NCBI GenBank assembly: GCA_026770705.1
Contig: JANJGN010000026.1
Coordinates: 29,822,001 to 29,886,000, forward strand
Source of the DNA: Isurus oxyrinchus
Taxonomy: Eukaryota
Direction of reading: 5' to 3'
Length of the DNA: 64,000 nucleotides
Below the pieces are notes generated by a model. That model was not told where the DNA came from. It searched no databases and saw only the letters and a program-made list of their open reading frames with translations. A program made the translations under genes and the position numbers. Shown here one piece after another: positions 1 through 64,000 of the stretch (within the stretch, counting starts at the first letter, position 1; each line of letters begins with the position of its first letter).

Positions 1-330
1 GGTAGATACTGAAAGATTTTTTCCCCTTGTGAGAGAGTCTGGGACCAGAGGGCATAACCTCAGAGTAAGGGGGTGCCCATTTAAAACGGAGATGAGGAGA
101 AATTTCTTCTCTCAGAGGGTATTCAATCTGTGGAAGGGTTGAAGAGGCTGGGACATTAAGTATATTCAAGGTTAAGATAGACAGATTTTTAATCAGTAAG
201 GGAAGCAAAGATTATGGGGAAAAGGCAGGGAAGTGGAGTTGAGGATTTTCAGATCAGCCATGTTCTCATTGAATTGTGAAGCAGACTTGTTGGGCCAAAA
301 ATCCTACTTCTGTTCTGACATCTTATGGTC
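1..330 (+). mobile_element. CR1-type LINE 3' end fragment
   Basis: Encodes the CR1 ORF2 C-terminus (ESGTRGHNLRVRG..FKTEMRRNFFSQRV) plus 3' tail; near-identical copies at ~41250-41555 and ~53590-53910. Confidence 0.8.
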
Positions 331-745
331 ATAACTGTTCGAGTCCGAATGGCTCTGAAAAAGAGTGAGTCTGTGAGTCTGATTGTAATACACCAGATCA
401 TCTCACCTAACACCAGTCCAAAGGCTCACCTGAGTCTCAGATTTGAATGATTGCCCAACGTAGAAAACATATATCATTTAACCCCTTTGAACCCGATTTA
501 ACCTTCTCCCTAACCTGCTCTAACTCTTCTGCCAGTTCATTTCTTGAAACCAGGGACTCTCCTTGTTCTAATGGTGACATTCCCTCTCTGCCCAGTTAAT
601 TCTTTAAATCAGCCCTTGAATTGTTTGTACATTGTTTCATCATGTTCCCACATTTCACTAACAAATGTTGAAATGTTTGCTCCACACCCACAGGGTTTCA
701 TCTGTTTAAAGCCACAAACAGAAAGGTCCAGTTTTCTCCTGGAGT

Positions 746-950
746 TTGAGACAAATCAGCTTTCAAAATGATGCAGAATTTCAGCCAATGATGGAGACCC
801 GGGCTCAGCCGTGCCCCTCATTCACTCTGATTGTTTGGAGGACCAGTCGATCCCAGCTTGGTCCTCCAGATCCACCCCCTTTTCCTATTGGTGCGGAGCT
901 GCCGTCAATCATTCCTGGGATTGTGATCTGGAGCATGCGCAGTGCGGGTG
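746..950 (+). promoter_or_regulatory. CpG/CCAAT-box promoter cassette, likely of a ZNF gene
   Basis: CCAAT/ATTGG boxes and GCATGCGCAG (NRF1-like) motif; a clearly homologous ~200 bp copy lies at ~15232-15430. Confidence 0.5.
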
Positions 951-1405
951 ATGTCCATGGACAGAAACTTGTTTGTCTCATCTTCAGGCGGGAAGGAGGC
1001 GGATAAGCGGAGGCAGCGTTAGGGGCAGTGGATGGGAGGGGAAGCTTCACAAACACCCAGTGGAGGTCTCAGCACCCTCACTAAGAAGTACCGGGCCCGC
1101 AATTGCACCGAACGGAACGGCAGCTGCGGGCTTTCTCCCGGTGCCAGGCCGGGATAAATGTGGGTTAATGAAGGAAATGCAGCAATGGATTTGTTAATGA
1201 GAAATCACTTTAACTCCCTTTACTGATCCTGGAGCAGGAGGAGAGAATGATGTGAATTTCTATCCTGCACTGACACTGATGGGTTTTGGAAACTCCTTTT
1301 ACAGGGGGTTAGAAGGGCAGGATTTACAGACGGGAAAATCAAACCAAACATCACATTCAGAGCAGACCCGATTCCTCAGGACCTGGATATTATCGGTCTT
1401 TGAGT

Positions 1406-1715
1406 TTAGGCATTATCACTCTGTGTAAAAATAAGTTCTTCCTCACATTCCCCTGTATCTCTTGTAAAAATCTTAAATCTGTGTCCTGTAATCATTTTAC
1501 AATCAGATAAAGGGAACAGCTTTTCTTTACCTACCTTATCTAAATCAATGATAAACTTGTACACCTCCAGCAAACCTCCCCTCAATCTCCTTTGCTCCAA
1601 GGAGAAAAACCACAGTTTCTCCAACCTAACCTCGCAACTAAAATCCCTCATCCCTGGACGTATTCTGGTAAATATCCTCTGCACCCTCTCAATGACCCTC
1701 ACATCCTTCATAATG
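1406..1715 (-). mobile_element. CR1-type LINE ORF2 fragment
   Basis: ORF 1406..1711 contains ERVQRIFTR..FSLEQRRLRGGLLEVYK, the typical CR1 C-terminal motif. Confidence 0.8.
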
Positions 1716-2729
1716 TATGGTGATCACTGGTTTGCACAGACCCAGATGTTCTGTGTTCGTGTCTGTGATGTCATCACACACCAACAATTGCTCAGTGACA
1801 TCATCCTGCTCCCCGGGTATTTCCTCAACTGAGAGATTTTTCTCTGACTCCAGTACTTCTGATATCTTTCCAGCTGCAGGCTACGGCAGGAGATTTTCAA
1901 ATTGAAAACACTGAAATTGTTTCAGAGATGAGTATTTTTAACCAGTTGTCTACATATTTGGGCTTAAGTTGTATGCTGTGAGAGATTCCATGGCTCTGAG
2001 GCTGTTCAATTCCTTTACTGTGGATCTAAATCCATTGCTCTGCCCTCCCTGATCACCCCTCTCCTATTGTTTAAGTTCCTCTGTCTTTAATAATGGGTGC
2101 ATTTGAGCTATGTTTAGTATTTTACTGTTACTTCTGCCGACTGTATCTAAATGAGGTTTCCACTGCTGCCCAACCCCTAACCAGGTGCTGCTGGCTTCCC
2201 AGCTTTATCTTCCCACAGTTATCTTTAATAGTCAGGAAATGTTTTTCCTGCACTATCGCTCATTTCTCTTCCACTTCTATGCTGATATTGACCATTAAAG
2301 TCGGCACCATTTTTATTCCCCATAATTCATCCTGCACGCCCTGAAATGTTAACTCTCTTTTTCTCCCTGCAGATACTAGACCTGCTGACTATTTCCAGCA
2401 TTCCCTCTTTTTATTTCGGATTTCCAACACCTGCAGTATTTTGCTATTATCTTATTGCAAGCGTCGCACATAGAAGTTGGACCAGTTAAGAGCCAGTTTG
2501 TTTCAGGGTAGCCATTGGTTGTAGAAGTTAGTTCCTGGCCTCAAGTAGATCCTTTTTCATCAAGTCATCAAACCCACTCCCCTGCCCTTCACTAACATGA
2601 CCAGCAGCACATATTACCCAGCCCCAGTTACCTGTGGAGAAGATGATGTTTGACCTTCTTGAACCATTTCAGTCCATGTAGTTTGGATTTGTAAAGTGGT
2701 TTTCATGTATTTGACCTTTTCAAGGTGTT

Positions 2730-3260
2730 TCACAGGTGTGTTATAAACCAGGAGCTTTTGTAGTTCAGTGAGCACAGGGGTGATGAGTGAACAAGACTTG
2801 GAGTAGTAAGTACATGGACAGCAGAGTTTTGAACGATCTCAAGATCACAGGGAGGTTGACTGTGTGAGGTTGGCCAGGAATGCGTTAGGAGAGTTAAGTC
2901 TAGAGAAAACAAAGCACTGGTTGAGGGTTTCAGCAGCAGATGAGCTGAGACTAGGGTGGAGTTGGACTATGTTACTGAGGTGGAAAAATACGACAATGGT
3001 GATGGTGTGGATATATGTTTGAAAGCTCATTTTGATGTGAAATATTTTGCCAAGGGTGTGAACAGTCTGGTTCAGCCTCAGATTGTTGCCAGGGAGATGG
3101 ATGGAGCTGGTGACCAGGCGGTGGAGTTTGTAGAGGGGTCTGATAAGACAACGGCTTCAGTCTTCCCAATACTTAATTGGAAGAAATTTCTGATCATCCA
3201 GGACTGGATGTCAGACAAGTCAGGATGGTGTGTGACTTGGCGAGGAACTTGGAGATGATG
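2730..3260 (-). mobile_element. L2-type LINE fragment
   Basis: Degenerate L2 motifs on the minus strand (FFHLSNIVQLHPSLSSSAAETL..FVFSRL). Confidence 0.65.
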
Positions 3261-3758
3261 GTTTTCATATTCACCTGCTACCTTGGTCCTTCTAGGTGAT
3301 GGAGGTTGAGAGGTTTGGCTGTTCTGTCAAAGTTCTTGTTGTGTTGCAGAAGTATAAAATCTCTCCCCTTCACCCCTTGCTTCTCCCACCAACCTTCCTC
3401 TCTTTTTCTCTCCCTTGTTCTATCCTCCCATAAAGGCTAGGGTCTTGTGTAGGCCCAGACTGGGTGGTCGGTTCCCTTCCCTGAAGGACATTAGTGAACA
3501 ATTTGGGCTTTTATGACCACCTGGCAGTTTTCATGGTCACTTTTTCCTATAGCCGGCCCCATAAATTACCAGATTCATTCAGTTCAATTTCACAACCTGT
3601 TTTTGTGGGTTCTCTCTCACTCCCTTTTATCTGTTTTAAATCAATTTCACAGGGTGTTAGAAGGGGAGGATTTGCAGTTGGGAAACCAAACATCACATCA
3701 GGATCTGACAGAGTCACTGAAGTTATCGGAACCTGAATATCATCATCGTATTTTGAAC

Positions 3759-4607
3759 ATGGCAGGAAAAACCACCATTCACAGTGGAGAGAAACTGTAC
3801 ATGTGTTGTATGTGTGGACAAGGCTTCAGCCGATCATCTGACCTGTCAAAACATAAATGCAGTCACAACAGGGAGAAGCTGTGGAAATGTGGGGACTGTA
3901 GGAAGGGATTCAATCACCCATCTGTGCTGGAAACTCATCGGCGCATTCACACTGGGGAGAGACCGTTCATCTGCTCTGTATGTGCGAAGGGATTCGCTCA
4001 GTCATCCAACCTGCTGACGCACCAGCGAGTTCACACTGGGGAGAGGCTGTTCACTTGCTCCGAGTGTGGTAAAGGATTCACTCACTCATCCAACCTGCTG
4101 AAAGACCAGCGAGTTCATATTGACGAGAGATTGTTTAAATGCCAAGACTGTGGGAAGTGCTATAAAAGTTCCTGGGAACTGATATCCCATCAACGTGTTC
4201 ACACTGACGAGAGACCGCTCAGGTGCTCTCACTGCGGGATTGGGTTCAGGAACTCATCTGTACTCTTGGAACACCAGCGCATTCACATTGGAGAGAGACC
4301 TTTCACCTGCTCGGATTGTGGGAAGAGATTTATTCAGTCATCCCACCTGTTGACACACCAGCGAGTTCACATTGGGGAGAAGCCATTCACCAGCTCCGAA
4401 TTTGAGAAGAGATTTGCTCTTTCATCCAAACTGCTGAGACACCAGCGGGTTCACACTGGGGAGAGGCCGTTCACCTGCTCCGAGTGTGGAAAGGGGTTCA
4501 CTCAGTCATCCCACCTACTGAGACATCAGCGAGTTCACACTGGGGAGAGGCCATTTACCTGCTGTGTGTGTGTGGGAAGAGATTCATTCAGTCATCCCAC
4601 CTGCTGA
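3759..4607 (+). CDS. Tandem C2H2 zinc-finger protein (about 9 fingers, two degenerate; last finger frameshifted in a GT run)
   Basis: ORF 3513..4607 with repeated CxxC-x12-HxxxH and TGERPF linkers; splice acceptor at 3652, ATG at 3759; fingers KDQRVH and SSEFEK lack zinc ligands. Confidence 0.85.
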
Positions 4608-4779
4608 CACACCAGTGAGTTCATGAGTAACTATAGTGAATTGGATTTTGCTGTTAATCACATCTAGGACTGAACCAGGGTCATTGGGGTCTGTTTCTGC
4701 TGATGTTAATGAACTCCAGTCCAGTTCTAGGAGTTAATATTCTGGATAAAAGTCAAATAAATCAGTTTTGTTAAACACG

Positions 4780-5940
4780 CAGTGTGTTGAGTCTTTTTAA
4801 TATCTCCAACACAAGTTAGCTCCTTTTGAAGGGCTCTCCCTCTCCCCTCCATCCTCATCTCCAACAACAAGTGTAAGGAGCTCACGGAGCTTCTTTGTCA
4901 CTAAGATTGAGACAATCTGATCAGCTCCTCTGCTGCTTCCCTCCCTTCCACGAACACACTGGGCCAAACTGTCTCTCAAGCTCCCCATCGGCCGAACCCT
5001 GAATCCACACCTTTCTCTAGTTTCTCTCCCAGCTCCCCTCCTGCCCTCTCAGGACTCATCTTATCCCTGAGACCCAGCTCCTGCTCCATCCATCTTATGC
5101 TCACTAAAGTGCTGATTGCCCAACTTCCCATGTTCGCTGACATTGTTAAGTTTTCTCTCTCTTCAGATACTGTTCCTCTCTCCTTCAAATCTGCCATCAT
5201 CACTCCCTCCTCAAAACACAAACCCTTGACTCCATCATCCTTGCAAACTACTGCCTCATCTCAACCCTCCCTTTCCTCTCCACACTCCAAGAATAGTTTG
5301 TCATTTCCCGAATCTGTGTCCGTGATTCTCTGAACTCCATGTCTGAATCCCTCCAATCAGGTTTTTGCCCCTGCCTCAGTACTGAACCAGCTCTTATCAA
5401 AGTCACAAATGACATCGTGTGTGACTGTGACAAAGATAAACTCTCCCTTCTCGACCTGTCTGCAGCCTTTGACAGTTTAACCACATCATGCTGCTCCGTC
5501 ACCTCTACACTGTCGTCTAGCTGGGTAGGGCTGTTCTCCCCTGGTCCCATTCTTTATCTAATCAGAGTCAGAGAATCACTTGCAATGTCTTCTCTTCCCA
5601 CTCCCACATTTACCTCTTATATCCCCAAAAAATCCACCTTTGCTTCCTTTTATTTCTCATCAACCTGCTCCACATAATGACATCAGTTTTCACATGTACA
5701 CTGCCAGCTCCCAGCTCTATCTCACCACCACCTCTCTCAACCTCTCCACTTTTGTTACATTATCAGACTGTTTGTCTGATATCCAGTGGTGGATGTACAG
5801 AATTTTCCTCCAATTAAACATTGGGTAGACTGAAGTCATTGTTTTCAGTCCCTAGCTACTAACTCCATTCCTCTCCCTGCTAACTGGGACTAAACTGGAC
5901 TTTTTGGACATTTGATGTTATATTTGATCTCGAGATGAAC
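4780..5940 (+). mobile_element. L2-type LINE RT fragment, decayed
   Basis: ORF 5339..5677 LQSGFCPCLSTEPALIKVTNDI..LLDLSAAFD, which matches L2 RT domain motifs. Confidence 0.8.
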
Positions 5941-8630
5941 TTCTGATTCAGGTGTGTGTATCTTGATGATTTTCCAGTCACGTTGATGATTTAAATCTTT
6001 TCCCAAAGACAAAACAAACATTTCTCCTGCAATAATCAGAGGCTGCTCTTACATGAATTCAGTGATTCCATAAGATCTTATTGAGATATTAGGTTTGAGT
6101 TTCTCGTCTGCAAATCCTCCCCTCTAATATCCTGTAAACTGAATTTACAAAAATCATCACTGTCAGTCCAGGATAAAAGTTCAGAATAGACAATTTTAGT
6201 ATTGATGGAACATTTTCCCTCTCATTCCACTACATCTATAAATCTCTGACCCACACACTCCTCTCCCTCTCTGCTCATTGTTCCAGATTCAGTGTCCAGT
6301 CTCCTACTTGTTCTTTTCTCCTCTCCAGATTCTCTCTCCTCCTGTCCTTAAACTGGTGACTCAGGGATCAATCTCACTCCTTCACTTTAATTTTACCAAA
6401 TAATGCAGCTCACAACAATAAACCATCTTTGATGAATGTATTTTCGAATGTTTGGACAGAATCACCTTTTCCCATTTTTGGAGATCAGGAAGTCCAGTGG
6501 TTAGTTCGGAGCTTCCTTCTCCCCAGGCCTGTTCTAACAAGCTGTGTCTGTCTGAATTACATTTATATAGCCTCACTCACTCAGCAAGTGATTGGGTCTG
6601 ACTGAGCTACAACAACAACTGCAACATCTTATGATTATATCGAGCTTTATCCCATGGAGTTTCACATGAGCAGAAGGACATATTAGGCAAGATGACCAAA
6701 AGCTTGGTCAAAGAGGTTGGTTATGAGTGTCTTAAAGGAGGAAAATGAAGTAGAAAGGTGGAGAGGTTTAGGGAGGAAATTCCAGAGCTTAGGGTCCAGG
6801 CAGCTGAAGACATAGACACCAATGGTGGAGTGATTAAATCGGGGACGAAGGACATGGTGCTCCATGTATGTGGGCCCAATAGCCCAGGCTCAAGGCCCAG
6901 ATCTGAACTTTGGGACATAGTTTGACCATCCCTGGTCTCAGAGAAAAACAATTCCCCATATGGACATCTTATGAGATCTTTTTGTTTATTGATTACAGAA
7001 AAAGTTAGGATCAGTTGAGTCCTCCTGTGTACTTGATGGGGATTGACTTTAACAGATTTAAAATCCTCTGAATTTCAGTGTTACAACAAGAATGTTTTAA
7101 TAAAAAGAAAACAAATATATAAATCCTGGAAAACTAAAAGGACAAAAATGGGGAAAGACACAGCAGGTCGATAATTTCAAAGTGATCAATGAATGATCGC
7201 TGTTTCAGGATAAACACTTCCCACCAGCAACACCAACCCCCTCTTCCCCCTTCCTGTTCATTGAACATTCCTTCACCCACTCATCCACCCATTGCACATC
7301 CACCCAATGGCTCCCAGCCCAGATTGACATTCAGCATGAACCCAGTGAGAGGGTGAGCAGGCCCTTGGGATGTCAGAATGGACAAGAACTGGAAATGGTT
7401 CCAGTCAATACATTTTCTGTGTCATTATTGAAAAAGGAAACCTAATATTTTGCAAAACGCCCCTGTGCATGCCCTTGGTAAATTATAATTTCTAGCCCAG
7501 ACCCTTCCTATTGTTTCTACATGGTGCATCCTGTGTGGTTTCAGCAGAGGGAGAGACAGGCTGCTCACATCCCTGCTCTCAATGCCGAGAGGCTTGTGGT
7601 CTCCACCCTCTGGGTTTCAGAGCCCCTCAGGGTCCTGGCAAAGAATGATCCACTTGTATTTGTGCAGGGGCAGATTCAACTGGTGGGAGAGGGGGCAGTG
7701 TGTAGGCTACTGCCTGGGGGTGGATGAGGGAGTGCATGAGGATTGAGAATGCTTTTGATCGGAGTTCCCAGTTCCAGGTTTCCTTTCTCCATCGTCCCTC
7801 CCCTGAACCAGAAGCACATCATTCCTTCCACTCTGCCGCAGACCAGCTTGGTGGAGATCAGTGACATGTTGTAAGGTCAGATACAATCTCTGTCATCCTG
7901 TTTAAGGCAGCTGACAACTCCTGCATGACCGTGGTCATGACCTGCATGGACCCATTTCAGAGCTGTGCTTGAATCTCCATGGAGGCAGCCACTCTCTCCA
8001 TGACAGACAGTCTCTGGAATCTCCTCCAGCCCTACGACCCTCTGAGCTCCTTATGCTCCTCCAATTGTGACCCTGCCTCACTCCCCCACCTACATCACTC
8101 CACCATTGGGGGCCGTGCTTTCAGCTCCCGAGGTCCCAAGCTCTGGAATTCTCTCTCTAAACCTCTCTCTCTCTCCACTTCTTTAAAATACTTCTTAGAA
8201 TCTATCTCTTTGACCAAGGTTTTGATCATCTGTGAAGCACCTTGACATGTTTTACTATGTTAAAGGTTCTATATAAATGCAATTTATTGTTGTTATTGCA
8301 TTGCGTTGGTAGATTCAGGAATGTCACACAAACATTTTCAATCCTCGTACCATACTCACTGGAAACTTAAACCTGCTGTTTCACTTTCACTCAGGAACAG
8401 ATCACGATTTTCCACCAATCTCCGATTTTACAGCACGTTTCCAGCATTCACTGTTGTTCTTCCTGATTCTAAGTACAGTTGTAAAGAAGCCTTTTGTTCC
8501 ATGTCTAGGATGTCTGAACCATGGGACAGAGCGGCTGGGACACATTTCTCACACACCTCAGGATTAAACCACACGTTCAGCCCCAGATGCGATTAACAGC
8601 AGCAAAAACAGCAGAATCCAACCCCTGCAG

Positions 8631-9305
8631 TTACTCGTGAACTCGCTGGTGTCTCCGCAGGTGGTGTGACTGAGTAAATCCCTTCCCACACTCAGAGCAG
8701 GTGAATGGCCTCTCCCCACTGTGAGTGCGCTGGTGTCTGTGCAAATGAGATGACCAAATGAATCTCTTTCCACACTCGGGGCAGGTGAACGGCCTCTCCC
8801 CAGTGTGAAATCGCTGGTGGGTCCGCAGGGTGCTTGACACATGGAATCCCTTCCCACACTCGGCGCAGGTGTATGGCTTCTCCCCAGTGTGAGTGCGCTG
8901 ATGTATCAGCAGTGTGAATGACTGAGCAAATCCCTTCCCACACTCAGAGCAGATGAATGGCCTCTCCCCAGTGTGAGTGTACTGGTGTGTCATTAGGTGG
9001 GATGACTGAGTGAATCCCTTCCCACACTCAGAGCAAATGAACGGTCTCTCCCCAGTGTGAACTTGCTGGTGCGCAGTGAGTTGAGATGATCGCCTGAACC
9101 CAGTTCCGCAGTGAGAGCATTTAAATGGTCTCTCCCCAGTGTGAATTCGCTGGTGGGTATGTAAGCTGGATAACTGAGTGAATCCCTTCCCACATACGGA
9201 GCAGATGAATGGTCTCTCCCTGGTGTGACTACGTCGATGAATTTCCAGCACAGACGGGGATCTGAAGCCCTTTCCACAGTCCCCACATTTCCACGGTTTC
9301 TCCAT
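8631..9305 (-). CDS. Tandem C2H2 zinc-finger protein, 8 intact fingers
   Basis: 224-aa ORF with eight CxxCGKGF..HQRxH fingers and TGERPF linkers; further upstream finger sequence (to ~9460) is in another frame, implying a 5' frameshift. Confidence 0.85.
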
Positions 9306-10229
9306 GGTGTGGCTATCCGCGTGTCTCTCCAGGTTGGATGATCACTAAAGCTTTGTTCACACACAGAACACGTGTACGGTTTCTCCCCGCTGTGAATGAT
9401 GTGATGTTTTTTCAGGCTGTGTAACTGATTAAAGCTCTTTCCACATTCAGTTCCCTGGGGCACTCACACCAGCGCTTTTCCAGTCACACTGATGTATGAA
9501 ATCATCCTGCGGACAGAGTAGACAAACTTTTCTCTTTCCACATTCGAAGTCCGATGGAATTCAGGGCCTGATGAATCGAGTGACTCTGTTAAATCTTGAA
9601 GGGTTGGGGTTTCCTGTCTGTAAACACTCCAGTTCTAATGCTTGAAAATGGAGTCACTGTAAGAAGAAGACAGAAATTCAGAACAGACAATTCTAGTTCC
9701 TATGGAACAATTTTCGTTAAAGCTGTAAATTCCCTTCTCACACAATCTTCCCCCATCTCTGGCTGAAATCCAAACCCATCTCACCATTTCTTTCTTCCAC
9801 TCACAGTTTTCTCCCTCTCTCTACTCTGACTGGGTTCAGTACTCCAACCCCTGTGTGCCGAGTAAAATGAATCAGTCAATCATTTCTCTCCTGGTTACTG
9901 GAACCCTGAAGCTCTGCCCACTCTCTGTTTCCTCATCAAGATGGTCATGCATGCACCTTGCCGGCTGAAAATGCCTCTCCCAAGATGCTGGCCGGTTGCC
10001 TGGGTGATCTGGGTCTCTCACCAATGAAGCCCCGCCCCTCTGATTCATCCTGACTCCCTTTCTTAAGCAGTCCCTCAGGATTGAGTATGATTTGCTTTCA
10101 TTCTCGTTCAATGGGTTTAGAGATATGTCCAAGGCGCATTCAGCAGACTCTGTCACATATGGACAGGTGGTGATTGAAGGGTTGGATAGAGAAGGTGTTT
10201 GTGGGTTATGTGCTCTCTGATGCCTTAAC

Positions 10230-11950
10230 CTTGCCCCTGCATACACTTGATGAAGTCTTTCAATGTAATCGGTGCCTTCACAAATAAACCTTCTATTTGT
10301 CACAATCCTATGAGACTGCGGGGTTGTTTGGTCTCTCTGGGGATGTTTTGAGGACAATCCTAAGTGTTTCCTTTATTCTCCTGGGAGTCTCCTGATGTCA
10401 CTCAGTTCTAAGAAGAGCAGCTCATTCAGGAGTCTGATGTCAGGCACACGAATGACATCTCCTGCACAGTGGAGCTGATTTTGAATGGTTATCACCTCAA
10501 TGCTGAGCACATTGGCTTGGGAGAGGACACTGCTGGCTGACTACCTTTTTTCCTACCAGATTTGAGGGATCTTGTGATTCTCCAAGTCTGCTGGTGGGAC
10601 TTCTCCAATGCTCTGAGGTGCCTGTTCTAGGTTGTCCAAGTCTCTGAAGCCTTTTGGAGTGTGGGGATCACTGCTGCCCAGTAAACCATGATCTCTGTAT
10701 CGAATTTGAGATCTTCATCCTCAAATACTCATCTCCTCATTCAGCCAATGGCTGAGCTGGAATATTAGAGGTGACAATGTATTTAATCATCTAGGTCTGC
10801 CTTCGTTAAAAAGAAGCTGCCAAGATATGGAAAACAATCCACATTTTCCTGGATCTCATGGTTGACGGGGGAAGGTTTTAAAGCCCACAAAACAGAAAAC
10901 AAATGGTGGGTAGAAAGTACACAGGAGAGCTAACAACTCACAGACACCAATAACATGCGTGGTTTCATCAGTGCTGTCAAGATCATCGACGATCCAAACA
11001 CTCAAGGGCCAACCCCACCAAGCGCAAAGCATGGAGGGAACCTCTTCAAGGAGAGGGAGGTGGTCAGTACTCACTGGAGAGAACATTATGAAGAACTCCT
11101 CAACCAAGACTCTGTCTTTGACTTCAATGTCTTCAACTACATTCCTTAATATCCCATCCAGCTCAGCCTCAGTGCTACCATGGTCCAGAGTGAAAGTGAA
11201 AAAGCCATTTGGCAGCTGAAAAACAACGAGATCTGGATCAGATGGAATCCCGGCTAAAATTCTGAAACATGGTAGAGTTACGCTCCTGGCACAGCTGGAC
11301 AATCTGATATTCCTCCCTGGGAAGAGGGATGCACGCCGGGCCATCTCTGTGACTGTATTCAAGGAGAGGGACAAGTCTGATTGCGGTATTTACAGGGGAG
11401 TCTCCCTGCTGCCTGCCACAAGGAAAATCATTACAAGGATCCTCCTCAATCACCTCCTCTTATTGGCTAAAAATCTCCTTCCGGATTCACAGTGTAGTTT
11501 TCCCCTATTGAGAGGCACCGCAGGCATAATCTTTACTGGTCGGCAAACCCAAGAAAAATCCAAGGAACAGCACCAACCGCTGTATTTGGCCTTTTTCAAC
11601 CTCACAAAAGCCTTTTACCCTGTTAAACATGAAGTTTTATGCAGTATTCTCCTCAAATTCAGCTACCCTCAGAACTTTGTCACCATCCTCCACCTACTCC
11701 ACAATGACATGAAAGCCGTGATCCTCATCAACGAAGCCACCACAGACACTATCTCAGTGAAGCCTGTGATCAGACAAGGCTGTGTCATAGCACCAATCCT
11801 CTTCTCCATTTTCTTCCCTGTATCTCACCTTCAGCAAATTACGCTCAAGCATGGTGATAATCTAAAGAACAGACAGGAAATCTACACCACCTTCAAAACA
11901 AAAACAGAATCAGTCCAACCTCAGACATTGAGCTCCAGGATGCAGATGCT
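10230..11950. mobile_element. RTE-clade LINE with inverted 5' part
   Basis: Plus strand 10857-11950 encodes RT N-terminal motifs (DKSDCGIYRGVSLL..RQGCVIAPILF, ending near the decayed ELQYADD motif); minus strand 10855-10230 encodes the post-RT region (ENVDCFPYLGS..SETWTT). Confidence 0.75.
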
Positions 11951-12034
11951 TTATCTGTATGTTAAATCTAAACTTCATTGATTCCTTAACCGTTAATATC
12001 CTTGCCTCATAAACATCCAGCAATCTCAGTTTTT

Positions 12035-13543
12035 GAAAACAAAGAAAACTGCGGATGCTGGAAATCCAAAACAAAAACAGAATTACCTGGAAAAACTCAG
12101 CAGGTCTGGTAGCATCAGCGGAGAAGAAAAGAGTTGACGTTTCGAGTCCTCATGACCCTTCGACAGAACTTGATTTCGAGTCCAAGAAAGAGTTGAAATA
12201 TAAGCTGGTTTAAGGTGCGTGTGTGGGGGGGCGGAGAGAGAGAGAGAGACAGAGGTGCTTGTGTAGACAAACAAGCAGTGATAGAAGCAGATCATCAAAA
12301 GATGTCAGTGACAATGGTGCAAAAGAACACATAGGTGTTAAAGTTAAAGTTGGTGATATTATCTAAACGAATGTGCTAATTAAGAATAGATGGTAGGGCA
12401 CTCAAGGTACAGCTCTAGTGGGGGTGGGGGGAGCATAAAAGATTTTAAAATATTTAAAAATAATGGAAATAGGTGGGAAAAGAAAAATCTATAAAATTTA
12501 TAGGGAAAAAAAAGGGGAAAAAAGGGGGAAACAGAAAGGGGGTGGGGATGGGGGAGGGAGCTCACGACCTAAAGTTATTGAATTCAATATTCAGACCGGA
12601 AGGCTGTAAGGTGCCTAGTTGGAAGATGAGGTGTTGTTCCTCCAGTTTGCGTTGGGCTTCACTGGAACAATGCAGTAAGCCAAGGACAGACATGTGGGCA
12701 AGAGAGCAGGGTGGAGTGTTAAAATGGCAAGCGACAGGGAGGTTTGGGTCAGTCTTGCGGACAGACCGCAGGTGTTCTGCAAAGCGGTCGCCCAGTTTAC
12801 GTTTGGTCTCTCCAATGTAGAGGAGACCACATTGGGAGCAACGAATGCAGTAGACTAAGTTGGGGGAAATGCAAGTGAAATGCTGCTTCACTTGAAAGGA
12901 ATGTTTGGGCCCTTGGACGGTGAGGAGAGAGGAAGTGAAGGGGCAGGTGTTACATCTTTTGCATGGGCATGGGGTGGTGCCATAGGAGGGGGTTGAGGAG
13001 TAGGGGGTGATGGAGGAGTGGACCAGGGTGTCCCGGAGGGAGCGATCCCTACGGAATGCCGATAAGGGGGGTGAAGGGAAGATGTGTTTGGTGGTGGCAT
13101 CATGCTGGAGTTGGCGGAAATGGCGGAGGATGATCCTTTGAATGCGGAGGCTGGTGGGGTGATAAGTGAGGACAAGGGGGACCCTATCATGTTTCTGGGA
13201 GGGAGGAGAAGGCGTGAGGGCGGATGCGCGGGAGATGGGCCGGACACGGTTGAGGGCCCTGTCAACGACCGTGGGTGGAAAACCTCGGTTAAGGAAGAAG
13301 GAGGACATGTCAGGGGAACCGTTTTTGAAGGTAGCATCATTGGAACAGATGCGACGAAGGCGAAGGAACTGGGAGAATGGGATGGAGTCCTTACAGGAAG
13401 CGGGGTGTGAGGAGCTGTAGTCGAGGTAGCTGTGGGAGTCGGTGGGTTTGTAGTGGATATTGGTGGACAGTCTATCACCAGAGATTGAGACAGAGAGGTC
13501 AAGGAAGGGAAGGGAAGTGTCAGAGATGGACCACGTGAAAATG
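12035..13543 (-). mobile_element. Penelope-like element, 5'-truncated (RT thumb + GIY-YIG endonuclease)
   Basis: ORF 12562..13308 has NLVYCIRCSQCGLLYIGETKRKLGDRFAEH (GIY-YIG); 12-bp TSD ATCTCAGTTTTT at 12023-12034 and 13544-13555. Confidence 0.9.
12131..12170 (-). ncRNA. Minimal hammerhead-ribozyme-like motif in Penelope terminal repeat
   Basis: Minus strand AGTT-CTGTCGA-AGGGTC-ATGAG-GACTC-GAAAC-GTC-AACT: helix I, variant CUGANGA core, helix II, GAAAC-GUC. Confidence 0.55.
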
Positions 13544-13589
13544 ATCTCAGTTTTTCATTACCTAGCACAAAGGAAGATGACTGAGATTG

Positions 13590-14570
13590 TTGGAGGCTCA
13601 TCATAGCAGGAGTTCTTCAGGATAGTGGCCTAGGCCCAAACATCTTCAGTTGTTTCATCAACAATCATCTTTCCATCATGAGGTCAGAGGTGGGGATGTT
13701 TGTTGATGATTGCACAATGTTCAGCACCATTCGCAATTCCTCAGGTACTGAAGTAGTCCATGTCAAAATGCAGCAAGACCTGGACAATATCCAGGCTTGG
13801 GCTGACATGTGGCAAATAACATTTGCATCACAGAAGTGCCAGGCAATGACCATCTCTAACAGGAGAGAATCGAACCATCAAGCCTTGACATTCAATGGCA
13901 TTACCATCACTGAATTCCCCACAATTAATATTCTGGGGGTTACCATTAACAGAAACTAAATTCGACTATCCGTATAAATGCTGTGGCTGCAAGAGTAGGT
14001 CAGAGGCTAGGAATCCTAAGGTGAGTAAGTTACTTCCCCAATCTCCAAAGCCTGTCCATCATCTACTAGACACAAGTCAGGAGTGTGATGGAATACCTCC
14101 CACTTGCCTGGATGAGTGCAGCTCCCACAACAGTCAAGAAGTTTGACACCATCCAGGTCAAAGCAGCTGGCTTTATTCACTCCCTCCACCAGCAATGAAC
14201 TATGGCAGCAGTGTGTATCATCCACAAGATGCACTGCAGGAACTCACTGAAGGCTCCTTCAGCAGCACCTTCCAAACTCATGGCTGCTATGATCAAGCAG
14301 GACAAGGACAACAGATAGAAGGGAACACCATCACCTGGAAATTCCCCTCCAAGCCACTCACAATCCTGACTTGGAAATATATTGCTGTCCCTTCACTGTC
14401 GCTGAGTCAAAAACCTAGAACTCCCTTCCTAATAGCACTGTGGGTGTACCTACACCACATGGACTGCAGCGGTTCAAGAGGCAGCTCAGCACCACCTTCT
14501 CAAGGGCAACTAGGGATGAGCAATAAATGCTGGCCCAGCCAGCGGCACCGACATCCCATTAATCAATTTT
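13590..14570 (+). mobile_element. CR1/L2-clade LINE 3' portion
   Basis: MFVDDCTMF..MQQDLDNIQAWADMWQITF RT-end motif; further copies at ~46690-47055, ~51150-52115, ~60090-60715 (-) and ~61940-62300. Confidence 0.75.
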
Positions 14571-15059
14571 TAAAAAATTACGAAATCTCAACAGAATTCC
14601 AGATTTCCACTGTATTTTCTGTGGTGATTTCTGACATAGTTCCTGAACAGCCGAGTCTCAATTACACAAATAAATATACATAATAAATTATTTGTACATT
14701 TAAATGGTAGAAACTATTTTATTCTTAACTAGTCATGCAACAATTTTTTAGAAAAACATAATTTTAGTAAAATACTGTGGATGCTGGAAATCTGAAATAA
14801 AAACAGAAAGTTCTGGAAATCCTCAGCAGGTTTGGCAGCTTCTGTGAAGAGAGAGAAACAGATTTAACATTTCCAATCCAATGATTCTTCTTCAGAACTG
14901 AGTAATTCCAGCATTCTGATTTCATTTTAAACACATAATTGATGTAAACTTTATTGTCCTTACAGGTATCTGGATGTAAATCTGATTTCAGACCTTCCTC
15001 TGAACAGTTTTCAAACTGACTGCAGCTCATTGTCCTTCACTAAAGTCCCGGATGGAAAC

Positions 15060-15430
15060 CCTCAGCGCAAGATGGCAGCGGCCGGTTGCCCGGGTAACCC
15101 GGGCCTGTCATCGGGGATGAAGCCCCACCTCCCGGATCCGCCCTGACTCCCACTCGCAAGATGACGGCCAGTGAGCCCGCTGCCCCCGGGTCTGTCACCG
15201 CGAAGAAAAAGTCCAGTTCCCGGCCGGAATTTGTGACAAATCAGCTTTCAAAATGATATTGAGTTTCAACCAATGAGGGAGATCCGTGATGAGCCCCGCC
15301 CCTCATTCACTCCGATTGGTTGGAGGACCTGTTGCTGCCGCTCGGATCTCCAGTCCCGCCCCCTCTTCCTTTTGGTCCGGACCTGCCATCAATCACCGGG
15401 CTTTGTGAGTTGAAGCATGCGCAGTATTGA
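15060..15430. promoter_or_regulatory. CpG-island promoter cassette (YY1-like AAGATGGC, GC boxes, CCAAT, GCATGCGC)
   Basis: CpG-rich; right part homologous to 746-950, left part homologous to ~9980-10060 at the 5' side of the minus-strand ZNF gene. Confidence 0.5.
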
Positions 15431-15714
15431 TGCTGTAGCTGGAGTGAGGCCTGTCGGCCCCAAACCTGTATAAGAAACTTCTGGTCCCGCGTTTGTATCG
15501 AGCGGGGGAAACATTTGCGGCTTCTCCCGGCGATAGGCCTGAGTTAACGGTCATCATTTTTATAGAGGCAGCAAACCCGCGGGAGGCAGAAAAATCAGAG
15601 AGAGAGTTTGTTGTGAAATCAATGGGTTGTAAACCAGGAGGTCAGGGTTACAGTCAACAACAACAATTTCTATTAATATAGAGCTTTTAGCATTAGAAAC
15701 CATCCCAGTGCAAT

Positions 15715-16480
15715 TCACAGGAAAATTATAAAACAAAGTGTGACACCGAGACACATGAGGAGATAGGAGGGCAGGTGACCAAAAGCTTGTTCAAAGAGGT
15801 AGGTTTTAAAAAGTGAAAGGAGGAAAGTGAGGTAGAGATGGAGAGATGTAGGGAGGGTATTCCAGAGCTTGGGGCTGAGGGAACAAGACATGGCGACCAG
15901 AGTAGGGAATGTACAAGAGATCAGAATTAGAGCAACACAGATTTCTCGGAGGGTTATGGGACTGGAGGAGATTACAAAGATATTATTTTTATTACAAAGA
16001 TAGGGATGGATGAGGCCATGGAGGGATTTGAAAACGATGAAAATTTTAAAATCAAGACATTGTTCGACTGGGAGCCAATGCATGTCAGGGAGCACAGGGG
16101 TGATGGGACTTGCTGTGAGTTCAGACTCAGGCAGCAGCCGTTTGGATGGCCTCAAGTTTACAGAGGGTACAATGTGGGAGACCAGCCAGGAGTGAATTGG
16201 AACAGTTGAGTCTGGAGGTAACGAAGGTGCGGATGAGTGTTTCAGCAGCAGATATGCTGAGACAGGTTGGGCAGTTACAGACTTGGAAACGGGCAGTCTT
16301 AGCGATGGCACAGATATGAGATCAGAAATTCATCTTGGGATCAAATGTGACACCAAAGTTGTGAACAGACTGGTTTCATCTCAGAATATTGCCAGGGAGA
16401 GGGATGGAGTTGGTCAGTGGGAAATGGAAGTTGGAGCAGGGACCAAAAACAGTGGCTTCAATCTTCTCAATATTTAACTG
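15715..16480 (-). mobile_element. L2-type LINE 3' fragment
   Basis: ORF 15715..16311 has SPITPVLPDMHWLPVEQCLDFKI..KLWNTLP, the L2 C-terminus. Confidence 0.75.
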
Positions 16481-17462
16481 GAGTTAAGTAGTCAGCAGGG
16501 AGAGAACCAGGAACCAGAATGGGCCCTGAGACTGATACCAGTTTTAACTTAGCGTAGGAGAGAAAGAAGGAAGGAAACCCTGGGAGGTTTGGAGAGACCT
16601 CACGATTGCTCATTAAATCTCCACACAATACGTTCTGGACACAAGGTTAATGTCTGCTATTCTGTGTGGTTGGTCAGGGTTTTTCAGATAAATGTTTTAA
16701 GTCATGAATGAATTGAGTTATTAAATATATTGTTATCTCCAGTTGTACAAATTTTTTGAAAGGATATGGAAAGATTATCTAACACTTTATTCGGATTTCA
16801 GCACAGAGAGGAGAGAGACTGTGTGGGATGGAGATCTGTGGCTTTGGGAGAACGTGAGAGGAAAAATGTTCTATAGAAATTAGAATTGTCTGTTCTGATT
16901 TTTTGTCTTGGACACACAGTGATGATTTTTGGAAATCCCTTTTACAAGATATTAGAAGAGGATTTGTGGACGGAAAACTCAAACCAAACATCACATCAAC
17001 ACCTGACCTACCTATCTAATCCCATTTACCAGCACTTGGCCCATAGCCTTGAATGTTGGTCAAAATGTCAAGGCCCATTGGTCCCTAATAGGCCCCACTC
17101 TTTCCCTGGTTATCCTCTTCCCATTGGCATTGAGAAAAAAATATTTAGATCCCTGCAGTTAAATCTTTCAGATACTGAATTGTAGATTTTTCACCAAATA
17201 TCAATTTACCATTGCAGTAACAGTTCATAATTTTATTGTCAATGGGTTCCTACTGAAAGTTTTTGAAATTAAGGGGAAGGATCACAGATGATGCTTTTAA
17301 AAAGGGACACTGCAACCCTGAAAATCAGGGACATCACCAGAATATTAAATTCCAGCCAGTTATAGGGTTGTTAACATCACCAGAAACAAAATATTGCCAG
17401 ACTATCAATACTAAACAAGCTTACAAGCAGCAAGAACAGCAGGATCCAACCCCTGCAGTCAC

Positions 17463-17960
17463 TTATGAACTGGCTGATGTCACAGGAGGCATTGTGCCTG
17501 AGTGAATCCCTTCCCACACACACAGCCTTTGAATGGCCTCTTCTCAGTGTGAGTGCGTTGGTGGGTCAACAGGTTGAAAGACTTTGCAAATCCATTCCCA
17601 CACAGTGAGCAAGTAAACAGTCTCTCCCCAGTGTGAATTTGCTGGTGTGTGGTGAGGTTGGATGACCGACTGAATCCTTTCCCACATAAGGAGCATGTGA
17701 ACGGTCTCTCTGCAGTGTGAGTTCGTTGGTGAGCAGTGAGGTTGGATAACTGTCTGAAACTCTTCCCACAGGACGCGCAGCTGTGAATTGGCTGATGTCT
17801 CAGCAGGTGGGATGACACAGTGAATCCCTTCCCACGCACAGAACAAGTGGATAGTTTCTCCTCACTGTGAATGCTGTGTTGTTTTTTCAGGCTGTGTGAC
17901 TAGTTAAAGCTCTTTCCACTGTCAGTGCACTGAACACTCTCACTCGGGTGTGTGTGTGTG
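17463..17960 (-). pseudogene. C2H2 zinc-finger pseudogene / frameshifted ZNF
   Basis: Finger repeats in ORF 17480..17839 with frameshifts at both ends and a deleted linker. Confidence 0.7.
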
Positions 17961-19647
17961 TCTCGGTGTTTTTCCACTCACACTGAAGTTCAAAATCTTT
18001 ACCCACTGACAGAACAGACAAACATTTCTCCTTCCACATTCAAAGTCTGAGGATATTCAGGTCCTGGTGAATCGAGTGACTCCTTCAGAAGATGTTTGGA
18101 TTGAGTTTCACATCTGCAAACCCTTCCCTTCTAATACCCTGGAAAACGAGTTTATAAAAGTCATCATTGTCAGTCCAGGATAGAAATTCAGAACAGACAG
18201 TTCTAGTTTTAATGGAATATTGTTTTCTCTCTTGTTCCCCCAAAGCTGTAAATCCACGTCCCACACACTCTCCCTCCTCCCTGGGCTGAAATCCAAACCC
18301 ATCTCGCCATCTCCAGCATTTCTTTCCTCCACTTCCAGTTTTCTCCCTCCCACTCCTCTGCCTGGGTTCAGTTCTCCAGCTCCTATCTGTAGACTGACAA
18401 TAAAATCAATGAATAAGTCATTTTTCCTCCTGGTCACAGACACCCTCAAGCCACGTCCACTCTCTGTTCCATCATCGAGGTGGCCATACATGCATCTGCT
18501 CCCAGATGAACCAAGATAACGGCCGTTAATCTGTGCCTGCTTCTGGAAAGAAGACCCAAAGCTGCAAACGTGGGACCTGCAGGTTCTTATTGGGGGTTTG
18601 GCGTCTCCAGCAAATGCTTCTGAATTCTCCCTGCCCACCTCCTAGGGTTTCCTTCATCGAGATCAGAGTCCTCACTGGTTTCAACTGCTGAACACCCTCT
18701 CCCTGGCAGGACTGTATTGAGTTTCCATACATACGAACATACGAATTAGGAGCAACATAGGCCATTCGGCCCCTCAAGCCTGCTCCACCATTTGTTATTA
18801 TCATTATCAGTAAGATACATGGTGAGCTCATGGTGTCTGGTATCGAGCTCGACAAAAAAAATCACAGATTATTCTAAATATATTGGTCCCTCTAGACTGA
18901 TATTAAAGTGAAACCCAGAACAAAATTGGGCTCCAGTTATTGAGACAGAGAGGGGCGTTTCCCAAGGAGAGGATTCACTTGTCTGTCCGAGCTGATGACA
19001 GCTACGCACCAATGAATGAGAGCTGCAGATAGTTTCTTTCTCTGGTTGGTTCCCTCTCCCTCGCTCTGACCTTTTTAGCTTGTCTGTCCCTTTGCCTCGA
19101 TGACTCTCTGCTGGGTCAATCTCTCCTTGCAGTAAACATTCCCTCCGCAGTAAAACACATGGATATAAATACGGTAAATTGGGAGTGAAGACAGAATAGG
19201 ACAAATCGGCGAGCAGGCAATTACGCGTTAACACCTTCAGGCGTCGTGAATGTCAGTCTGGAGTTTTCACATTGATATCGGACATAAGTCAATCAATAAA
19301 TGTCGTTTATGTTTGTCTCATTCAGTAGGACCATAGTGATCAGACACCATAGCGACGGCGCGGTAAATATAAACTGCACGGGCATGGAAAGGAAATATGA
19401 GGCAAATTTATTGGACCAAATGATGGATCAAATAAAATCCACATGTGTTACCACGGCTGAGGGTGGCTCCTTTGTGCTGCATTTGTATGTTTCACAGACA
19501 TGTCATGAGTGTGTGAGTGGACATTGAGGATTATGTCCAAAGCCCTTTGTTGCACCTGATTAAGTATGGATGCGTCAGGCAATGCTGGCCCTGCAGGCCC
19601 ATTTGTGTTGAGCTAACTGAAGGTTCGTTGGATTAAAGTCTTCCGGG

Positions 19648-19747
19648 TGCCCCTGCCTCCTTGGTGTAGTACTGGGTCACCGTTCAGCCCCTCGGCCCCG
19701 CTGGTTTTACAGGTCAGGGTCAGGGACTGTCTGGGTAGCGCCGTCTC
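19648..19747 (-). pseudogene. IgH-type V relic (FR1 plus scrambled downstream pieces)
   Basis: Minus strand reads ETALPRQSLTLTCKTSG, resembling shark IgM VH FR1 (ExxxPGGSLRLTCKTSG), followed by EGL and a shifted QYY; no RSS or acceptor. Confidence 0.5.
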
Positions 19748-20162
19748 TCAAACACCACCCAATACAAACACATCAAAACAAACACATGCACCGACCTCCC
19801 AGTTCATTACTGTGGGGAAAGGAATGCGACAGCGCAACTGGCAGAAAGAAAAGCTTCACTCCCCCACCCCTGTATCCCAGAGTATTATGGGAGGGGCTTT
19901 CACATCCGGATCACAAACCAAATGAAGAGGCAGAAAATTGCAGCCTCCTTTTATAAACCTGTCTCTTATTCACACAACGCTTAGACAGCGACTCTGGAAC
20001 GGTGCGGCCCATCAATGATCACAGCGGAACTGCCCTGTGAAAAGCAAATCAGCACCCCTTAAATATTTCAGTCCAGCTCTGAGGTCCGGTCTCCCAGTGC
20101 AGTCCAGGGCTGCAGTCTCCAGCTCCCCGTCATATAAATCCCCATCTCCAGGCAGCAGAACG

Positions 20163-20205
20163 ATGGGAATCCTCCTTGTTTTCACCTTGTGTATCTGTTT
20201 ACACC
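20163..20205 (+). CDS. Leader exon of NAR-TCR V
   Basis: MGILLVFTLCICLH plus phase-1 donor C|GTGAGT; TATAAAT at 20133-20139; splices in frame to the acceptor TTCCAG ending at 20351. Confidence 0.85.
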
Positions 20206-20351
20206 GTGAGTATCGATCAAACAAACCAACATTGTATGGATTAATATAAAGCTGCCCGAGTCCATTCCAATTACAGACACTGTCTGGGGTTTTAACCCCT
20301 TCTGTGGTTTGGCTCTGATGGTCCATTAAACTCTCTTTGTTTAATTTCCAG

Positions 20352-20650
20352 GCTCTTTCAGTCAGTCAGTGACACAGACCCCGGCAACGGTGATCAGGAA
20401 GGAGTGTCAGTCTCTCACCATCACCTGTGTTTTCTATGGCGGTTTTTTCGCTCGTCCTTTGACGGGCGCGGATTTCTTCAGACAAACCCAGACCGGGACA
20501 GAGCGGAAGCGGATCTCCAAAGGAGGGAGATTTGTTGTGTCGGTGAATGAAGCAGAAAAGACATTTCTGCTGGAAATTCGGGATGTGAGAGTTGAAGACA
20601 CCGCCACCTATTACTGTAAAGCTCAGTATAGGTCCAACATGCGGTACAGT
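20352..20650 (+). CDS. NAR-TCR (IgNAR-like) V exon, apparently with a germline-fused D
   Basis: RSFSQSVTQTPATVIRKECQSLTITCVFYGGFFARPLTGADFFRQTQTGTERKRISKGGRFVVSVNEAEKTFLLEIRDVRVEDTATYYCKAQYRSNMRYS; vNAR-type short FR2/CDR2 (ISKGGR), extra FR1 Cys, open frame. Confidence 0.9.
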
Positions 20651-20678
20651 CACAGTGGGGTAGACCTGAGCAAATACC
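20651..20678 (+). other. 12-bp-spacer recombination signal sequence
   Basis: CACAGTG-gggtagacctga(12)-GCAAATACC. Confidence 0.85.
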
Positions 20679-20993
20679 TTTGTACGATCAGATTATAAAT
20701 TCTCCGGACCCGGATAGTGAAATGTTGGGTTGATGTTATTATCACTGTAATCTGGTTACATTTATTTGTAATTTCCACCATTCAGTTATCTTCCTTTGAT
20801 GTTTTTCTAGGTTTATATGAAGCGAGCATCTCGTTACCGGGACCATTTACTCAGAGCTCAGGGCCTCACAAAGAACAGTTTGAACCGACAGAGACTTGGA
20901 AACATTGAATATTGTTTATTTATTTAAGTCCGCTAAATAATTGGGTGGTTTCTACTGTCTGATGATGATTTCCCAGCAGGTTGAGGTGTCGCT

Positions 20994-21032
20994 GGTTGTT
21001 GTACCGAGGAGACTGAGAGCGGTGTCATTGTG
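20994..21032 (+). other. 23-bp-spacer RSS 5' of J
   Basis: GGTTGTTGT-accgaggagactgagagcggtgt(23)-CATTGTG. Confidence 0.85.
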
Positions 21033-21085
21033 GTGAAACTATGATTATGTGGATGGATCCGGGACGGTGGTGACTGTCACAGCCG
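21033..21085 (+). CDS. NAR-TCR J segment
   Basis: NYDYVDGSGTVVTVTA (IgNAR-type DGxGT instead of F/WGxG) ending in phase-1 donor G|GTAAGT. Confidence 0.88.
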
Positions 21086-22109
21086 GTAAGTAACTCCAAA
21101 CCCCGCCGGGTTGCAGCCTGTCCCGGGAAATATTCACCGTCAGATTATTATTGATATCACTGGAGTTTGGGTGGGATGTGGGAGTTGACGGAATCTGGAC
21201 CATTATTGGTTTTACAGGCACTTCGAGGATAACATTAACGTCACGGATCTCACAATCTGAATCGCTTTTAGTGAGCACAGATTGTCGGCGCTCCGGACTC
21301 CACTCCCGATGTTAACTGTGACCGAGGGAGCTCTGTCTGTCCCTAAGAGCCCGGGAGCGGGGTCGCAGAGCTCTCTCCTGGGCAGCAGATTGCAGTCCGA
21401 GCCGCGCAATGTGAATGAGGTAACGGGTGAATAAACTCAACATAACTGTGGCCAGTTTGGATACCTGCAGCGGCATAGCTGACCCAGGAGAAAAAGGGGA
21501 GAGTACCACAAGGGACTTCAGATACAAGATGTGGATCCAGATGGAATTTTATTATTGAGCAATCAGTGATTGAAATTAGTGACATTGCCCCCTGCAAGAT
21601 ATCTTAAATCAAGTCAGGTATTTAAAGCTTCCGATTGTTAACACCGGAATGACAATTGTTCTCTATTAGTTTCACTCTTCGAAAAGAACACTGCTTTCAA
21701 TTGCCATCATAAACCAATCACTCTCATCCTTTTCTGCCCTCAGACCGAAATGTGGAAGTTTGGAATTGCAGGTACTTCTCTATATTGAATGTAGATGTTT
21801 GAGAAATGGGATTGCTGTAATTTATCTGTATCCCTGATTACTGTGAATTAAAACAGCACAGCACAGTGAGACAGTGAGGATGATGCATTAGTCTCATAAA
21901 GGAGAACAGGGACATAAGGAAACATTTATAAACTGGGGGAATGTTCATTTAGAAGCAGCAAGAAATAATTCATCGAAAGGGGAAGGATTGGAGGATCTCT
22001 GGCCCATTCAAAGTACAATCCGAGCCCAGGGTAGTTGGTGAGGTGCATGGAGGGAAGGACTGAAATCGACTCCAGTTTGGAATGTTGTTTAAAGTTATGA
22101 TCTCTTTGC

Positions 22110-22620
22110 TTAAGGAAGGATCTACATGCCTTGGAGGGAGTGCAACAAAGGTTAATCAGACTGATTTCTGGGTTAAAGGGATTGTCCTATAAGAGGAGAT
22201 TGAGTAGTCTGGGCCTATGTTCCCTAGAGTCTAGAGGAATGAAATGTAATCTCATTGGAACATCTAACATCCAGGACAGGATAGATTCCCAGTGGGTATT
22301 TCTCCAGGCTGAGAAGTCTCTAACTAGGGCCCACAGTTTCAGAATAAGGATTCGGCCATGAGAAATGAGAAGAAGAGAAATTTCATCAGTGAAACCATTG
22401 TTGTGAATCTATGACGTTCTCTACCTTAGAGAGCTATGGATGCTCAGTGATTGAGTGTATTAAAGGAAGTGTTCAATAGATTTCGGGATACTAAAAGAAT
22501 CAAGTGATATGGGGACATTCCAGCAAAGCTATTTTGAGCTAGGAGATGAGTCAGGATATTATTGAATGGCGGAAAAGGTTTGAAAGGTAATATGGCCGCT
22601 CCTGCTTCTGTTTGTTCTAT
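22110..22620 (+). mobile_element. CR1-type LINE 3' fragment
   Basis: ORF 22131..22361 EGVQQRLIRLISGLKGLSY..TRAHSFRIR. Confidence 0.7.
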
Positions 22621-22986
22621 TAACTGCTTTGATCTGTTACGCTTCTGAGAAAAGAAATCAGGAACAATCCATATCTCTGTGGAGAGAATGAACAGGCCAG
22701 GTCTCTTGTCTCTGGAGAACAGAGAAAAAGGAGAATTCATAGAAATCATTAAGTAATGAATGGGTTCATTTGGGTGGTTGTGGAATAGCTGTTTATTTGT
22801 GGGTGAAGCTGGAGCCATTAACATAAGATAGTCACTAACAGAACAAATAAATACGTGAAGAAGGAGTGTAAAAACAGGCAGATTAGAATGTGGAATTTGC
22901 TGCCAAAGGGAGTGGTTGGAGCAAATAGTATTGATATATTTATGGGAAGACTTGAAAGTACAGTAGGGAGAACGGAACAGACCGAC

Positions 22987-25900
22987 ATAGCCACACCTGC
23001 TGAGTTTTTCCAGGTATTTTTGTTTTTGTTTTGGATTTCCAGCATCAGCAGTTTTTTGCTTTTATCTTAGTGTTTAATTGACTGGCACTTCTCTTCAAGG
23101 AATGCCTACCTTGAAGAAGTTTTGCTCTTCTCTCCGTCAGGATTTTTGTATCTCTCTTTTGTCTGTTCACCTTCATTGCTTTCCATTTCTCTCCTGTTCG
23201 AAAAGTTGTTTACTAAAACCCGCTTTCACAGCCATATCTCCTTTCTCAGTGACTGTCTCCATCTCCGACTTACCCCACGTGGATTTGAACTGAAATTCCA
23301 TCCCTCATGTTTCGAACCCACCCAGGATTACAGGTATCTCCGGGACATACAATGCTCCTCGGACTGCTGTTCCCGTCACATTCTGAGATCCACACTCAGT
23401 GCCATGTGCCGCCATATGAACATACTCAACCACTCATTCCAGCAGCACCGCTGCCCCCTTTCTCAAAGCTGCGCGTGCCCTCAGTTTCATTTTATTCTTC
23501 ATCTCATCTGATGCCTCAACAAGAAACTTTGTCTCTTTCTTTCAGGTGCAAGGGAACGCAAGCTCCAACAACTCATCGACACCAACACCCATCCAGGACC
23601 CTCCACCCCTGCCTGTCCCACTGTCCCCATCCCGTCTTCCAATCCCACCCCCGGCCGTGTATTCACCATACCACCTGACCTTCCCCTCTCCGATGCTGAG
23701 TGGTCAGTGCTCAGCAAAGGACTTAGTTTCATACTCTTATGCCCTCATCTCAATGAATTTTGGGCTTGGCACGTTGCTGAACTCTTCTTCCACCGCCTTT
23801 GTCTCCGTGCCCACTTCTTTGGGCAGGAGTCCTCTCCCCATGCAACAGATCCCTTTACCCACCTCCAATATTCTCTCTCCACCTGGACCCCTCTCTCTGG
23901 ATTCTTACCTTCTCTTGATCTTTTCATTGAGAACTGTCGGCGCGACATTAGTCATCTCAATTTCTCTGCTCCACTCACCCATTCTAACCTCTCTGAACTT
24001 GCTGCACTCCATTCTCTCAGGTCCAACCCTGACATTGTGATCAAACCCGCTGACAAGGGTGGTGCTGTTGTTGTCTGTCGCACTGACCTCTACCTCGCGG
24101 AGGCTGAGCATCAACTCGCAGACACTTCCTCCTACCTCTCCCTGGACCATGACCGCACAATTGAACATCACGCCATTGTTTCCAGGACTGTCATTGAGCT
24201 CAGCTCCTCTGGAGGTCTTCCTTCCAAAGCTTCCAACCTGATAGCCTCCCAACCTCGGACCCCTTCTACCTACTAGCCAAAATCCACAAACAGGACTGTC
24301 CCGGCAGACTGATCGTGTCAGCTTGTTCCTGCCCCATGGAACTAATTTCTTGCTATCTTGACGCCATTCTCTCTCCCCTTGTCCAGTCCCTTCCCATCTA
24401 CATCCGTGATTCCTCTGACACCCTACATTATATCAACAATTTCCTGTTCCCTGGCCGCAAACGCCTCCTCTTCACCATGGACGTCCAATCCCTCTACACC
24501 TCCATCCCCCACCGGGATGGTCTGATGGCTCTCTGCTTCTTCCTCAAACAGAGGCCCGAACAATCCCCATCCATCACTACTCTCCTCCGTCTGGCTGAAC
24601 TTCTTATCACACAGAACAATTTCTCCTTAAACTCCTCTCACTTCCTCTAAATAAAAGGTGTGGCTATGGGTACCCGCATGGGCCCCAGCTATGTCTGTTT
24701 CTTTATGGGGTATGTAGAACATTCCTTGTTCCAGTCCTACTCCGGCCCCCTTCCACAACTCTTTCTCTGGTACATCGATGATTACTTCGGTGCTGCTTCA
24801 TGCTCTCATCTGGACCTGGAAAAATTTATTAATTTTGCTTCCAATTTCCACCCCTCCATCATTTTCATATGGTCCATCTCTGACACTTCCCTTCCCTTCC
24901 TTGACCTCTCTGTCTCAATTTCTGGTGATAGACTGTCCACCAATATCCATTAGAAGCCTTCGACTCCCACAGATACCTCGACTACAGCTCCTGCCACCCG
25001 TTTCCTGTAAGGACTCCATTCCATTTTCTCAGTTTCTTTTGCCTCCGTCGCATCTGTTCTGATGATGCCACTTTCAAAAACAGTTCCTCTGACATGTCCT
25101 CCTTCTTCCTTTACTGAGGTTTTCCACCCACGGTCATTGACAGGGCCCTCAACTGTGTCCAGCCCATCTCCCGCGCATCCACCCTCACACCTTCTTCTCC
25201 CTCCCAGAAAAATGATAGGGTCCCCTTTGTCCTCACTTATCACCCCACCAGCCTCCGCATTCAAAGGTTCATCCTCTGCCATTTCTGCCAATTCCAGTGT
25301 GATGCCACCACCAAACACATCTTCCCTTCACCCGCCCCTGGCAGCATTACATAGGGATTGTTCCCTCCGTGACACCCTGGTCCACTCCTCCATCACCCAC
25401 TACACCTCAACCCCTCCCACGGCATCTTGCCATGCAACCACAGAAGATGCAACACCTGCACCTTTACTTCCCCTCTCCTCACTGTCCAAGGGCCCAAGCA
25501 CTCATTTGAAGTGAAGCATCATTTCACTTGTACTTCCCTCAACTTAGTCTACTGCATTAGTTGCTCCCAATGCAGTTTCCTCTACATTGGAGAGACCAAA
25601 CGCAGACTAGGTGACTGCTTTGCAGAACACCTTCAGTCTGTCCGCAAGCATTACCCAGACCTTCCTGTCGCTTGCATTTCAACACTCCACCCTTCTCTCA
25701 TGCCCACATGTCCGTCCTTGGCTTGCTGCATTGTTCCAGTGAAGCTCAACGCAAACTGGAGGAACAGCACGCCATCTTCCGACTAGGCACTTTACAGTCT
25801 TCTGGACTGAATATTGAGTTCAACAATTTTAGATCATGAACTCTCTCCTCCATCCCCACCGCCTTTCCGATTTCCCCCCCCCACCCCTTTTTGTTTTTTC

Positions 25901-26331
25901 CAATAATTTATTTAGATTTTTCTTTTCCCACCTATTTCCATTATTTTTAAATGTCTTTCCATCCATTGTTTTATCTCTACCTTTTAGCCTTTTTTGATTC
26001 CTTCACTCCACCCCACCCCAACTAGGGCTATCTCTCTTGCTCATCCTGCTTTCTACCCTTAATTAGCACATTCCTTTAGATAATATCACCACCTTCAACA
26101 CCTCTTTGTCCTTTTGTCTGTGACATTTTTTGGTTATCTCCACCTGTCGCTGGCCCTCTATCCATCTCTTCTTGTTCCACCCACCCCCTTAAACCAGCTT
26201 ATATTTCACCCCTTTTCTATTTTTCCTTAGTTCTGTTAAAGAGTCATGTGGACTCGAAACGTTAACTGTGTTCCTCTCCACAGATGCTGGCAGACCTGCT
26301 GAGTTTTTCCAGATATTTTTATTTTTGTTTT
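22987..26331 (+). mobile_element. Near full-length Penelope-like element, inactivated, in the J-to-supporting-V intron
   Basis: Broken ORF with IVIKPADKGGAVV, FTMDVQSLYTSIP, GVAMGTRMGPSY, YIDDYFG and YIGETKRR (RT + GIY-YIG); short terminal direct repeat ACCTGCTGAGTTTTTCCAG; 8-bp TSD AGACCGAC at 22979-22986 and 26332-26339. Confidence 0.9.
26229..26267 (+). ncRNA. Degenerate minimal hammerhead-like motif of Penelope 3' repeat
   Basis: AGTT-CTGTTAA-AGAGTC-ATGTG-GACTC-GAAAC-GTT-AACT; core diverged from CUGANGA. Confidence 0.4.
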
Positions 26332-26452
26332 AGACCGACCTGGGGAGTTGACTGGAAATTGTCAATTAGATTTCGGGTGCATGGGGAATGGTCAGCAGTA
26401 AATACACAGGGATAAATCATTTGAGCCGAATGGATTATTCCTCTTTAGGCAG

Positions 26453-28025
26453 ATACTGTGTAAAGTAAAACGTAGGGAAAATTCCAACTAGACAGCCCGT
26501 GAATCACTAAATGGGCGGAAAAAATTGCAATTGTCCGAGAGGCGGAAGAGGCAGTTCCCAGTAAGTAACAGTAAAACCACAGCGGAAACTGAACAGACTG
26601 AAACCACCCGACAACTGAAAGAGTTTGGGACAAGTTCCCACGATTGCAACGTTCTCATGCAAGAAGCACAAACGGTACAAAGGAAATGTAGAAATAAAAT
26701 GAAACTAAATGTAAATATATAAAAATAAATGGAAAGGAGAAAAATTAAATCTATTGATAGAAGAACATATTTTTTTTTGCAAAGAAATGCTGATTGAAAG
26801 ACATTCAATCAATATTTCACCTTACGATTACTTTTACAGAACCTTGGTCTCTTAAATTTAAGCTGCTACAATTTGAGTATTAGTAATAATGACAGCAATA
26901 TGTATCCGTGTTCCCACATTGCAGACGATGACTCGGGTGATCGGCCTCTTAGAATTCATGTTGCACGCAGATCACTGTCACTACCTGCTGAAGGGACGTC
27001 TCATTGTGTTAAAAGTGTTTTAAAAACAAGTTGTATTTGTGGTAGCTCTGAGGCAAAACATGTTTACGTCATGCGCTGTTCTGCGCTGTTTCAGGCCTGC
27101 ACCATTCAGAATCAGAAGGAATTTCGACAATATTTCATGTGCAAAACTTGTGTATGGAGCAGAAAGGTATTTTCAGCTCTTTATTTTCTTTTCCGCTGAA
27201 TCAGATGAGGTTTATGTCTTCGATTGCACATTGGGGATCAGCGGCAGCTCATCGGGTGCTACTCAAATGTCGATTCAACACTCGACGACGTTTGAGTGAC
27301 GTACGTTCGGCCAAAACCGTGTGAGGTCCTGCGCTCCTGAAGTCGTTCGTTGGCCCGTTTATGCCCATTGGGTACCTACCTGGATTATTCAGTAGCCGCA
27401 TGTCTTTCTCCCCGTCAGTTTCCAGGAACATTTGACCGCGGCCGTTTCACAAGACTTATTTCAACAGAACGTGTTGTTCGATCCGGGACAGTTTATACAC
27501 AATGACAGGATTTCACCAAGGCAATGAGTGTGAGCTTTAAATCAAGTCCCAAACACAGTGTCCATCCCCATTTCACTGTCCCTCTGAGTGTGGCTTCGTG
27601 TTTTATCACTGGAACTGGAAACTGAATTATCCAGACCTGAAAATCAAACATTGCTTGCTAGAATCATCATTTCACTATTTCTCATTTGGACCGAATAGAG
27701 TTTTCATATTCTTCAGATCCTGTACAATGTAAAACTTAGAGAAAGCTCCGCCCAGAGAACCCGGGACAGAATCAGTCAATGGACGGAAAGAACCGAAATT
27801 GTCAGAGGGCCGGCAGAGGCAGTTCCCAGTAAGTAACAGTAAAACCACTGCGGAACTGAACAGACTGAAACCAACCAACAACTGAGAGACTTTGGGACAA
27901 GTTCCCACGATTGTGAGAAGCGCGATCAGCACAAAGTAAACGTAAAAATGAAGGGGAACTGAATGTAAAAATTTCAAGTTAAATGGAAATTGAATGAATT
28001 GGACCCTGTTGATGGATGAAAATAG
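26453..28025 (+). repeat. Dispersed direct duplication of ~300 bp (26453-~26760 and 27717-~28025), each with an exon-like segment
   Basis: Both share GAGGCAGTTCCCA|GTAAGTAACAGTAAAACCAC..TTTGGGACAAGTTCCCACGATTG. Confidence 0.75.
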
Positions 28026-28656
28026 GGAAATGGAACGGACGGCAAATTGAAACTCCAGGACAGTATTAAACTGCAGCAAATATTTGACCTTTGACCATTG
28101 ATGTTCACTATCAGTTTGGCCCAATCGGATCATTAAGCTCATCGCTTTTTGATAGATCTTGCTCGATCAATTATTTTTGGAAACTGATTAGGTCATTGAT
28201 AATAAAACATTCCTTCGGGTTTGTCTCTCACCAAGGAAAATACAAACAGAAATTTAACATACAATCACAGAAACATCCAACACGGAAGGATGACATTCGG
28301 GCACTTGCGTATGGGCTGCCCCTTTAAAAGTGCAATCCAATTGTCCCCGCTAGCCAGGCATTTTGCCCGTAGTCCTACATTTATCCCTGTTCCAGCACAG
28401 ATCCATCATCCTTTTGAAAGTTACTATTGAATATGCTCCTACCACACATTTTCACCGCGCATTCCAGATCGGAAGAATTTGCTCTGTAAAATAAATGATC
28501 ATCCTCCTGTATCATCTTGACCACATTTAATAACCGTGAATACGGTTCGAACAGGCACCAAGTGAAGGAAATTACCGCAAAATCAAGAGCTATTAACAAA
28601 TTCCCCCGGGTAAACAGTAGTTAAGCCAACAAATAATGTTTAATTTTACCCTACAG

Positions 28657-28962
28657 ATTCCAGTTTTCTGGTATCCCGGAGTCCGCATCTCCAAACCGGT
28701 GCTGCCGATGACACTGTTACTTTAAGCTGTGAATATTCAGGGTTCTGTCAGTACACAGTACACTGGTACCGTCAGTCCCCAGGACAGGCTCCGGAATACC
28801 TGCTTGAGAGACACACTTCAGGAGAGGAGAACAAAGAAAACGCTGCCGTGGGTAAAATTTTTGCTTCTATCGATTCTGCCGAGAAAAGCAGCCGGTTAAA
28901 GATCTCCAAACCACAACTGAGCGACTCCGCTGTGTATTACTGTGCACTGAGTCGACGCACAG
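28657..28962 (+). CDS. Leaderless supporting TCR-delta V exon of the NAR-TCR cassette
   Basis: Acceptor CTACAG ending at 28656, in frame with the J donor; DSSFLVSRSPHLQTGAADDTVTLSCEYSGFCQYTVHWYRQSPGQAPEYLLERHTSGEENKENAAVGKIFASIDSAEKSSRLKISKPQLSDSAVYYCALSRRT; canonical C/W/C plus an extra CDR1 Cys; no ATG, so absent from the ORF track. Confidence 0.92.
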
Positions 28963-29001
28963 CACAGTGATACAGAACACGGAGACATCTGTACAAATAC
29001 G
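28963..29001 (+). other. 23-bp-spacer RSS of supporting V
   Basis: CACAGTG-atacagaacacggagacatctgt(23)-ACAAATACG. Confidence 0.9.
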
Positions 29002-30377
29002 CAAATATGGTGGGGATTGCACTGCTCCAAAACTCACCATGATGCTCAGTGGATTCTGAAACACGGGCCCCATTTCCTCAGTGGGTTGAAAGGTCATGAA
29101 TATCGGTGTCAAACAGGTGAAAGGCAACATGTTATCAGAATAAAAAACATAGCAGCAACAGAGTCTCAGGCCCACAACAGTAACTTCATAAATCCTGGAC
29201 CACATGGCATGGGACACAACACACCCTTCGCGTGAACAGTGGAGTTACATGAGGGAACCACCTGAAACATGCACAGGAATTTACATCGCTGCGAGCCATG
29301 AGTGGAAATGGCAGCTTCGATGACTGACTGACAGGTTGTAAGTAAATTTTCATCCCCCCACACCCCCACACACCCCCCACCCCGCTCCCCCACACCCCAG
29401 CCCGCTCCTCACCCCACCCCCAGCACAACCCCCCCCCCCCCCCCCCCCACCCCGTGAATCAACATCACAGAAGGAGATCACCAAGTCATTCTCACCTTGT
29501 TGCTAATGGAAGCTTTCCGTGTGTAAATTGCCTGTCATTTTTCCCACATATCGACACTCCACAGCCTTCTTTGACTGTTAAGTGCTTTGTAAAGTTCTGA
29601 TGTCATGAAAGGCACTTTATAACTGCATGTTCTTTTTCATTCTCTATTGCCAATCAGAGCCGGAAGATGGGACTGAATTCGTATACTGAATGCTGTGTTC
29701 ACCGTTACATTAAAACTCAGTATTTGGACCTTCTCTCTCTCTCTCTCTCTCCATTTTTGTCGCTCTCTTTGAGTGTCCTTGTGTCATTCTGTAGCTCTTT
29801 ATTTCCAAATCTCTGTCTCTGAATTGATGTGCATCTTGAAGGAAGTTGAAGAAAGAAATATACAGACAAATTAAAGAATATAGTAACAAACAGAACATTA
29901 ATAATAGTGCTTGCACCACCTAGTATTACTTCACCAGAAGTATGTAAAGGGGCTAAGGAATGGAGTTCCCATAATGTGCACTGTGGTCTTTATAAAGCAA
30001 AATGCAAAAAAAAGAACAACAAGGTAATGGGGAATGAAACAAATTAGGGCGAGACGTAAAGCCAGAGGAACATCTAGGCATTGCTGACCATAACATAATA
30101 ATGCTTTGAGATGGGGATAGGGGTAGATAAAATTTTGACGGAACCAACTAACCACCTGGTTGATTGAAGGCTGGGCCGGTAATTCCAGTGAAGCTGGGAT
30201 GGTCCAGTGATTGAGGAAATGAACATAAATATGAATAAATGAATGCTCATGTGCGTTTGAACTCCATTTCTGGGTGATTATTTACCAGTGCTGCTCCTAC
30301 TTTTGTTGATTAAGGAAAATGGAGGTAAGATACTGAAGTTGATGGGCAGAGCAAAGATTCTCTTAGTAAATGCCGAG

Positions 30378-31035
30378 CAGGCGTGAGGGGCTGAATGGCC
30401 TCCTCCTGTTCTTATACAGAAATATTATGTCTCCAGATGCATCGGTTTTTCCGATGGAGAGAGATGCAGAGAAGGGGAAATTCAGATAGACAGAAAGAGA
30501 GAATATTGGAGTAACAGGGAAATAACGAGCAATTTATGTAAATAAATACATTTTGGCGCAGTGTGTGACAATGAGGGATGAGTTGAGGGGTTTAAAAGGC
30601 AACCTTAGAAAATCAGTTATTGGTGCTTGAAGACAATTGGGATTTAATTAAAGGCAATTGATTAAAAACATTAAATACTGTAGTGTTAAACAAAACAATG
30701 TCATAAAATGGGCGGGTTTATGAACACCTACTATTTCTATATTACATCTCCCCATTTTCTCATTGTTCAATAAGAACAACTAATAAATAAAGGGGAATGC
30801 AGGAGACTGCCGCTGTCAAAAACCACACTTTTCTAACCTTCTAACCCCAGTGCCTGAGAAACGTGCAGCTGTAAACCGTTTTCACTGTTCAGTTTCCTTA
30901 TTCTATACATCACAGTAAAACGAGCGGTTTCTGCAATGCGGTCGCCGACAGCTCGATGATCAGTAGAACCGGATTTAGTCATATTAAAATCACACAATGG
31001 GACAAAATTAAAACACAATTTGCTGGAAATCAGAA
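30378..31035 (+). repeat. ~660 bp block with an inverted paralogue at 50228-50901
   Basis: For example TGCTTGAAGACAATTGGGATTTAATT here and its reverse complement AATTAAATCCCAATTGTCTTCAAGCA near 50631-50656; collinear across the block. Confidence 0.85.
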
Positions 31036-32989
31036 ACTGAACCGGAGGATTTTATAGAATGAGCTGCGGGCTCTCTCTTTGTCTGTCTGTTTCTCTATAT
31101 TTCTATATCTATCTCTTTCTCCGTCTGCGCCTCTCACGCTTTGTCAATCACGCGTTCTCCTTCTCCATCTAAATTTCTATCTTTGCCTGTGTCTCCCTCC
31201 GCTTTCTCTCGTAATTTATCTCTCCCCCTCTCTCTCTCTCTCTCTCGCTCTCTCTTGCTCTCTCTCTCGCACACACACTTTCTGCTCTATGCGTCAATCT
31301 TTGTCTCCAACGTCTGTATCTTTCTCAGTGTTTCGGCATATTTTCCTCCCTTTCTCTCCCTCTGTCTCTCACTTTCTCTCTTTTTTCTACTTTCCTTGGC
31401 TTTCGCTTTCCCTATAACAGGCTCTACTTTCATTGTTTCCAATCGAAAGTTACTGGTGCTGTCAGAGATAAAGATTCAGAGTTCACAAACTGAACTCCCT
31501 CCACTCAGGAAATATGGCAACCCAGTGATAGTTTCCGTTCGTGGCCTGTATCAGTTTGTATCACTGTGAATATTCAGCACACAGTAATAAATCCCACTGG
31601 CACTCAGCTCCACATCTGTCAGGGGTAAGCTGAAAAAACGATTAGATACTCGGGGTATTGAAGAGATTCGGCCTCCCACACGCCCTACTTCCTGCCCTCC
31701 CTCAGAATTCATTTTGATTAAAAGCACTGGCTCCTGCCCCGTTCTTTCTGCTTGAACAGATCATATCGTCGGCTGTCTGTGGAGTATGAACAAGGCAACA
31801 CCATATGTCCTTCCTCTATACATGATACTGATGATGCAGGTTGCTTAATTATATTTGAGTAGCACAGACTTTCGAATAGTCAATGAACAGAAGACAAATG
31901 CATGTTTAGGTCCTGGAGACATCAACTCGTTCCTTTCCTTCATCGCACCATCATAGGATGAGGCCATTCAGCACATCGTGGCTGTGTAGCCCCTTTGGTA
32001 GAGGCACCGAATTGTTACCACTCCACTGTTTGCTCCCCTTTGCCTTGCAAAAGTTTCCAATTATGTTTTTGACATTTAATATTGAAACTGCTTCCACCAA
32101 CCTATCCGGCAGTGAACTCCACAATACAACAACTTGGATTGCAAATAAATGGCTGCTCAGGTTGCCTCCGATTCTTTTGTAAACTAATCTAAATCCAAGT
32201 TCTCTGATTACGCAGCTTTCCGCCACTGGATGCAACTTCCCTTATTTATTCAAGTAAAACAGTTCATAATTGTCAATATCGCCGTCAAATTTCCTCCCAA
32301 TCTTTTATGTTGTACAGAGAACAGCCGCAGATTCTCCAGTCTCTCCACAAAGCTAAAGCCCCTCATCAGTTGTGCCTTCCAAGTAAATCACTCCCGCACC
32401 TTCTCCAAGACCCTCAAATCATTAATCATGTATGGTTCACATATTTGTACACAACAATCTAACTGAGACCTTACCAGCTTTGTAGAAACGTTTAGATTAG
32501 CATCCTTTTCCTCTTGATAAAACCAAGAATTTAAAATGTTATTTACAGGATTCTCAGCTGTCACTGCTAACTTCAAATGTTTGAGCACATTGCACCGTAT
32601 CCATCTCTCTGTTCCTACAGTGCTGATCAAATTGCGTCATTTAGTTTTTTTCAGATATCCTCATTATTCTCACCAAAATGCATCACTTCACAAATGCCAT
32701 CTGGTATGTTCCTGGCAAATGGAAATGTCCACGTCCTCCTGAAGTTTGTTACCATTTGCCTCATTGTTTATTACAAACCGAGACCTCTGTCATCTGCAAA
32801 GTCTAAACCAACTATACCAGCGGGTAAGTTATTACATCAATAATTTTACTGGATTATGGTTTACAAATAATTATTATTAATAAATCACTGGCCCAAGTAT
32901 CGAAGTTTAAGGAAGGCAGTTGTAAACTTCATCCAAATTAAAATGAATAATCAACTAGGTCTATCCATCGATCCAGCCCTCATTCACTT

Positions 32990-33400
32990 TCGCCTCTCTC
33001 CATCCACCCGCACATCCAGCTGTCCGTTGATGCATCAGACCGTCCTTCCGACCATCTGCCCATTCATCCATCCATCCATCCGTCCATACTCCTCTCCGTC
33101 CATCCATCCGTTTACCCAATCAACCATCGCTCCTTCCTGTGGTCCATCCATCCATCTGCCCAGCCATCCATGCATCCATCCGCCCATATGNNNNNNNNNN
33201 NNNNNNNNNNNNNNNNNNNNNNNNNNNNNNNNNNNNNNNNNNNNNNNNNNNNNNNNNNNNNNNNNNNNNNNNNNNNNNNNNNNNNNNNNNNNNNNNNNNN
33301 NNNNNNNNNNNNNNNNNNNNNNNNNNNCTTCTGTCCATCCTTCCAACCATTTGTCCATCCGACAACCTATCTATCCGACAGCCAATCCACCCATCTATCC
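32990..33400. repeat. Degenerate (CCAT)n simple repeat spanning an assembly gap
   Basis: ccatccatcc runs; N run at 33191-33327 (other gaps: 33500-33633, 42002-42150, 51013-51149). Confidence 0.8.
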
Positions 33401-34811
33401 AGCCCACATAATTTATTATTCCCCGCACCACAAGACCTCACTCATCAGACACATGTCTATTTTATGACATGTCTATCATTTTCTCTGTCTCACTGCTTCN
33501 NNNNNNNNNNNNNNNNNNNNNNNNNNNNNNNNNNNNNNNNNNNNNNNNNNNNNNNNNNNNNNNNNNNNNNNNNNNNNNNNNNNNNNNNNNNNNNNNNNNN
33601 NNNNNNNNNNNNNNNNNNNNNNNNNNNNNNNNNNCTCTTTTGCTCTTTCCTCTATCTGTCTCGTTTTCTTTCTCTCCTTTTCTCCCACAGATTTACGCCC
33701 CATGCAAATCCCCTCCCGTGCAAATTCCCCCTCCCTGCAGATTCCACCCACCATATTCAAAACGGTGATTGATGGATTTTTATTTGGTGATGGATAGATT
33801 TTTTAGGAGGTGGCGCTAAAAGGATCAATGATATTGGGACAAGCCAAGTTGACATTGAGGTCGAATCTCAGTCATGATCTTATTGAACTGCTCAATCCTG
33901 CTCCTATTTATTATGTCCTTAATAGCGCCCACCGTCCACGCTGTACCATCCCCCGACCTCCACTCTGAACTCTGACTGACCCTGCACTTTTGGGGACATT
34001 GAAGCATCGAATATTGCAATATTGGAGCCCTTAAACGGTGCAGTGCACAGCCCCCAGCTCAAGTGAAACTTCCCCCGCCAGTGCATACACACACTGACAG
34101 ACAGACACACATAAACACACATACACAGACACACATTCAAAAACGCCTGACTTGGTGTTTACAGGCTGGTTAAAGCCTTGGGGGGAAGCCGTTGGAATCG
34201 AGAAGCACAAGGGTTGGCATCTACTTTCTGGGATGGCTCCAGTGAATCGGCACCCCCTCCCTCCCACCCACCCCCACCCGACCCCCAACAACAGCTCCTC
34301 ACCCCAAACCCCGTTTCCATCATCAACACAACATCGAAGTTAGGTCAGAGGGGGGGGAAAGAGAATGAAAAATAAATAAATAAAAAATGTGGAGCGATCC
34401 ACAATGACCGAATTACTGGTTTCCAAAATCAGCCTGATCCCGTTGTCGGAGATGAGTGTATCAGTTGTTCCATATGTCGCACATGATTAAACCCAATCAC
34501 AAGATCCATGTTACCCGTCCCCTCCACACCTCCGGGCAAAGCCGCTCCCTTGTCTGGGGGATGGATCAGGCCGGTGAATACACAAGACGTGACTTTATTA
34601 TGCGGCGCTGGGTGGGTTGGGGAGGGTACAGACTCAATCTGTGAATATCCAGGAGGAGAAATCAGGGCGAAACTGACTGAATGGGAAAGGGGGTAAGGGT
34701 CCTGGTTCGGGGGGCTGTGGGGATGGTGATGTAGGGTGACCCAGGTTAACATCACGGGGTGGGGAGGAGGGAGGGAGGCTGTGTGTTGAGAGCAGTTGGT
34801 ACCGTCCCGTA

Positions 34812-34891
34812 GGTTATTCTACAAGCGTTCAAGGAGATTCACTTACTGTTGGTCCCAGCTCCCCACAGTGATACAAGTCAGTACAAAAGCT
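34812..34891 (-). other. D segment GGGAGCTGGGACC (34863-34851) with 5' 12-RSS and defective 3' 23-RSS
   Basis: Plus strand CACAGTG(34864)-12-ACAAAAGCT; on the other side the minus strand reads AACAGTA-23-AGAATAACC; 12-D-23 geometry as in TCR-delta/beta D or shark IgH D1. Confidence 0.75.
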
Positions 34892-37800
34892 CCTCACTCG
34901 CTGCTCCTCCTGTTGCTGAAAGGCTCACATGACCTTCTACTGCAGAGATACAACAGCAATTTATTTATTATTATTCATGGGATGTGGGCGTCTCTGGCTG
35001 GACGAGCATTTATTGCCCATCTCTGATTGCCCCTCGTTCAAAGAATCAACTACATTGCTGTTCAGACCAGACCAGGTGAGGACACAGGCAAAAGGCCAGA
35101 AATGGATGAGCGACATGTTGGGAGGGCTGCAGGTGGGAGAAGGTTGCAGAGGTAGCGACAAGAGAACCCATCCAGTGATTTGATGACAAGGGGGCTAATT
35201 TTAAAATCCAGCCGTTGTTTGACCAAAAGTCAATGTTGGTCAGCGTTTTATCTTTAAGTATTCTTTTATTCATTCATGGGATGTGAACACATTAGAGAGA
35301 GAACGGAAGAGGTTAACCAGAATTGTCACAGGGATCAGAAACCACAGATATGACGGTAGATTGGAGAGATTGGAACTGTTCTCCTTGGAGAGGAGATTTG
35401 ATAGAGGTGTTCAAAATCATGAGGGGGCTGGACAGAATAGATTGGGAGAAACTGTTCCCACTCATAAAAAGGCGGAGGCTGAGAGAGCACAGATTTAAAG
35501 TGATTTGCAAAAGAAGCAAACGTGACCTGAGAAGGAAACGTTATTCACACAGCGAGTGGTTCAGGTGCAGGATGCCCTGACCTGGGAGTGTGGTTGAGGC
35601 AGGTTCAATCGAGGCAATCATGAGATGATTATTTGAATAGAAACAATGTGCAAGGGTACGGGAGCTGGGCGATGGATGGCAGGAGACAGGGCAATGTCTC
35701 TAAGTCATAATGCTCATTTGGATATGTCCTTTAAATCTGCATATTATTATTAGTATTATTATTATCAGACACGACGGGCCGAATGGCCTCCTTCTATGCC
35801 GTTATGATTCTGTGATGTGACCATGGCTGACAAGGCCAGGATTTGTTGCCTATCCATAATCGCCCTGAACTGAGTGGCTTGCGAGCACATTTCAGGAGGG
35901 CAGGTAAGAGTCAAGCACATTCCTGTGGGGCTGGAGTCCCATGAGGCCCGGTTAGGTAAGGATGGTAGATTTGCATCACTGAAGCAGATGGCTTTTGTTT
36001 GAATCAATCCATCCATCGCCACCTTTACTGGGACTAGTTTTCAACTCCTGATTTATTAATTGAATCAAACTTCACCAAACTGTCAGGGTGAGATTTGACC
36101 CCACGCCCACCAGCATCCGGTTAGGCCCTCTGGATTCCTATTTCAGTGACATGACCAGTACATCATATCTCTTGCTGGTGGAAGCCGTCTTGGTGGGACT
36201 GAAGGTATGGAATTTGGAAGAACTCAAGTTTCTGGAGTGAGTAAGGTTAGGGGAAAATAAATAATTGAAAAGTCGAAGCCAAAGACAACAATGACATGGA
36301 TGATCTTTTCACAAGCAGTTCAGGCTGCTAGGCAGATATAGTAGAGGATTATTCATCTTCTCATTCTGAAGATAAAGGACTGATGCAAAATTTACTATTT
36401 GTTTGTCTTCCCACTGGAATCATCGAGGATCTGAAAGACCTAAATGCACCAGGTGTTGCTTCCTGTCCCCTTTCCCGTTTGAAATATCATTTGACACGAT
36501 TTAATAGATACTTTCTTTTTACATGTGTCGCCCGGACTGACATGGAATCCACAGTTGAACTATGACAAAGCCTTTCTACACTGGACTGCAGCGACAGAGC
36601 AACCAGTTCCCTCAACTTCCACTTTACAAGCAACTGCATTAAATGTACAGCACCTTCAGACTAACAGGCCCATGCTGTTCTTTATGTTCAAAAGGAGACT
36701 TCTCAACCCTCTTCACCCAACCAATGAGCGTAAACTTCTACTCCGTTCTCCCTCGTGTACTCATTGAGTTTCCACTTAAAGAAAGGAGAGAGAAAGGAGG
36801 AGAAATCCGGAACTTGCAGGTTATTCAGCTTCACACCATCGGAGGGAAAGTCTTGAGGAAGTCTTCACAATGCACCAAAAGAAGCATGGGATAATCAAGC
36901 AACGTCAATGTGGTTTTAGGAAAGGGAAATCACGTTTGACAAATTGGTTGAAGCTGTTGGTGATGAAAACGGCAGGGTGGGTAAAGGGGAGCTTGTAGAC
37001 GTGGTATATTATGTAGTATAGTTAATATATTTCAGGAAGGATACGATTGCACTGGAGGGGTTTCAGAGGAGATTCACAAGGATGCTGCCTGTGCTGGAGG
37101 GTCTTAGGTAAGAGGAAAGATTTGATAGGCTGGGGTTGTTTTCCTTGGAGCAGTGAAGTTTGAGAAGGGACCTAATAGAGGTGTATAATATTATGAGGGA
37201 CATAGATATGATGGATAGAAAGGCACTTTTTTTCCATTAGTAGGGGATCAATAACCAGGGGACATAGATTTAACACGAAGAGGTAGAAGGCTTAGAGGTG
37301 AGTTGAGGAGAATGTTTTTCACCCAGAGGGTGATGGGAGTCTGGAGCTCATTGCCTGAAAGTGTGGTTGAGTCCCAGAAACTTTCGTAACATTTAAGAAG
37401 TGTTTAGATATTCACTTGCGCCGCACTAGCCTCCAGGACTATGGACCAAGTGCTCTTGGCTTTTATTTCCACGGGATGTGGGCGTCGCCGGCCAAAAGCA
37501 GCGTTCCTGGCACCTTCTCTATTCGCCACTTTTAAAAATGACCGGTGACCGAGGATAACTGGCCTGGGTTGATGTGGACGTGGCTCCTGGCTTTCTACAG
37601 TCAGCTGAACTACAAGTGGCATTCTGAGTATTTCGATCAGATATCTACAGTGGGAGTTTAAACACCCAACCACCTCACTTAGAGGCGATTCTTCAGCCAG
37701 TGAACGGGGGCAAAGACTTGAAGCCTGCAGCGTCATGTTAATTTAATTTACCGACCACTGAAATGTAGCAAATTGAAATTGGAAACGACATAGGTTCCAT

Positions 37801-39512
37801 TAACTGTTAAATCTAAAAAAGCTAGTTAATGTCTTAGCAGTTCAAAGAAAGTTGTTAAGGACTCCTCTATAATTTTATATAATAGCAGGCAAAGTATTTG
37901 TTTTATTCATTATCTCATAGGATGTGGGTGTCGCTGGCTGGGCCAACATTTATTGCCCATCCTTAAATACCCCCTTGAGAAGGTGATGGTGAGCTGCCTT
38001 CTTGAACTGCTGCTGTCCATGTGGTGTAGGTACATCCGCAGTGCTCTTTGGAAGGAGGTTCCAGGATTTTATCACAGCGTCAGTGAAGGAACAGTGATAT
38101 ATTTCCAGGATGGTGAGTGGCTCGGAGGGGAAATTCCAGGTGGTGATGTTCCCATGTATCTGCTGCCCTTGTCCTTCTAGGTTGTAGTGATCGGGGGTAT
38201 AGAAGGTGCTGTCGAAGGAGGCTTCAGAGGAACCTCTGCTGTTCATCTTGTAGATGGTACACAGTGGCCTGCTGCACCTCTGGCAGCTTTGAGCATTAAC
38301 CGGCCTCAGATATGGTCTCCTTGCCCCCTCATTGTCCGTGGCTAAGTGGATAGAACTCTCTTCTTTAAGTCTTTGTGGGTTCCCAGTTCCAATGCTCCCA
38401 GTGTTCACACGGAGGGCACCCTGCAGTGTCATTCATTCACTGCCATTTGGATGAAGCACAAAATCCTTCCTCCTCTCGGCTGAGCGTCAAATGCCTCATG
38501 GTTAGATTGAAAGGAGAGCTGGTGAGTTCTCTATCAAATGACGCTTGGGCCCATTTCGTTCATATGTAAGCCTGACAGAGGGAATTGTTTGAGTGTGGGG
38601 ACTGAAAGAGAGACAGACAGAAAGAGAGAGAGACATTGAGAAGCTGTGATAATCTCAGAACTTCAGTACCTGGAAGATTCCCTCCAAGCCACTCGCCATC
38701 CTGACTTGGAAATGTTTCACGGAGAAGAGAGAGAGCTTGTTTCACGCATTTCATACGTAACTCACCTCCTACCACACCAAAGCCTTCTGACCAGCTGCCT
38801 TTAACCCAATTAATTCACACGCACACAAGCGCACACACACAAACAAACACACACACACACACACACACCCACGCAGGCAAGATTATTTTGCATTAAATTC
38901 CAATAACTTTATGCGAATTATTATATCTTTCTGACAGGGCGAGAGGCTTCGACAAAAAAGTCTCTTTTATTCAGCAATGCTAAAAATTAAATCACAGGAG
39001 AGTTATGGGGAAAGTGACAGTGATATTATCCGAATGTTAGAGGATCAATCCATTTTTAAAAATTCTTTCAGGTGTTGTGGCATCACTGGCTCAGCCAAGA
39101 GTAATTGCCCATCCCTATTCGCCCCTGTTCAGAGGACAATTAGGAGCCAACACTCAACACTATTGCTGTGGGTCTGGTGTCACATGGAGGCCAGACCCAG
39201 TAAGGACGGAAGATTTCCTTCCCTAAAGGAGATTAGTGCACCAGATGGGTTTCTTATGGCAATCAATAATGGCGTTACTTAGACTTTCAATTGCGGATTA
39301 TTTTATTGAATTGAAACTCCACCACGAACCCTGGTGGCCAGAGGATTACTCTGGGTCTTAAGTTTACTGGCCCAGTTACAAAGGAACTATGTCATCGCCT
39401 CCACCGATCCTCTTCTGCATTGTGTAAGACCATGAGGCAATGAGTTGCTGTGAGGAATGGATTCATTGGTGTTTCACGATGGCGGAAGCTGTTGCATTTT
39501 CTCTTGTTTCAG

Positions 39513-39670
39513 TTTTTTTGTACAGACCTGAGTCTGATCCCTCTCACTGCGTAGCTGTGTGTAATAATAAGTCGTGTGGTCTTTCACAGTCAAACTCCTG
39601 ATTTCCAAAGTGAAGAAATGTTTTGGCAAGTCCCTGGAAGCTGTAAGTCGCTCCCTCGCCTCCTGGTGCA
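39513..39670 (-). pseudogene. IgH-type V pseudogene 3' fragment with degenerate 23-RSS
   Basis: ERLTASRDLPKHFFTLEIRSLTVKDHTTYYYTQL resembles shark VH FR3 ([32 protein letters not shown]); RSS CGCAGTG-23-ACAAAAAAA; second Cys lost. Confidence 0.75.
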
Positions 39671-39989
39671 CTCAGCCGCCCATCGATTGCAAACAGATGG
39701 CGTCATCGCTTGTAACAAGGCAGACAGAGCGTGTGCAAAGTGAACTCATTCAAACATCGGGCGGGCTCGACAAGGTAGACACTGAGAGGTTTTATTTATT
39801 ATTATTATGCCCCCCCCCCCACCCCCACACACATCCCACACCCTTGACTCGGGTATCCTGAATGCAGGGTTAACGCCTGGGGCAATACTGGGTCATTTTG
39901 GATTTGGATTCTGCTGAGGGGCCATTCCTTCATTCAGATTGTGGTGAGACTTTGAAACTGGTGAGCTTAGACACTCCTGCAAGTTCCAC

Positions 39990-40420
39990 TGCTGATCATA
40001 TCTTTCACTTTCTGTCTCTCTCTCGTTCCTGTTTCTGTCTCCCTCTTCCTCTCTTACTCATGGTGTCTGTCCCTACATCTTTCACTTTCTCTCTCTCTCT
40101 CATTCCTGTCTCTGTCTCCCTCTTCCTCTCTTACTCATGGTGTCTGTCCCTATATCTTTCATTCTCTCTCTCTCTCTCTTCTTGTCTCTGTCTCTCTTCC
40201 TCTCTTACTCATGGTGTTTGGCCGTATATCTTTCACTTTCTCTCTCTCTGTGTCTCTCTGCCTCTGTCTCTCATGTTTGTCTCTGTCTCCCTTCCTCTCT
40301 GTCCCTATATCTTGTATTTCTCTCTCTTTCTCTCTTTCTCTGTCTCATGTTTGCCTCTGTATCTTCCTCTCTTAACTCACGATGCCTGTCCCTGTATCTT
40401 TCTCGCTCTTTTGCTCTTTG
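39990..40420. repeat. CT-rich degenerate minisatellite
   Basis: Repeated unit CTCTTCCTCTCTTACTCATGGTGTCTGTCCC..ATCTTTCACTTTCTCTCTC. Confidence 0.7.
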
Positions 40421-40470
40421 TCTCCAGTTTCACTCCTGTTGAGTTAGAGCACTGTCTGTCCTGCCAGCTG

Positions 40471-40807
40471 TTTTCTTGCTACAGGAGCTGGTATGTGTGG
40501 AGCACTGTGTCAGACGAGGCGCAATAGTAGATGGCCCCGTCCTGAAACTCAGTGCTGATGAGCTGCAAGGCCAACAGGTTCTGATCCCGGTACAGTGACC
40601 CTCTGAACTTCTCCTCGAGGCCGTCCCTGTAATGATCTCCGGCGCTGTAAACCCATTCAGGTGTCTGCACCTCTCTCTGCCGGTACCAGTGAAATGTGTG
40701 TGGACTCGTATTGCCGAGCAGTTTGCAGAGCAGGACAGCTCTTCCGTCTTCCCTTGGCTACTCCCTGGCTGGCGTCTGCTTCAGCCAGATTTGGGATTGG
40801 GAGCATC
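40471..40807 (-). pseudogene. Antigen-receptor V segment (family unresolved) with one in-frame stop and a 23-RSS
   Basis: GCSQSQIWLKQTPARE*PREDGRAVLLCKLLGNTSPHTFHWYRQREVQTPEWVYSAGDHYRDGLEEKFRGSLYRDQNLLALQLISTEFQDGAIYYCASS; acceptor CAG at 40810-40808; CACAGTG(40509-40503)-23-GCAAGAAAA. Confidence 0.85.
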
Positions 40808-40959
40808 CTGTGCTAAGGTGACCAATCAGGACAAAGGGTGTGAGAAGTGGAAGGGGTGAAGAGGTTCCCAGTAGCGAGTCATCTAAACTCAGTGGTTGAG
40901 TTTAACACTAACTGGTGCTCCCAGTCACATTGGAATAGGCTGTCCCACTCCTGTCAGTA

Positions 40960-41555
40960 GAGTACAAAAATAGGGAAGTCTTGCTAAAACTGTAGAAGGC
41001 ACTAGTTAGACCAGACCTGGAACAGCAGGAACACTTTTGATCCCTTTATCAAAGTAAAGATGCACTGGCATTGGAGGCAGTCCTGAGAAGGTTCACTCGG
41101 TTGATCCCTGGTATGGAGAGATTTTCTTATGAGGAAAGGTTGAGTAGGTTGGGCCTGGGCTCATTGGAGTTCAGAAGAATGAGAGGCGACCTTATTGAAA
41201 CATAAAGGATTCTTAGGGTGCTTGACAGGGTATATGCTGAGATGTTCTTTCCCCTTGTGGGAGAGTCTAGGACCAGAAGACGTAATCTCAGAGTAAGGGG
41301 GTCACTCACTTAAAACAGAGATGAGGAGGAATTTCTTCTCTCAGAGGGTAGTCAGTCTGTGGAATTCTTTACCACAGAAGGCTGTCGAGGCTGGGCCATT
41401 AAGGCTGAGATAGGCAAATTTTTAATCAGTAAGGGAATCAAGGGTTATGGGGAAAAGGCAGGAAAGTGAGTTGAGGATTGTCAGATCGACCACGATCTCG
41501 TTGAATGGCGGGGCAGAGACGATGGGCCGAATGGCCTACATCTGCTCCAACGTCT
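40960..41555 (+). mobile_element. CR1-type LINE 3' fragment
   Basis: RRFTRLIPGM..YEERLSRLGL..RRMRGDLIET motifs with 3' tail. Confidence 0.75.
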
Positions 41556-41880
41556 CTCATGGTCTAATCACTGACCAGGGCAGGCATTTGTTACCCATCA
41601 TTAATTGCCCTTGAACTGAATGGCTGTGCTTTTTCACTTCAGGGCGGGCAGTTAAGAGGCAATCGCATCGACTGTGTGGGGTCTGGAGTAACATGTAGGC
41701 CAGGCCGGGTAAGGGCGACAGATGTCCTTCTCCAAAGGTGGCATTAGGGAAACAGATGGGCTTTGGAGACAATCGGCCATCGTTGTAGAAGTTTCATTGT
41801 CACTTCAATTCCAATTAAATTCCAATTGTCTCTGTCCATCTACCACATCTCTATTTCGTCTCTTAATGTACCTGTCTGTC

Positions 41881-42001
41881 TAAAAACAAAAAAAAAACTG
41901 CGGATGCTGGAAATCCAAAACAAAAACAGAATTACCTGGAAAAACTCAGCAGGTCTGGCAGCATCGGCGGAGAAGAAAAGAGTTGACGTTTCGAGTCCTC
42001 A
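41881..42001 (-). mobile_element. Penelope terminal sequence running into an assembly gap
   Basis: Near-identical to 12036-12152. Confidence 0.8.
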
Positions 42002-42275
42002 NNNNNNNNNNNNNNNNNNNNNNNNNNNNNNNNNNNNNNNNNNNNNNNNNNNNNNNNNNNNNNNNNNNNNNNNNNNNNNNNNNNNNNNNNNNNNNNNNNN
42101 NNNNNNNNNNNNNNNNNNNNNNNNNNNNNNNNNNNNNNNNNNNNNNNNNNTCTATCTGTCTGCATGTCTCTCCACAACTAGATGACATGCTTCTCCGTCA
42201 GCCCACACACTGACAGTGTGACACTGAAGCCGCAATGCCGGGACCCCCAGTCTCTCACGGCCTGGAAGCAGCCAC

Positions 42276-42629
42276 AGTTAATGTGTTGGCAGTTGCCCTC
42301 AGGGCTCCAGTGTGTGTCTTTGCGCAGGTAAGACGCAGAAATATTGTCTGTGATCCTCAGCTGTCACCTGTGAAACCATTAAGTTGACAACTCTGTAGGT
42401 TCGGATCAGAGACGAGGTGAAGCGGTGTGTGGTGAATGCAGTGCTGTCGCTGAAGCCATTGGTTCAGCGGGTAAGAATGTACTGGGAGTCCCAGGGCAAG
42501 GCATCCCGGTACCAGAATAGGCAGGCCCTCTCCATCTCTTTTAGGGGCAGCTCATTGTCACCATACCTCCCTGCTGAACGGTTACGTCTGCCTCCGGCTG
42601 CTCAGAGAGTGAGGATTCAGCGACACTGC
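42276..42629 (-). pseudogene. TCR alpha/delta-type V pseudogene with 23-RSS
   Basis: GSVAESSLSEQPEADVTVQQGGMVTMSCP* / frameshift / LFWYRDALPWDSQYILTR*TNGFSDSTAFTTHRFTSSLIRTYRVVNLMVSQVTAEDHRQYFCVL; CACACTG(42314-42308)-23-ACATTAACT. Confidence 0.8.
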
Positions 42630-44012
42630 CTGAGGGACAGGGAAGAAAGCATTTAGTTGAGGCTCAGATACTGTGAATGGTAAAATAGAGGTAGCCATGG
42701 GGCACTGGTCATGTCAGCAAATGAGTAACTCGAGCAGTCCAAGTTCATGCTGCGGGGACGTGGGTATGAAATCCAATTTATTTCAAATTAAATTAAATTC
42801 ATCAACCTTGAATATAAAGCTAAGGGTGACCCATGATAACGATCAGCAACTATTATTGAAATAAAAACACCATCTGGTTCACTCAGGTCCTTTGTGGGAG
42901 TGAAGGAAATCTACCATATTTGCCCAGTCTGGCCTAATATGTGTCTCCAGGCTCACAGCAATGTTGTTGACTCTTCGCGCCCCTCCCAAATGATCTAGCA
43001 AGCCATTCAGGACAAAAGGGGTAATTAGAGATGGGCAATAAATGCTGCTCTTCACACTCACACTCACATTGCAGGAAAGGATCAGGGCTAAATGTCAACA
43101 GACAATCGCCCACTGAATCAATGGGCCGTTGACATTTGTTTGTCATTGTTTATTGGCGGTGGGTAAGGCTGGCATTTATTATTGGTTCCCAGTTCCTCCT
43201 CTGGCCAGCGGTGCCCTTCAGCTGCTGCAGCCCCGTGTGGCCCAGGCACCTCCCTCCCCCAACGTGCAAGCACGGAGGGAGTTCCAGGATTCAGATCCGG
43301 CGATAGCATGGGGGACACATGCCCCAACCTGGATGATGTGCATCTCTGGGGTGGTGGAATTGGAGATGGTGGCGCTCCCATGCATTCTCTGTCCTTACCC
43401 TCCCAGGTGATGGAGGTCAGACCTAGGAGAGGCTGCCGAAGGAGCCTTGGCGGATTGTCAGATTTTATTGTGGGAACAGGAAACACTGCAGCCTCCGGTG
43501 AGCGCACTGGTTGTTTAACATCTGCGCCTCAGCCAGAAATAGGAGGAGTGGGAGTTGACCATAGGGTCACTAGAGCCTCCTCTGTCATTGATCCAGGTCA
43601 TGGCTAATCTGACTGAATCTCATCACCACTTTCCTCCCTGCTCCCGGGACTCACAATTTCCATATCAGTCACCAATCAGTCTAACTCCCCTTTGGTTATA
43701 TTCAATGACTCCCTCTGCACAACTTTCGGGTGTAGAGGACTCTGAAGATGCACCCAGATCAAATCAAAATGCTGCAGATGCTGGAAACAGAAAAGGCTGC
43801 AGTCACTAGGCAGGTGTGGCAGCATCTGTGGAGAGAGAGAGAGAGAGAGAAACAGATTTCACTTTTTGGGATCTTTTACAAATCCAATAATTAAATCAAC
43901 TCCACCTCTATGTAATATTAGTGTTTCTGTTTCCAGTCAATCCAATAATCCAAAGGGAAGTGTAGAAGGATTCCTTGGAAGTTAATCGGTGAGAATCTGA
44001 AGTGTAAATCAC

Positions 44013-44064
44013 CTGAGAAGATCGCAGTTAGACTGAAGAGGATGAATCCTATTCGGATATCCAT
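44013..44064 (-). other. Signal-peptide (leader) exon with promoter; partner V exon uncertain
   Basis: MDIRIGFILFSLTAIFS plus phase-1 donor G|GTGATT; TATAAA at 44126-44121, with CCAAT and ETS-like CCGGAAG motifs just upstream. Confidence 0.6.
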
Positions 44065-44947
44065 CTGCACCTTCTCTATATGCAAAAGGTACAACAGCGA
44101 ATTAAACAAGGGCTCCCCTCTTTATACTGAGGACCAGGGCAGAACCGGAAGCGCAATGATTGGACTTCCAGCCCAACCAGGAACTTTTAAATCAAAGTTT
44201 TGTTATAGACTTAACTCAGTAAGCGTGTTGTCAGTCTTCGGAACATCATTAGCTCTCTGAACTAAAGGGAACAACGACAGGGACAATTCTGATCGCCCCC
44301 GCCAGGTGGCGGCAAACCCTCAGGAACTGCTGCGATTGTACATGTGGGAACTTTTTAATCAGGTTCACATAATTATTGCCACCTTCTCCACTTGGCGTAC
44401 TTCTGTTTTCACTGCAGGCTGATACTCCACAGCAATTATTTCTTGTCCTCTTGTCTCTGAAGCAGCGCTAAACTGGTGGGACTGGTTGCAAGAAAGGGGC
44501 TGGAGATTGTTCTGGGGAAATGGGAACTGGCGAGGAGCCAGTTCAGCCCCCACAACGTTAATGGAATCATCAGAGGGAGGATCAGCATTCAAAGGGAACG
44601 ATTTCAGATGCCCCTTAGGTGGATTGTGCTTGTTTTATTTTGCCCAGCCAGGACTGTACTCACCTGTCAGTGTCTGAACTTTTTTTTTATTTGTGAAAAA
44701 TATACTTCATTCATAAAATATATCTGAAAGAACATTGCAAAACATTTCTGAATGGCCATCAGAAAAAGTGCAATCAGGTTCAACTTTTACACAAAGGTGC
44801 TTCAATACAAACAATGAATATGACAGTCATTTCCACATGGTCATTACAGATAGTCAGACAGAGCAATGGGATTGCAGTTATCAGTGCCTGGCCCGCTGTG
44901 ATAAACAGCCTTCAGCAGACAGCAGCTGTGAGCCAGGAAGCTGCAGC

Positions 44948-45104
44948 AGTTACTGCTCGAGGCTGTCACTCGGTTCCCGTCACTGTGAGACTCAGAATAA
45001 GTAATAACCATCGCCGGTATAGGTGCAGGTTAGAGTGACATCTTCTCCCTCTGTCTGTATGAGTGAGGATTCCAGCTGAGTAACAGAATCTCCATCGCTC
45101 AGAC
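44948..45104 (-). pseudogene. TCR alpha/delta V pseudogene with internal FR2-FR3 deletion and retained RSS
   Basis: Acceptor TTCCAG, then GLSDGDSVTQLESSLIQTEGEDVTLTCTYTGDGYYLF*, then directly CACAGTG(44987-44981) with a 23/24-bp spacer and GCAGTAACT. Confidence 0.8.
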
Positions 45105-45200
45105 CTGGAACACACGTTTAAAGAAAGAGAGAATCAGCGATTAAAACTGCAACTGGACTCAACTGGCAGCATTGGGTCAAGAGAACAGGTTATTGGGCAC

Positions 45201-45446
45201 AATTGGTGTCTTTGGGTGTTTACAATCGCCAGGAGCATCTTCCATCACTCTTTATTCACTCCACCAAAATACCCTTCCCTTCATTCCCCCATCATCTGTC
45301 CAATTATATCAGAGACACTATTCAACTGGTGTCTGTGGGTGTTTACAGTAGCCAGGAGCACCTCCCATCACTCTTCCTTCACTCTCCCAACATAGCCTCC
45401 TCTACATTCCCCCATCACATGTCCAATTATATCACGGACACTGTTC
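45201..45446. repeat. Tandem duplication, 2 x ~123 bp
   Basis: Two diverged copies of TGGTGTC..GGGTGTTTACA..GCCAGGAGCA..GTCCAATTATATCA. Confidence 0.75.
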
Positions 45447-47924
45447 ACCCGAAATCCTCTTTGCGAACGTGACTTCAACATTCTAAACATTCCCTGGGGA
45501 GAACCCTCTCCTGAATTCCCCATTGGATATTTTTTTTACCACTCTTGTATTTGTGCCCCGTAGCTTTATAACCCATGACATGTGGAAAGATTTTCCATTT
45601 CAACCCTATCAAATCCCTTCATCCATATATAGATCTCTTTTAGCTTGTCCCTCAGTCCTGACTTATCTGGGAAGAGTAACCCCACCTTCTCCAATTATTT
45701 CTTATCAATGTTGCCCCTCAATTTTGGTATCATCCTGGTAAATGATTTCCCACCAATTTCTCTTGGTTTTTTGTCCGCTTTTGTTAACACTGCAAAAGTG
45801 GTCCAACAGCGGGTCGGTCAAAGGTTATCATCAACTCTCACGTTTTCACATTGATTCATGCAGAAATTAAGATTAATTTTATAAATGTTTCATCTTCTTA
45901 TTCACAATGAATTTTCCCCAGACCACAGCTACAGTGCTGCTGCTGCAGAATCCCAGGGACTTCTCTGTGTCTCAGAGAGCTTCGGAATATCCAGTCAGAA
46001 ACGCTGACGCCATCTACCTATAGGAAAGGGCTGGGATTGGTCTGATGTCACATCCTGCGGGACATCCAACATAAAGAACTCAAAGGATGGGCGGATGTCA
46101 CTTGTATGGGATTAATTTACAGAATCTAACCATAAAGGCCATGCCCGACTGATCAGAGCCAAATAAAATATACACACAAGGCACCCGGAGCTCTAACTGA
46201 TCTGAGAGACAGCTTGATTTGTAATTGAACCGAGAGACAGTTTGAACTTTAGCAGATCTGAGAGAGTTTGATCACGAATTCAGCAGAGAGGCTGCTTGAT
46301 ATTCAATGGATCTCTGTTTGTATATATCTGCCGGCGTAGAGGTGTTTCTGTGAGTCCGTTTGTGGCTGTGCATGTGTGTGCTTGAGTGCTTGAGAGTAGA
46401 GGCAAAACAGACCTCATTGATTCTGATCAATACCAATAAGTCCCTGAAAAGCAGATCAGCCACGATCTTATTAAATGACTGAGCAGGTTCGATGGGCTAC
46501 TCCTGCTCCTTGTTCGTTTGGTCGCATGACCTGACAGATAATTCCCCGCACTGAAGAGCGCCAGGCTCAAGAATTATCATTGGGAACCAGCTCACGTCAC
46601 ACCTCATCATTATCTCACATCTCAATAAGTATTTCTTTCAGGGTATGAACTCCGTTCTCCCCTGAGTGCTGCCACACAGACAACATGGTTGCCTGGATGA
46701 GTGCAGCTCCAAAAACACTCGAGAAGACTGACAATATCCAGGACAAAGCAACCTGCTTGATTGGCACCACATCCACAAACATTCACTGCCTCCACCACTG
46801 ACGCACAGTAGCAGCAGTGTGTATCATCTACAAGATGCACGGCAGGAATTCACCAAGGATCCTTCGACAGCACCATCCAAACCCATGACCACTACCATCT
46901 AGAAGGACAAGGGCAGCAGATAGATGGGAACACCGCCAACTGGAAGTTCCCCTCCAAGCCACTCACCATTCTGACTTGGAAATACATCGCCGTTCCTTCA
47001 CTGTCACTAGGTTAAAGTCCTGGAACTCCCTCCCTAACAGCACTGTGGGTGTACACACGCACACCTTTAGCAATCTACCCTCTGCTGGACACTCAGAAGC
47101 TCACACACAGACAAACACACCTATTTAGCAATCTTCACTCCGCTGGACATTGCCAGAATCACACACATATTTAGCAATCTTCACTCTGCTGGACACTCAT
47201 AGAATACTCCTGCAAAAATAATTCATTCAATTATCCATTCTTCAACAAGCGACGTGGATTATTTGGGCATAAATGGTTGAATGTACCTGACAGCCTGAGA
47301 AAATGCTGCTAAAACATCCAGTATCATCAGCTTCATAACAGCAGCATAGAATCCAAAAGAAAGTAAGTGCTACTGATCCCCTGGAAAGCACTGGTTCCCT
47401 CTCAACTGGAGCGTTCTGTCCACTTCCGTGCGTCGCACATGAGGAAGGATGTGAATGGCTTAGAAAGGGCGCAAAGAAGTTCATCAGAATCGTCCCAGTG
47501 ATGCAGAACTTCAGTTAATTGGATAGAGTGGGGAAACTGGGCTTGTTCTTCATGGAGAATGGAAGGTTCAAGGTAGATCTGATAGAGGTGTTCAAAATCA
47601 TGTGGGTCTGAGCCGAGTAGATCAAAATAAACTGTTTGTATTGGTTGAACGGGAGAGAGGAAGAACAGGAGGTTGGGCTTAGGTTCGCTTCCTTGGTGAA
47701 TGGGCTGTGGAAGGCAGTGGCTCCAACAATTCACTGCGGCTGGGAAAGCTCCCTATCTGTGGCACAGGGTGTGCGAGCGTCACTCTGCGAGAATTGTCCG
47801 CACATTCGCGGCTGTACAGATCCATCGCTTAAGCCCATTAAGGCCGAATGTTTATTTTGAAATCATTTTTCGTATAAACTGAGTCTTACCTGCATACACG
47901 CCAGATATGCACAGCCTGCTCTAT

Positions 47925-47928
<4 letters not shown>

Positions 47929-47987
<59 letters not shown>

Positions 47988-47988
47988 A
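47929..47988. repeat. (CA)n microsatellite
   Basis: Long, nearly pure CA run. Confidence 0.95.
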
Positions 47989-49329
47989 CTGTGCTTGACA
48001 GAAACCTGGCGGCCGGTTCTCAATGTCTCAGGGCAAAACTTTGTCAGCACGACAACAGGACGGTGATTGGCTTTTTCTCCCATTGACTCAGGATCAGGAG
48101 GCCACGAAACAGCTTCAGACTCCGCCCACCTTTTAAACACCCAGCTTGCAGATCGTGTAACCCTTGACCTTGGAAGAGGGGTCAAACAGCAGTCCTTAAA
48201 GGGCCGCTGCACCGCTCGAGCTGTTTCGCTAAGTTTTAGTATTTAGGAGGAGTGAATAGTAGCTGAAATAAGGATCGGAAGAAAGTGACATTTTTAATGT
48301 ATTTATTCAGTAAGGTGGCTAAATAGCAATTGGTTATTTCCAACAAGTAAAAACAACTTCGTACAGTTAACACGTAAAGTAGAAACAATAGTTTTCGAGG
48401 AGTACATGCCATTAATTCAATGCAATGTTGTAGTAGAAACACAATCTGGATCGTTTTTATCACTGTATCCTATTACAACAAAGCATATGGACTTGGGAAT
48501 ACGATAATAATTGGATCCTGGTGAATGCTAACGGAGATAGAGCCTGGCGTAATAACCAAGGGGGAAGTGGCTAGCACAATAATAATGGGGATCAATTAAA
48601 ATATTCGCAAAGACCCCAGCGTAGTAATCAAGAAGCCTAGGGCTAGTACATAAATATACTAATACTTCCTTATGTGACTTAACCTCAATTTAGTTTCACA
48701 GCTCCCGTGTGAGGCGCTTTGGGAAGCTTTATCAAATTAAACATGTTGTGTAAATGCACGTTATTGTTGTGAGATTAGGCTTTGCGTTGTGTGGATATTC
48801 GTTAGTTAATGCGAGCATAATGTGCATTGTGTGGGTGTAACTTGCATTGTGCGTGGACCCTGTGTGTTGTGTGTGAGTCTAACTTCTATGATGTGAATAC
48901 CTTAGGCAGCATTTGACTCTCACTGTCATTCTGATTCTTACCTAGTCTTATGTCACTGAGCTATGCTGTCTTCGGCCTGTTGGCTAACGAGGTTTCTTTC
49001 AGTGTCTCCCATAAATGAAAGTTCCACATGATTAAGCCTACTGTAGATCTCCCCAAGCACTATGTGGTTCCATTCAATGCTACATTGGGCTGCATGAGGC
49101 ATCAAGAGTCGATAGTCGTCTCCCAGGTATCTCCCAACATTCCACCTCTCCCCAAAAAGAACATGGAAAATAATTGCTGAATCTATTTGTTCAAGTAACT
49201 GTAAATAATGATGGAGGCTAACTGCCTCTCTGTAGAATTCCAACAGTATAAATAAGGGTCTATTTGAGCTTGGCACAGAAAATCTCTGTGATCAGCTGTC
49301 ACCGCAGAGATCATCTTTTCTCATAGAAA

Positions 49330-49399
49330 ATGCACGGCAGAATATCTGGTGTAGTTTATGCCATTTACAATCCAATTCTTGCTGCTATTGGAGTTCTGG
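49330..49399 (+). pseudogene. Exon 1 of a GPR139-like GPCR (start of TM1); exon 2 not seen
   Basis: MHGRISGVVYAIYNPILAAIGVL(G) resembles the YYPILAAIGVP|xN first exon of shark GPR139-like receptors; TATAAATA at 49247-49254; donor is GCGAGT rather than GTGAGT. Confidence 0.55.
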
Positions 49400-50227
49400 G
49401 CGAGTCTTTGGACTAAACCATAACTTGGACAAATCATTGTTTTAAGAAGCTGGTTCTGTCATTGACAATTAACAATGTGACATAGTCATCTCCAGGTTTT
49501 TGTTTAAACTCATTTGCTCAGGGATACACTATCTTTCCATCGTTTTAATATTTATTTGTTTTAAACTCAAGCATTAATAATTAAGCCTCTGAAACACCCA
49601 ATGCTCTGCGTCTATTCCTTTATACCATCCTGTGCCGGGCCTGCTCAGGTCGCAAGGTTGATTTTTAAAAAGTAATATTCTGGTAATCTTTTCGAAACCT
49701 ATAATTCATGGCTATTCTTCTCTACAATTCTGGAGGGATGTGGAACGAGATGCAGGTTCATTATCAGCCATTTCAAATTTCAGCTTGAAATTAATCTTCA
49801 CCTGCTTGAAATGTTTGAGGGGTGAAATTGGCTTTGAACTGTTAAGGAAGCTGGCTACCAGTTTTACACTCGATCGAGTTCTATGTCTCATTGACATCAG
49901 AGGAGTAGAAATCAGACCGAGTGTAAAACAGGCGGCTCATTCGATGCAGCCCACAAAATGTTCCTGCCCCATGGGAGTCAAAGGATATCGGGGGCACGTG
50001 AGAATGTGGAATTGAGACCATAATCAGAATAGGCATGATCTTATTGAATGGCAAAGCAGGGTAGAAGGGCCGAATGGCTTGTTACTGCTCCTGATTCGGA
50101 TGTGTTTATGTCCTTGAAATATTCGCCCAAGACTACTGAATTAATAGTTTATTGGTATAGCCACTATCGTAATCTTCCCTTTAAGTTTGGGCTCCATTTC
50201 ATTACGTCCATCAATTATTATTTCCCA

Positions 50228-50901
50228 TTCTGATTTCCAGCAAATTGTGTTTCAATTTTGTTCCACTGGGTGATTTCAATGTGACTAAATCCGGCTCGAA
50301 TGATCAATGGGCATTGAACAGTCGGCGGCCGCACTGCAGAAACTGCTCGTTTAACTGTGCTGTTTAGAATTGGGAAACTGAGCAGTGAGAACAGTTAACA
50401 GCTGCTGGTCTCTCTGGCTCTGAGGTTAGAACGTTAGGAAAGTGTGGTTGTTGAGAGCGGCAGTCTCTAGCATTCCCCCTCACCTCCTTTTATTTATTAG
50501 TTGCTCTTATTGAACTATAAAAAAATGAGGAGATGTAATACAGAAATAGAAGGGGTTCATACGCCCGCCCATTTGATGACTTTGTTTTGTTAAACACTGC
50601 AGTATTTAATATTTTTAATCAATTGCCTTCAATTAAATCCCAATTGTCTTCAAGCATCAAAAACTGACTTTCCAAGATCGTCTTTTAACTCTCAACTCAT
50701 CTGCCATTGTCACACACTGTGCCAAAATTATTTTTTGAATAAATTGCTCGATATTTCCCTGTCAGTCCAACATTCTCTTTTTCTGTGTACCTGACTTGCC
50801 TTGTCTGCATCTCTCTCCATCGGATAAACTCTACCTCTGCACCTGGAGACATGATATTTCTCTACAGGAACAGAAGGAGGCAATTCAGCTCCTAGAGCGT
50901 G
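50228..50901 (-). repeat. Inverted paralogue of 30378-31035
   Basis: Reverse-complement similarity across the block, ending exactly at the RSS heptamer at 50902. Confidence 0.85.
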
Positions 50902-50940
50902 CACAGTGTCACAGAGCATGCAGTGAGATGTACAAAAACC
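50902..50940 (+). other. Orphan perfect-consensus 23-RSS with no V exon
   Basis: CACAGTG-tcacagagcatgcagtgagatgt(23)-ACAAAAACC; spacer and 3' flank (ATGGTGGGATT) resemble those of the supporting-V RSS at 28963. Confidence 0.9.
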
Positions 50941-52729
50941 TGAACATGGTGGGATTACAGACACAAAGTGATACAAGGCAGGGAAAGAGTTCAGATTCTT
51001 GTCCATTTTTGGNNNNNNNNNNNNNNNNNNNNNNNNNNNNNNNNNNNNNNNNNNNNNNNNNNNNNNNNNNNNNNNNNNNNNNNNNNNNNNNNNNNNNNNN
51101 NNNNNNNNNNNNNNNNNNNNNNNNNNNNNNNNNNNNNNNNNNNNNNNNNCCCACCCCTTGGAGGTCAATCATCTCAGCTCCAGGGCATCACTGCAGGAGT
51201 TCCTCAGGGTAGTGCCCGAGGCCCAACCATCTTCAGCTGCTTCTTCAATGACCTCCCTTCCATAATAACATCAGAAGTGGGGATGTTTGCTGATGCTTGC
51301 ACAATGTTCAGCAGCATTCACTACTCCTCAGATACTGAAGCAGTCCATGTCCAAATGCAGTAAGGCCTAGACAACATCCAGGCTTGGCTGACCAATGCTG
51401 ATGACTTGTCCTCCAGAAGTAACATTTGCGCAACACAAGTGCCAGGCAATGACCATGTCCAACAAGAAAGAATCTAATCATCGCCCTTTGGCATTCAATA
51501 TCATTACCATCGCTGAATCCCTCAATATCAACATGCTGGGGGGTGGTGGTGGGGTTACCATTCACCAGAAACTGAACTGAACAAATCATATAAACATGTG
51601 TGGCTAACAGAGCAATTCAGAGGCCTGAGTAACTCATCTGCCTCCCAAAACCTGTTCACAATTTACAAGGCATAAGCCAGGGGTGTTCTCCACTTGCCTG
51701 GATGAGTGCAGCTCCAACAGCATTAAACATGTTTGACATTATGCAGGACCATGCAGCCTGCTCGATTGACATCCCATCCATAAACATTAACTCACTCGAT
51801 GACCGGCGCACAGTAACAGCAGTGTGTACCATCTTCAAGGTGCACTGCAGGAATTCACCAAGATTCCTGAGACAGCACCTCCCAAATGCACGACCACCAT
51901 CATCTAGAAGGACAAGGGCAGCAGATAGATGGGAACGCCACCACCTGGAATTTCGTCTCCAAGTCACTCACCAGCCTGACTTGGAAATATATTTCCATTC
52001 CTTCAATGTCTCTGGATCAAGATCCTGGAACTCCTTCCCTAACAGCACTGTCGGTGTACCTGCACCAGATGGACTGCAGCTGTTCAAGAAGGCAGCTCAC
52101 CATCATCTTCTCAATTGAAAAGCAGGTTATTGCTAAGCAAGTGCCGCTTGAGAACACTATTGATGACCCCTTCCATTACTTTACTGAGGGTCGAGAGTAG
52201 ACTGATGGGGCGGTAATTGGCTGGATTGGATTATTCCTACCTAGGAATTTTCCACATTGCTGGGTAGATGCCAGTGTTGTAGCTGTACTGGAACAGCTTG
52301 GCTAGGGGCAGGGGAAGTTCTCGAGTACAGGTCTTCAGTACTGTTGCTGAATATGTAAGGGCCCATAGCCTTTCCATTATCCAGTGCCTTCAGCCGTTTT
52401 CTGATATCACGTGGAGTGAATCGGATTGGCTGAAGACTGGCAATTAGGGATGGGGAATAAGTACTCGTCGAGCTAATGAAGCCCTGATTCCATGAATGAA
52501 TTAAAAAAAAATAGCATTAAGCGCACTTGGTACTTAATTAATTTGCATGAGTTATTTGATGAGGCAGTGGAGAGGGTTGACGAGGTGAATGCAGTTCATC
52601 TGCCATACATGGACACCGCACATAGACTTTGGTAAGGGGAGGGAGTAGGGTTGAAAGAGCGAGCGGAGATTCGGGGAAAGGCCGGGTTAGAGAGTTGGAG
52701 CTAATTGGGAAGCTCTTTCAGAGAATCAA

Positions 52730-53910
52730 TGCAAGGCACAATGGGGAGCGCCACAGGGATCAGTGCCGGGGCCACACTTATTTACAATAGATATTAATGA
52801 CTTGGATGAGGGAAGCGAATGCAATCTCACCCAGTTTGATGATGACACAAAGATAGGTGGGAAGGCAAGCGGTGAGCATGACACAAGGAGTCTACAGAGT
52901 GATATAGACAGGTTAAATGAGTGGGCCAAAAATGCGGCTGATGGAAAAATGTGGGAAAATGTGTGGTTATGGCTGGAAGAATAGAGGAGCTGAAAATTAT
53001 TTAAATGGAGAAAGAATGCAGGAAGCTGCAGCACAGAGGGATCAGGGTCGTCCTCGTGCATGAATCCCATAAAGCTAACGTACAAGTTCAGTAGGTAATA
53101 AGGAAGGCAAATGGAAGGTAGCCTTTATTTCAAAGGGAGTGGAGTATAAAAATAGGGAAGTCTTGCTGAAACTTAACAAGGCACTAGTTAGACCACACCT
53201 AAAATAATGTGAACAGCTTTGATCCGCTTATTTAAGGAAAGATATCCTGGCATTCGAGGCAGTCCAGAGAAGGTTCACTAGGTTGATTCCGGGGAAGGGC
53301 AATAGCAATTCCCGCAGAACATTTAAGAAATATTTGGATGTGCACTGCCATGGCATACAAGGCTGCGGGCCTAATGCTGGACAACGGGATTAGAATAGTT
53401 AGGTACTTGTTTGACCAGTGCAGATTTGATGAGCCAGAGGGCCTTTTTCTGTGCTGGAGACCTCTATGACTCTGTGGAGGGACTTTCTTATGAGGAGAGG
53501 TTAATCATTAGAGTTTAGAAGAATGAGAGGCGACCTTATTGAAACATATAAGATTCTTCCGGGGCTTGACAGCGTAGATGGTGAGAAGTTGTTTCCCTTT
53601 GTGGGAGAGTCTAGGACCATAGGGCATAATCTCAGAGTAAGGGGTCGCCCACTTAAAACAGAGATGATGAGGAATTTCTTCCCTGAGGGGAGTCAATCTG
53701 TGGAATATTTTACCGCAGTGGGCGATAGAAGTTGATTCGTTAAGTGTATTCAAGGCTGAAATAGGCAGAATTTTAGTCAGTAAGGGAATCAAGGGTTATG
53801 GGAAAAAGACAGGAAAGTGGAGTTGAGGATTGTCAGATCAGCCACGATGTCACTGAATGGCGGAGCAGACTCGATGGGCCGAAAGGCCCACGTCTGCTCC
53901 TATCTTTTAT
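52730..53910 (+). mobile_element. Nested CR1-type LINE RT and 3' fragments
   Basis: PQGSVPGPHLFTIDINDLDEG..FDDDTKIGG and MRGDLIETYKIL motifs. Confidence 0.8.
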
Positions 53911-54589
53911 CCTCTTGTGGACCAAAAGGCCTCCTGCTTGTGTTGAACGATTTCCTGATTCTCAGGGTCGTTCCTGCTCCCCCTGCTTTGAGGGCTCGCC
54001 AGTCTACTCGAGGCCTGCACAATCCTGAGCATACAGATGGGGCTCCTGTGCACTGAAGCGCTTACAGCTGCTCCGCACACAGCATGCTCATTTTGACATT
54101 AACTCTGTCAGTGTGAAATCTTCGTGCTTGTCTCAAAAAAAATGCACAAGCGGAAACAGGAACCTTGATTGATTTCATTGCCCTGAAATAAATGAAGCAG
54201 CCCAGAACCTGTCTTTCTTGGCTTGAACTCTATGGTCTCTTTGTCGTTCTCGCTGCTCGAAGCTGAACGTTGAAACGGTGTTGCTTTCTGCATGTATTGT
54301 TATCCAGGAGACAAACAAAGCCATCGTGACTTTTTCCCTGCTCCGACATACCAGCGGCAGCCAGGAGGGGGCGCACAGAGTGCGTAGCAGGACACCAAAA
54401 ACAGAAAGTATCAGCATTAACATAGGCTGGTTAGTCATTAATCCAACAGTGGATTGAAATATTGAAAGCAGGAGGTGATGGTGTAGTAGAGATGTCTTAA
54501 GCTATTAAGCCAGCGGCCGGGGCTAATGGTCATAATCATAAATTCACAGAGTCTACAGCACAGCGCTTCGGACCATCGTGTCTTTGCCG

Positions 54590-55095
54590 GTCAAACATGT
54601 ACCTAACTATTCTAATCCTATTTTCCAGCACTAGGCCCGAAGGCTTGTATGCCGTGGCATCGCACGTGCACAGCCAAATACTTTTTAAATGTTATAAGGG
54701 TTTCTGCCTCTACCACCCTTTCAGGAAGTGAGTTCCAGATTCCCAGCACCCTCTGGGTGAAAGAATTCTTCCTCACATCCCCTCTAAGCCTCCTGCCCCT
54801 TACGTTAAATCTATGCTCCCCCTACACCTCCCCGGTTATTGTTCATTCCACCAAGGGAAAAGTTCCTTCTTGTCTCGCCTATCTATGCCCCTCATAATTT
54901 TATACACCTCAATCATGTCCCTCAATCTCCTCTGCTCCAGGGAAAATAACCCCAGTCTATCCAATCTCTCTTCGTAACTAAAACTGTCCAGCCCAGGCAA
55001 CATCCTGGTAAATCTCTTCTGCACTGTCTCTAGTGCAATCACACCCTTTCTACAATGCGGTTTCCAGAATGGAATACTCTAGCTGTGGCCTAACC
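54590..55095 (-). mobile_element. CR1-type LINE 3' fragment
   Basis: ORF 54836..55042 LETVQKRFTRMLPGL..FSLEQRRLR. Confidence 0.75.
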
Positions 55096-55124
55096 ACCGG
55101 ACACATGGGTTCAAATCCAATTTC

Positions 55125-56390
55125 AATTGGTTTTTTGAAGGGAAGGTCGTGTCTCATTAACTTGATCGAGTTTTTCAAGGAAGTGACAAAGATGATCGCC
55201 GATGGAAGGGCAGTTGATGTTATCTACATGGATTTCAATAAGGCCTTTGACAAGGTCCCTCATGGCAGACTGGTACAGAAGGTAAAGTCGCACGGGATCA
55301 GAGGTGAGCTGGCAAGATGGATACATAATTGGCTTAGTCATAGAAGACAGAGGGTAGCAGTGGAAGGGTGCTTTTCTGAATGGAGAGCTGTGACTAGTGG
55401 CGTTCCACAGGGATCAGTGCTGGGACCTTTGTTGTTTATAGCATAGTTAAATGATTTGGAGGAAAATGTAACTGGGCTAATTAGTAAGTTTGCAGACGAC
55501 ACTAAGGTTGGAGGAGTTGCAGAGAGTGAAGAGGACTGTCAAAGGATACAACGGGATATAGATCGGTTGGAGACTTGGGTGGAGAAATGGCAGATGGAGT
55601 TTAATCTGGACAATTGCGAGGTAATGCATTTTGGAAGGTCTAATACAGGTTGGAATCATACAGTAAATGGCAGAACCCTTAAGTGCATCGACGGGCAGAG
55701 GGACCTGGGTGTACAGGTCCACAGGTCACTGAAAGTGGCAACGCAGGTGGATAAAGTAGTCAGGAAGGCATATGGCATGCTTGCCTTCATCCACGGGGTG
55801 TTGAGTATAAAAGCTGGGAAGCCATGCTGCAGCTGTATAGAACCTTGGTTAGGCCACACTTGGCATATTTCGTGCAATTCTGGTCGCCACATTACCAGAA
55901 GCATATGGAGGCATTGGAGAGGGTGCAGAGGAGGTTAACCAGGATGTTGCCTGGTCTGGAGGTTATTAGATATGAGGAGGGGTTGGAGAAACTCGGATTG
56001 TTCTCACTAGAGCGACGGAGATTGATAGAAGTTTACAAAATTATGAATGGCATGGACAGTGTCGATAGTCAGAAGCTTTTTCCCAGGGTGGAAAAGTCAA
56101 TTACATAGATTTAAGATGAGAGGAGAAAACTATAGAGGAGATGTGCGGGGCAAGTTTTTTACACAGAGGGTAGTGAGTGTCTGGAGTTCGCTGCCAGAGG
56201 AGGTGGTGGAAGCAGGTAAGATAGCGGTGTTTAAGAGGCAGCTTGACAAATACATGAATAGGATGGGAATAGAGGGATATGGACCCCGGAAGTGCAAAAT
56301 GTTTTAGTTTGATATGTAATATGATCGGCACAGGCTTGGAGGGGCGAAGGGCCTGTTCCTGTGCTGTATCTTTCTTTGTTCTTTGTAATT
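55125..56390 (+). mobile_element. CR1-type LINE RT-to-3' end, broken frame
   Basis: GFLKGRSCLINL, VDVIYMDFNKAFDKVPH, SGVPQGSVLGP, KFADDTKVGG and C-terminal motifs, with tail. Confidence 0.9.
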
Positions 56391-56693
56391 CAATGAATAA
56401 ATGGGTTCTGTAATGATGACCATGAAAGGGTTATCAAATGTCCTAAAACCCTATCTGGTTTCTTAGTGCCCGTTAGGGAAGGAAACCTGTCACCTTTACT
56501 TCCGTCTGGCCTACACGTGACTCCAGCCACAGAGCAACGTGGTTGAATCCTCAGTGACTCTGAATTGTTCGGTTCAAGGGTCAATTAGTGATGGGCAGCA
56601 AATATTGGCTTTCCCAGCCAAACCCCGTGAAGGAACCCTTTTACATTTGGCTTTGCATGCTATAGCTTTTGAGATAGTGCATATATTGCAGAG

Positions 56694-56765
56694 GCCGTCT
56701 TGTGGCGCAGTGGTTAGTGTCCCTGTCCTGAACCAGGTACTCCACGTTTGAGTCCCACTCTAGAA
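56694..56765 (+). mobile_element. tRNA-derived SINE head
   Basis: A box TGGCGCAGTGG and B-box-like GTTTGAGTCCC; no intact cloverleaf. Confidence 0.55.
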
Positions 56766-58219
56766 TTTCAAGAGCAAGGAAGATGCGTTCATATCGCGAT
56801 TATTGACCTGCAAGTGCTTCTGGTATGCTTAGAGAGCTTGCATATGGAAAATCAAAGATCTTAATTAACCACAATGGTTGGCCAACAAAGGGAAGTCCAT
56901 GATTGCCGAATGGCATTTCAGGGCATGGTACCTCTGACCTGGAATATTTTCCCTGGAAATTGGTGAGCCATTGGTGCATTGCTAATGTCACTGCAGTTAC
57001 AAACCCTGGGGGCTAATTTTCTGGGGACACAGGTTCATTATCCCACCCGAGCAGTTGGTGCAGTTTCAATTCAAGTGATAAATATGAATTGAAAATTCGT
57101 CTCAGTAGTAACCTGTCATTAAAAACTCACCAACGTCCTTTAGGGAAGGAAATCTGCTGGCCTTATCCTGGCCTGGCCTACATGTGACTCCAGATCCACA
57201 TTATTGGCTCTGAACTCCCCTCCGTAAATGCCCCAGCCAAGCCACTGAAGAGTAATTAGGGCCCATGCCAGCATCCCATTCAATTAATCATTACATTCAT
57301 GAGGCGATGGGCCTAATGGCCTCTCTCTGCGCTGTACTATGCAATGATTCTCAGAAATGCCTGTGCTTTTGCTCGTCTGCAGCTTGAGTGTGTCACTCTC
57401 CTCCATGCTGCCAATCTCTGACAATACCCATAGGGGCACCATTGCACTGATCGTCTTGAAGCAGCTCAGCTCACTGCACAGTGAGTAGTGCATTAACGCT
57501 TTAAGTGCTGGATCACACATCGGGATTTCAATCAGAAGCTGGGGCTGAAAAAAGACACATCACCGACTTCAGTGCGCACCCTTACAGTGTTGAGATGGTT
57601 CAGGCTGTGTAACACAAGGCAGCAAATTGTCTTGCTTTGTTTTTAAATGTCTGCTTTGCTTTCTCATGATTTAACGTTTGAGTCGCACATTCAGTGCTTG
57701 CTGGATGCCTTGGTGTCGAGAAGGAAAAAAAGACTTTTCCTGATTTATTCTATTTCATTATTGAAGGAGACAAGTGAACATTCGAAAAGGAAGCTGGGAA
57801 ACTGATGATCATTTATTGAGTGCGAGGATCAAAGGCAGAAATGAGAGGTCAGTTCAAATTGATTGGAAGGTTTTACAAGTTAAGCAGGCGAGCTGGTTAC
57901 CATGAGATAGCGGCGCAGTGGCAATGTCACTGGGCTTTAATCCAGAAGCCCAGGTTAATGCTTTGGGGGACATGGGTTCAAACCCCACCAGGACGCATAA
58001 TCGAATTTAAATTCTATTCATTGGAAAATGATACTCGCAGTGATGGTATCCACGTGACTGCGATCATTGATGGTTAGAAAAGCCCATCTCATTTACTAAT
58101 ACCACCCGCAGAGAATAAAGTCTGGCCGACAGTTCTGTCTGCCTGTGTAAGGAAGGTTACATACACGTTACTGAGTGAGGCAATGGTATAATAATGGGGA
58201 TGCTGAGGTTAGGCCTATA

Positions 58220-61200
58220 AGGAGCAAGAGTAGACTATTCAGTCCGGCGATCATGCTTGATCCTCTCCCTCAACTGCATTTTCCCGCCCATAGCCCTTAA
58301 TTGCCCGATTCACCAACAAATTTCCATCTCTGCCTTAAATGTCTTCAACGGTGGAGCACTCACAATTCCCTTGGGTAGAGTATTCCAAAGCTTCACAGCC
58401 CTCCAAGTGAAGACATTTCCCCTCCTCTCAGTGCTAAATAATCGGCCCCTTATCCTGAGACAGTGCCCCCATGTTCTGGATTCCCCAGCCAGGGGTATAC
58501 GATCTCTGTGTGTGTCCACCCCCTATCGAGCCCCTTCAGAATGATGCCGTTCTCAATGGGATCGCCTCTCATTCTTCTAAACTCCGGAGAATATAAACCC
58601 AATTTACTCAGCCTCTCATGCTAGGACAACCTCCTCATACCAGGGACCAGCCTAGTGAAACTTTGCTGGACCGTCTCCAGCACAAGTATATCATTTTTAA
58701 ACTGACCAAAACTGCACAGAGTATTCCAGATGTGAACACATGAAAACCCTGTACAATTGGAGCAAGGCTTTATCTGGTCTCGTCTATATGTGCCTGAACA
58801 GTAAAGTGCTTGACTCTTAATTAGAGTGAATTGTCAACTTGCCTTGCAAACAAGTTCAAGGGAAATTAGGGATAAGTAGCCAATTGTGGCCTTTCCAGCG
58901 ACACCCACCTCGTATCATGGAGTCAAGGAAAAACCCCTTGGGTGTTAACGTATTAGCAAAATTATTTCAGGATGGTTTCCCTAAGCGCAGTCAGAATGTG
59001 AAACTTTATTAACCCCCGGTTAAAAGAGGCAAATAGCACCTCAGGTACATTGAGAAGGAAAATGCACTCCGGGCTCAACAGTGACTTCACTAATTTAAGA
59101 TCATATCCCGCACTCCCAGTTATTCGGACACAGGTTGTTGGTGATGGTTCTGACACTGATATTGACGGCTCCTCTGAACGCATCTTTTGTTTGTTTACTT
59201 TGTTAAATTATTTTAATGGGATGTGGATATCGCTGGCAAGGGCCTATATTTGTTGCCCAAACCGAATTACCTGGTGAACTGAGTGGTTCGCCTCGCCATT
59301 CCAGGGGGCAGTGAAGAACATTGCTGTGGGTCTGGAGTCGCATGGAGGCCAGACCTGGTGTGAACAGCAGATTTCCTTCCCTAAGGGGCATGGGTGAACC
59401 GGGTGGGTTTCTACGATAATCAATGAGTTGCTGAGATTAACTTCCTGAGTCCAGATTTTTTGAATTGAACTCAAATTTCACCAGTTGCCAGAAGGGGAGT
59501 TGAGCCCCTTTCCCCCAGCGGACTAGCCTGGGTCTCTGAATTAAAAGTCCGGTACCATAAACACTGTGCCAGCGCTACCCTGGTGTGCGCTTCCTTTGCC
59601 TCATCCCTATTTACCACCTAATCTCACACAAGAACTAAGAATTAGGAGCAGGGGCAGGCCATTTGGCCCTTCGAGCATGCTCGGCCATTCGATATGATCG
59701 GGGCTGATCTGATTGTGGCCTGAAATCCACTTTCCTGCCCCCGGTCCAATAGCCCTTACCTCCCCTGCGCTCAAAAATACAATCTGTCCAACTCAGCCTC
59801 GAATATATTTATTAATCCAGCCTCCACTGCTCTCTGGGGGAGAGAATTCCACAGACTGGCGACCAGCTGAGAGAAAGTTGATTGTCTTCATCTCAGTCTT
59901 ATACACTCTTAACTGTTCACCTGTGTCACCTGCTTCTAGGCTGCCCCCTAAGGGAAATATTCTATCAGCATCCATCTTGTCAAAGCCCCTCAGCATCATA
60001 CATGGTTCCATAAGTTCCCATCTCATTCTTCCTAACTCAAAAGGGTATATTCCCAACCTTCTCAACCATTCCTCTTAAGATGACCACTTTTTAAATTCAT
60101 TTATGGCACCTGAGCGTCGCTGGCATTTGTTGCCCATCCCTGATTGACCTGTAAGAAGTGGTCGGGTGCTGCCTTCTTGTGACAATGCAGTATATGTAGT
60201 GTAGGTGCACCCACAGTGCTGATGGGGAGGGAGTTCCAAGATTTCGACCCAGCGACAGTGAAGGAACGGCCGATATGTTTCCAAGTCAGGATGGTGAGTA
60301 GTTTGGAGAGAGAATTCCAGGTGGTGGTGTTCCTAACTATCTGCTGCCTTTATTATTCTAGTTGGTAGCGTTCGTGGGTGTGGAAGTTGCTGACGAAGGA
60401 ACCTTGGTGAGTTCCTGCAGTGCCTCTTATAGATGATACACTCTGCTGCAAATGTGTGTCGATGGTGGATGGAATGAATGTTTGTTGATGTGATGCCAAT
60501 CAAGCGGTTGCTTTGTCCTGGATGGTGTCATGTTCCTTGACTATTGCGGGAGCTGTACTCATCGAGGCAAGTCGGGAGTATTCCATCACACTCCTGACTT
60601 TTGCCCTGCAGTTGGGGAATTAGGGAGTGAGTTTCGCATAGCACGATTCCCAGCCTCTGACTTGCTCTTGTAGCAACAGTATTTATATGGCTTTTACAGT
60701 TCAGTTTCTGGTCAATATTAATATGGACGAACCTGAGTGCCTTAGCTCGGTGAAAAACACCTGGAATGAGTGGGTTGTCATATGAGGAAAGGTTGGACAG
60801 ACTGGGCTTGTTTCCACTGGAGATTAGAAGAGTGAGGGGTGACTTGATTGAAGTTTACAAGATCCTGAATGGCCTTGACAAGGTGGACGTCGAAAGGATG
60901 TTTCCTCATGTGGGTGAGTCCAGAACTAGGGGCCACTGTTTTAAAGTTAGAGGTCGCCCTTTTTGGGACAGAGATGAGGGGAATTCTTTTCTCTCAAAAG
61001 GTTGAGTGACTTTGGAATTCTCTGCCTCAGAAGGTAGTGTCATTGAATAGTTTTAAGGCAGAGATAGATAGATTCTTGCTAGGCAAGCGAATCATATGTT
61101 TTCAGGGTTAGATGGGAATGTGGAATTCGAAACACAAACAGGTCAGCGATGATCTTATTGAATGGCGGAGCAGGCTCGAGGAGCCGAATGGTCTAATCCT

Positions 61201-61220
61201 GTTTGTATTTCTTATGTTTG
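58220..61220. mobile_element. Cluster of CR1 and SINE fragments on both strands
   Basis: CR1 C-terminal motifs in ORFs 58310..58519(-), 59793..60065(-) and 60766..61005(+), interleaved with SINE tails. Confidence 0.7.
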
Positions 61221-62442
61221 CACTCAAGAATGAAATCCAGGTTGGATTCATTATGACAAGGTCTGTGACCGCTTACTGATGTAGCCTCTGGAAATCCAGA
61301 GCATAAGCAGAGAGCAGGCATAAAAATGTAGATTGCAGGCACTAGTGTGGAGGGTCACATGCTATGTGTGGGAGGAGGGTCGCAGCTTTTGATATGTGGC
61401 TATAGTGCAGGGTGCTCAGAAAAGCGATTGGTGGCCAGAAGGACAAATAAGTGGGTTAGATCAAGTGTAGAATTTCGGGCCAGGCAACTTCTGTCGCCAT
61501 TCAGTAGGGTCATGGATGATTGCAACCCCACCTCCACTTCCCTGCCTGCCCTTTCACCCATTGCCACACATGTAACTCATGCTGCCCACTTCCGGTCTGA
61601 CCTCTCTGTCCTCAGCCTGCATCATTGTGTCAATGAAGTGCTGCGGAGGCTGCTGGAACAGCGCCCCATCTTTCAATTAAGTCCGTTACAGATGTTAGAG
61701 GCATACATGAGAGAGAAGTGAATGTACAGATAATTAAAATGGAGCACGCTCATGTGGAGCATATACACCAGCACTGACCAGCTACACTGACCTACCAGTT
61801 TCTGTGTGGTTAATTCTAAATAAAGAAAACATGACGACTGACAGAATGATCACATTCGGCCCGGTAAAAGGCGATCAGTTCACGAAAAGTTAAGTGGCAT
61901 CAAATGAGTGAAGTGCAATTTTAACAAAAGGATATTTTCCACAAACATTCACTCCCTCCACCACCGATGCACAGTGGCAGCAGTGTGTGTACCTTCTACA
62001 AGATGCACTGCAGGAGCTCCCCAATGCCCCTCAAACTGCACCTACGGCACCCACGACTGCTACCATTTAGAAGGGTAAGGGGAGATGATGGATCGGAACA
62101 TCACCACCTGGAATTTCCCCTCCAAGTCACGAACCATCCTGACTTGGAAATGTATTAGCCGTTCCTTCACTGTCGCTAACAGCACTGTGCGAGTACCTAC
62201 ACCACATAGACTGCAGCAATTCAAGAAGACAGCTCACCACCCCCTTCTCAAGGGGAAATTAAGGATGGGCAATAAAATGCTGGCTTAGCCAGCGACGCCC
62301 ATTTCCATAAATGAATTAATAATGAACAGAATGCAATTTTCGTATCATGTATTAAATGTCACAGCTTGCCTGTTTTATATCTTGGTATTATTGACATGTA
62401 AGTTTTGCTTCCATCTCAAAAGATCTTATATGTTTCTTTAAC

Positions 62443-63572
62443 TGCTGTCGAGTATACATCACGATTCGGGAACAAACAATTGAGACCTACATTGGGAGAA
62501 CATATAAGGTCCTTCGCCAAAAGGGTTGCTGAGCACTGTGTTTGTGTGTGTGTGTGTGAGAGAGAGAGAGAAATAAAAGATAGCTAAGTAGTGATATTGG
62601 AAACGAAGACCCTGCAGCTCTGTCCTGGTAACAATTAAAGGAGAAATCATGGGTAAGGTTTGAAGAGGAGGATGAAAAATTGGCTGGATGATTAACATTG
62701 AGATGTGGACTGAGGGAGAGTTGAAGGCAGCCAGAGAAGAAGCCAGGTAATGCCAACAGTTCTACCGAGGTGTATGGTGAATGAATGGTTTTGTTCTGTC
62801 ATCCCCCTGTCTGTAAATGCCTAGCTTGCTGCTTTAATCTTCCATTACCACTCAACATTATTTCATGTTATATTGCCACTGAATGCCTCCTGTTCCCGCC
62901 ATCTAAAGAGGGAAATCAGGGTGCATCATGGCTTGGCCAAGTTGCGGATTTAAGTTATAAAATGTCTGCAGTTAAAAAGAAATGAAGAAAACTAGAATGA
63001 ATTGAACTTTTGGCCAGGCCCGAAGGTTAAAGACCAGCCTATGGGTCATTGCATGATACAGGTAAAGGAATGTGACCATTGGGTCAGGATAAGCAAGTTG
63101 ACGAATGGCCTGTGAGTTATACTGCAATAAACTGGGTTGCTTAAGCTCAGGGCCGAGCTGAGATACTAGGATGAATTAGCACAGTAGCAAACTATCAGGA
63201 TAGATAAGCAAGGGTTAAGGTTTAGGGTGACCTCTGAACAATGCTTTGTGCTAAAGGTCAGGTCATTTCGTGATTGTTTTACAGATTCCTCCACCAGAAG
63301 TGGGGTCACCGTGGAGTCATTCCCTGTTTAAGTTGTAAGCTCATTTGTAATTAAGGATGCAACAATTAGACAAGATGAGAACATTGTGAGCTAATGAGGA
63401 AATACCTAAAAAAATTGTATAAAAATCTGACAGAAACTGTGCAACTTAGAATTGACCTTAGAGCATTCTGAAAGAGCACTTCTCTTGTGTACACTTGTAC
63501 TAAATAAAGATCTGCTACTGAACCTACCTACAACAGACTCTGTGTCGAGTGTTCTTTAGCTGCACCACAACA
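62443..63572 (+). mobile_element. Possible solo LTR
   Basis: TATAAAA near 63418, AATAAA near 63503, ends ..CACAACA; no TSD found and the 5' boundary is uncertain. Confidence 0.3.
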
Positions 63573-64000
63573 CCATCACAGACCTGCCGTTTTGTCTTTC
63601 CTATCCCACCCGCGTTTTTTATTTCCTCTTACTCTGTATTTGTTCCCTCTTTAAAGGGGGAGATAGTGGTCATGCTCTGTGACTGTCACAAGGCTAGATA
63701 TCCCGTGACCTGAGGACATGCACTCAAACTCTTCCAGGGCGTCTGAATTTAGATTCAATTCATTATAAAGCAACCGGGATTAAAGGCTCGTCTCGGCAAT
63801 GGTGACAAGAAACCCATTTAGTTCACTTTCATTTTTTATTCGTTCATGGGATGTGTGCGTCACTGGCTCAGCAAACATTTATTGGCCACCCTAATTGTCC
63901 CTGTTCAGAGGGGATTTAAGAGTCAACCACATTGCTGTGGGTCTGGAGTCACATGTAGGCCAGACTAGAGCAGGTAAGGACGGAAGCATTCCTTCCTTAA

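Follow-up and report, generated by a model that had tools for sequence, protein, structure and literature searches.

A shark NAR-TCR cassette with a 12-RSS directly behind its first V and lacking a free D: likely V-D joining in the germline

How does the first V segment of an antigen receptor cassette come to end directly at a 12-RSS, leaving no free D between V and J? A cassette in a 64,000-nt window of Isurus oxyrinchus DNA (the window is the whole stretch analysed) raises this question. The first-pass annotation took it for a complete and open NAR-TCR, the doubly rearranging TCR-delta of cartilaginous fish (PMC3457774, PMC5931798, PMC6795676, PMC12227049).

Anatomy of the cassette

The proposed series of leader, V, J, intron of about 7.6 kb, leaderless V and 23-RSS, all in frame, is borne out, and every splice site is phase 1. 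The features, in window coordinates, are as follows.

20133..20138, + strand: TATA box, 30 nt 5′ of the leader ATG (motif scan; putative function)
20163..20205, + strand: leader exon, ATG at 20163, 14 codons plus 1 nt, phase-1 GT donor
20352..20641, + strand: NAR-TCR V, open, given to its likely germline end, 6 codons beyond CKA
20642..20650, + strand: likely D remnant, 9 nt in frame, suggested by homologue V-end lengths, codon fit and contigs
20651..20678, + strand: 12-RSS, heptamer perfect, 2 mismatches in the nonamer; likely belongs to the 3′ side of the joined D
20994..21032, − strand: 23-RSS of the J, heptamer and nonamer with 1 mismatch each
21033..21085, + strand: NAR-TCR J (..DGSGTVVTVTA), TGA in frame at 21034-21036, phase-1 GT donor
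21086..28656, + strand: repeat-containing intron, 7,571 nt; no leader exon or Ig exon found
28657..28962, + strand: leaderless supporting V-delta, open, in frame with the J, with an extra CDR1 Cys
28963..29001, + strand: 23-RSS of the supporting V, heptamer perfect at 28963, 23-nt spacer, nonamer with 2 mismatches

The leader-to-V intron is 146 nt. With 30.4 bits for the NAR V and 53.9 for the supporting V, the two V exons score above the Pfam V-set cut-off of 26. Nonamers with no more than two mismatches occur at 0.2% of window positions, yet all three heptamers have one at canonical spacing; both of those on the + strand have two mismatches. Within the large intron, 24858-25952 is 88% like 12452-13545. 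An RSS-like word at 26578 was discarded, as its flanks resemble by eye the stretch near 27830-27880.

The description 'complete, open' holds for the V exons but not for the cassette as a whole, which has an in-frame TGA in the J and no free D. These two properties and the 12-RSS on the NAR V had been overlooked.

Identity as an NAR-TCR

The first V is vNAR-like: it has a short C′/C″ region, an extra FR1 Cys, and Phe replacing the C-strand Trp. Entries for vNAR head its single-domain PDB matches (E 1e-16 to 1e-10). Shark homologues, 56 of 95 candidates, are 59–90% identical to it, and in 53 of the 56 the J continues into a supporting V. The nearest relatives in the trees are P0002 for the NAR V and P0016/P0060 for the supporting V. 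A chimeric cassette was considered and rejected; the window row falls in no well-supported clade in either tree.

Splicing has been observed in relatives, in runs X19 and X20, presumed to be RNA; the search turned up no run of this species (best share 0.23). Rearranged V-J joints are present in relatives' contigs, and those of X19 and X20 contain the leader-to-V joint 20205>20352 (GT..AG). In these two runs there are loose ends at 21085 and 21083 where the J runs into a supporting-V-like start; the joined sequence agrees with the beginning of the present supporting V in 26 of 30 and 23 of 28 bases. Together with P0017, a rearranged chain in which a second CDR3, a J and C follow, these contigs show J-to-supporting-V splicing, in relatives only. 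Low-depth joints in X19 at 20891>21048, 20920>21051 and 20757>20853 are unexplained.

The supporting V was earlier said to have no leader of its own. In agreement, its frame meets a stop five codons upstream of the acceptor, and a motif-based scan of the + strand from 20163 to 44342, which an atypical leader could escape, found no ATG-hydrophobic-GT mini-exon. For this V, a search for near-length homologues yielded no more than 3 of 4 candidates. Judged by similarity, homologue chains of this kind end in a TCR-delta-like constant domain: with the C part of P0009, human TCR-delta takes the top nine rows (E 1e-11 to 5e-11), whereas TCR-alpha reaches 1.7e-5 at best. The cassette has an IgNAR-related N-terminal V, a J with its own donor and RSS for joining, and a leaderless in-frame supporting V-delta with its own 23-RSS. 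These properties support its assignment to the NAR-TCRs, a known kind, as had been proposed. It lacks a free D between NAR V and J, here read as pre-joined.

A likely germline V-D joint

The NAR V extends nine codons past CKA directly into the 12-RSS, and from there it is 382 nt to the J. In contrast, the 11 of 56 homologue models that read through the heptamer reach it 5–6 codons past CKA. The first six codons past CKA in the cassette are two to three substitutions away from three of these V ends. With spacers of 10–25 nt, the best nonamer fit behind the NAR V heptamer is at 12 nt (2 mismatches), whereas 22 and 23 nt give 7–8 mismatches. None of the 11 read-through homologues has a nonamer with two or fewer mismatches at 12 nt; P0047 and P0052 fit best with 22 nt (lowest counts of 2 and 1 mismatches), and it is such back-translated gene models (2 of 11), with contig ends, on which a 22/23-RSS for ordinary NAR-TCR V segments rests. 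Behind the homologues' V heptamer, 5–8 of 12 spacer positions mismatch those of the cassette, and X1 has a loose end at 20629. No RSS-flanked D was found in 20658-21025. A hidden D between V and J was ruled out; only two heptamer-like words are present, with nonamers of 5–6 mismatches.

Contigs from relatives bear on the same junction. Among the matches listed, three DNA contigs from two other organisms (X1 records 2 and 3, X2 record 19; depths of 14–24) span the V and the spacer with no large gap. These differ from the cassette junction at 5–7 listed positions between 20629 and 20645, which weakens the case for a joint shared with these organisms. Record 20 of X2 matches only from 20648 onward; its 144 letters upstream are unaligned, and no joint is listed back to the V. 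Depth across 20629-20645 is 46 and 14, as against 402 and 1127 at 20660, figures that are a rough guide only. A whole unjoined cassette was not seen as DNA among the matches listed in relatives' contigs.

The layout is best explained by V and D having been joined in the germline (VD-J), with about 9 nt of the D likely retained. Clusters of the VD-J type are known in shark Ig (PMC4279169, PMC5192425), and one report associates a single interval of about 400 bp in shark IgH clusters with one remaining rearrangement (PMC2435157). We therefore consider it probable, although well short of certain, that this is an NAR-TCR cassette whose first V runs into a 12-RSS, with no free D, through V-D joining in the germline.

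The strongest alternative is an NAR-TCR subfamily that never had a D, with a long V 3′ end and a 12-RSS, and one-step joining to the 23-RSS of the J, as in light chains. A V-12 opposite a J-23 is already a valid pair, the same layout is found in three contigs of relatives, and V ends of paralogues vary, one having its heptamer directly after a TAT codon plus 4 nt. This alternative is nevertheless unlikely, given the clustering of homologue V ends at 5–6 codons, with another spacer and 22-nt spacing where it can be read. Moreover, the spacer and the 380 nt downstream are common, at high depth, to paralogue contigs that do not continue into the V.

The J stop and the possibility of decay

The TGA occupies J bases 2-4, where homologues have Trp. 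Thus productive joints are expected only where at least 2 nt are trimmed off the J. Simulated in-frame joints are stop-free in 66–93% of cases after the J loses 2–7 nt, and this tells against the possibility that the cassette, with the same anatomy, is decaying and rarely or never used productively. The stop itself is what a decaying cassette might show. In addition, 7 of 85 conserved columns are altered (five of them in the supporting V), a count at the upper end of the 1–8 departures seen in the 33 rows that define those columns; the end branch of the cassette in the NAR V tree is 0.13 against a median of 0.06; and the neighbours in the window are mostly broken V segments. However, the TATA box, the leader, four splice sites, two open V exons, and the structural and extra Cys residues are all intact. 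Decay is improbable on this evidence, and the cassette may be in use in the species.

Less credible readings

A somatic partial rearrangement, carried into the assembly by lymphocyte DNA, could also produce a V-D joint. Shark B cells and thymocytes can carry such joints (PMC2435157), and the window DNA could come from any tissue. The same layout in the DNA contigs of two other organisms, at the depths given above and in contigs that drop rare variants, makes this origin very improbable, as does the appearance of the joint, which looks blunt and in frame, like germline joints, which are described with little N addition (PMC2193156).

A last reading assigns the V and J to an IgNAR cluster and takes the 28.6-kb V for a TCR V segment unrelated to them. 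In its favour are the vNAR-like character of the first V and the location of IgNAR and TCR-delta in a single complex (PMC12227049). It can be given almost no weight and is already largely refuted: an IgNAR cluster contains three D segments, with C exons following the J (PMC4622739), but no RSS-flanked D was found between V and J and no C1-set exon among 66 downstream + strand frames, relatives splice the J to a supporting V, and the NAR V nests in the tree among NAR-TCR-type proteins, with up to 90% identity.

Proposed rearrangement and product

If V and D are already fused in the inherited DNA, a single local 12/23 joint, VD to J, would be left for RAG to make during T-cell development. This would delete the 382 nt, and the 5′ stop of the J would be lost once at least 2 nt are trimmed. 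In another, separate event the 23-RSS of the supporting V would be joined to D-delta and J-delta segments beyond the window; no D-delta, J-delta or C-delta was found within the 64 kb. Splicing would then produce leader-NARV-J-supportingV-D-J-Cdelta, as in relatives. In the CDR3 of the NAR V the first half would be fixed, and only one of two junctions would still vary.

On top of a gamma-delta receptor, the N-terminal V would have no pairing partner. The 2006 NAR-TCR paper reportedly described paired extra cysteines, in FR1 of the NAR V and CDR1 of the supporting V. Both are present here and, by motif, in 45 of 56 homologues, and the FR1 Cys is invariant in 33 of 33 aligned homologues. A disulphide between the two would likely hold the N-terminal domain in place.

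Relation to known systems

As an NAR-TCR cassette the locus is ordinary. Such cassettes are already annotated in other shark genomes, and the novelty first attributed to this one was overrated. PMC12227049 (2025) labels at least seven NAR-TCR genes in the great white shark, and its Table S1 has LOC121270138 (P0018) as NARTCRdV, with 8,833 bp compared with 8,839 here. In common with described NAR-TCRs, the cassette has a vNAR-like N-terminal V that possesses a J of its own and would be spliced to a leaderless supporting V-delta with its own RSS, and its homologues end in C-delta. It differs in that published accounts of NAR-TCR involve two V(D)J events, each independent of the other, whereas the first V here has a 12-RSS, no free D and one joint left, and in that the J needs trimming to be open.

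Another great white gene in that table, LOC121270133, is designated 'NARTCR V(gj)V(gi)V'. With 'gj' read as germline-joined, it likewise points to germline-fixed joining; however, two NAR V exons lie in tandem there, both fully joined, whereas the present cassette has a single V, likely joined to D only, and would still need RAG. The half-joined cassette is thus a modest variant, since fully joined NAR-TCR V genes have already been flagged in print.

The same germ-cell RAG-like joining has been proposed for the VD-J clusters of shark IgH and for type III IgNAR of the nurse shark, with D1 and D2 fused. Fewer junctions and a narrower CDR3 diversity follow from it (PMC4279169, PMC5192425, PMC4622739, PMC2193156). 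Those clusters encode B-cell antibody and have their own C exons, whereas the cassette is of TCR-delta and has no C. TCR-mu of marsupials and monotremes is likewise a TCR chain of three domains, in which a supporting V carries an antibody-like V that is unpaired, and germline joining occurs in the marsupial locus, but of the supporting V and not of the N-terminal V (PMC3457774); TCR-mu is of independent origin and has VH-like domains.

Implications

The half-joined state is what the cassette adds, judged against the descriptions of NAR-TCR in later papers. A bolder proposal, possible but rather doubtful at present, is that half-joined, split and fully joined NAR-TCR cassettes (some of them tandem NARV-NARV-Vdelta) represent three inherited states, with this VD joint old enough to be common to several species; germ-cell RAG would then have reshaped a TCR locus and given gamma-delta T cells fixed, semi-invariant domains of antibody-like type. 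The ligands of NAR-TCR are unknown (PMC7615758), and fixed or semi-fixed CDR3s are the easiest to express and test for ligands. If the V-D joint is as proposed, partial germline joining would extend from the antibody clusters of sharks to a T-cell receptor locus, and the half-joined state predicts an NAR-TCR family in which the first half of CDR3 is fixed.

Cassette anatomy

The two-V NAR-TCR cassette proposed in the first-pass annotation is present, with every named part in its place when coordinates, frames and recombination signal sequences (RSSs, scored against a consensus) are read directly.

Parts of the cassette (window positions, all forward strand)
20163-20205, leader exon, ending in a phase-1 GT donor
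146 nt, intron between leader and V
from 20352, NAR V exon, open
21033-21085, J, with a phase-1 donor
7,571 nt, intron between J and supporting V
28657-28962, supporting (second) V, open and in frame with J
to 29001, 23-RSS 3′ of the supporting V

Both V exons score above the Pfam V-set cut-off. The supporting V had been described as leaderless, and this is borne out: the reading frame is closed five codons 5′ of its acceptor, and a motif scan of the forward strand from 20163 to 44342 reveals no leader-like mini-exon. A C1-set domain matches none of the 66 downstream forward-strand frames tested (each of at least 75 aa with at least two Cys).

Identity as NAR-TCR

NAR-TCR cassettes as such are already known, and that the window holds a real one is close to certain. 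Shark vNAR structures are the best single-domain matches of the NAR V (E 1e-16). In a search of longer proteins, 56 of 95 candidates are homologues, 59–90% identical; 55 are named as shark proteins and one has no name, and the closest is from Cetorhinus. By motif, J runs straight into a supporting V in 53 of the 56. The extra FR1 Cys is found in all 50 homologues where its motif was located, and by motif the supporting V has an additional CDR1 Cys in 51 of 53, both residues occur together in 45 of 56, and the C-strand position is Phe in 50, Tyr in one and unmatched in five. The window cassette carries both Cys residues and the Phe, which are therefore family traits and not damage. The chain of homologue P0017 is rearranged, and its second CDR3 and J are followed by a C domain; the C part of P0009 best matches human TCR-delta. 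In Table S1 of PMC12227049 the label NARTCR is given to seven genes of the great white, including LOC121270138; this gene (P0018) spans 8,833 bp, versus 8,839 bp for the window cassette.

Splicing in relatives

None of the 24 listed sequencing runs is from Isurus oxyrinchus, and the best shares 23% of words with the window; four were compared as contigs with positions 20100–21200. Contigs of X19 and X20, runs taken by guess to be RNA, contain the leader-V joint 20205>20352 (GT..AG). They also have V-to-J joints that carry junction letters, and their loose ends 3′ of J agree with the start of the supporting V at 26/30 and 23/28 positions, versus 8 and 10 at the start of the intron. Thus splicing of J to IgNAR C, the outcome that would have contradicted the proposal, does not hold in the relatives.

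Absence of a free D

The first-pass annotation missed the absence of a free D. The NAR V extends 27 nt beyond the CKA codons near its 3′ end and meets a perfect heptamer. The sole good nonamer behind it follows a 12-nt spacer (two mismatches, compared with 7–8 at 22/23 nt), and no RSS-flanked D lies in the 382 nt between V and J. Among the 56 homologue models, 11 read through the V heptamer, which they place five to six codons past CKA. In the window cassette the first six codons past CKA differ from the P0002, P0019 and P0029 V ends by 2–3 substitutions, and from the two remaining V ends tested by 4 and 6; if these codons are the V end, 9 nt in frame are left over before the heptamer.

Back-translation of the 11 read-through models allows a nonamer with at most two mismatches at a 22-nt spacer in two (P0047, P0052) and at a 12-nt spacer in none. 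The other nine allow one at no spacer, probably because these models splice away shortly past the heptamer. The spacer itself differs between homologues and window at 5–8 of 12 positions. One loose end from DNA run X1 has a V heptamer and a spacer unlike the window's that fits P0032 exactly; in DNA run X2, the match of record 20 begins at 20648, with 144 unaligned letters upstream and no joint to V listed. On the reading preferred here, ordinary NAR-TCR copies would be V-22/23, D, 23-J, and the window copy V joined to D with the 3′ 12-RSS of D retained. In nurse shark IgH clusters every joint is described as taking out one interval of ~400 bp (PMC2435157), and the 382 nt here thus correspond to one remaining step.

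Germline or somatic joint

It is likely that the window cassette is VD-joined in the germline. Partly joined VD-J clusters are reported for shark Ig (PMC4279169, PMC5192425). In two other organisms, three DNA contigs of depth 14–24 (X1 records 2 and 3, X2 record 19) bridge V and spacer without a large gap, which indicates that relatives inherit the V-12RSS layout. At 5–7 listed positions these contigs have junction letters other than the window's, and a single ancestral V-D joint common to all is therefore no more than possible. N addition is described as scant in germline joints (PMC2193156), and the blunt look of the window joint is consistent with this.

Germline joining within NAR-TCR has already been flagged in print: in Table S1 of PMC12227049, a great white gene whose description fits P0001 bears the label 'NARTCR V(gj)V(gi)V'. 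A half-joined VD-J form does not turn up in the passages searched, which come from papers other than the primary NAR-TCR descriptions. The window cassette departs modestly from a known system.

Usability of the J

Also missed was an in-frame TGA at bases 2–4 of J, where homologues have Trp. Simulated joints removing 0–1 nt from J give zero stop-free in-frame products; with 2–7 nt removed, 66–93% of in-frame products are stop-free. The cassette differs at 7 of 85 conserved columns, at the upper end of the range of 1–8 among 33 rows that themselves define the columns and so bias the comparison toward them. The cassette is probably usable, and some decay is possible.

Joined and tandem NAR V in relatives

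The junction 20625>21041 has the same V-J letters in an X1 DNA contig (depth 50) and an X20 contig (presumed RNA), and these translate to the CDR3 of P0001; this points to a fully germline-joined NAR-TCR V that appears to be expressed. X2 has a further DNA joint, 20628>21052. The X19 joint 20628>21049 translates to a CDR3 occurring twice in P0003, a candidate for another fixed CDR3. Models P0016 and P0018, from two shark families, have identical CDR3s between CKA and DGSG, which suggests either that a fully joined cassette is conserved or that both models have the same artefact.

An X20 loose end 5′ of 20349 is a J exon directly spliced to a NAR V exon, and models P0001 and P0003 likewise have tandem NAR V domains. 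A four-domain chain, NARV-NARV-Vdelta-C, is possible.

Neighbouring elements

Other elements in the window
40506-40800, reverse, TCR-type V segment, one in-frame stop in FR1, YYCASS then heptamer; 73% like part of model P0039
31530-31830, reverse, frameshifted TCR alpha/delta-type V, 23-RSS at 31568
42317-42640, reverse, broken V fragment with stops and frameshift
39546-39650, reverse, broken V fragment, IgH-like 3′ remnant
45000-45100, reverse, broken V fragment, 5′ half truncated before a heptamer
19643-19747, reverse, short IgH-V-like FR1 remnant (weak match, E 0.007), head to head with the cassette promoter, ~400 nt 5′ of the ATG
50902-50940, forward, perfect 23-RSS without a V in front
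34864-34891, forward, 12-RSS behind a short V-like remnant; spacer start resembles the 23-nt spacers of the window's V segments
52691-52981 and 55012-55935, retroelement reverse-transcriptase fragments (Pfam RVT_1, best E 1e-13)
33191, 33500, 42002 and 51013, four runs of N

Proposed mechanism

Anatomy, RSS pairing and splices in relatives are observed directly. Beyond these, one RAG joint, VD-to-J, would complete the N-terminal V, and the supporting V would undergo a second joint with D-delta and J-delta located outside the window. A putative disulphide would link the extra FR1 and CDR1 Cys residues, the evidence here being their co-conservation; the 2006 NAR-TCR paper reportedly describes such a bond between the two. 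The transcript would be spliced to encode a three-domain delta chain with its N-terminal V unpaired, as in the working model (PMC3457774, PMC6795676). If the VD joint is true, the first half of the CDR3 would be fixed.

What the first reader, a model, noticed from the sequence alone, without database searches (positions are those of the whole stretch)
50228..51012. Candidate fossil RAG signal joint fixed in the genome
Seen: a perfect 23-RSS whose spacer (14/23 identical) and 3' flank match the supporting-V RSS, with no V exon; the break is exactly at the heptamer edge. Its left neighbour is an inverted copy of the block lying ~1.4 kb downstream of the intact supporting V (30378-31035). The junction GAGCGTG|CACAGTG forms GTGCAC (50899-50904), the head-to-head signal-joint signature. 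This copy has CAC on the minus strand where the unrearranged paralogue has CAG. Inference: in a second NAR-TCR cassette, RAG recombined the V RSS with a cryptic heptamer downstream by inversion (or inserted a signal end there), and the product entered the germline. With the V-D fusion at 20.6 kb, this would be a second footprint of germline RAG activity. Caveats: the cryptic partner has no good nonamer, and an assembly gap begins 72 bp after the RSS.
Basis: partly seen in the sequence, partly recalled or inferred. Interest (0 to 1): 0.85.

Follow-up and report, generated by a model that had tools for sequence, protein, structure and literature searches.

The report
Orphan RAG cut-signal fused to a repeat
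In a shark T-cell-receptor locus a perfect "cut here" recombination signal has lost its gene segment and is fused, to within one base of its edge, to the inside of a common repeat; this is real, inherited DNA and may be a scar of the RAG enzyme cutting in germ cells, but it is not a clean signal joint and the proposed inversion is not supported.

Summary
The sequence facts hold. The window's only zero-mismatch 23-RSS lies at 50902-50940 and has no V exon. To its left, 50228-50893 is an 83% inverted copy of 30386-31035, and the junction reads GTG|CAC.

New points:
1. The last ~44 nt before the heptamer are the 5' start of a very abundant interspersed repeat. This repeat continues in copy A and stops here. 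The family consensus shares the C at 50902, so the break is placed to within about 1 nt.
2. The "partner" is CAC only: heptamer 4/7, nonamer 0-2/9.
3. The left block is a family of roughly 20 copies, so A is not a private paralogue.
4. The RSS is the first unit of a short tandem RSS array (~60-nt period), a family trait that this scan had already noted behind such V segments.
5. An independent contig, 98% identical and at single-copy depth, bridges the junction. It is therefore germline and not an assembly chimera.
6. No homologue of 29022-30377, no V and no second RSS end lies to the right.

Verdict: probably (about 0.45-0.6) a germline RAG signal end joined to a heptamer-only cryptic site, most simply by a deletion. 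Chance, non-RAG breakpoints remain a serious rival (about 0.3). The scan reported a cleaner signal joint elsewhere in this genome.

The parts
50228..50857 (+). Left block: member of a low-copy family (about 20 copies); inverted copy of 31035-30431
   Evidence: 83% identity to copy A. Raw-read depth of about 2.6-17 per bin against about 0.3 for single copy.
50858..50901 (+). First ~44 nt of a very abundant interspersed repeat (motif GGAGGCCATTCRGCCC), cut off at the junction; the same insertion is shared with copy A
   Evidence: The motif occurs 9 times in the window against 0.7 expected. Family alignment A2. The repeat continues past this point in copy A, towards 29901.
50899..50904 (.). Junction GTG|CAC (ApaLI palindrome); the break is placed at 50901|50902, or one base to the right
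   Evidence: The repeat consensus ..GCCTGC shares the C at 50902.
50902..50940 (+). Perfect V-type 23-RSS (heptamer 50902-50908, spacer 50909-50931, nonamer 50932-50940) with no coding segment
   Evidence: Spacer 14/23 identical to the supporting-V RSS.
50941..50961 (+). Post-nonamer linker, conserved with the supporting-V flank 29002-29021
   Evidence: 15 of 18 nt in register.
50962..51002 (+). Second, decayed RSS-like unit (CACAAAGTG ... CAGATTCTT), ~60 nt after the first: remnant of a tandem RSS array
   Evidence: It matches the family unit seen between tandem copies in reads (tables 5/5c). Within the window alone the evidence is weak (p about 0.03), and TRF finds nothing.
51013..51149 (.). 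Assembly gap (not filled, on instruction); a LINE reverse-transcriptase fragment starts to its right
   Evidence: RVT_1 hit at 51151-51360.
30386..31035 (-). Copy A of the block plus repeat start; the repeat continues to about 29901
28963..29001 (+). 23-RSS of the intact supporting V-delta (V exon 28653-28962): the closest relative of the orphan RSS in the window
31533..31571 (-). 23-RSS of a minus-strand V (31572-31850), lying 497 bp upstream (in its own direction) of block A, which has B's orientation relative to it

Best explanation
This is a real, inherited, V-less 23-RSS. It is the first and still perfect unit of a short tandem RSS array, of the type that follows supporting-V-delta-like V segments in this shark.

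Its V exon is gone. The first base of the heptamer abuts, within about 1 nt, position ~44 of a very abundant interspersed repeat. That repeat lies at the end of a 0.65-kb block belonging to a low-copy family.

Most likely mechanism: RAG cut at the V/heptamer border in a germ-line cell, and the blunt signal end was joined to a heptamer-only (CAC) cryptic site inside the repeat. That gives a signal-joint-like scar.

The simplest geometry is a deletion from a layout [block - repeat - ... - V | RSS array]. The two signal-type ends stay on the chromosome, and V plus the intervening DNA are lost. No inversion and no reciprocal product are needed.

Shown: the RSS, the junction, the identity of both flanks, and germline-level read support. 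Inferred: RAG involvement and the geometry.
For: - A perfect RSS, unique in the window and far beyond chance.
- Spacer and post-nonamer linker are related to the supporting-V RSS.
- No V coding lies nearby.
- Homology to copy A and to the repeat family runs up to 50901/50902 and then stops.
- The three bases on the other side are GTG, i.e. CAC on the minus strand, the minimum that RAG needs.
- Contig record 7 of run X1 (365 nt, depth 9.0, against 10.2 for an exact-match neighbour contig) bridges the junction with 209 and 107 nt on the two sides and differs at 5 letters and 2 gaps. The junction therefore exists in a second allele, individual or copy at germline depth.
- Block A lies downstream of a V RSS in B's orientation.
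- Germline RAG activity in sharks is established for Ig genes (Lee et al. 2000, as discussed in PMC2193153).
- Unchecked lead: a scan note reports a cleaner retained signal joint in another cassette of this genome (s1-865375).
Against: - The partner is not an RSS: heptamer 4/7, nonamer 0-2/9 at every spacer, so no 12/23 pairing.
- The repeat consensus and copy A read CAG/CTG there, so CAC needs a prior substitution.
- 1 nt of shared sequence leaves the exact break undecided.
- RSS-like units number about 100 or more in the genome and stand in tandem elsewhere. With many array edges, one starting at a heptamer could be chance.
- The ancestral, unrearranged state was not seen.
- Only one run set is shown to bridge the junction, and it may be the assembly's own source.
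Confidence: 0.45

Rival explanations
1. A non-RAG rearrangement. An ordinary deletion, a replication template switch, or the spread of the RSS minisatellite placed an array edge inside the repeat. The coincidence with the heptamer border and with GTG is chance, picked out by scanning a very large locus.
For: - RSS units are highly repeated and stand in tandem elsewhere.
- Scan notes report a 15-kb RSS-like satellite and many arrays.
- 1 nt of microhomology is possible.
- The partner lacks any RSS features beyond CAC.
- The repeat's ancestral CTG needs only one change to give GTG.
Against: The chance of an edge within about 1 nt of the heptamer start is roughly 3/62, and of GTG on the other side roughly 1/64 to 1/25. 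Together that is about 0.1-0.2% per array edge (inference). The first unit is a perfect 16/16 consensus while the next is decayed.
Confidence: 0.3
2. An inversion inside a second NAR-TCR cassette, between the supporting-V RSS and a cryptic heptamer 1.4 kb downstream, leaves a reciprocal coding joint with a minus-strand V to the right.
For: The geometry is self-consistent with the layout of copy A. The RSS and 20 nt of flank resemble the supporting-V RSS.
Against: - No homologue of 29022-30377 and no V lies in 51150-64000.
- No NAR V, NAR J or supporting V lies near B.
- The block is a family of about 20 copies, so A's orientation is not diagnostic.
- The flank homology stops after 20 nt.
Confidence: 0.08
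3. RAG transposition, or re-insertion of an excised signal-ended fragment or circle, into the repeat (as in PMC1820826).
For: A signal end is joined to non-RSS DNA at a CAC. Episome reintegration at cryptic RSSs is documented in lymphocytes.
Against: No second RSS end, no 3-5-bp target duplication and no displaced remainder of the repeat lies in 51150-64000. The gap hides the first 137 nt.
Confidence: 0.05
4. An artefact: an assembly chimera next to the gap, or a somatic T-cell rearrangement captured from lymphocyte-containing tissue.
For: The junction lies 111 nt from a contig end, and the RSS array is a repeat that breaks short-read assemblies.
Against: An independently built contig of another data set bridges the junction at the depth of neighbouring unique sequence and carries its own differences. 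No shared long k-mer exists that could cause a de Bruijn mis-join.
Confidence: 0.04

Closest known systems
Germline-joined Ig genes of cartilaginous fish (RAG acting in germ cells; Lee et al. 2000, discussed in PMC2193153)
   Same: An inherited product of a cut at a coding/heptamer border in a shark antigen-receptor locus.
   Different: The germline-joined genes are coding joints between two true gene segments. Here only a signal end survives, it is joined to a repeat, and no coding joint is present.
Chromosomally retained signal joint (normal product of inversional or outward-facing RSS pairs); scan note s1-865375 reports one in another NAR-TCR cassette of this genome
   Same: The heptamer is fused without loss, and GTG|CAC stands at the junction.
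   Different: A true signal joint has two RSSs obeying 12/23. Here the partner has only CAC (4/7 heptamer, no nonamer).
Cryptic-RSS recombination and episome reintegration in lymphocytes (PMC1820826)
   Same: A bona fide RSS is joined to a heptamer-only cryptic site in non-receptor DNA.
   Different: Those events are somatic. Here the junction is inherited, and no second junction of an inserted fragment was found.
Tandem 23-RSS arrays (62-bp period) behind supporting V-delta-type V segments in this and other sharks (scan notes s1-300800, s1-300784, s1-868583)
   Same: The unit structure is heptamer, 23-nt spacer, nonamer and a ~21-nt linker, repeated at ~60 nt. Reads show the same units in tandem elsewhere.
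   Different: Here the array has no V in front of it, and only about 1.8 units lie before the gap.
Deleting elements: human deltaRec and Kde (PMC2198968, PMC6730487)
   Same: An isolated, good RSS without a coding segment, lying upstream of the D/J-delta region (the J-delta array lies about 23 kb beyond the window, per scan note s1-871279).
   Different: No use in rearrangement has been shown here. The position relative to J-alpha is unknown.

Membership tests
V(D)J signal joint | Two RSS heptamers fused head to head with little or no loss | tested here: inconclusive
   The right side has an intact perfect heptamer. The left side has only CAC, with CACGCTC scoring 4/7. 1 nt is shared with the repeat consensus.
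V(D)J signal joint | The partner is an RSS of the other spacer class (12/23 rule) with a nonamer | tested here: not met
   Nonamer matches of 0-2/9 at spacers 11-13 and 22-24.
V(D)J signal joint | Reciprocal coding joint on the chromosome, if made by inversion | tested here: not met
   No V and no homologue of 29022-30377 lies in 51150-64000. None is required if the event was a deletion.
Germline (inherited) rearrangement | The junction is present at allele-level depth outside a lymphocyte clone, ideally in several individuals | tested here: inconclusive
   One run set (X1) bridges the junction at depth 9.0, against 10.2 for neighbouring sequence, with 5 differences and 2 gaps. For X3, X5 and X21 no bridging piece was among the rows shown. 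The tissue is unknown.
RAG transposition / signal-end insertion | An RSS-ended fragment flanked by a 3-5-bp target-site duplication | tested here: inconclusive
   No second RSS end or displaced repeat remainder lies in 51150-64000. The gap is unread, on instruction.
Tandem 23-RSS array of supporting-V-delta-type V segments | Repeated units of heptamer, 23-nt spacer, nonamer and linker at a ~60-62-nt period | tested here: met
   Unit 1 is 50902-50961 and the decayed unit 2 runs from 50962. 'Goes back 47-62' joints with RSS-like letters between them appear in four runs. Alignment to the family unit.
Tandem 23-RSS array of supporting-V-delta-type V segments | The array directly follows a V exon | tested here: not met
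   Repeat-derived sequence, not V coding, precedes the heptamer.
Second NAR-TCR cassette | A NAR V, a NAR J and a leaderless supporting V close to the feature | tested here: not met
   Beyond the cassette at 20.3-29.0 kb, V-set hits are limited to minus-strand pseudo-V segments at 31.6, 40.5 and 42.3 kb.
Deleting element (deltaRec/Kde-like) | An isolated functional RSS without a coding segment | tested here: met
   A 16/16 consensus RSS with no coding segment.
Deleting element (deltaRec/Kde-like) | Observed rearrangement to a downstream partner that deletes the locus in lymphocytes | not tested
   This needs thymus or blood DNA or RNA reads.

The most novel reading that the evidence does not exclude
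The V-less but perfect 23-RSS is kept because it works. On this reading it is a shark counterpart of the deltaRec/Kde deleting elements: a coding-free RAG target, upstream of the D/J-delta region, that removes or inactivates part of the TCR alpha/delta locus when used. Its origin would be a germline RAG scar that was then co-opted.
Probability: 0.07. Interest if true: 0.75.

Novelty: new variant of a known kind. Interest (0 to 1): 0.42.

Why it matters
Germline RAG activity in sharks is known from joined Ig genes, which are coding joints. The other half of the reaction, a signal end fixed in the chromosome, and off-target use of heptamer-only sites in repeats have not been described as inherited events.

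If true, this would show that RAG reshapes the giant shark TCR alpha/delta locus by deleting V segments, and that it can engage transposon sequence in germ cells. That bears on how antigen-receptor loci evolve and on how dangerous RAG is to a genome.

The case is weakened because the partner is barely a signal. It also matters less because a cleaner example was already reported by this scan in the same genome.

Tried and rejected
1. Reciprocal product of an inversion. Sensitive blastn and nhmmer searches of 28600-30400 against 42151-64000 found only the RSS plus 20 nt. tblastn with five V queries found no V.

2. Insertion or transposition. A search for the repeat's remainder and for CACTGTG ends to the right found only independent repeat copies with their own 5' parts. 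The repeat copy at 50110-49940 (minus strand) is likewise independent.

3. D segment. No 12-RSS lies upstream of the heptamer, and the window holds no D-like double-RSS unit.

4. Hidden V displaced by TE insertion. None was found on the + strand in 42.7-50.9 kb.

5. TRF on 50700-51012 found no tandem array. Unit 2 is too decayed and there are fewer than 2 copies.

6. Rfam found nothing in the window.

7. Junction support in runs X3, X5 and X21 could not be read.

Loose ends beyond 51012 were not used.

Full report
**Setting**

The window is part of a shark TCR alpha/delta locus.
- A complete NAR-TCR cassette lies on the + strand. It has a NAR V at 20369-20650 with a 12-RSS, a NAR J from 21033 with a 23-RSS, and a leaderless supporting V at 28653-28962 with a 23-RSS at 28963-29001. 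Both V exons are Pfam V-set domains.
- Three V (pseudo)genes lie on the minus strand, at 31572-31850, 40518-40802 and 42329-42610.
- The window has four assembly gaps. The feature sits at the right end of the contig 42151-51012.

**Check of the observation**

CACAGTG-23-ACAAAAACC at 50902-50940 is the only zero-mismatch 23-RSS in the window. Even matches with up to 2 mismatches are expected only 0.08 times in shuffles, against 4 seen, three of which belong to known segments.

Its spacer is 14/23 identical to that of the supporting-V RSS. The 18 nt that follow the nonamer match in register (15/18), after which similarity ends.

No V-like coding precedes it.

To its left, 50228-50893 is an inverted copy of 31035-30386 at 83% identity. 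The junction reads GAGCGTG|CACAGTG. Copy A reads CAG where B reads CAC on the minus strand. The gap begins 72 nt after the nonamer.

1. *The left flank ends in a high-copy repeat.* The last ~44 nt before the heptamer (about 50858-50901) are the 5' start of an interspersed repeat with the motif GGAGGCCATTCRGCCC.
   - The motif occurs 9 times in the window, against 0.7 expected.
   - More than a dozen further copies of the repeat body lie in the window.
   - A neighbouring independent copy draws about 5000-fold raw-read depth.
   - Copy A has the same repeat at the same place next to the block, so it is one old insertion. In A the repeat runs on for several hundred nt.
   - In B it follows the family consensus up to ..GCGTGC and then turns into ACAGTG.. 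(alignment A2).
   - The C at 50902 is common to the repeat and the heptamer. The break is therefore at the heptamer border, or one base inside it. It cannot be placed further away with any confidence.

2. *The partner is hardly a signal.* Read on the minus strand from the junction, it is CACGCTC (4/7). No nonamer scores better than 2/9 at any 12- or 23-type spacing. The family consensus and copy A have CAG there.

3. *The block is not a private paralogue.* About 1.9 Gb of raw WGS reads (X21) were laid at 80% likeness or better.
   - Only 4 reads in the 2-kb stretch were 99% alike or better, which puts single-copy depth near 0.3.
   - The block bins carry 2.6-17 (mean about 7.6), which means roughly 20 copies.
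   - Contigs from other copies are 83-88% like B, the same distance as A.

4. *The RSS is part of a tandem array.*
   - The two RSS bins carry depths of about 50 and 32, which suggests 100 or more units in the genome.
   - Contigs and reads in all four runs 'go back' 47-62 nt between 50963-50988 and 50902-50929, with RSS-like letters between (tables 5 and 5c).
   - In the window a second, decayed unit (CACAAAGTG ... CAGATTCTT) starts at 50962 and aligns to that family unit.
   - Earlier notes of this scan describe 62-bp-period arrays of 23-RSS units behind supporting-V-delta-type V segments in this genome and other elasmobranchs (s1-300800, s1-300784, s1-868583). I used them as a lead and confirmed the local part only.
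   - The array probably explains why the short-read contig ends here.

**Is the junction real and germline?**

A 365-nt contig of run X1 (record 7) lies on 50692-51009 in one piece, with 209 nt left and 107 nt right of the junction.
- Its depth is 9.0. A neighbouring exact-match contig, record 4 at 50085-480, has depth 10.2.
- It differs from the window at 5 letters and 2 gaps.
- A mis-join would need a long shared k-mer, and none exists.
- A clonal T-cell product would not reach single-copy depth.
- The differences show the junction exists in a second allele, individual or copy.

I therefore take it as inherited. The caveats are that X1 may be the assembly's own source, that its tissue is unknown, and that for the other runs no bridging piece was among the rows displayed.

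**Testing the proposed mechanism**

The sequence after the gap is a LINE reverse-transcriptase fragment. No other cassette part lies near B.

*Insertion.* An insertion (RAG transposition or episome re-entry, PMC1820826) predicts a second RSS end, a short target duplication and the displaced remainder of the repeat. None is seen in 51150-64000, though the gap is unread.

*Deletion.* A simpler route fits the window's own layout. Block A lies 497 bp downstream of the RSS of the minus-strand V (31571-31533), in the same orientation relative to that V as block B has to the orphan RSS. In a head-to-tail series [V-RSS ... block-repeat ... V|RSS array], one deletion from inside the repeat to the next V/heptamer border gives B directly.
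- If RAG made it, the two signal-type ends stayed on the chromosome, and V left with the excised DNA.
- That is why no reciprocal product exists.

**RAG or chance?**

For a random array edge or deletion end:
- Falling within about 1 nt of the heptamer start has odds of about 3/62.
- GTG on the other side has odds of about 1/64, or up to about 1/25 given the ancestral CTG.
- Together this is about 0.1-0.2% per edge (my inference).

For a RAG cut, both features are expected. Germline RAG action is established in sharks (PMC2193153, reporting Lee et al. 2000).

Against this stand the near-absence of RSS features in the partner, the need for a prior substitution to create CAC, the large number of RSS arrays in this genome (many chances for a coincidence), and the selection inherent in a scan.

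I put RAG origin at about 0.55-0.6 in all:
- 0.45 for the deletion or unspecified-geometry version.
- 0.05 for insertion.

Non-RAG breakpoints get 0.3 and artefact 0.04.

**Function**

Most likely there is none. It is a scar, and unit 2 is already decaying.

The first unit is nevertheless a 16/16 consensus, better than the RSSs of the intact V segments in the window (7/9 and 6/9 nonamers). It points towards the D/J-delta region; a scan note places the J-delta array about 23 kb beyond the window.

A coding-free good RSS in that position recalls deltaRec and Kde (PMC2198968, PMC6730487). That reading is untested and I give it about 7%.

**Comparison and novelty**

The feature works like a chromosomally retained signal joint but fails the membership test for one, because the partner is not an RSS.

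It belongs to the known theme of germline RAG footprints in cartilaginous fish, as a new variant: a signal end rather than a coding joint, with a cryptic site in a transposon.

The scan has already reported a cleaner head-to-head signal joint in another cassette of this genome (s1-865375). That lowers the marginal value of this one but makes a RAG origin more plausible.

**Limits**

- Only this window and one read-laying run were available.
- No other shark assemblies could be searched.

Noticed in passing
window 34800-34905, minus strand: A J-like remnant. A 12-RSS (nonamer AGCTTTTGT, 12-nt spacer, CACTGTG) abuts directly on GGAGCTGGGACCAAC (G-A-G-T, the FGXG core without its upstream residues), followed by a GTAAGT donor. 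The J coding part is only ~17 nt, as if trimmed up to the heptamer.
   Followed up: no
window 31572-31850, 40518-40802, 42329-42610 (all minus strand): Three V (pseudo)genes lie in the orientation opposite to the NAR-TCR cassette. The first has a 23-RSS converging on the supporting-V RSS 2.6 kb away. The other two carry in-frame stops. Both orientations occur within single contigs, so this is not a scaffolding flip.
   Followed up: partly
window 49940-50110, minus strand: An independent copy of the abundant GGCCATTCGGCCC repeat. Raw-read depth is about 5000, against about 0.3 for single copy, which implies on the order of 10^4 copies in the genome.
   Followed up: partly
window 12452-13545 vs 24858-25952: A 1.1-kb inverted repeat pair at 88% identity. 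One copy lies in the 7.6-kb interval between the NAR J and the supporting V, and it is probably a transposon fragment (ORFs there gave no Pfam hit).
   Followed up: no
window 3776-4655, 8607-9398, 17435-17770: Blocks of a tandem repeat with a period of about 84 nt. They are present in both orientations on either side of 5-8 kb.
   Followed up: no
window 49495-49533, minus strand: A perfect nonamer ACAAAAACC lies 23 nt from GATAGTG. It is a 2-mismatch 23-RSS hit without the essential CAC, and is probably chance.
   Followed up: no
window 20609-21085: The NAR V ends in a 12-RSS that faces the 23-RSS of its J, with no free D. According to scan follow-ups this is an old trait shared by many cassettes, so it is not an independent second footprint specific to this window.
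   Followed up: no
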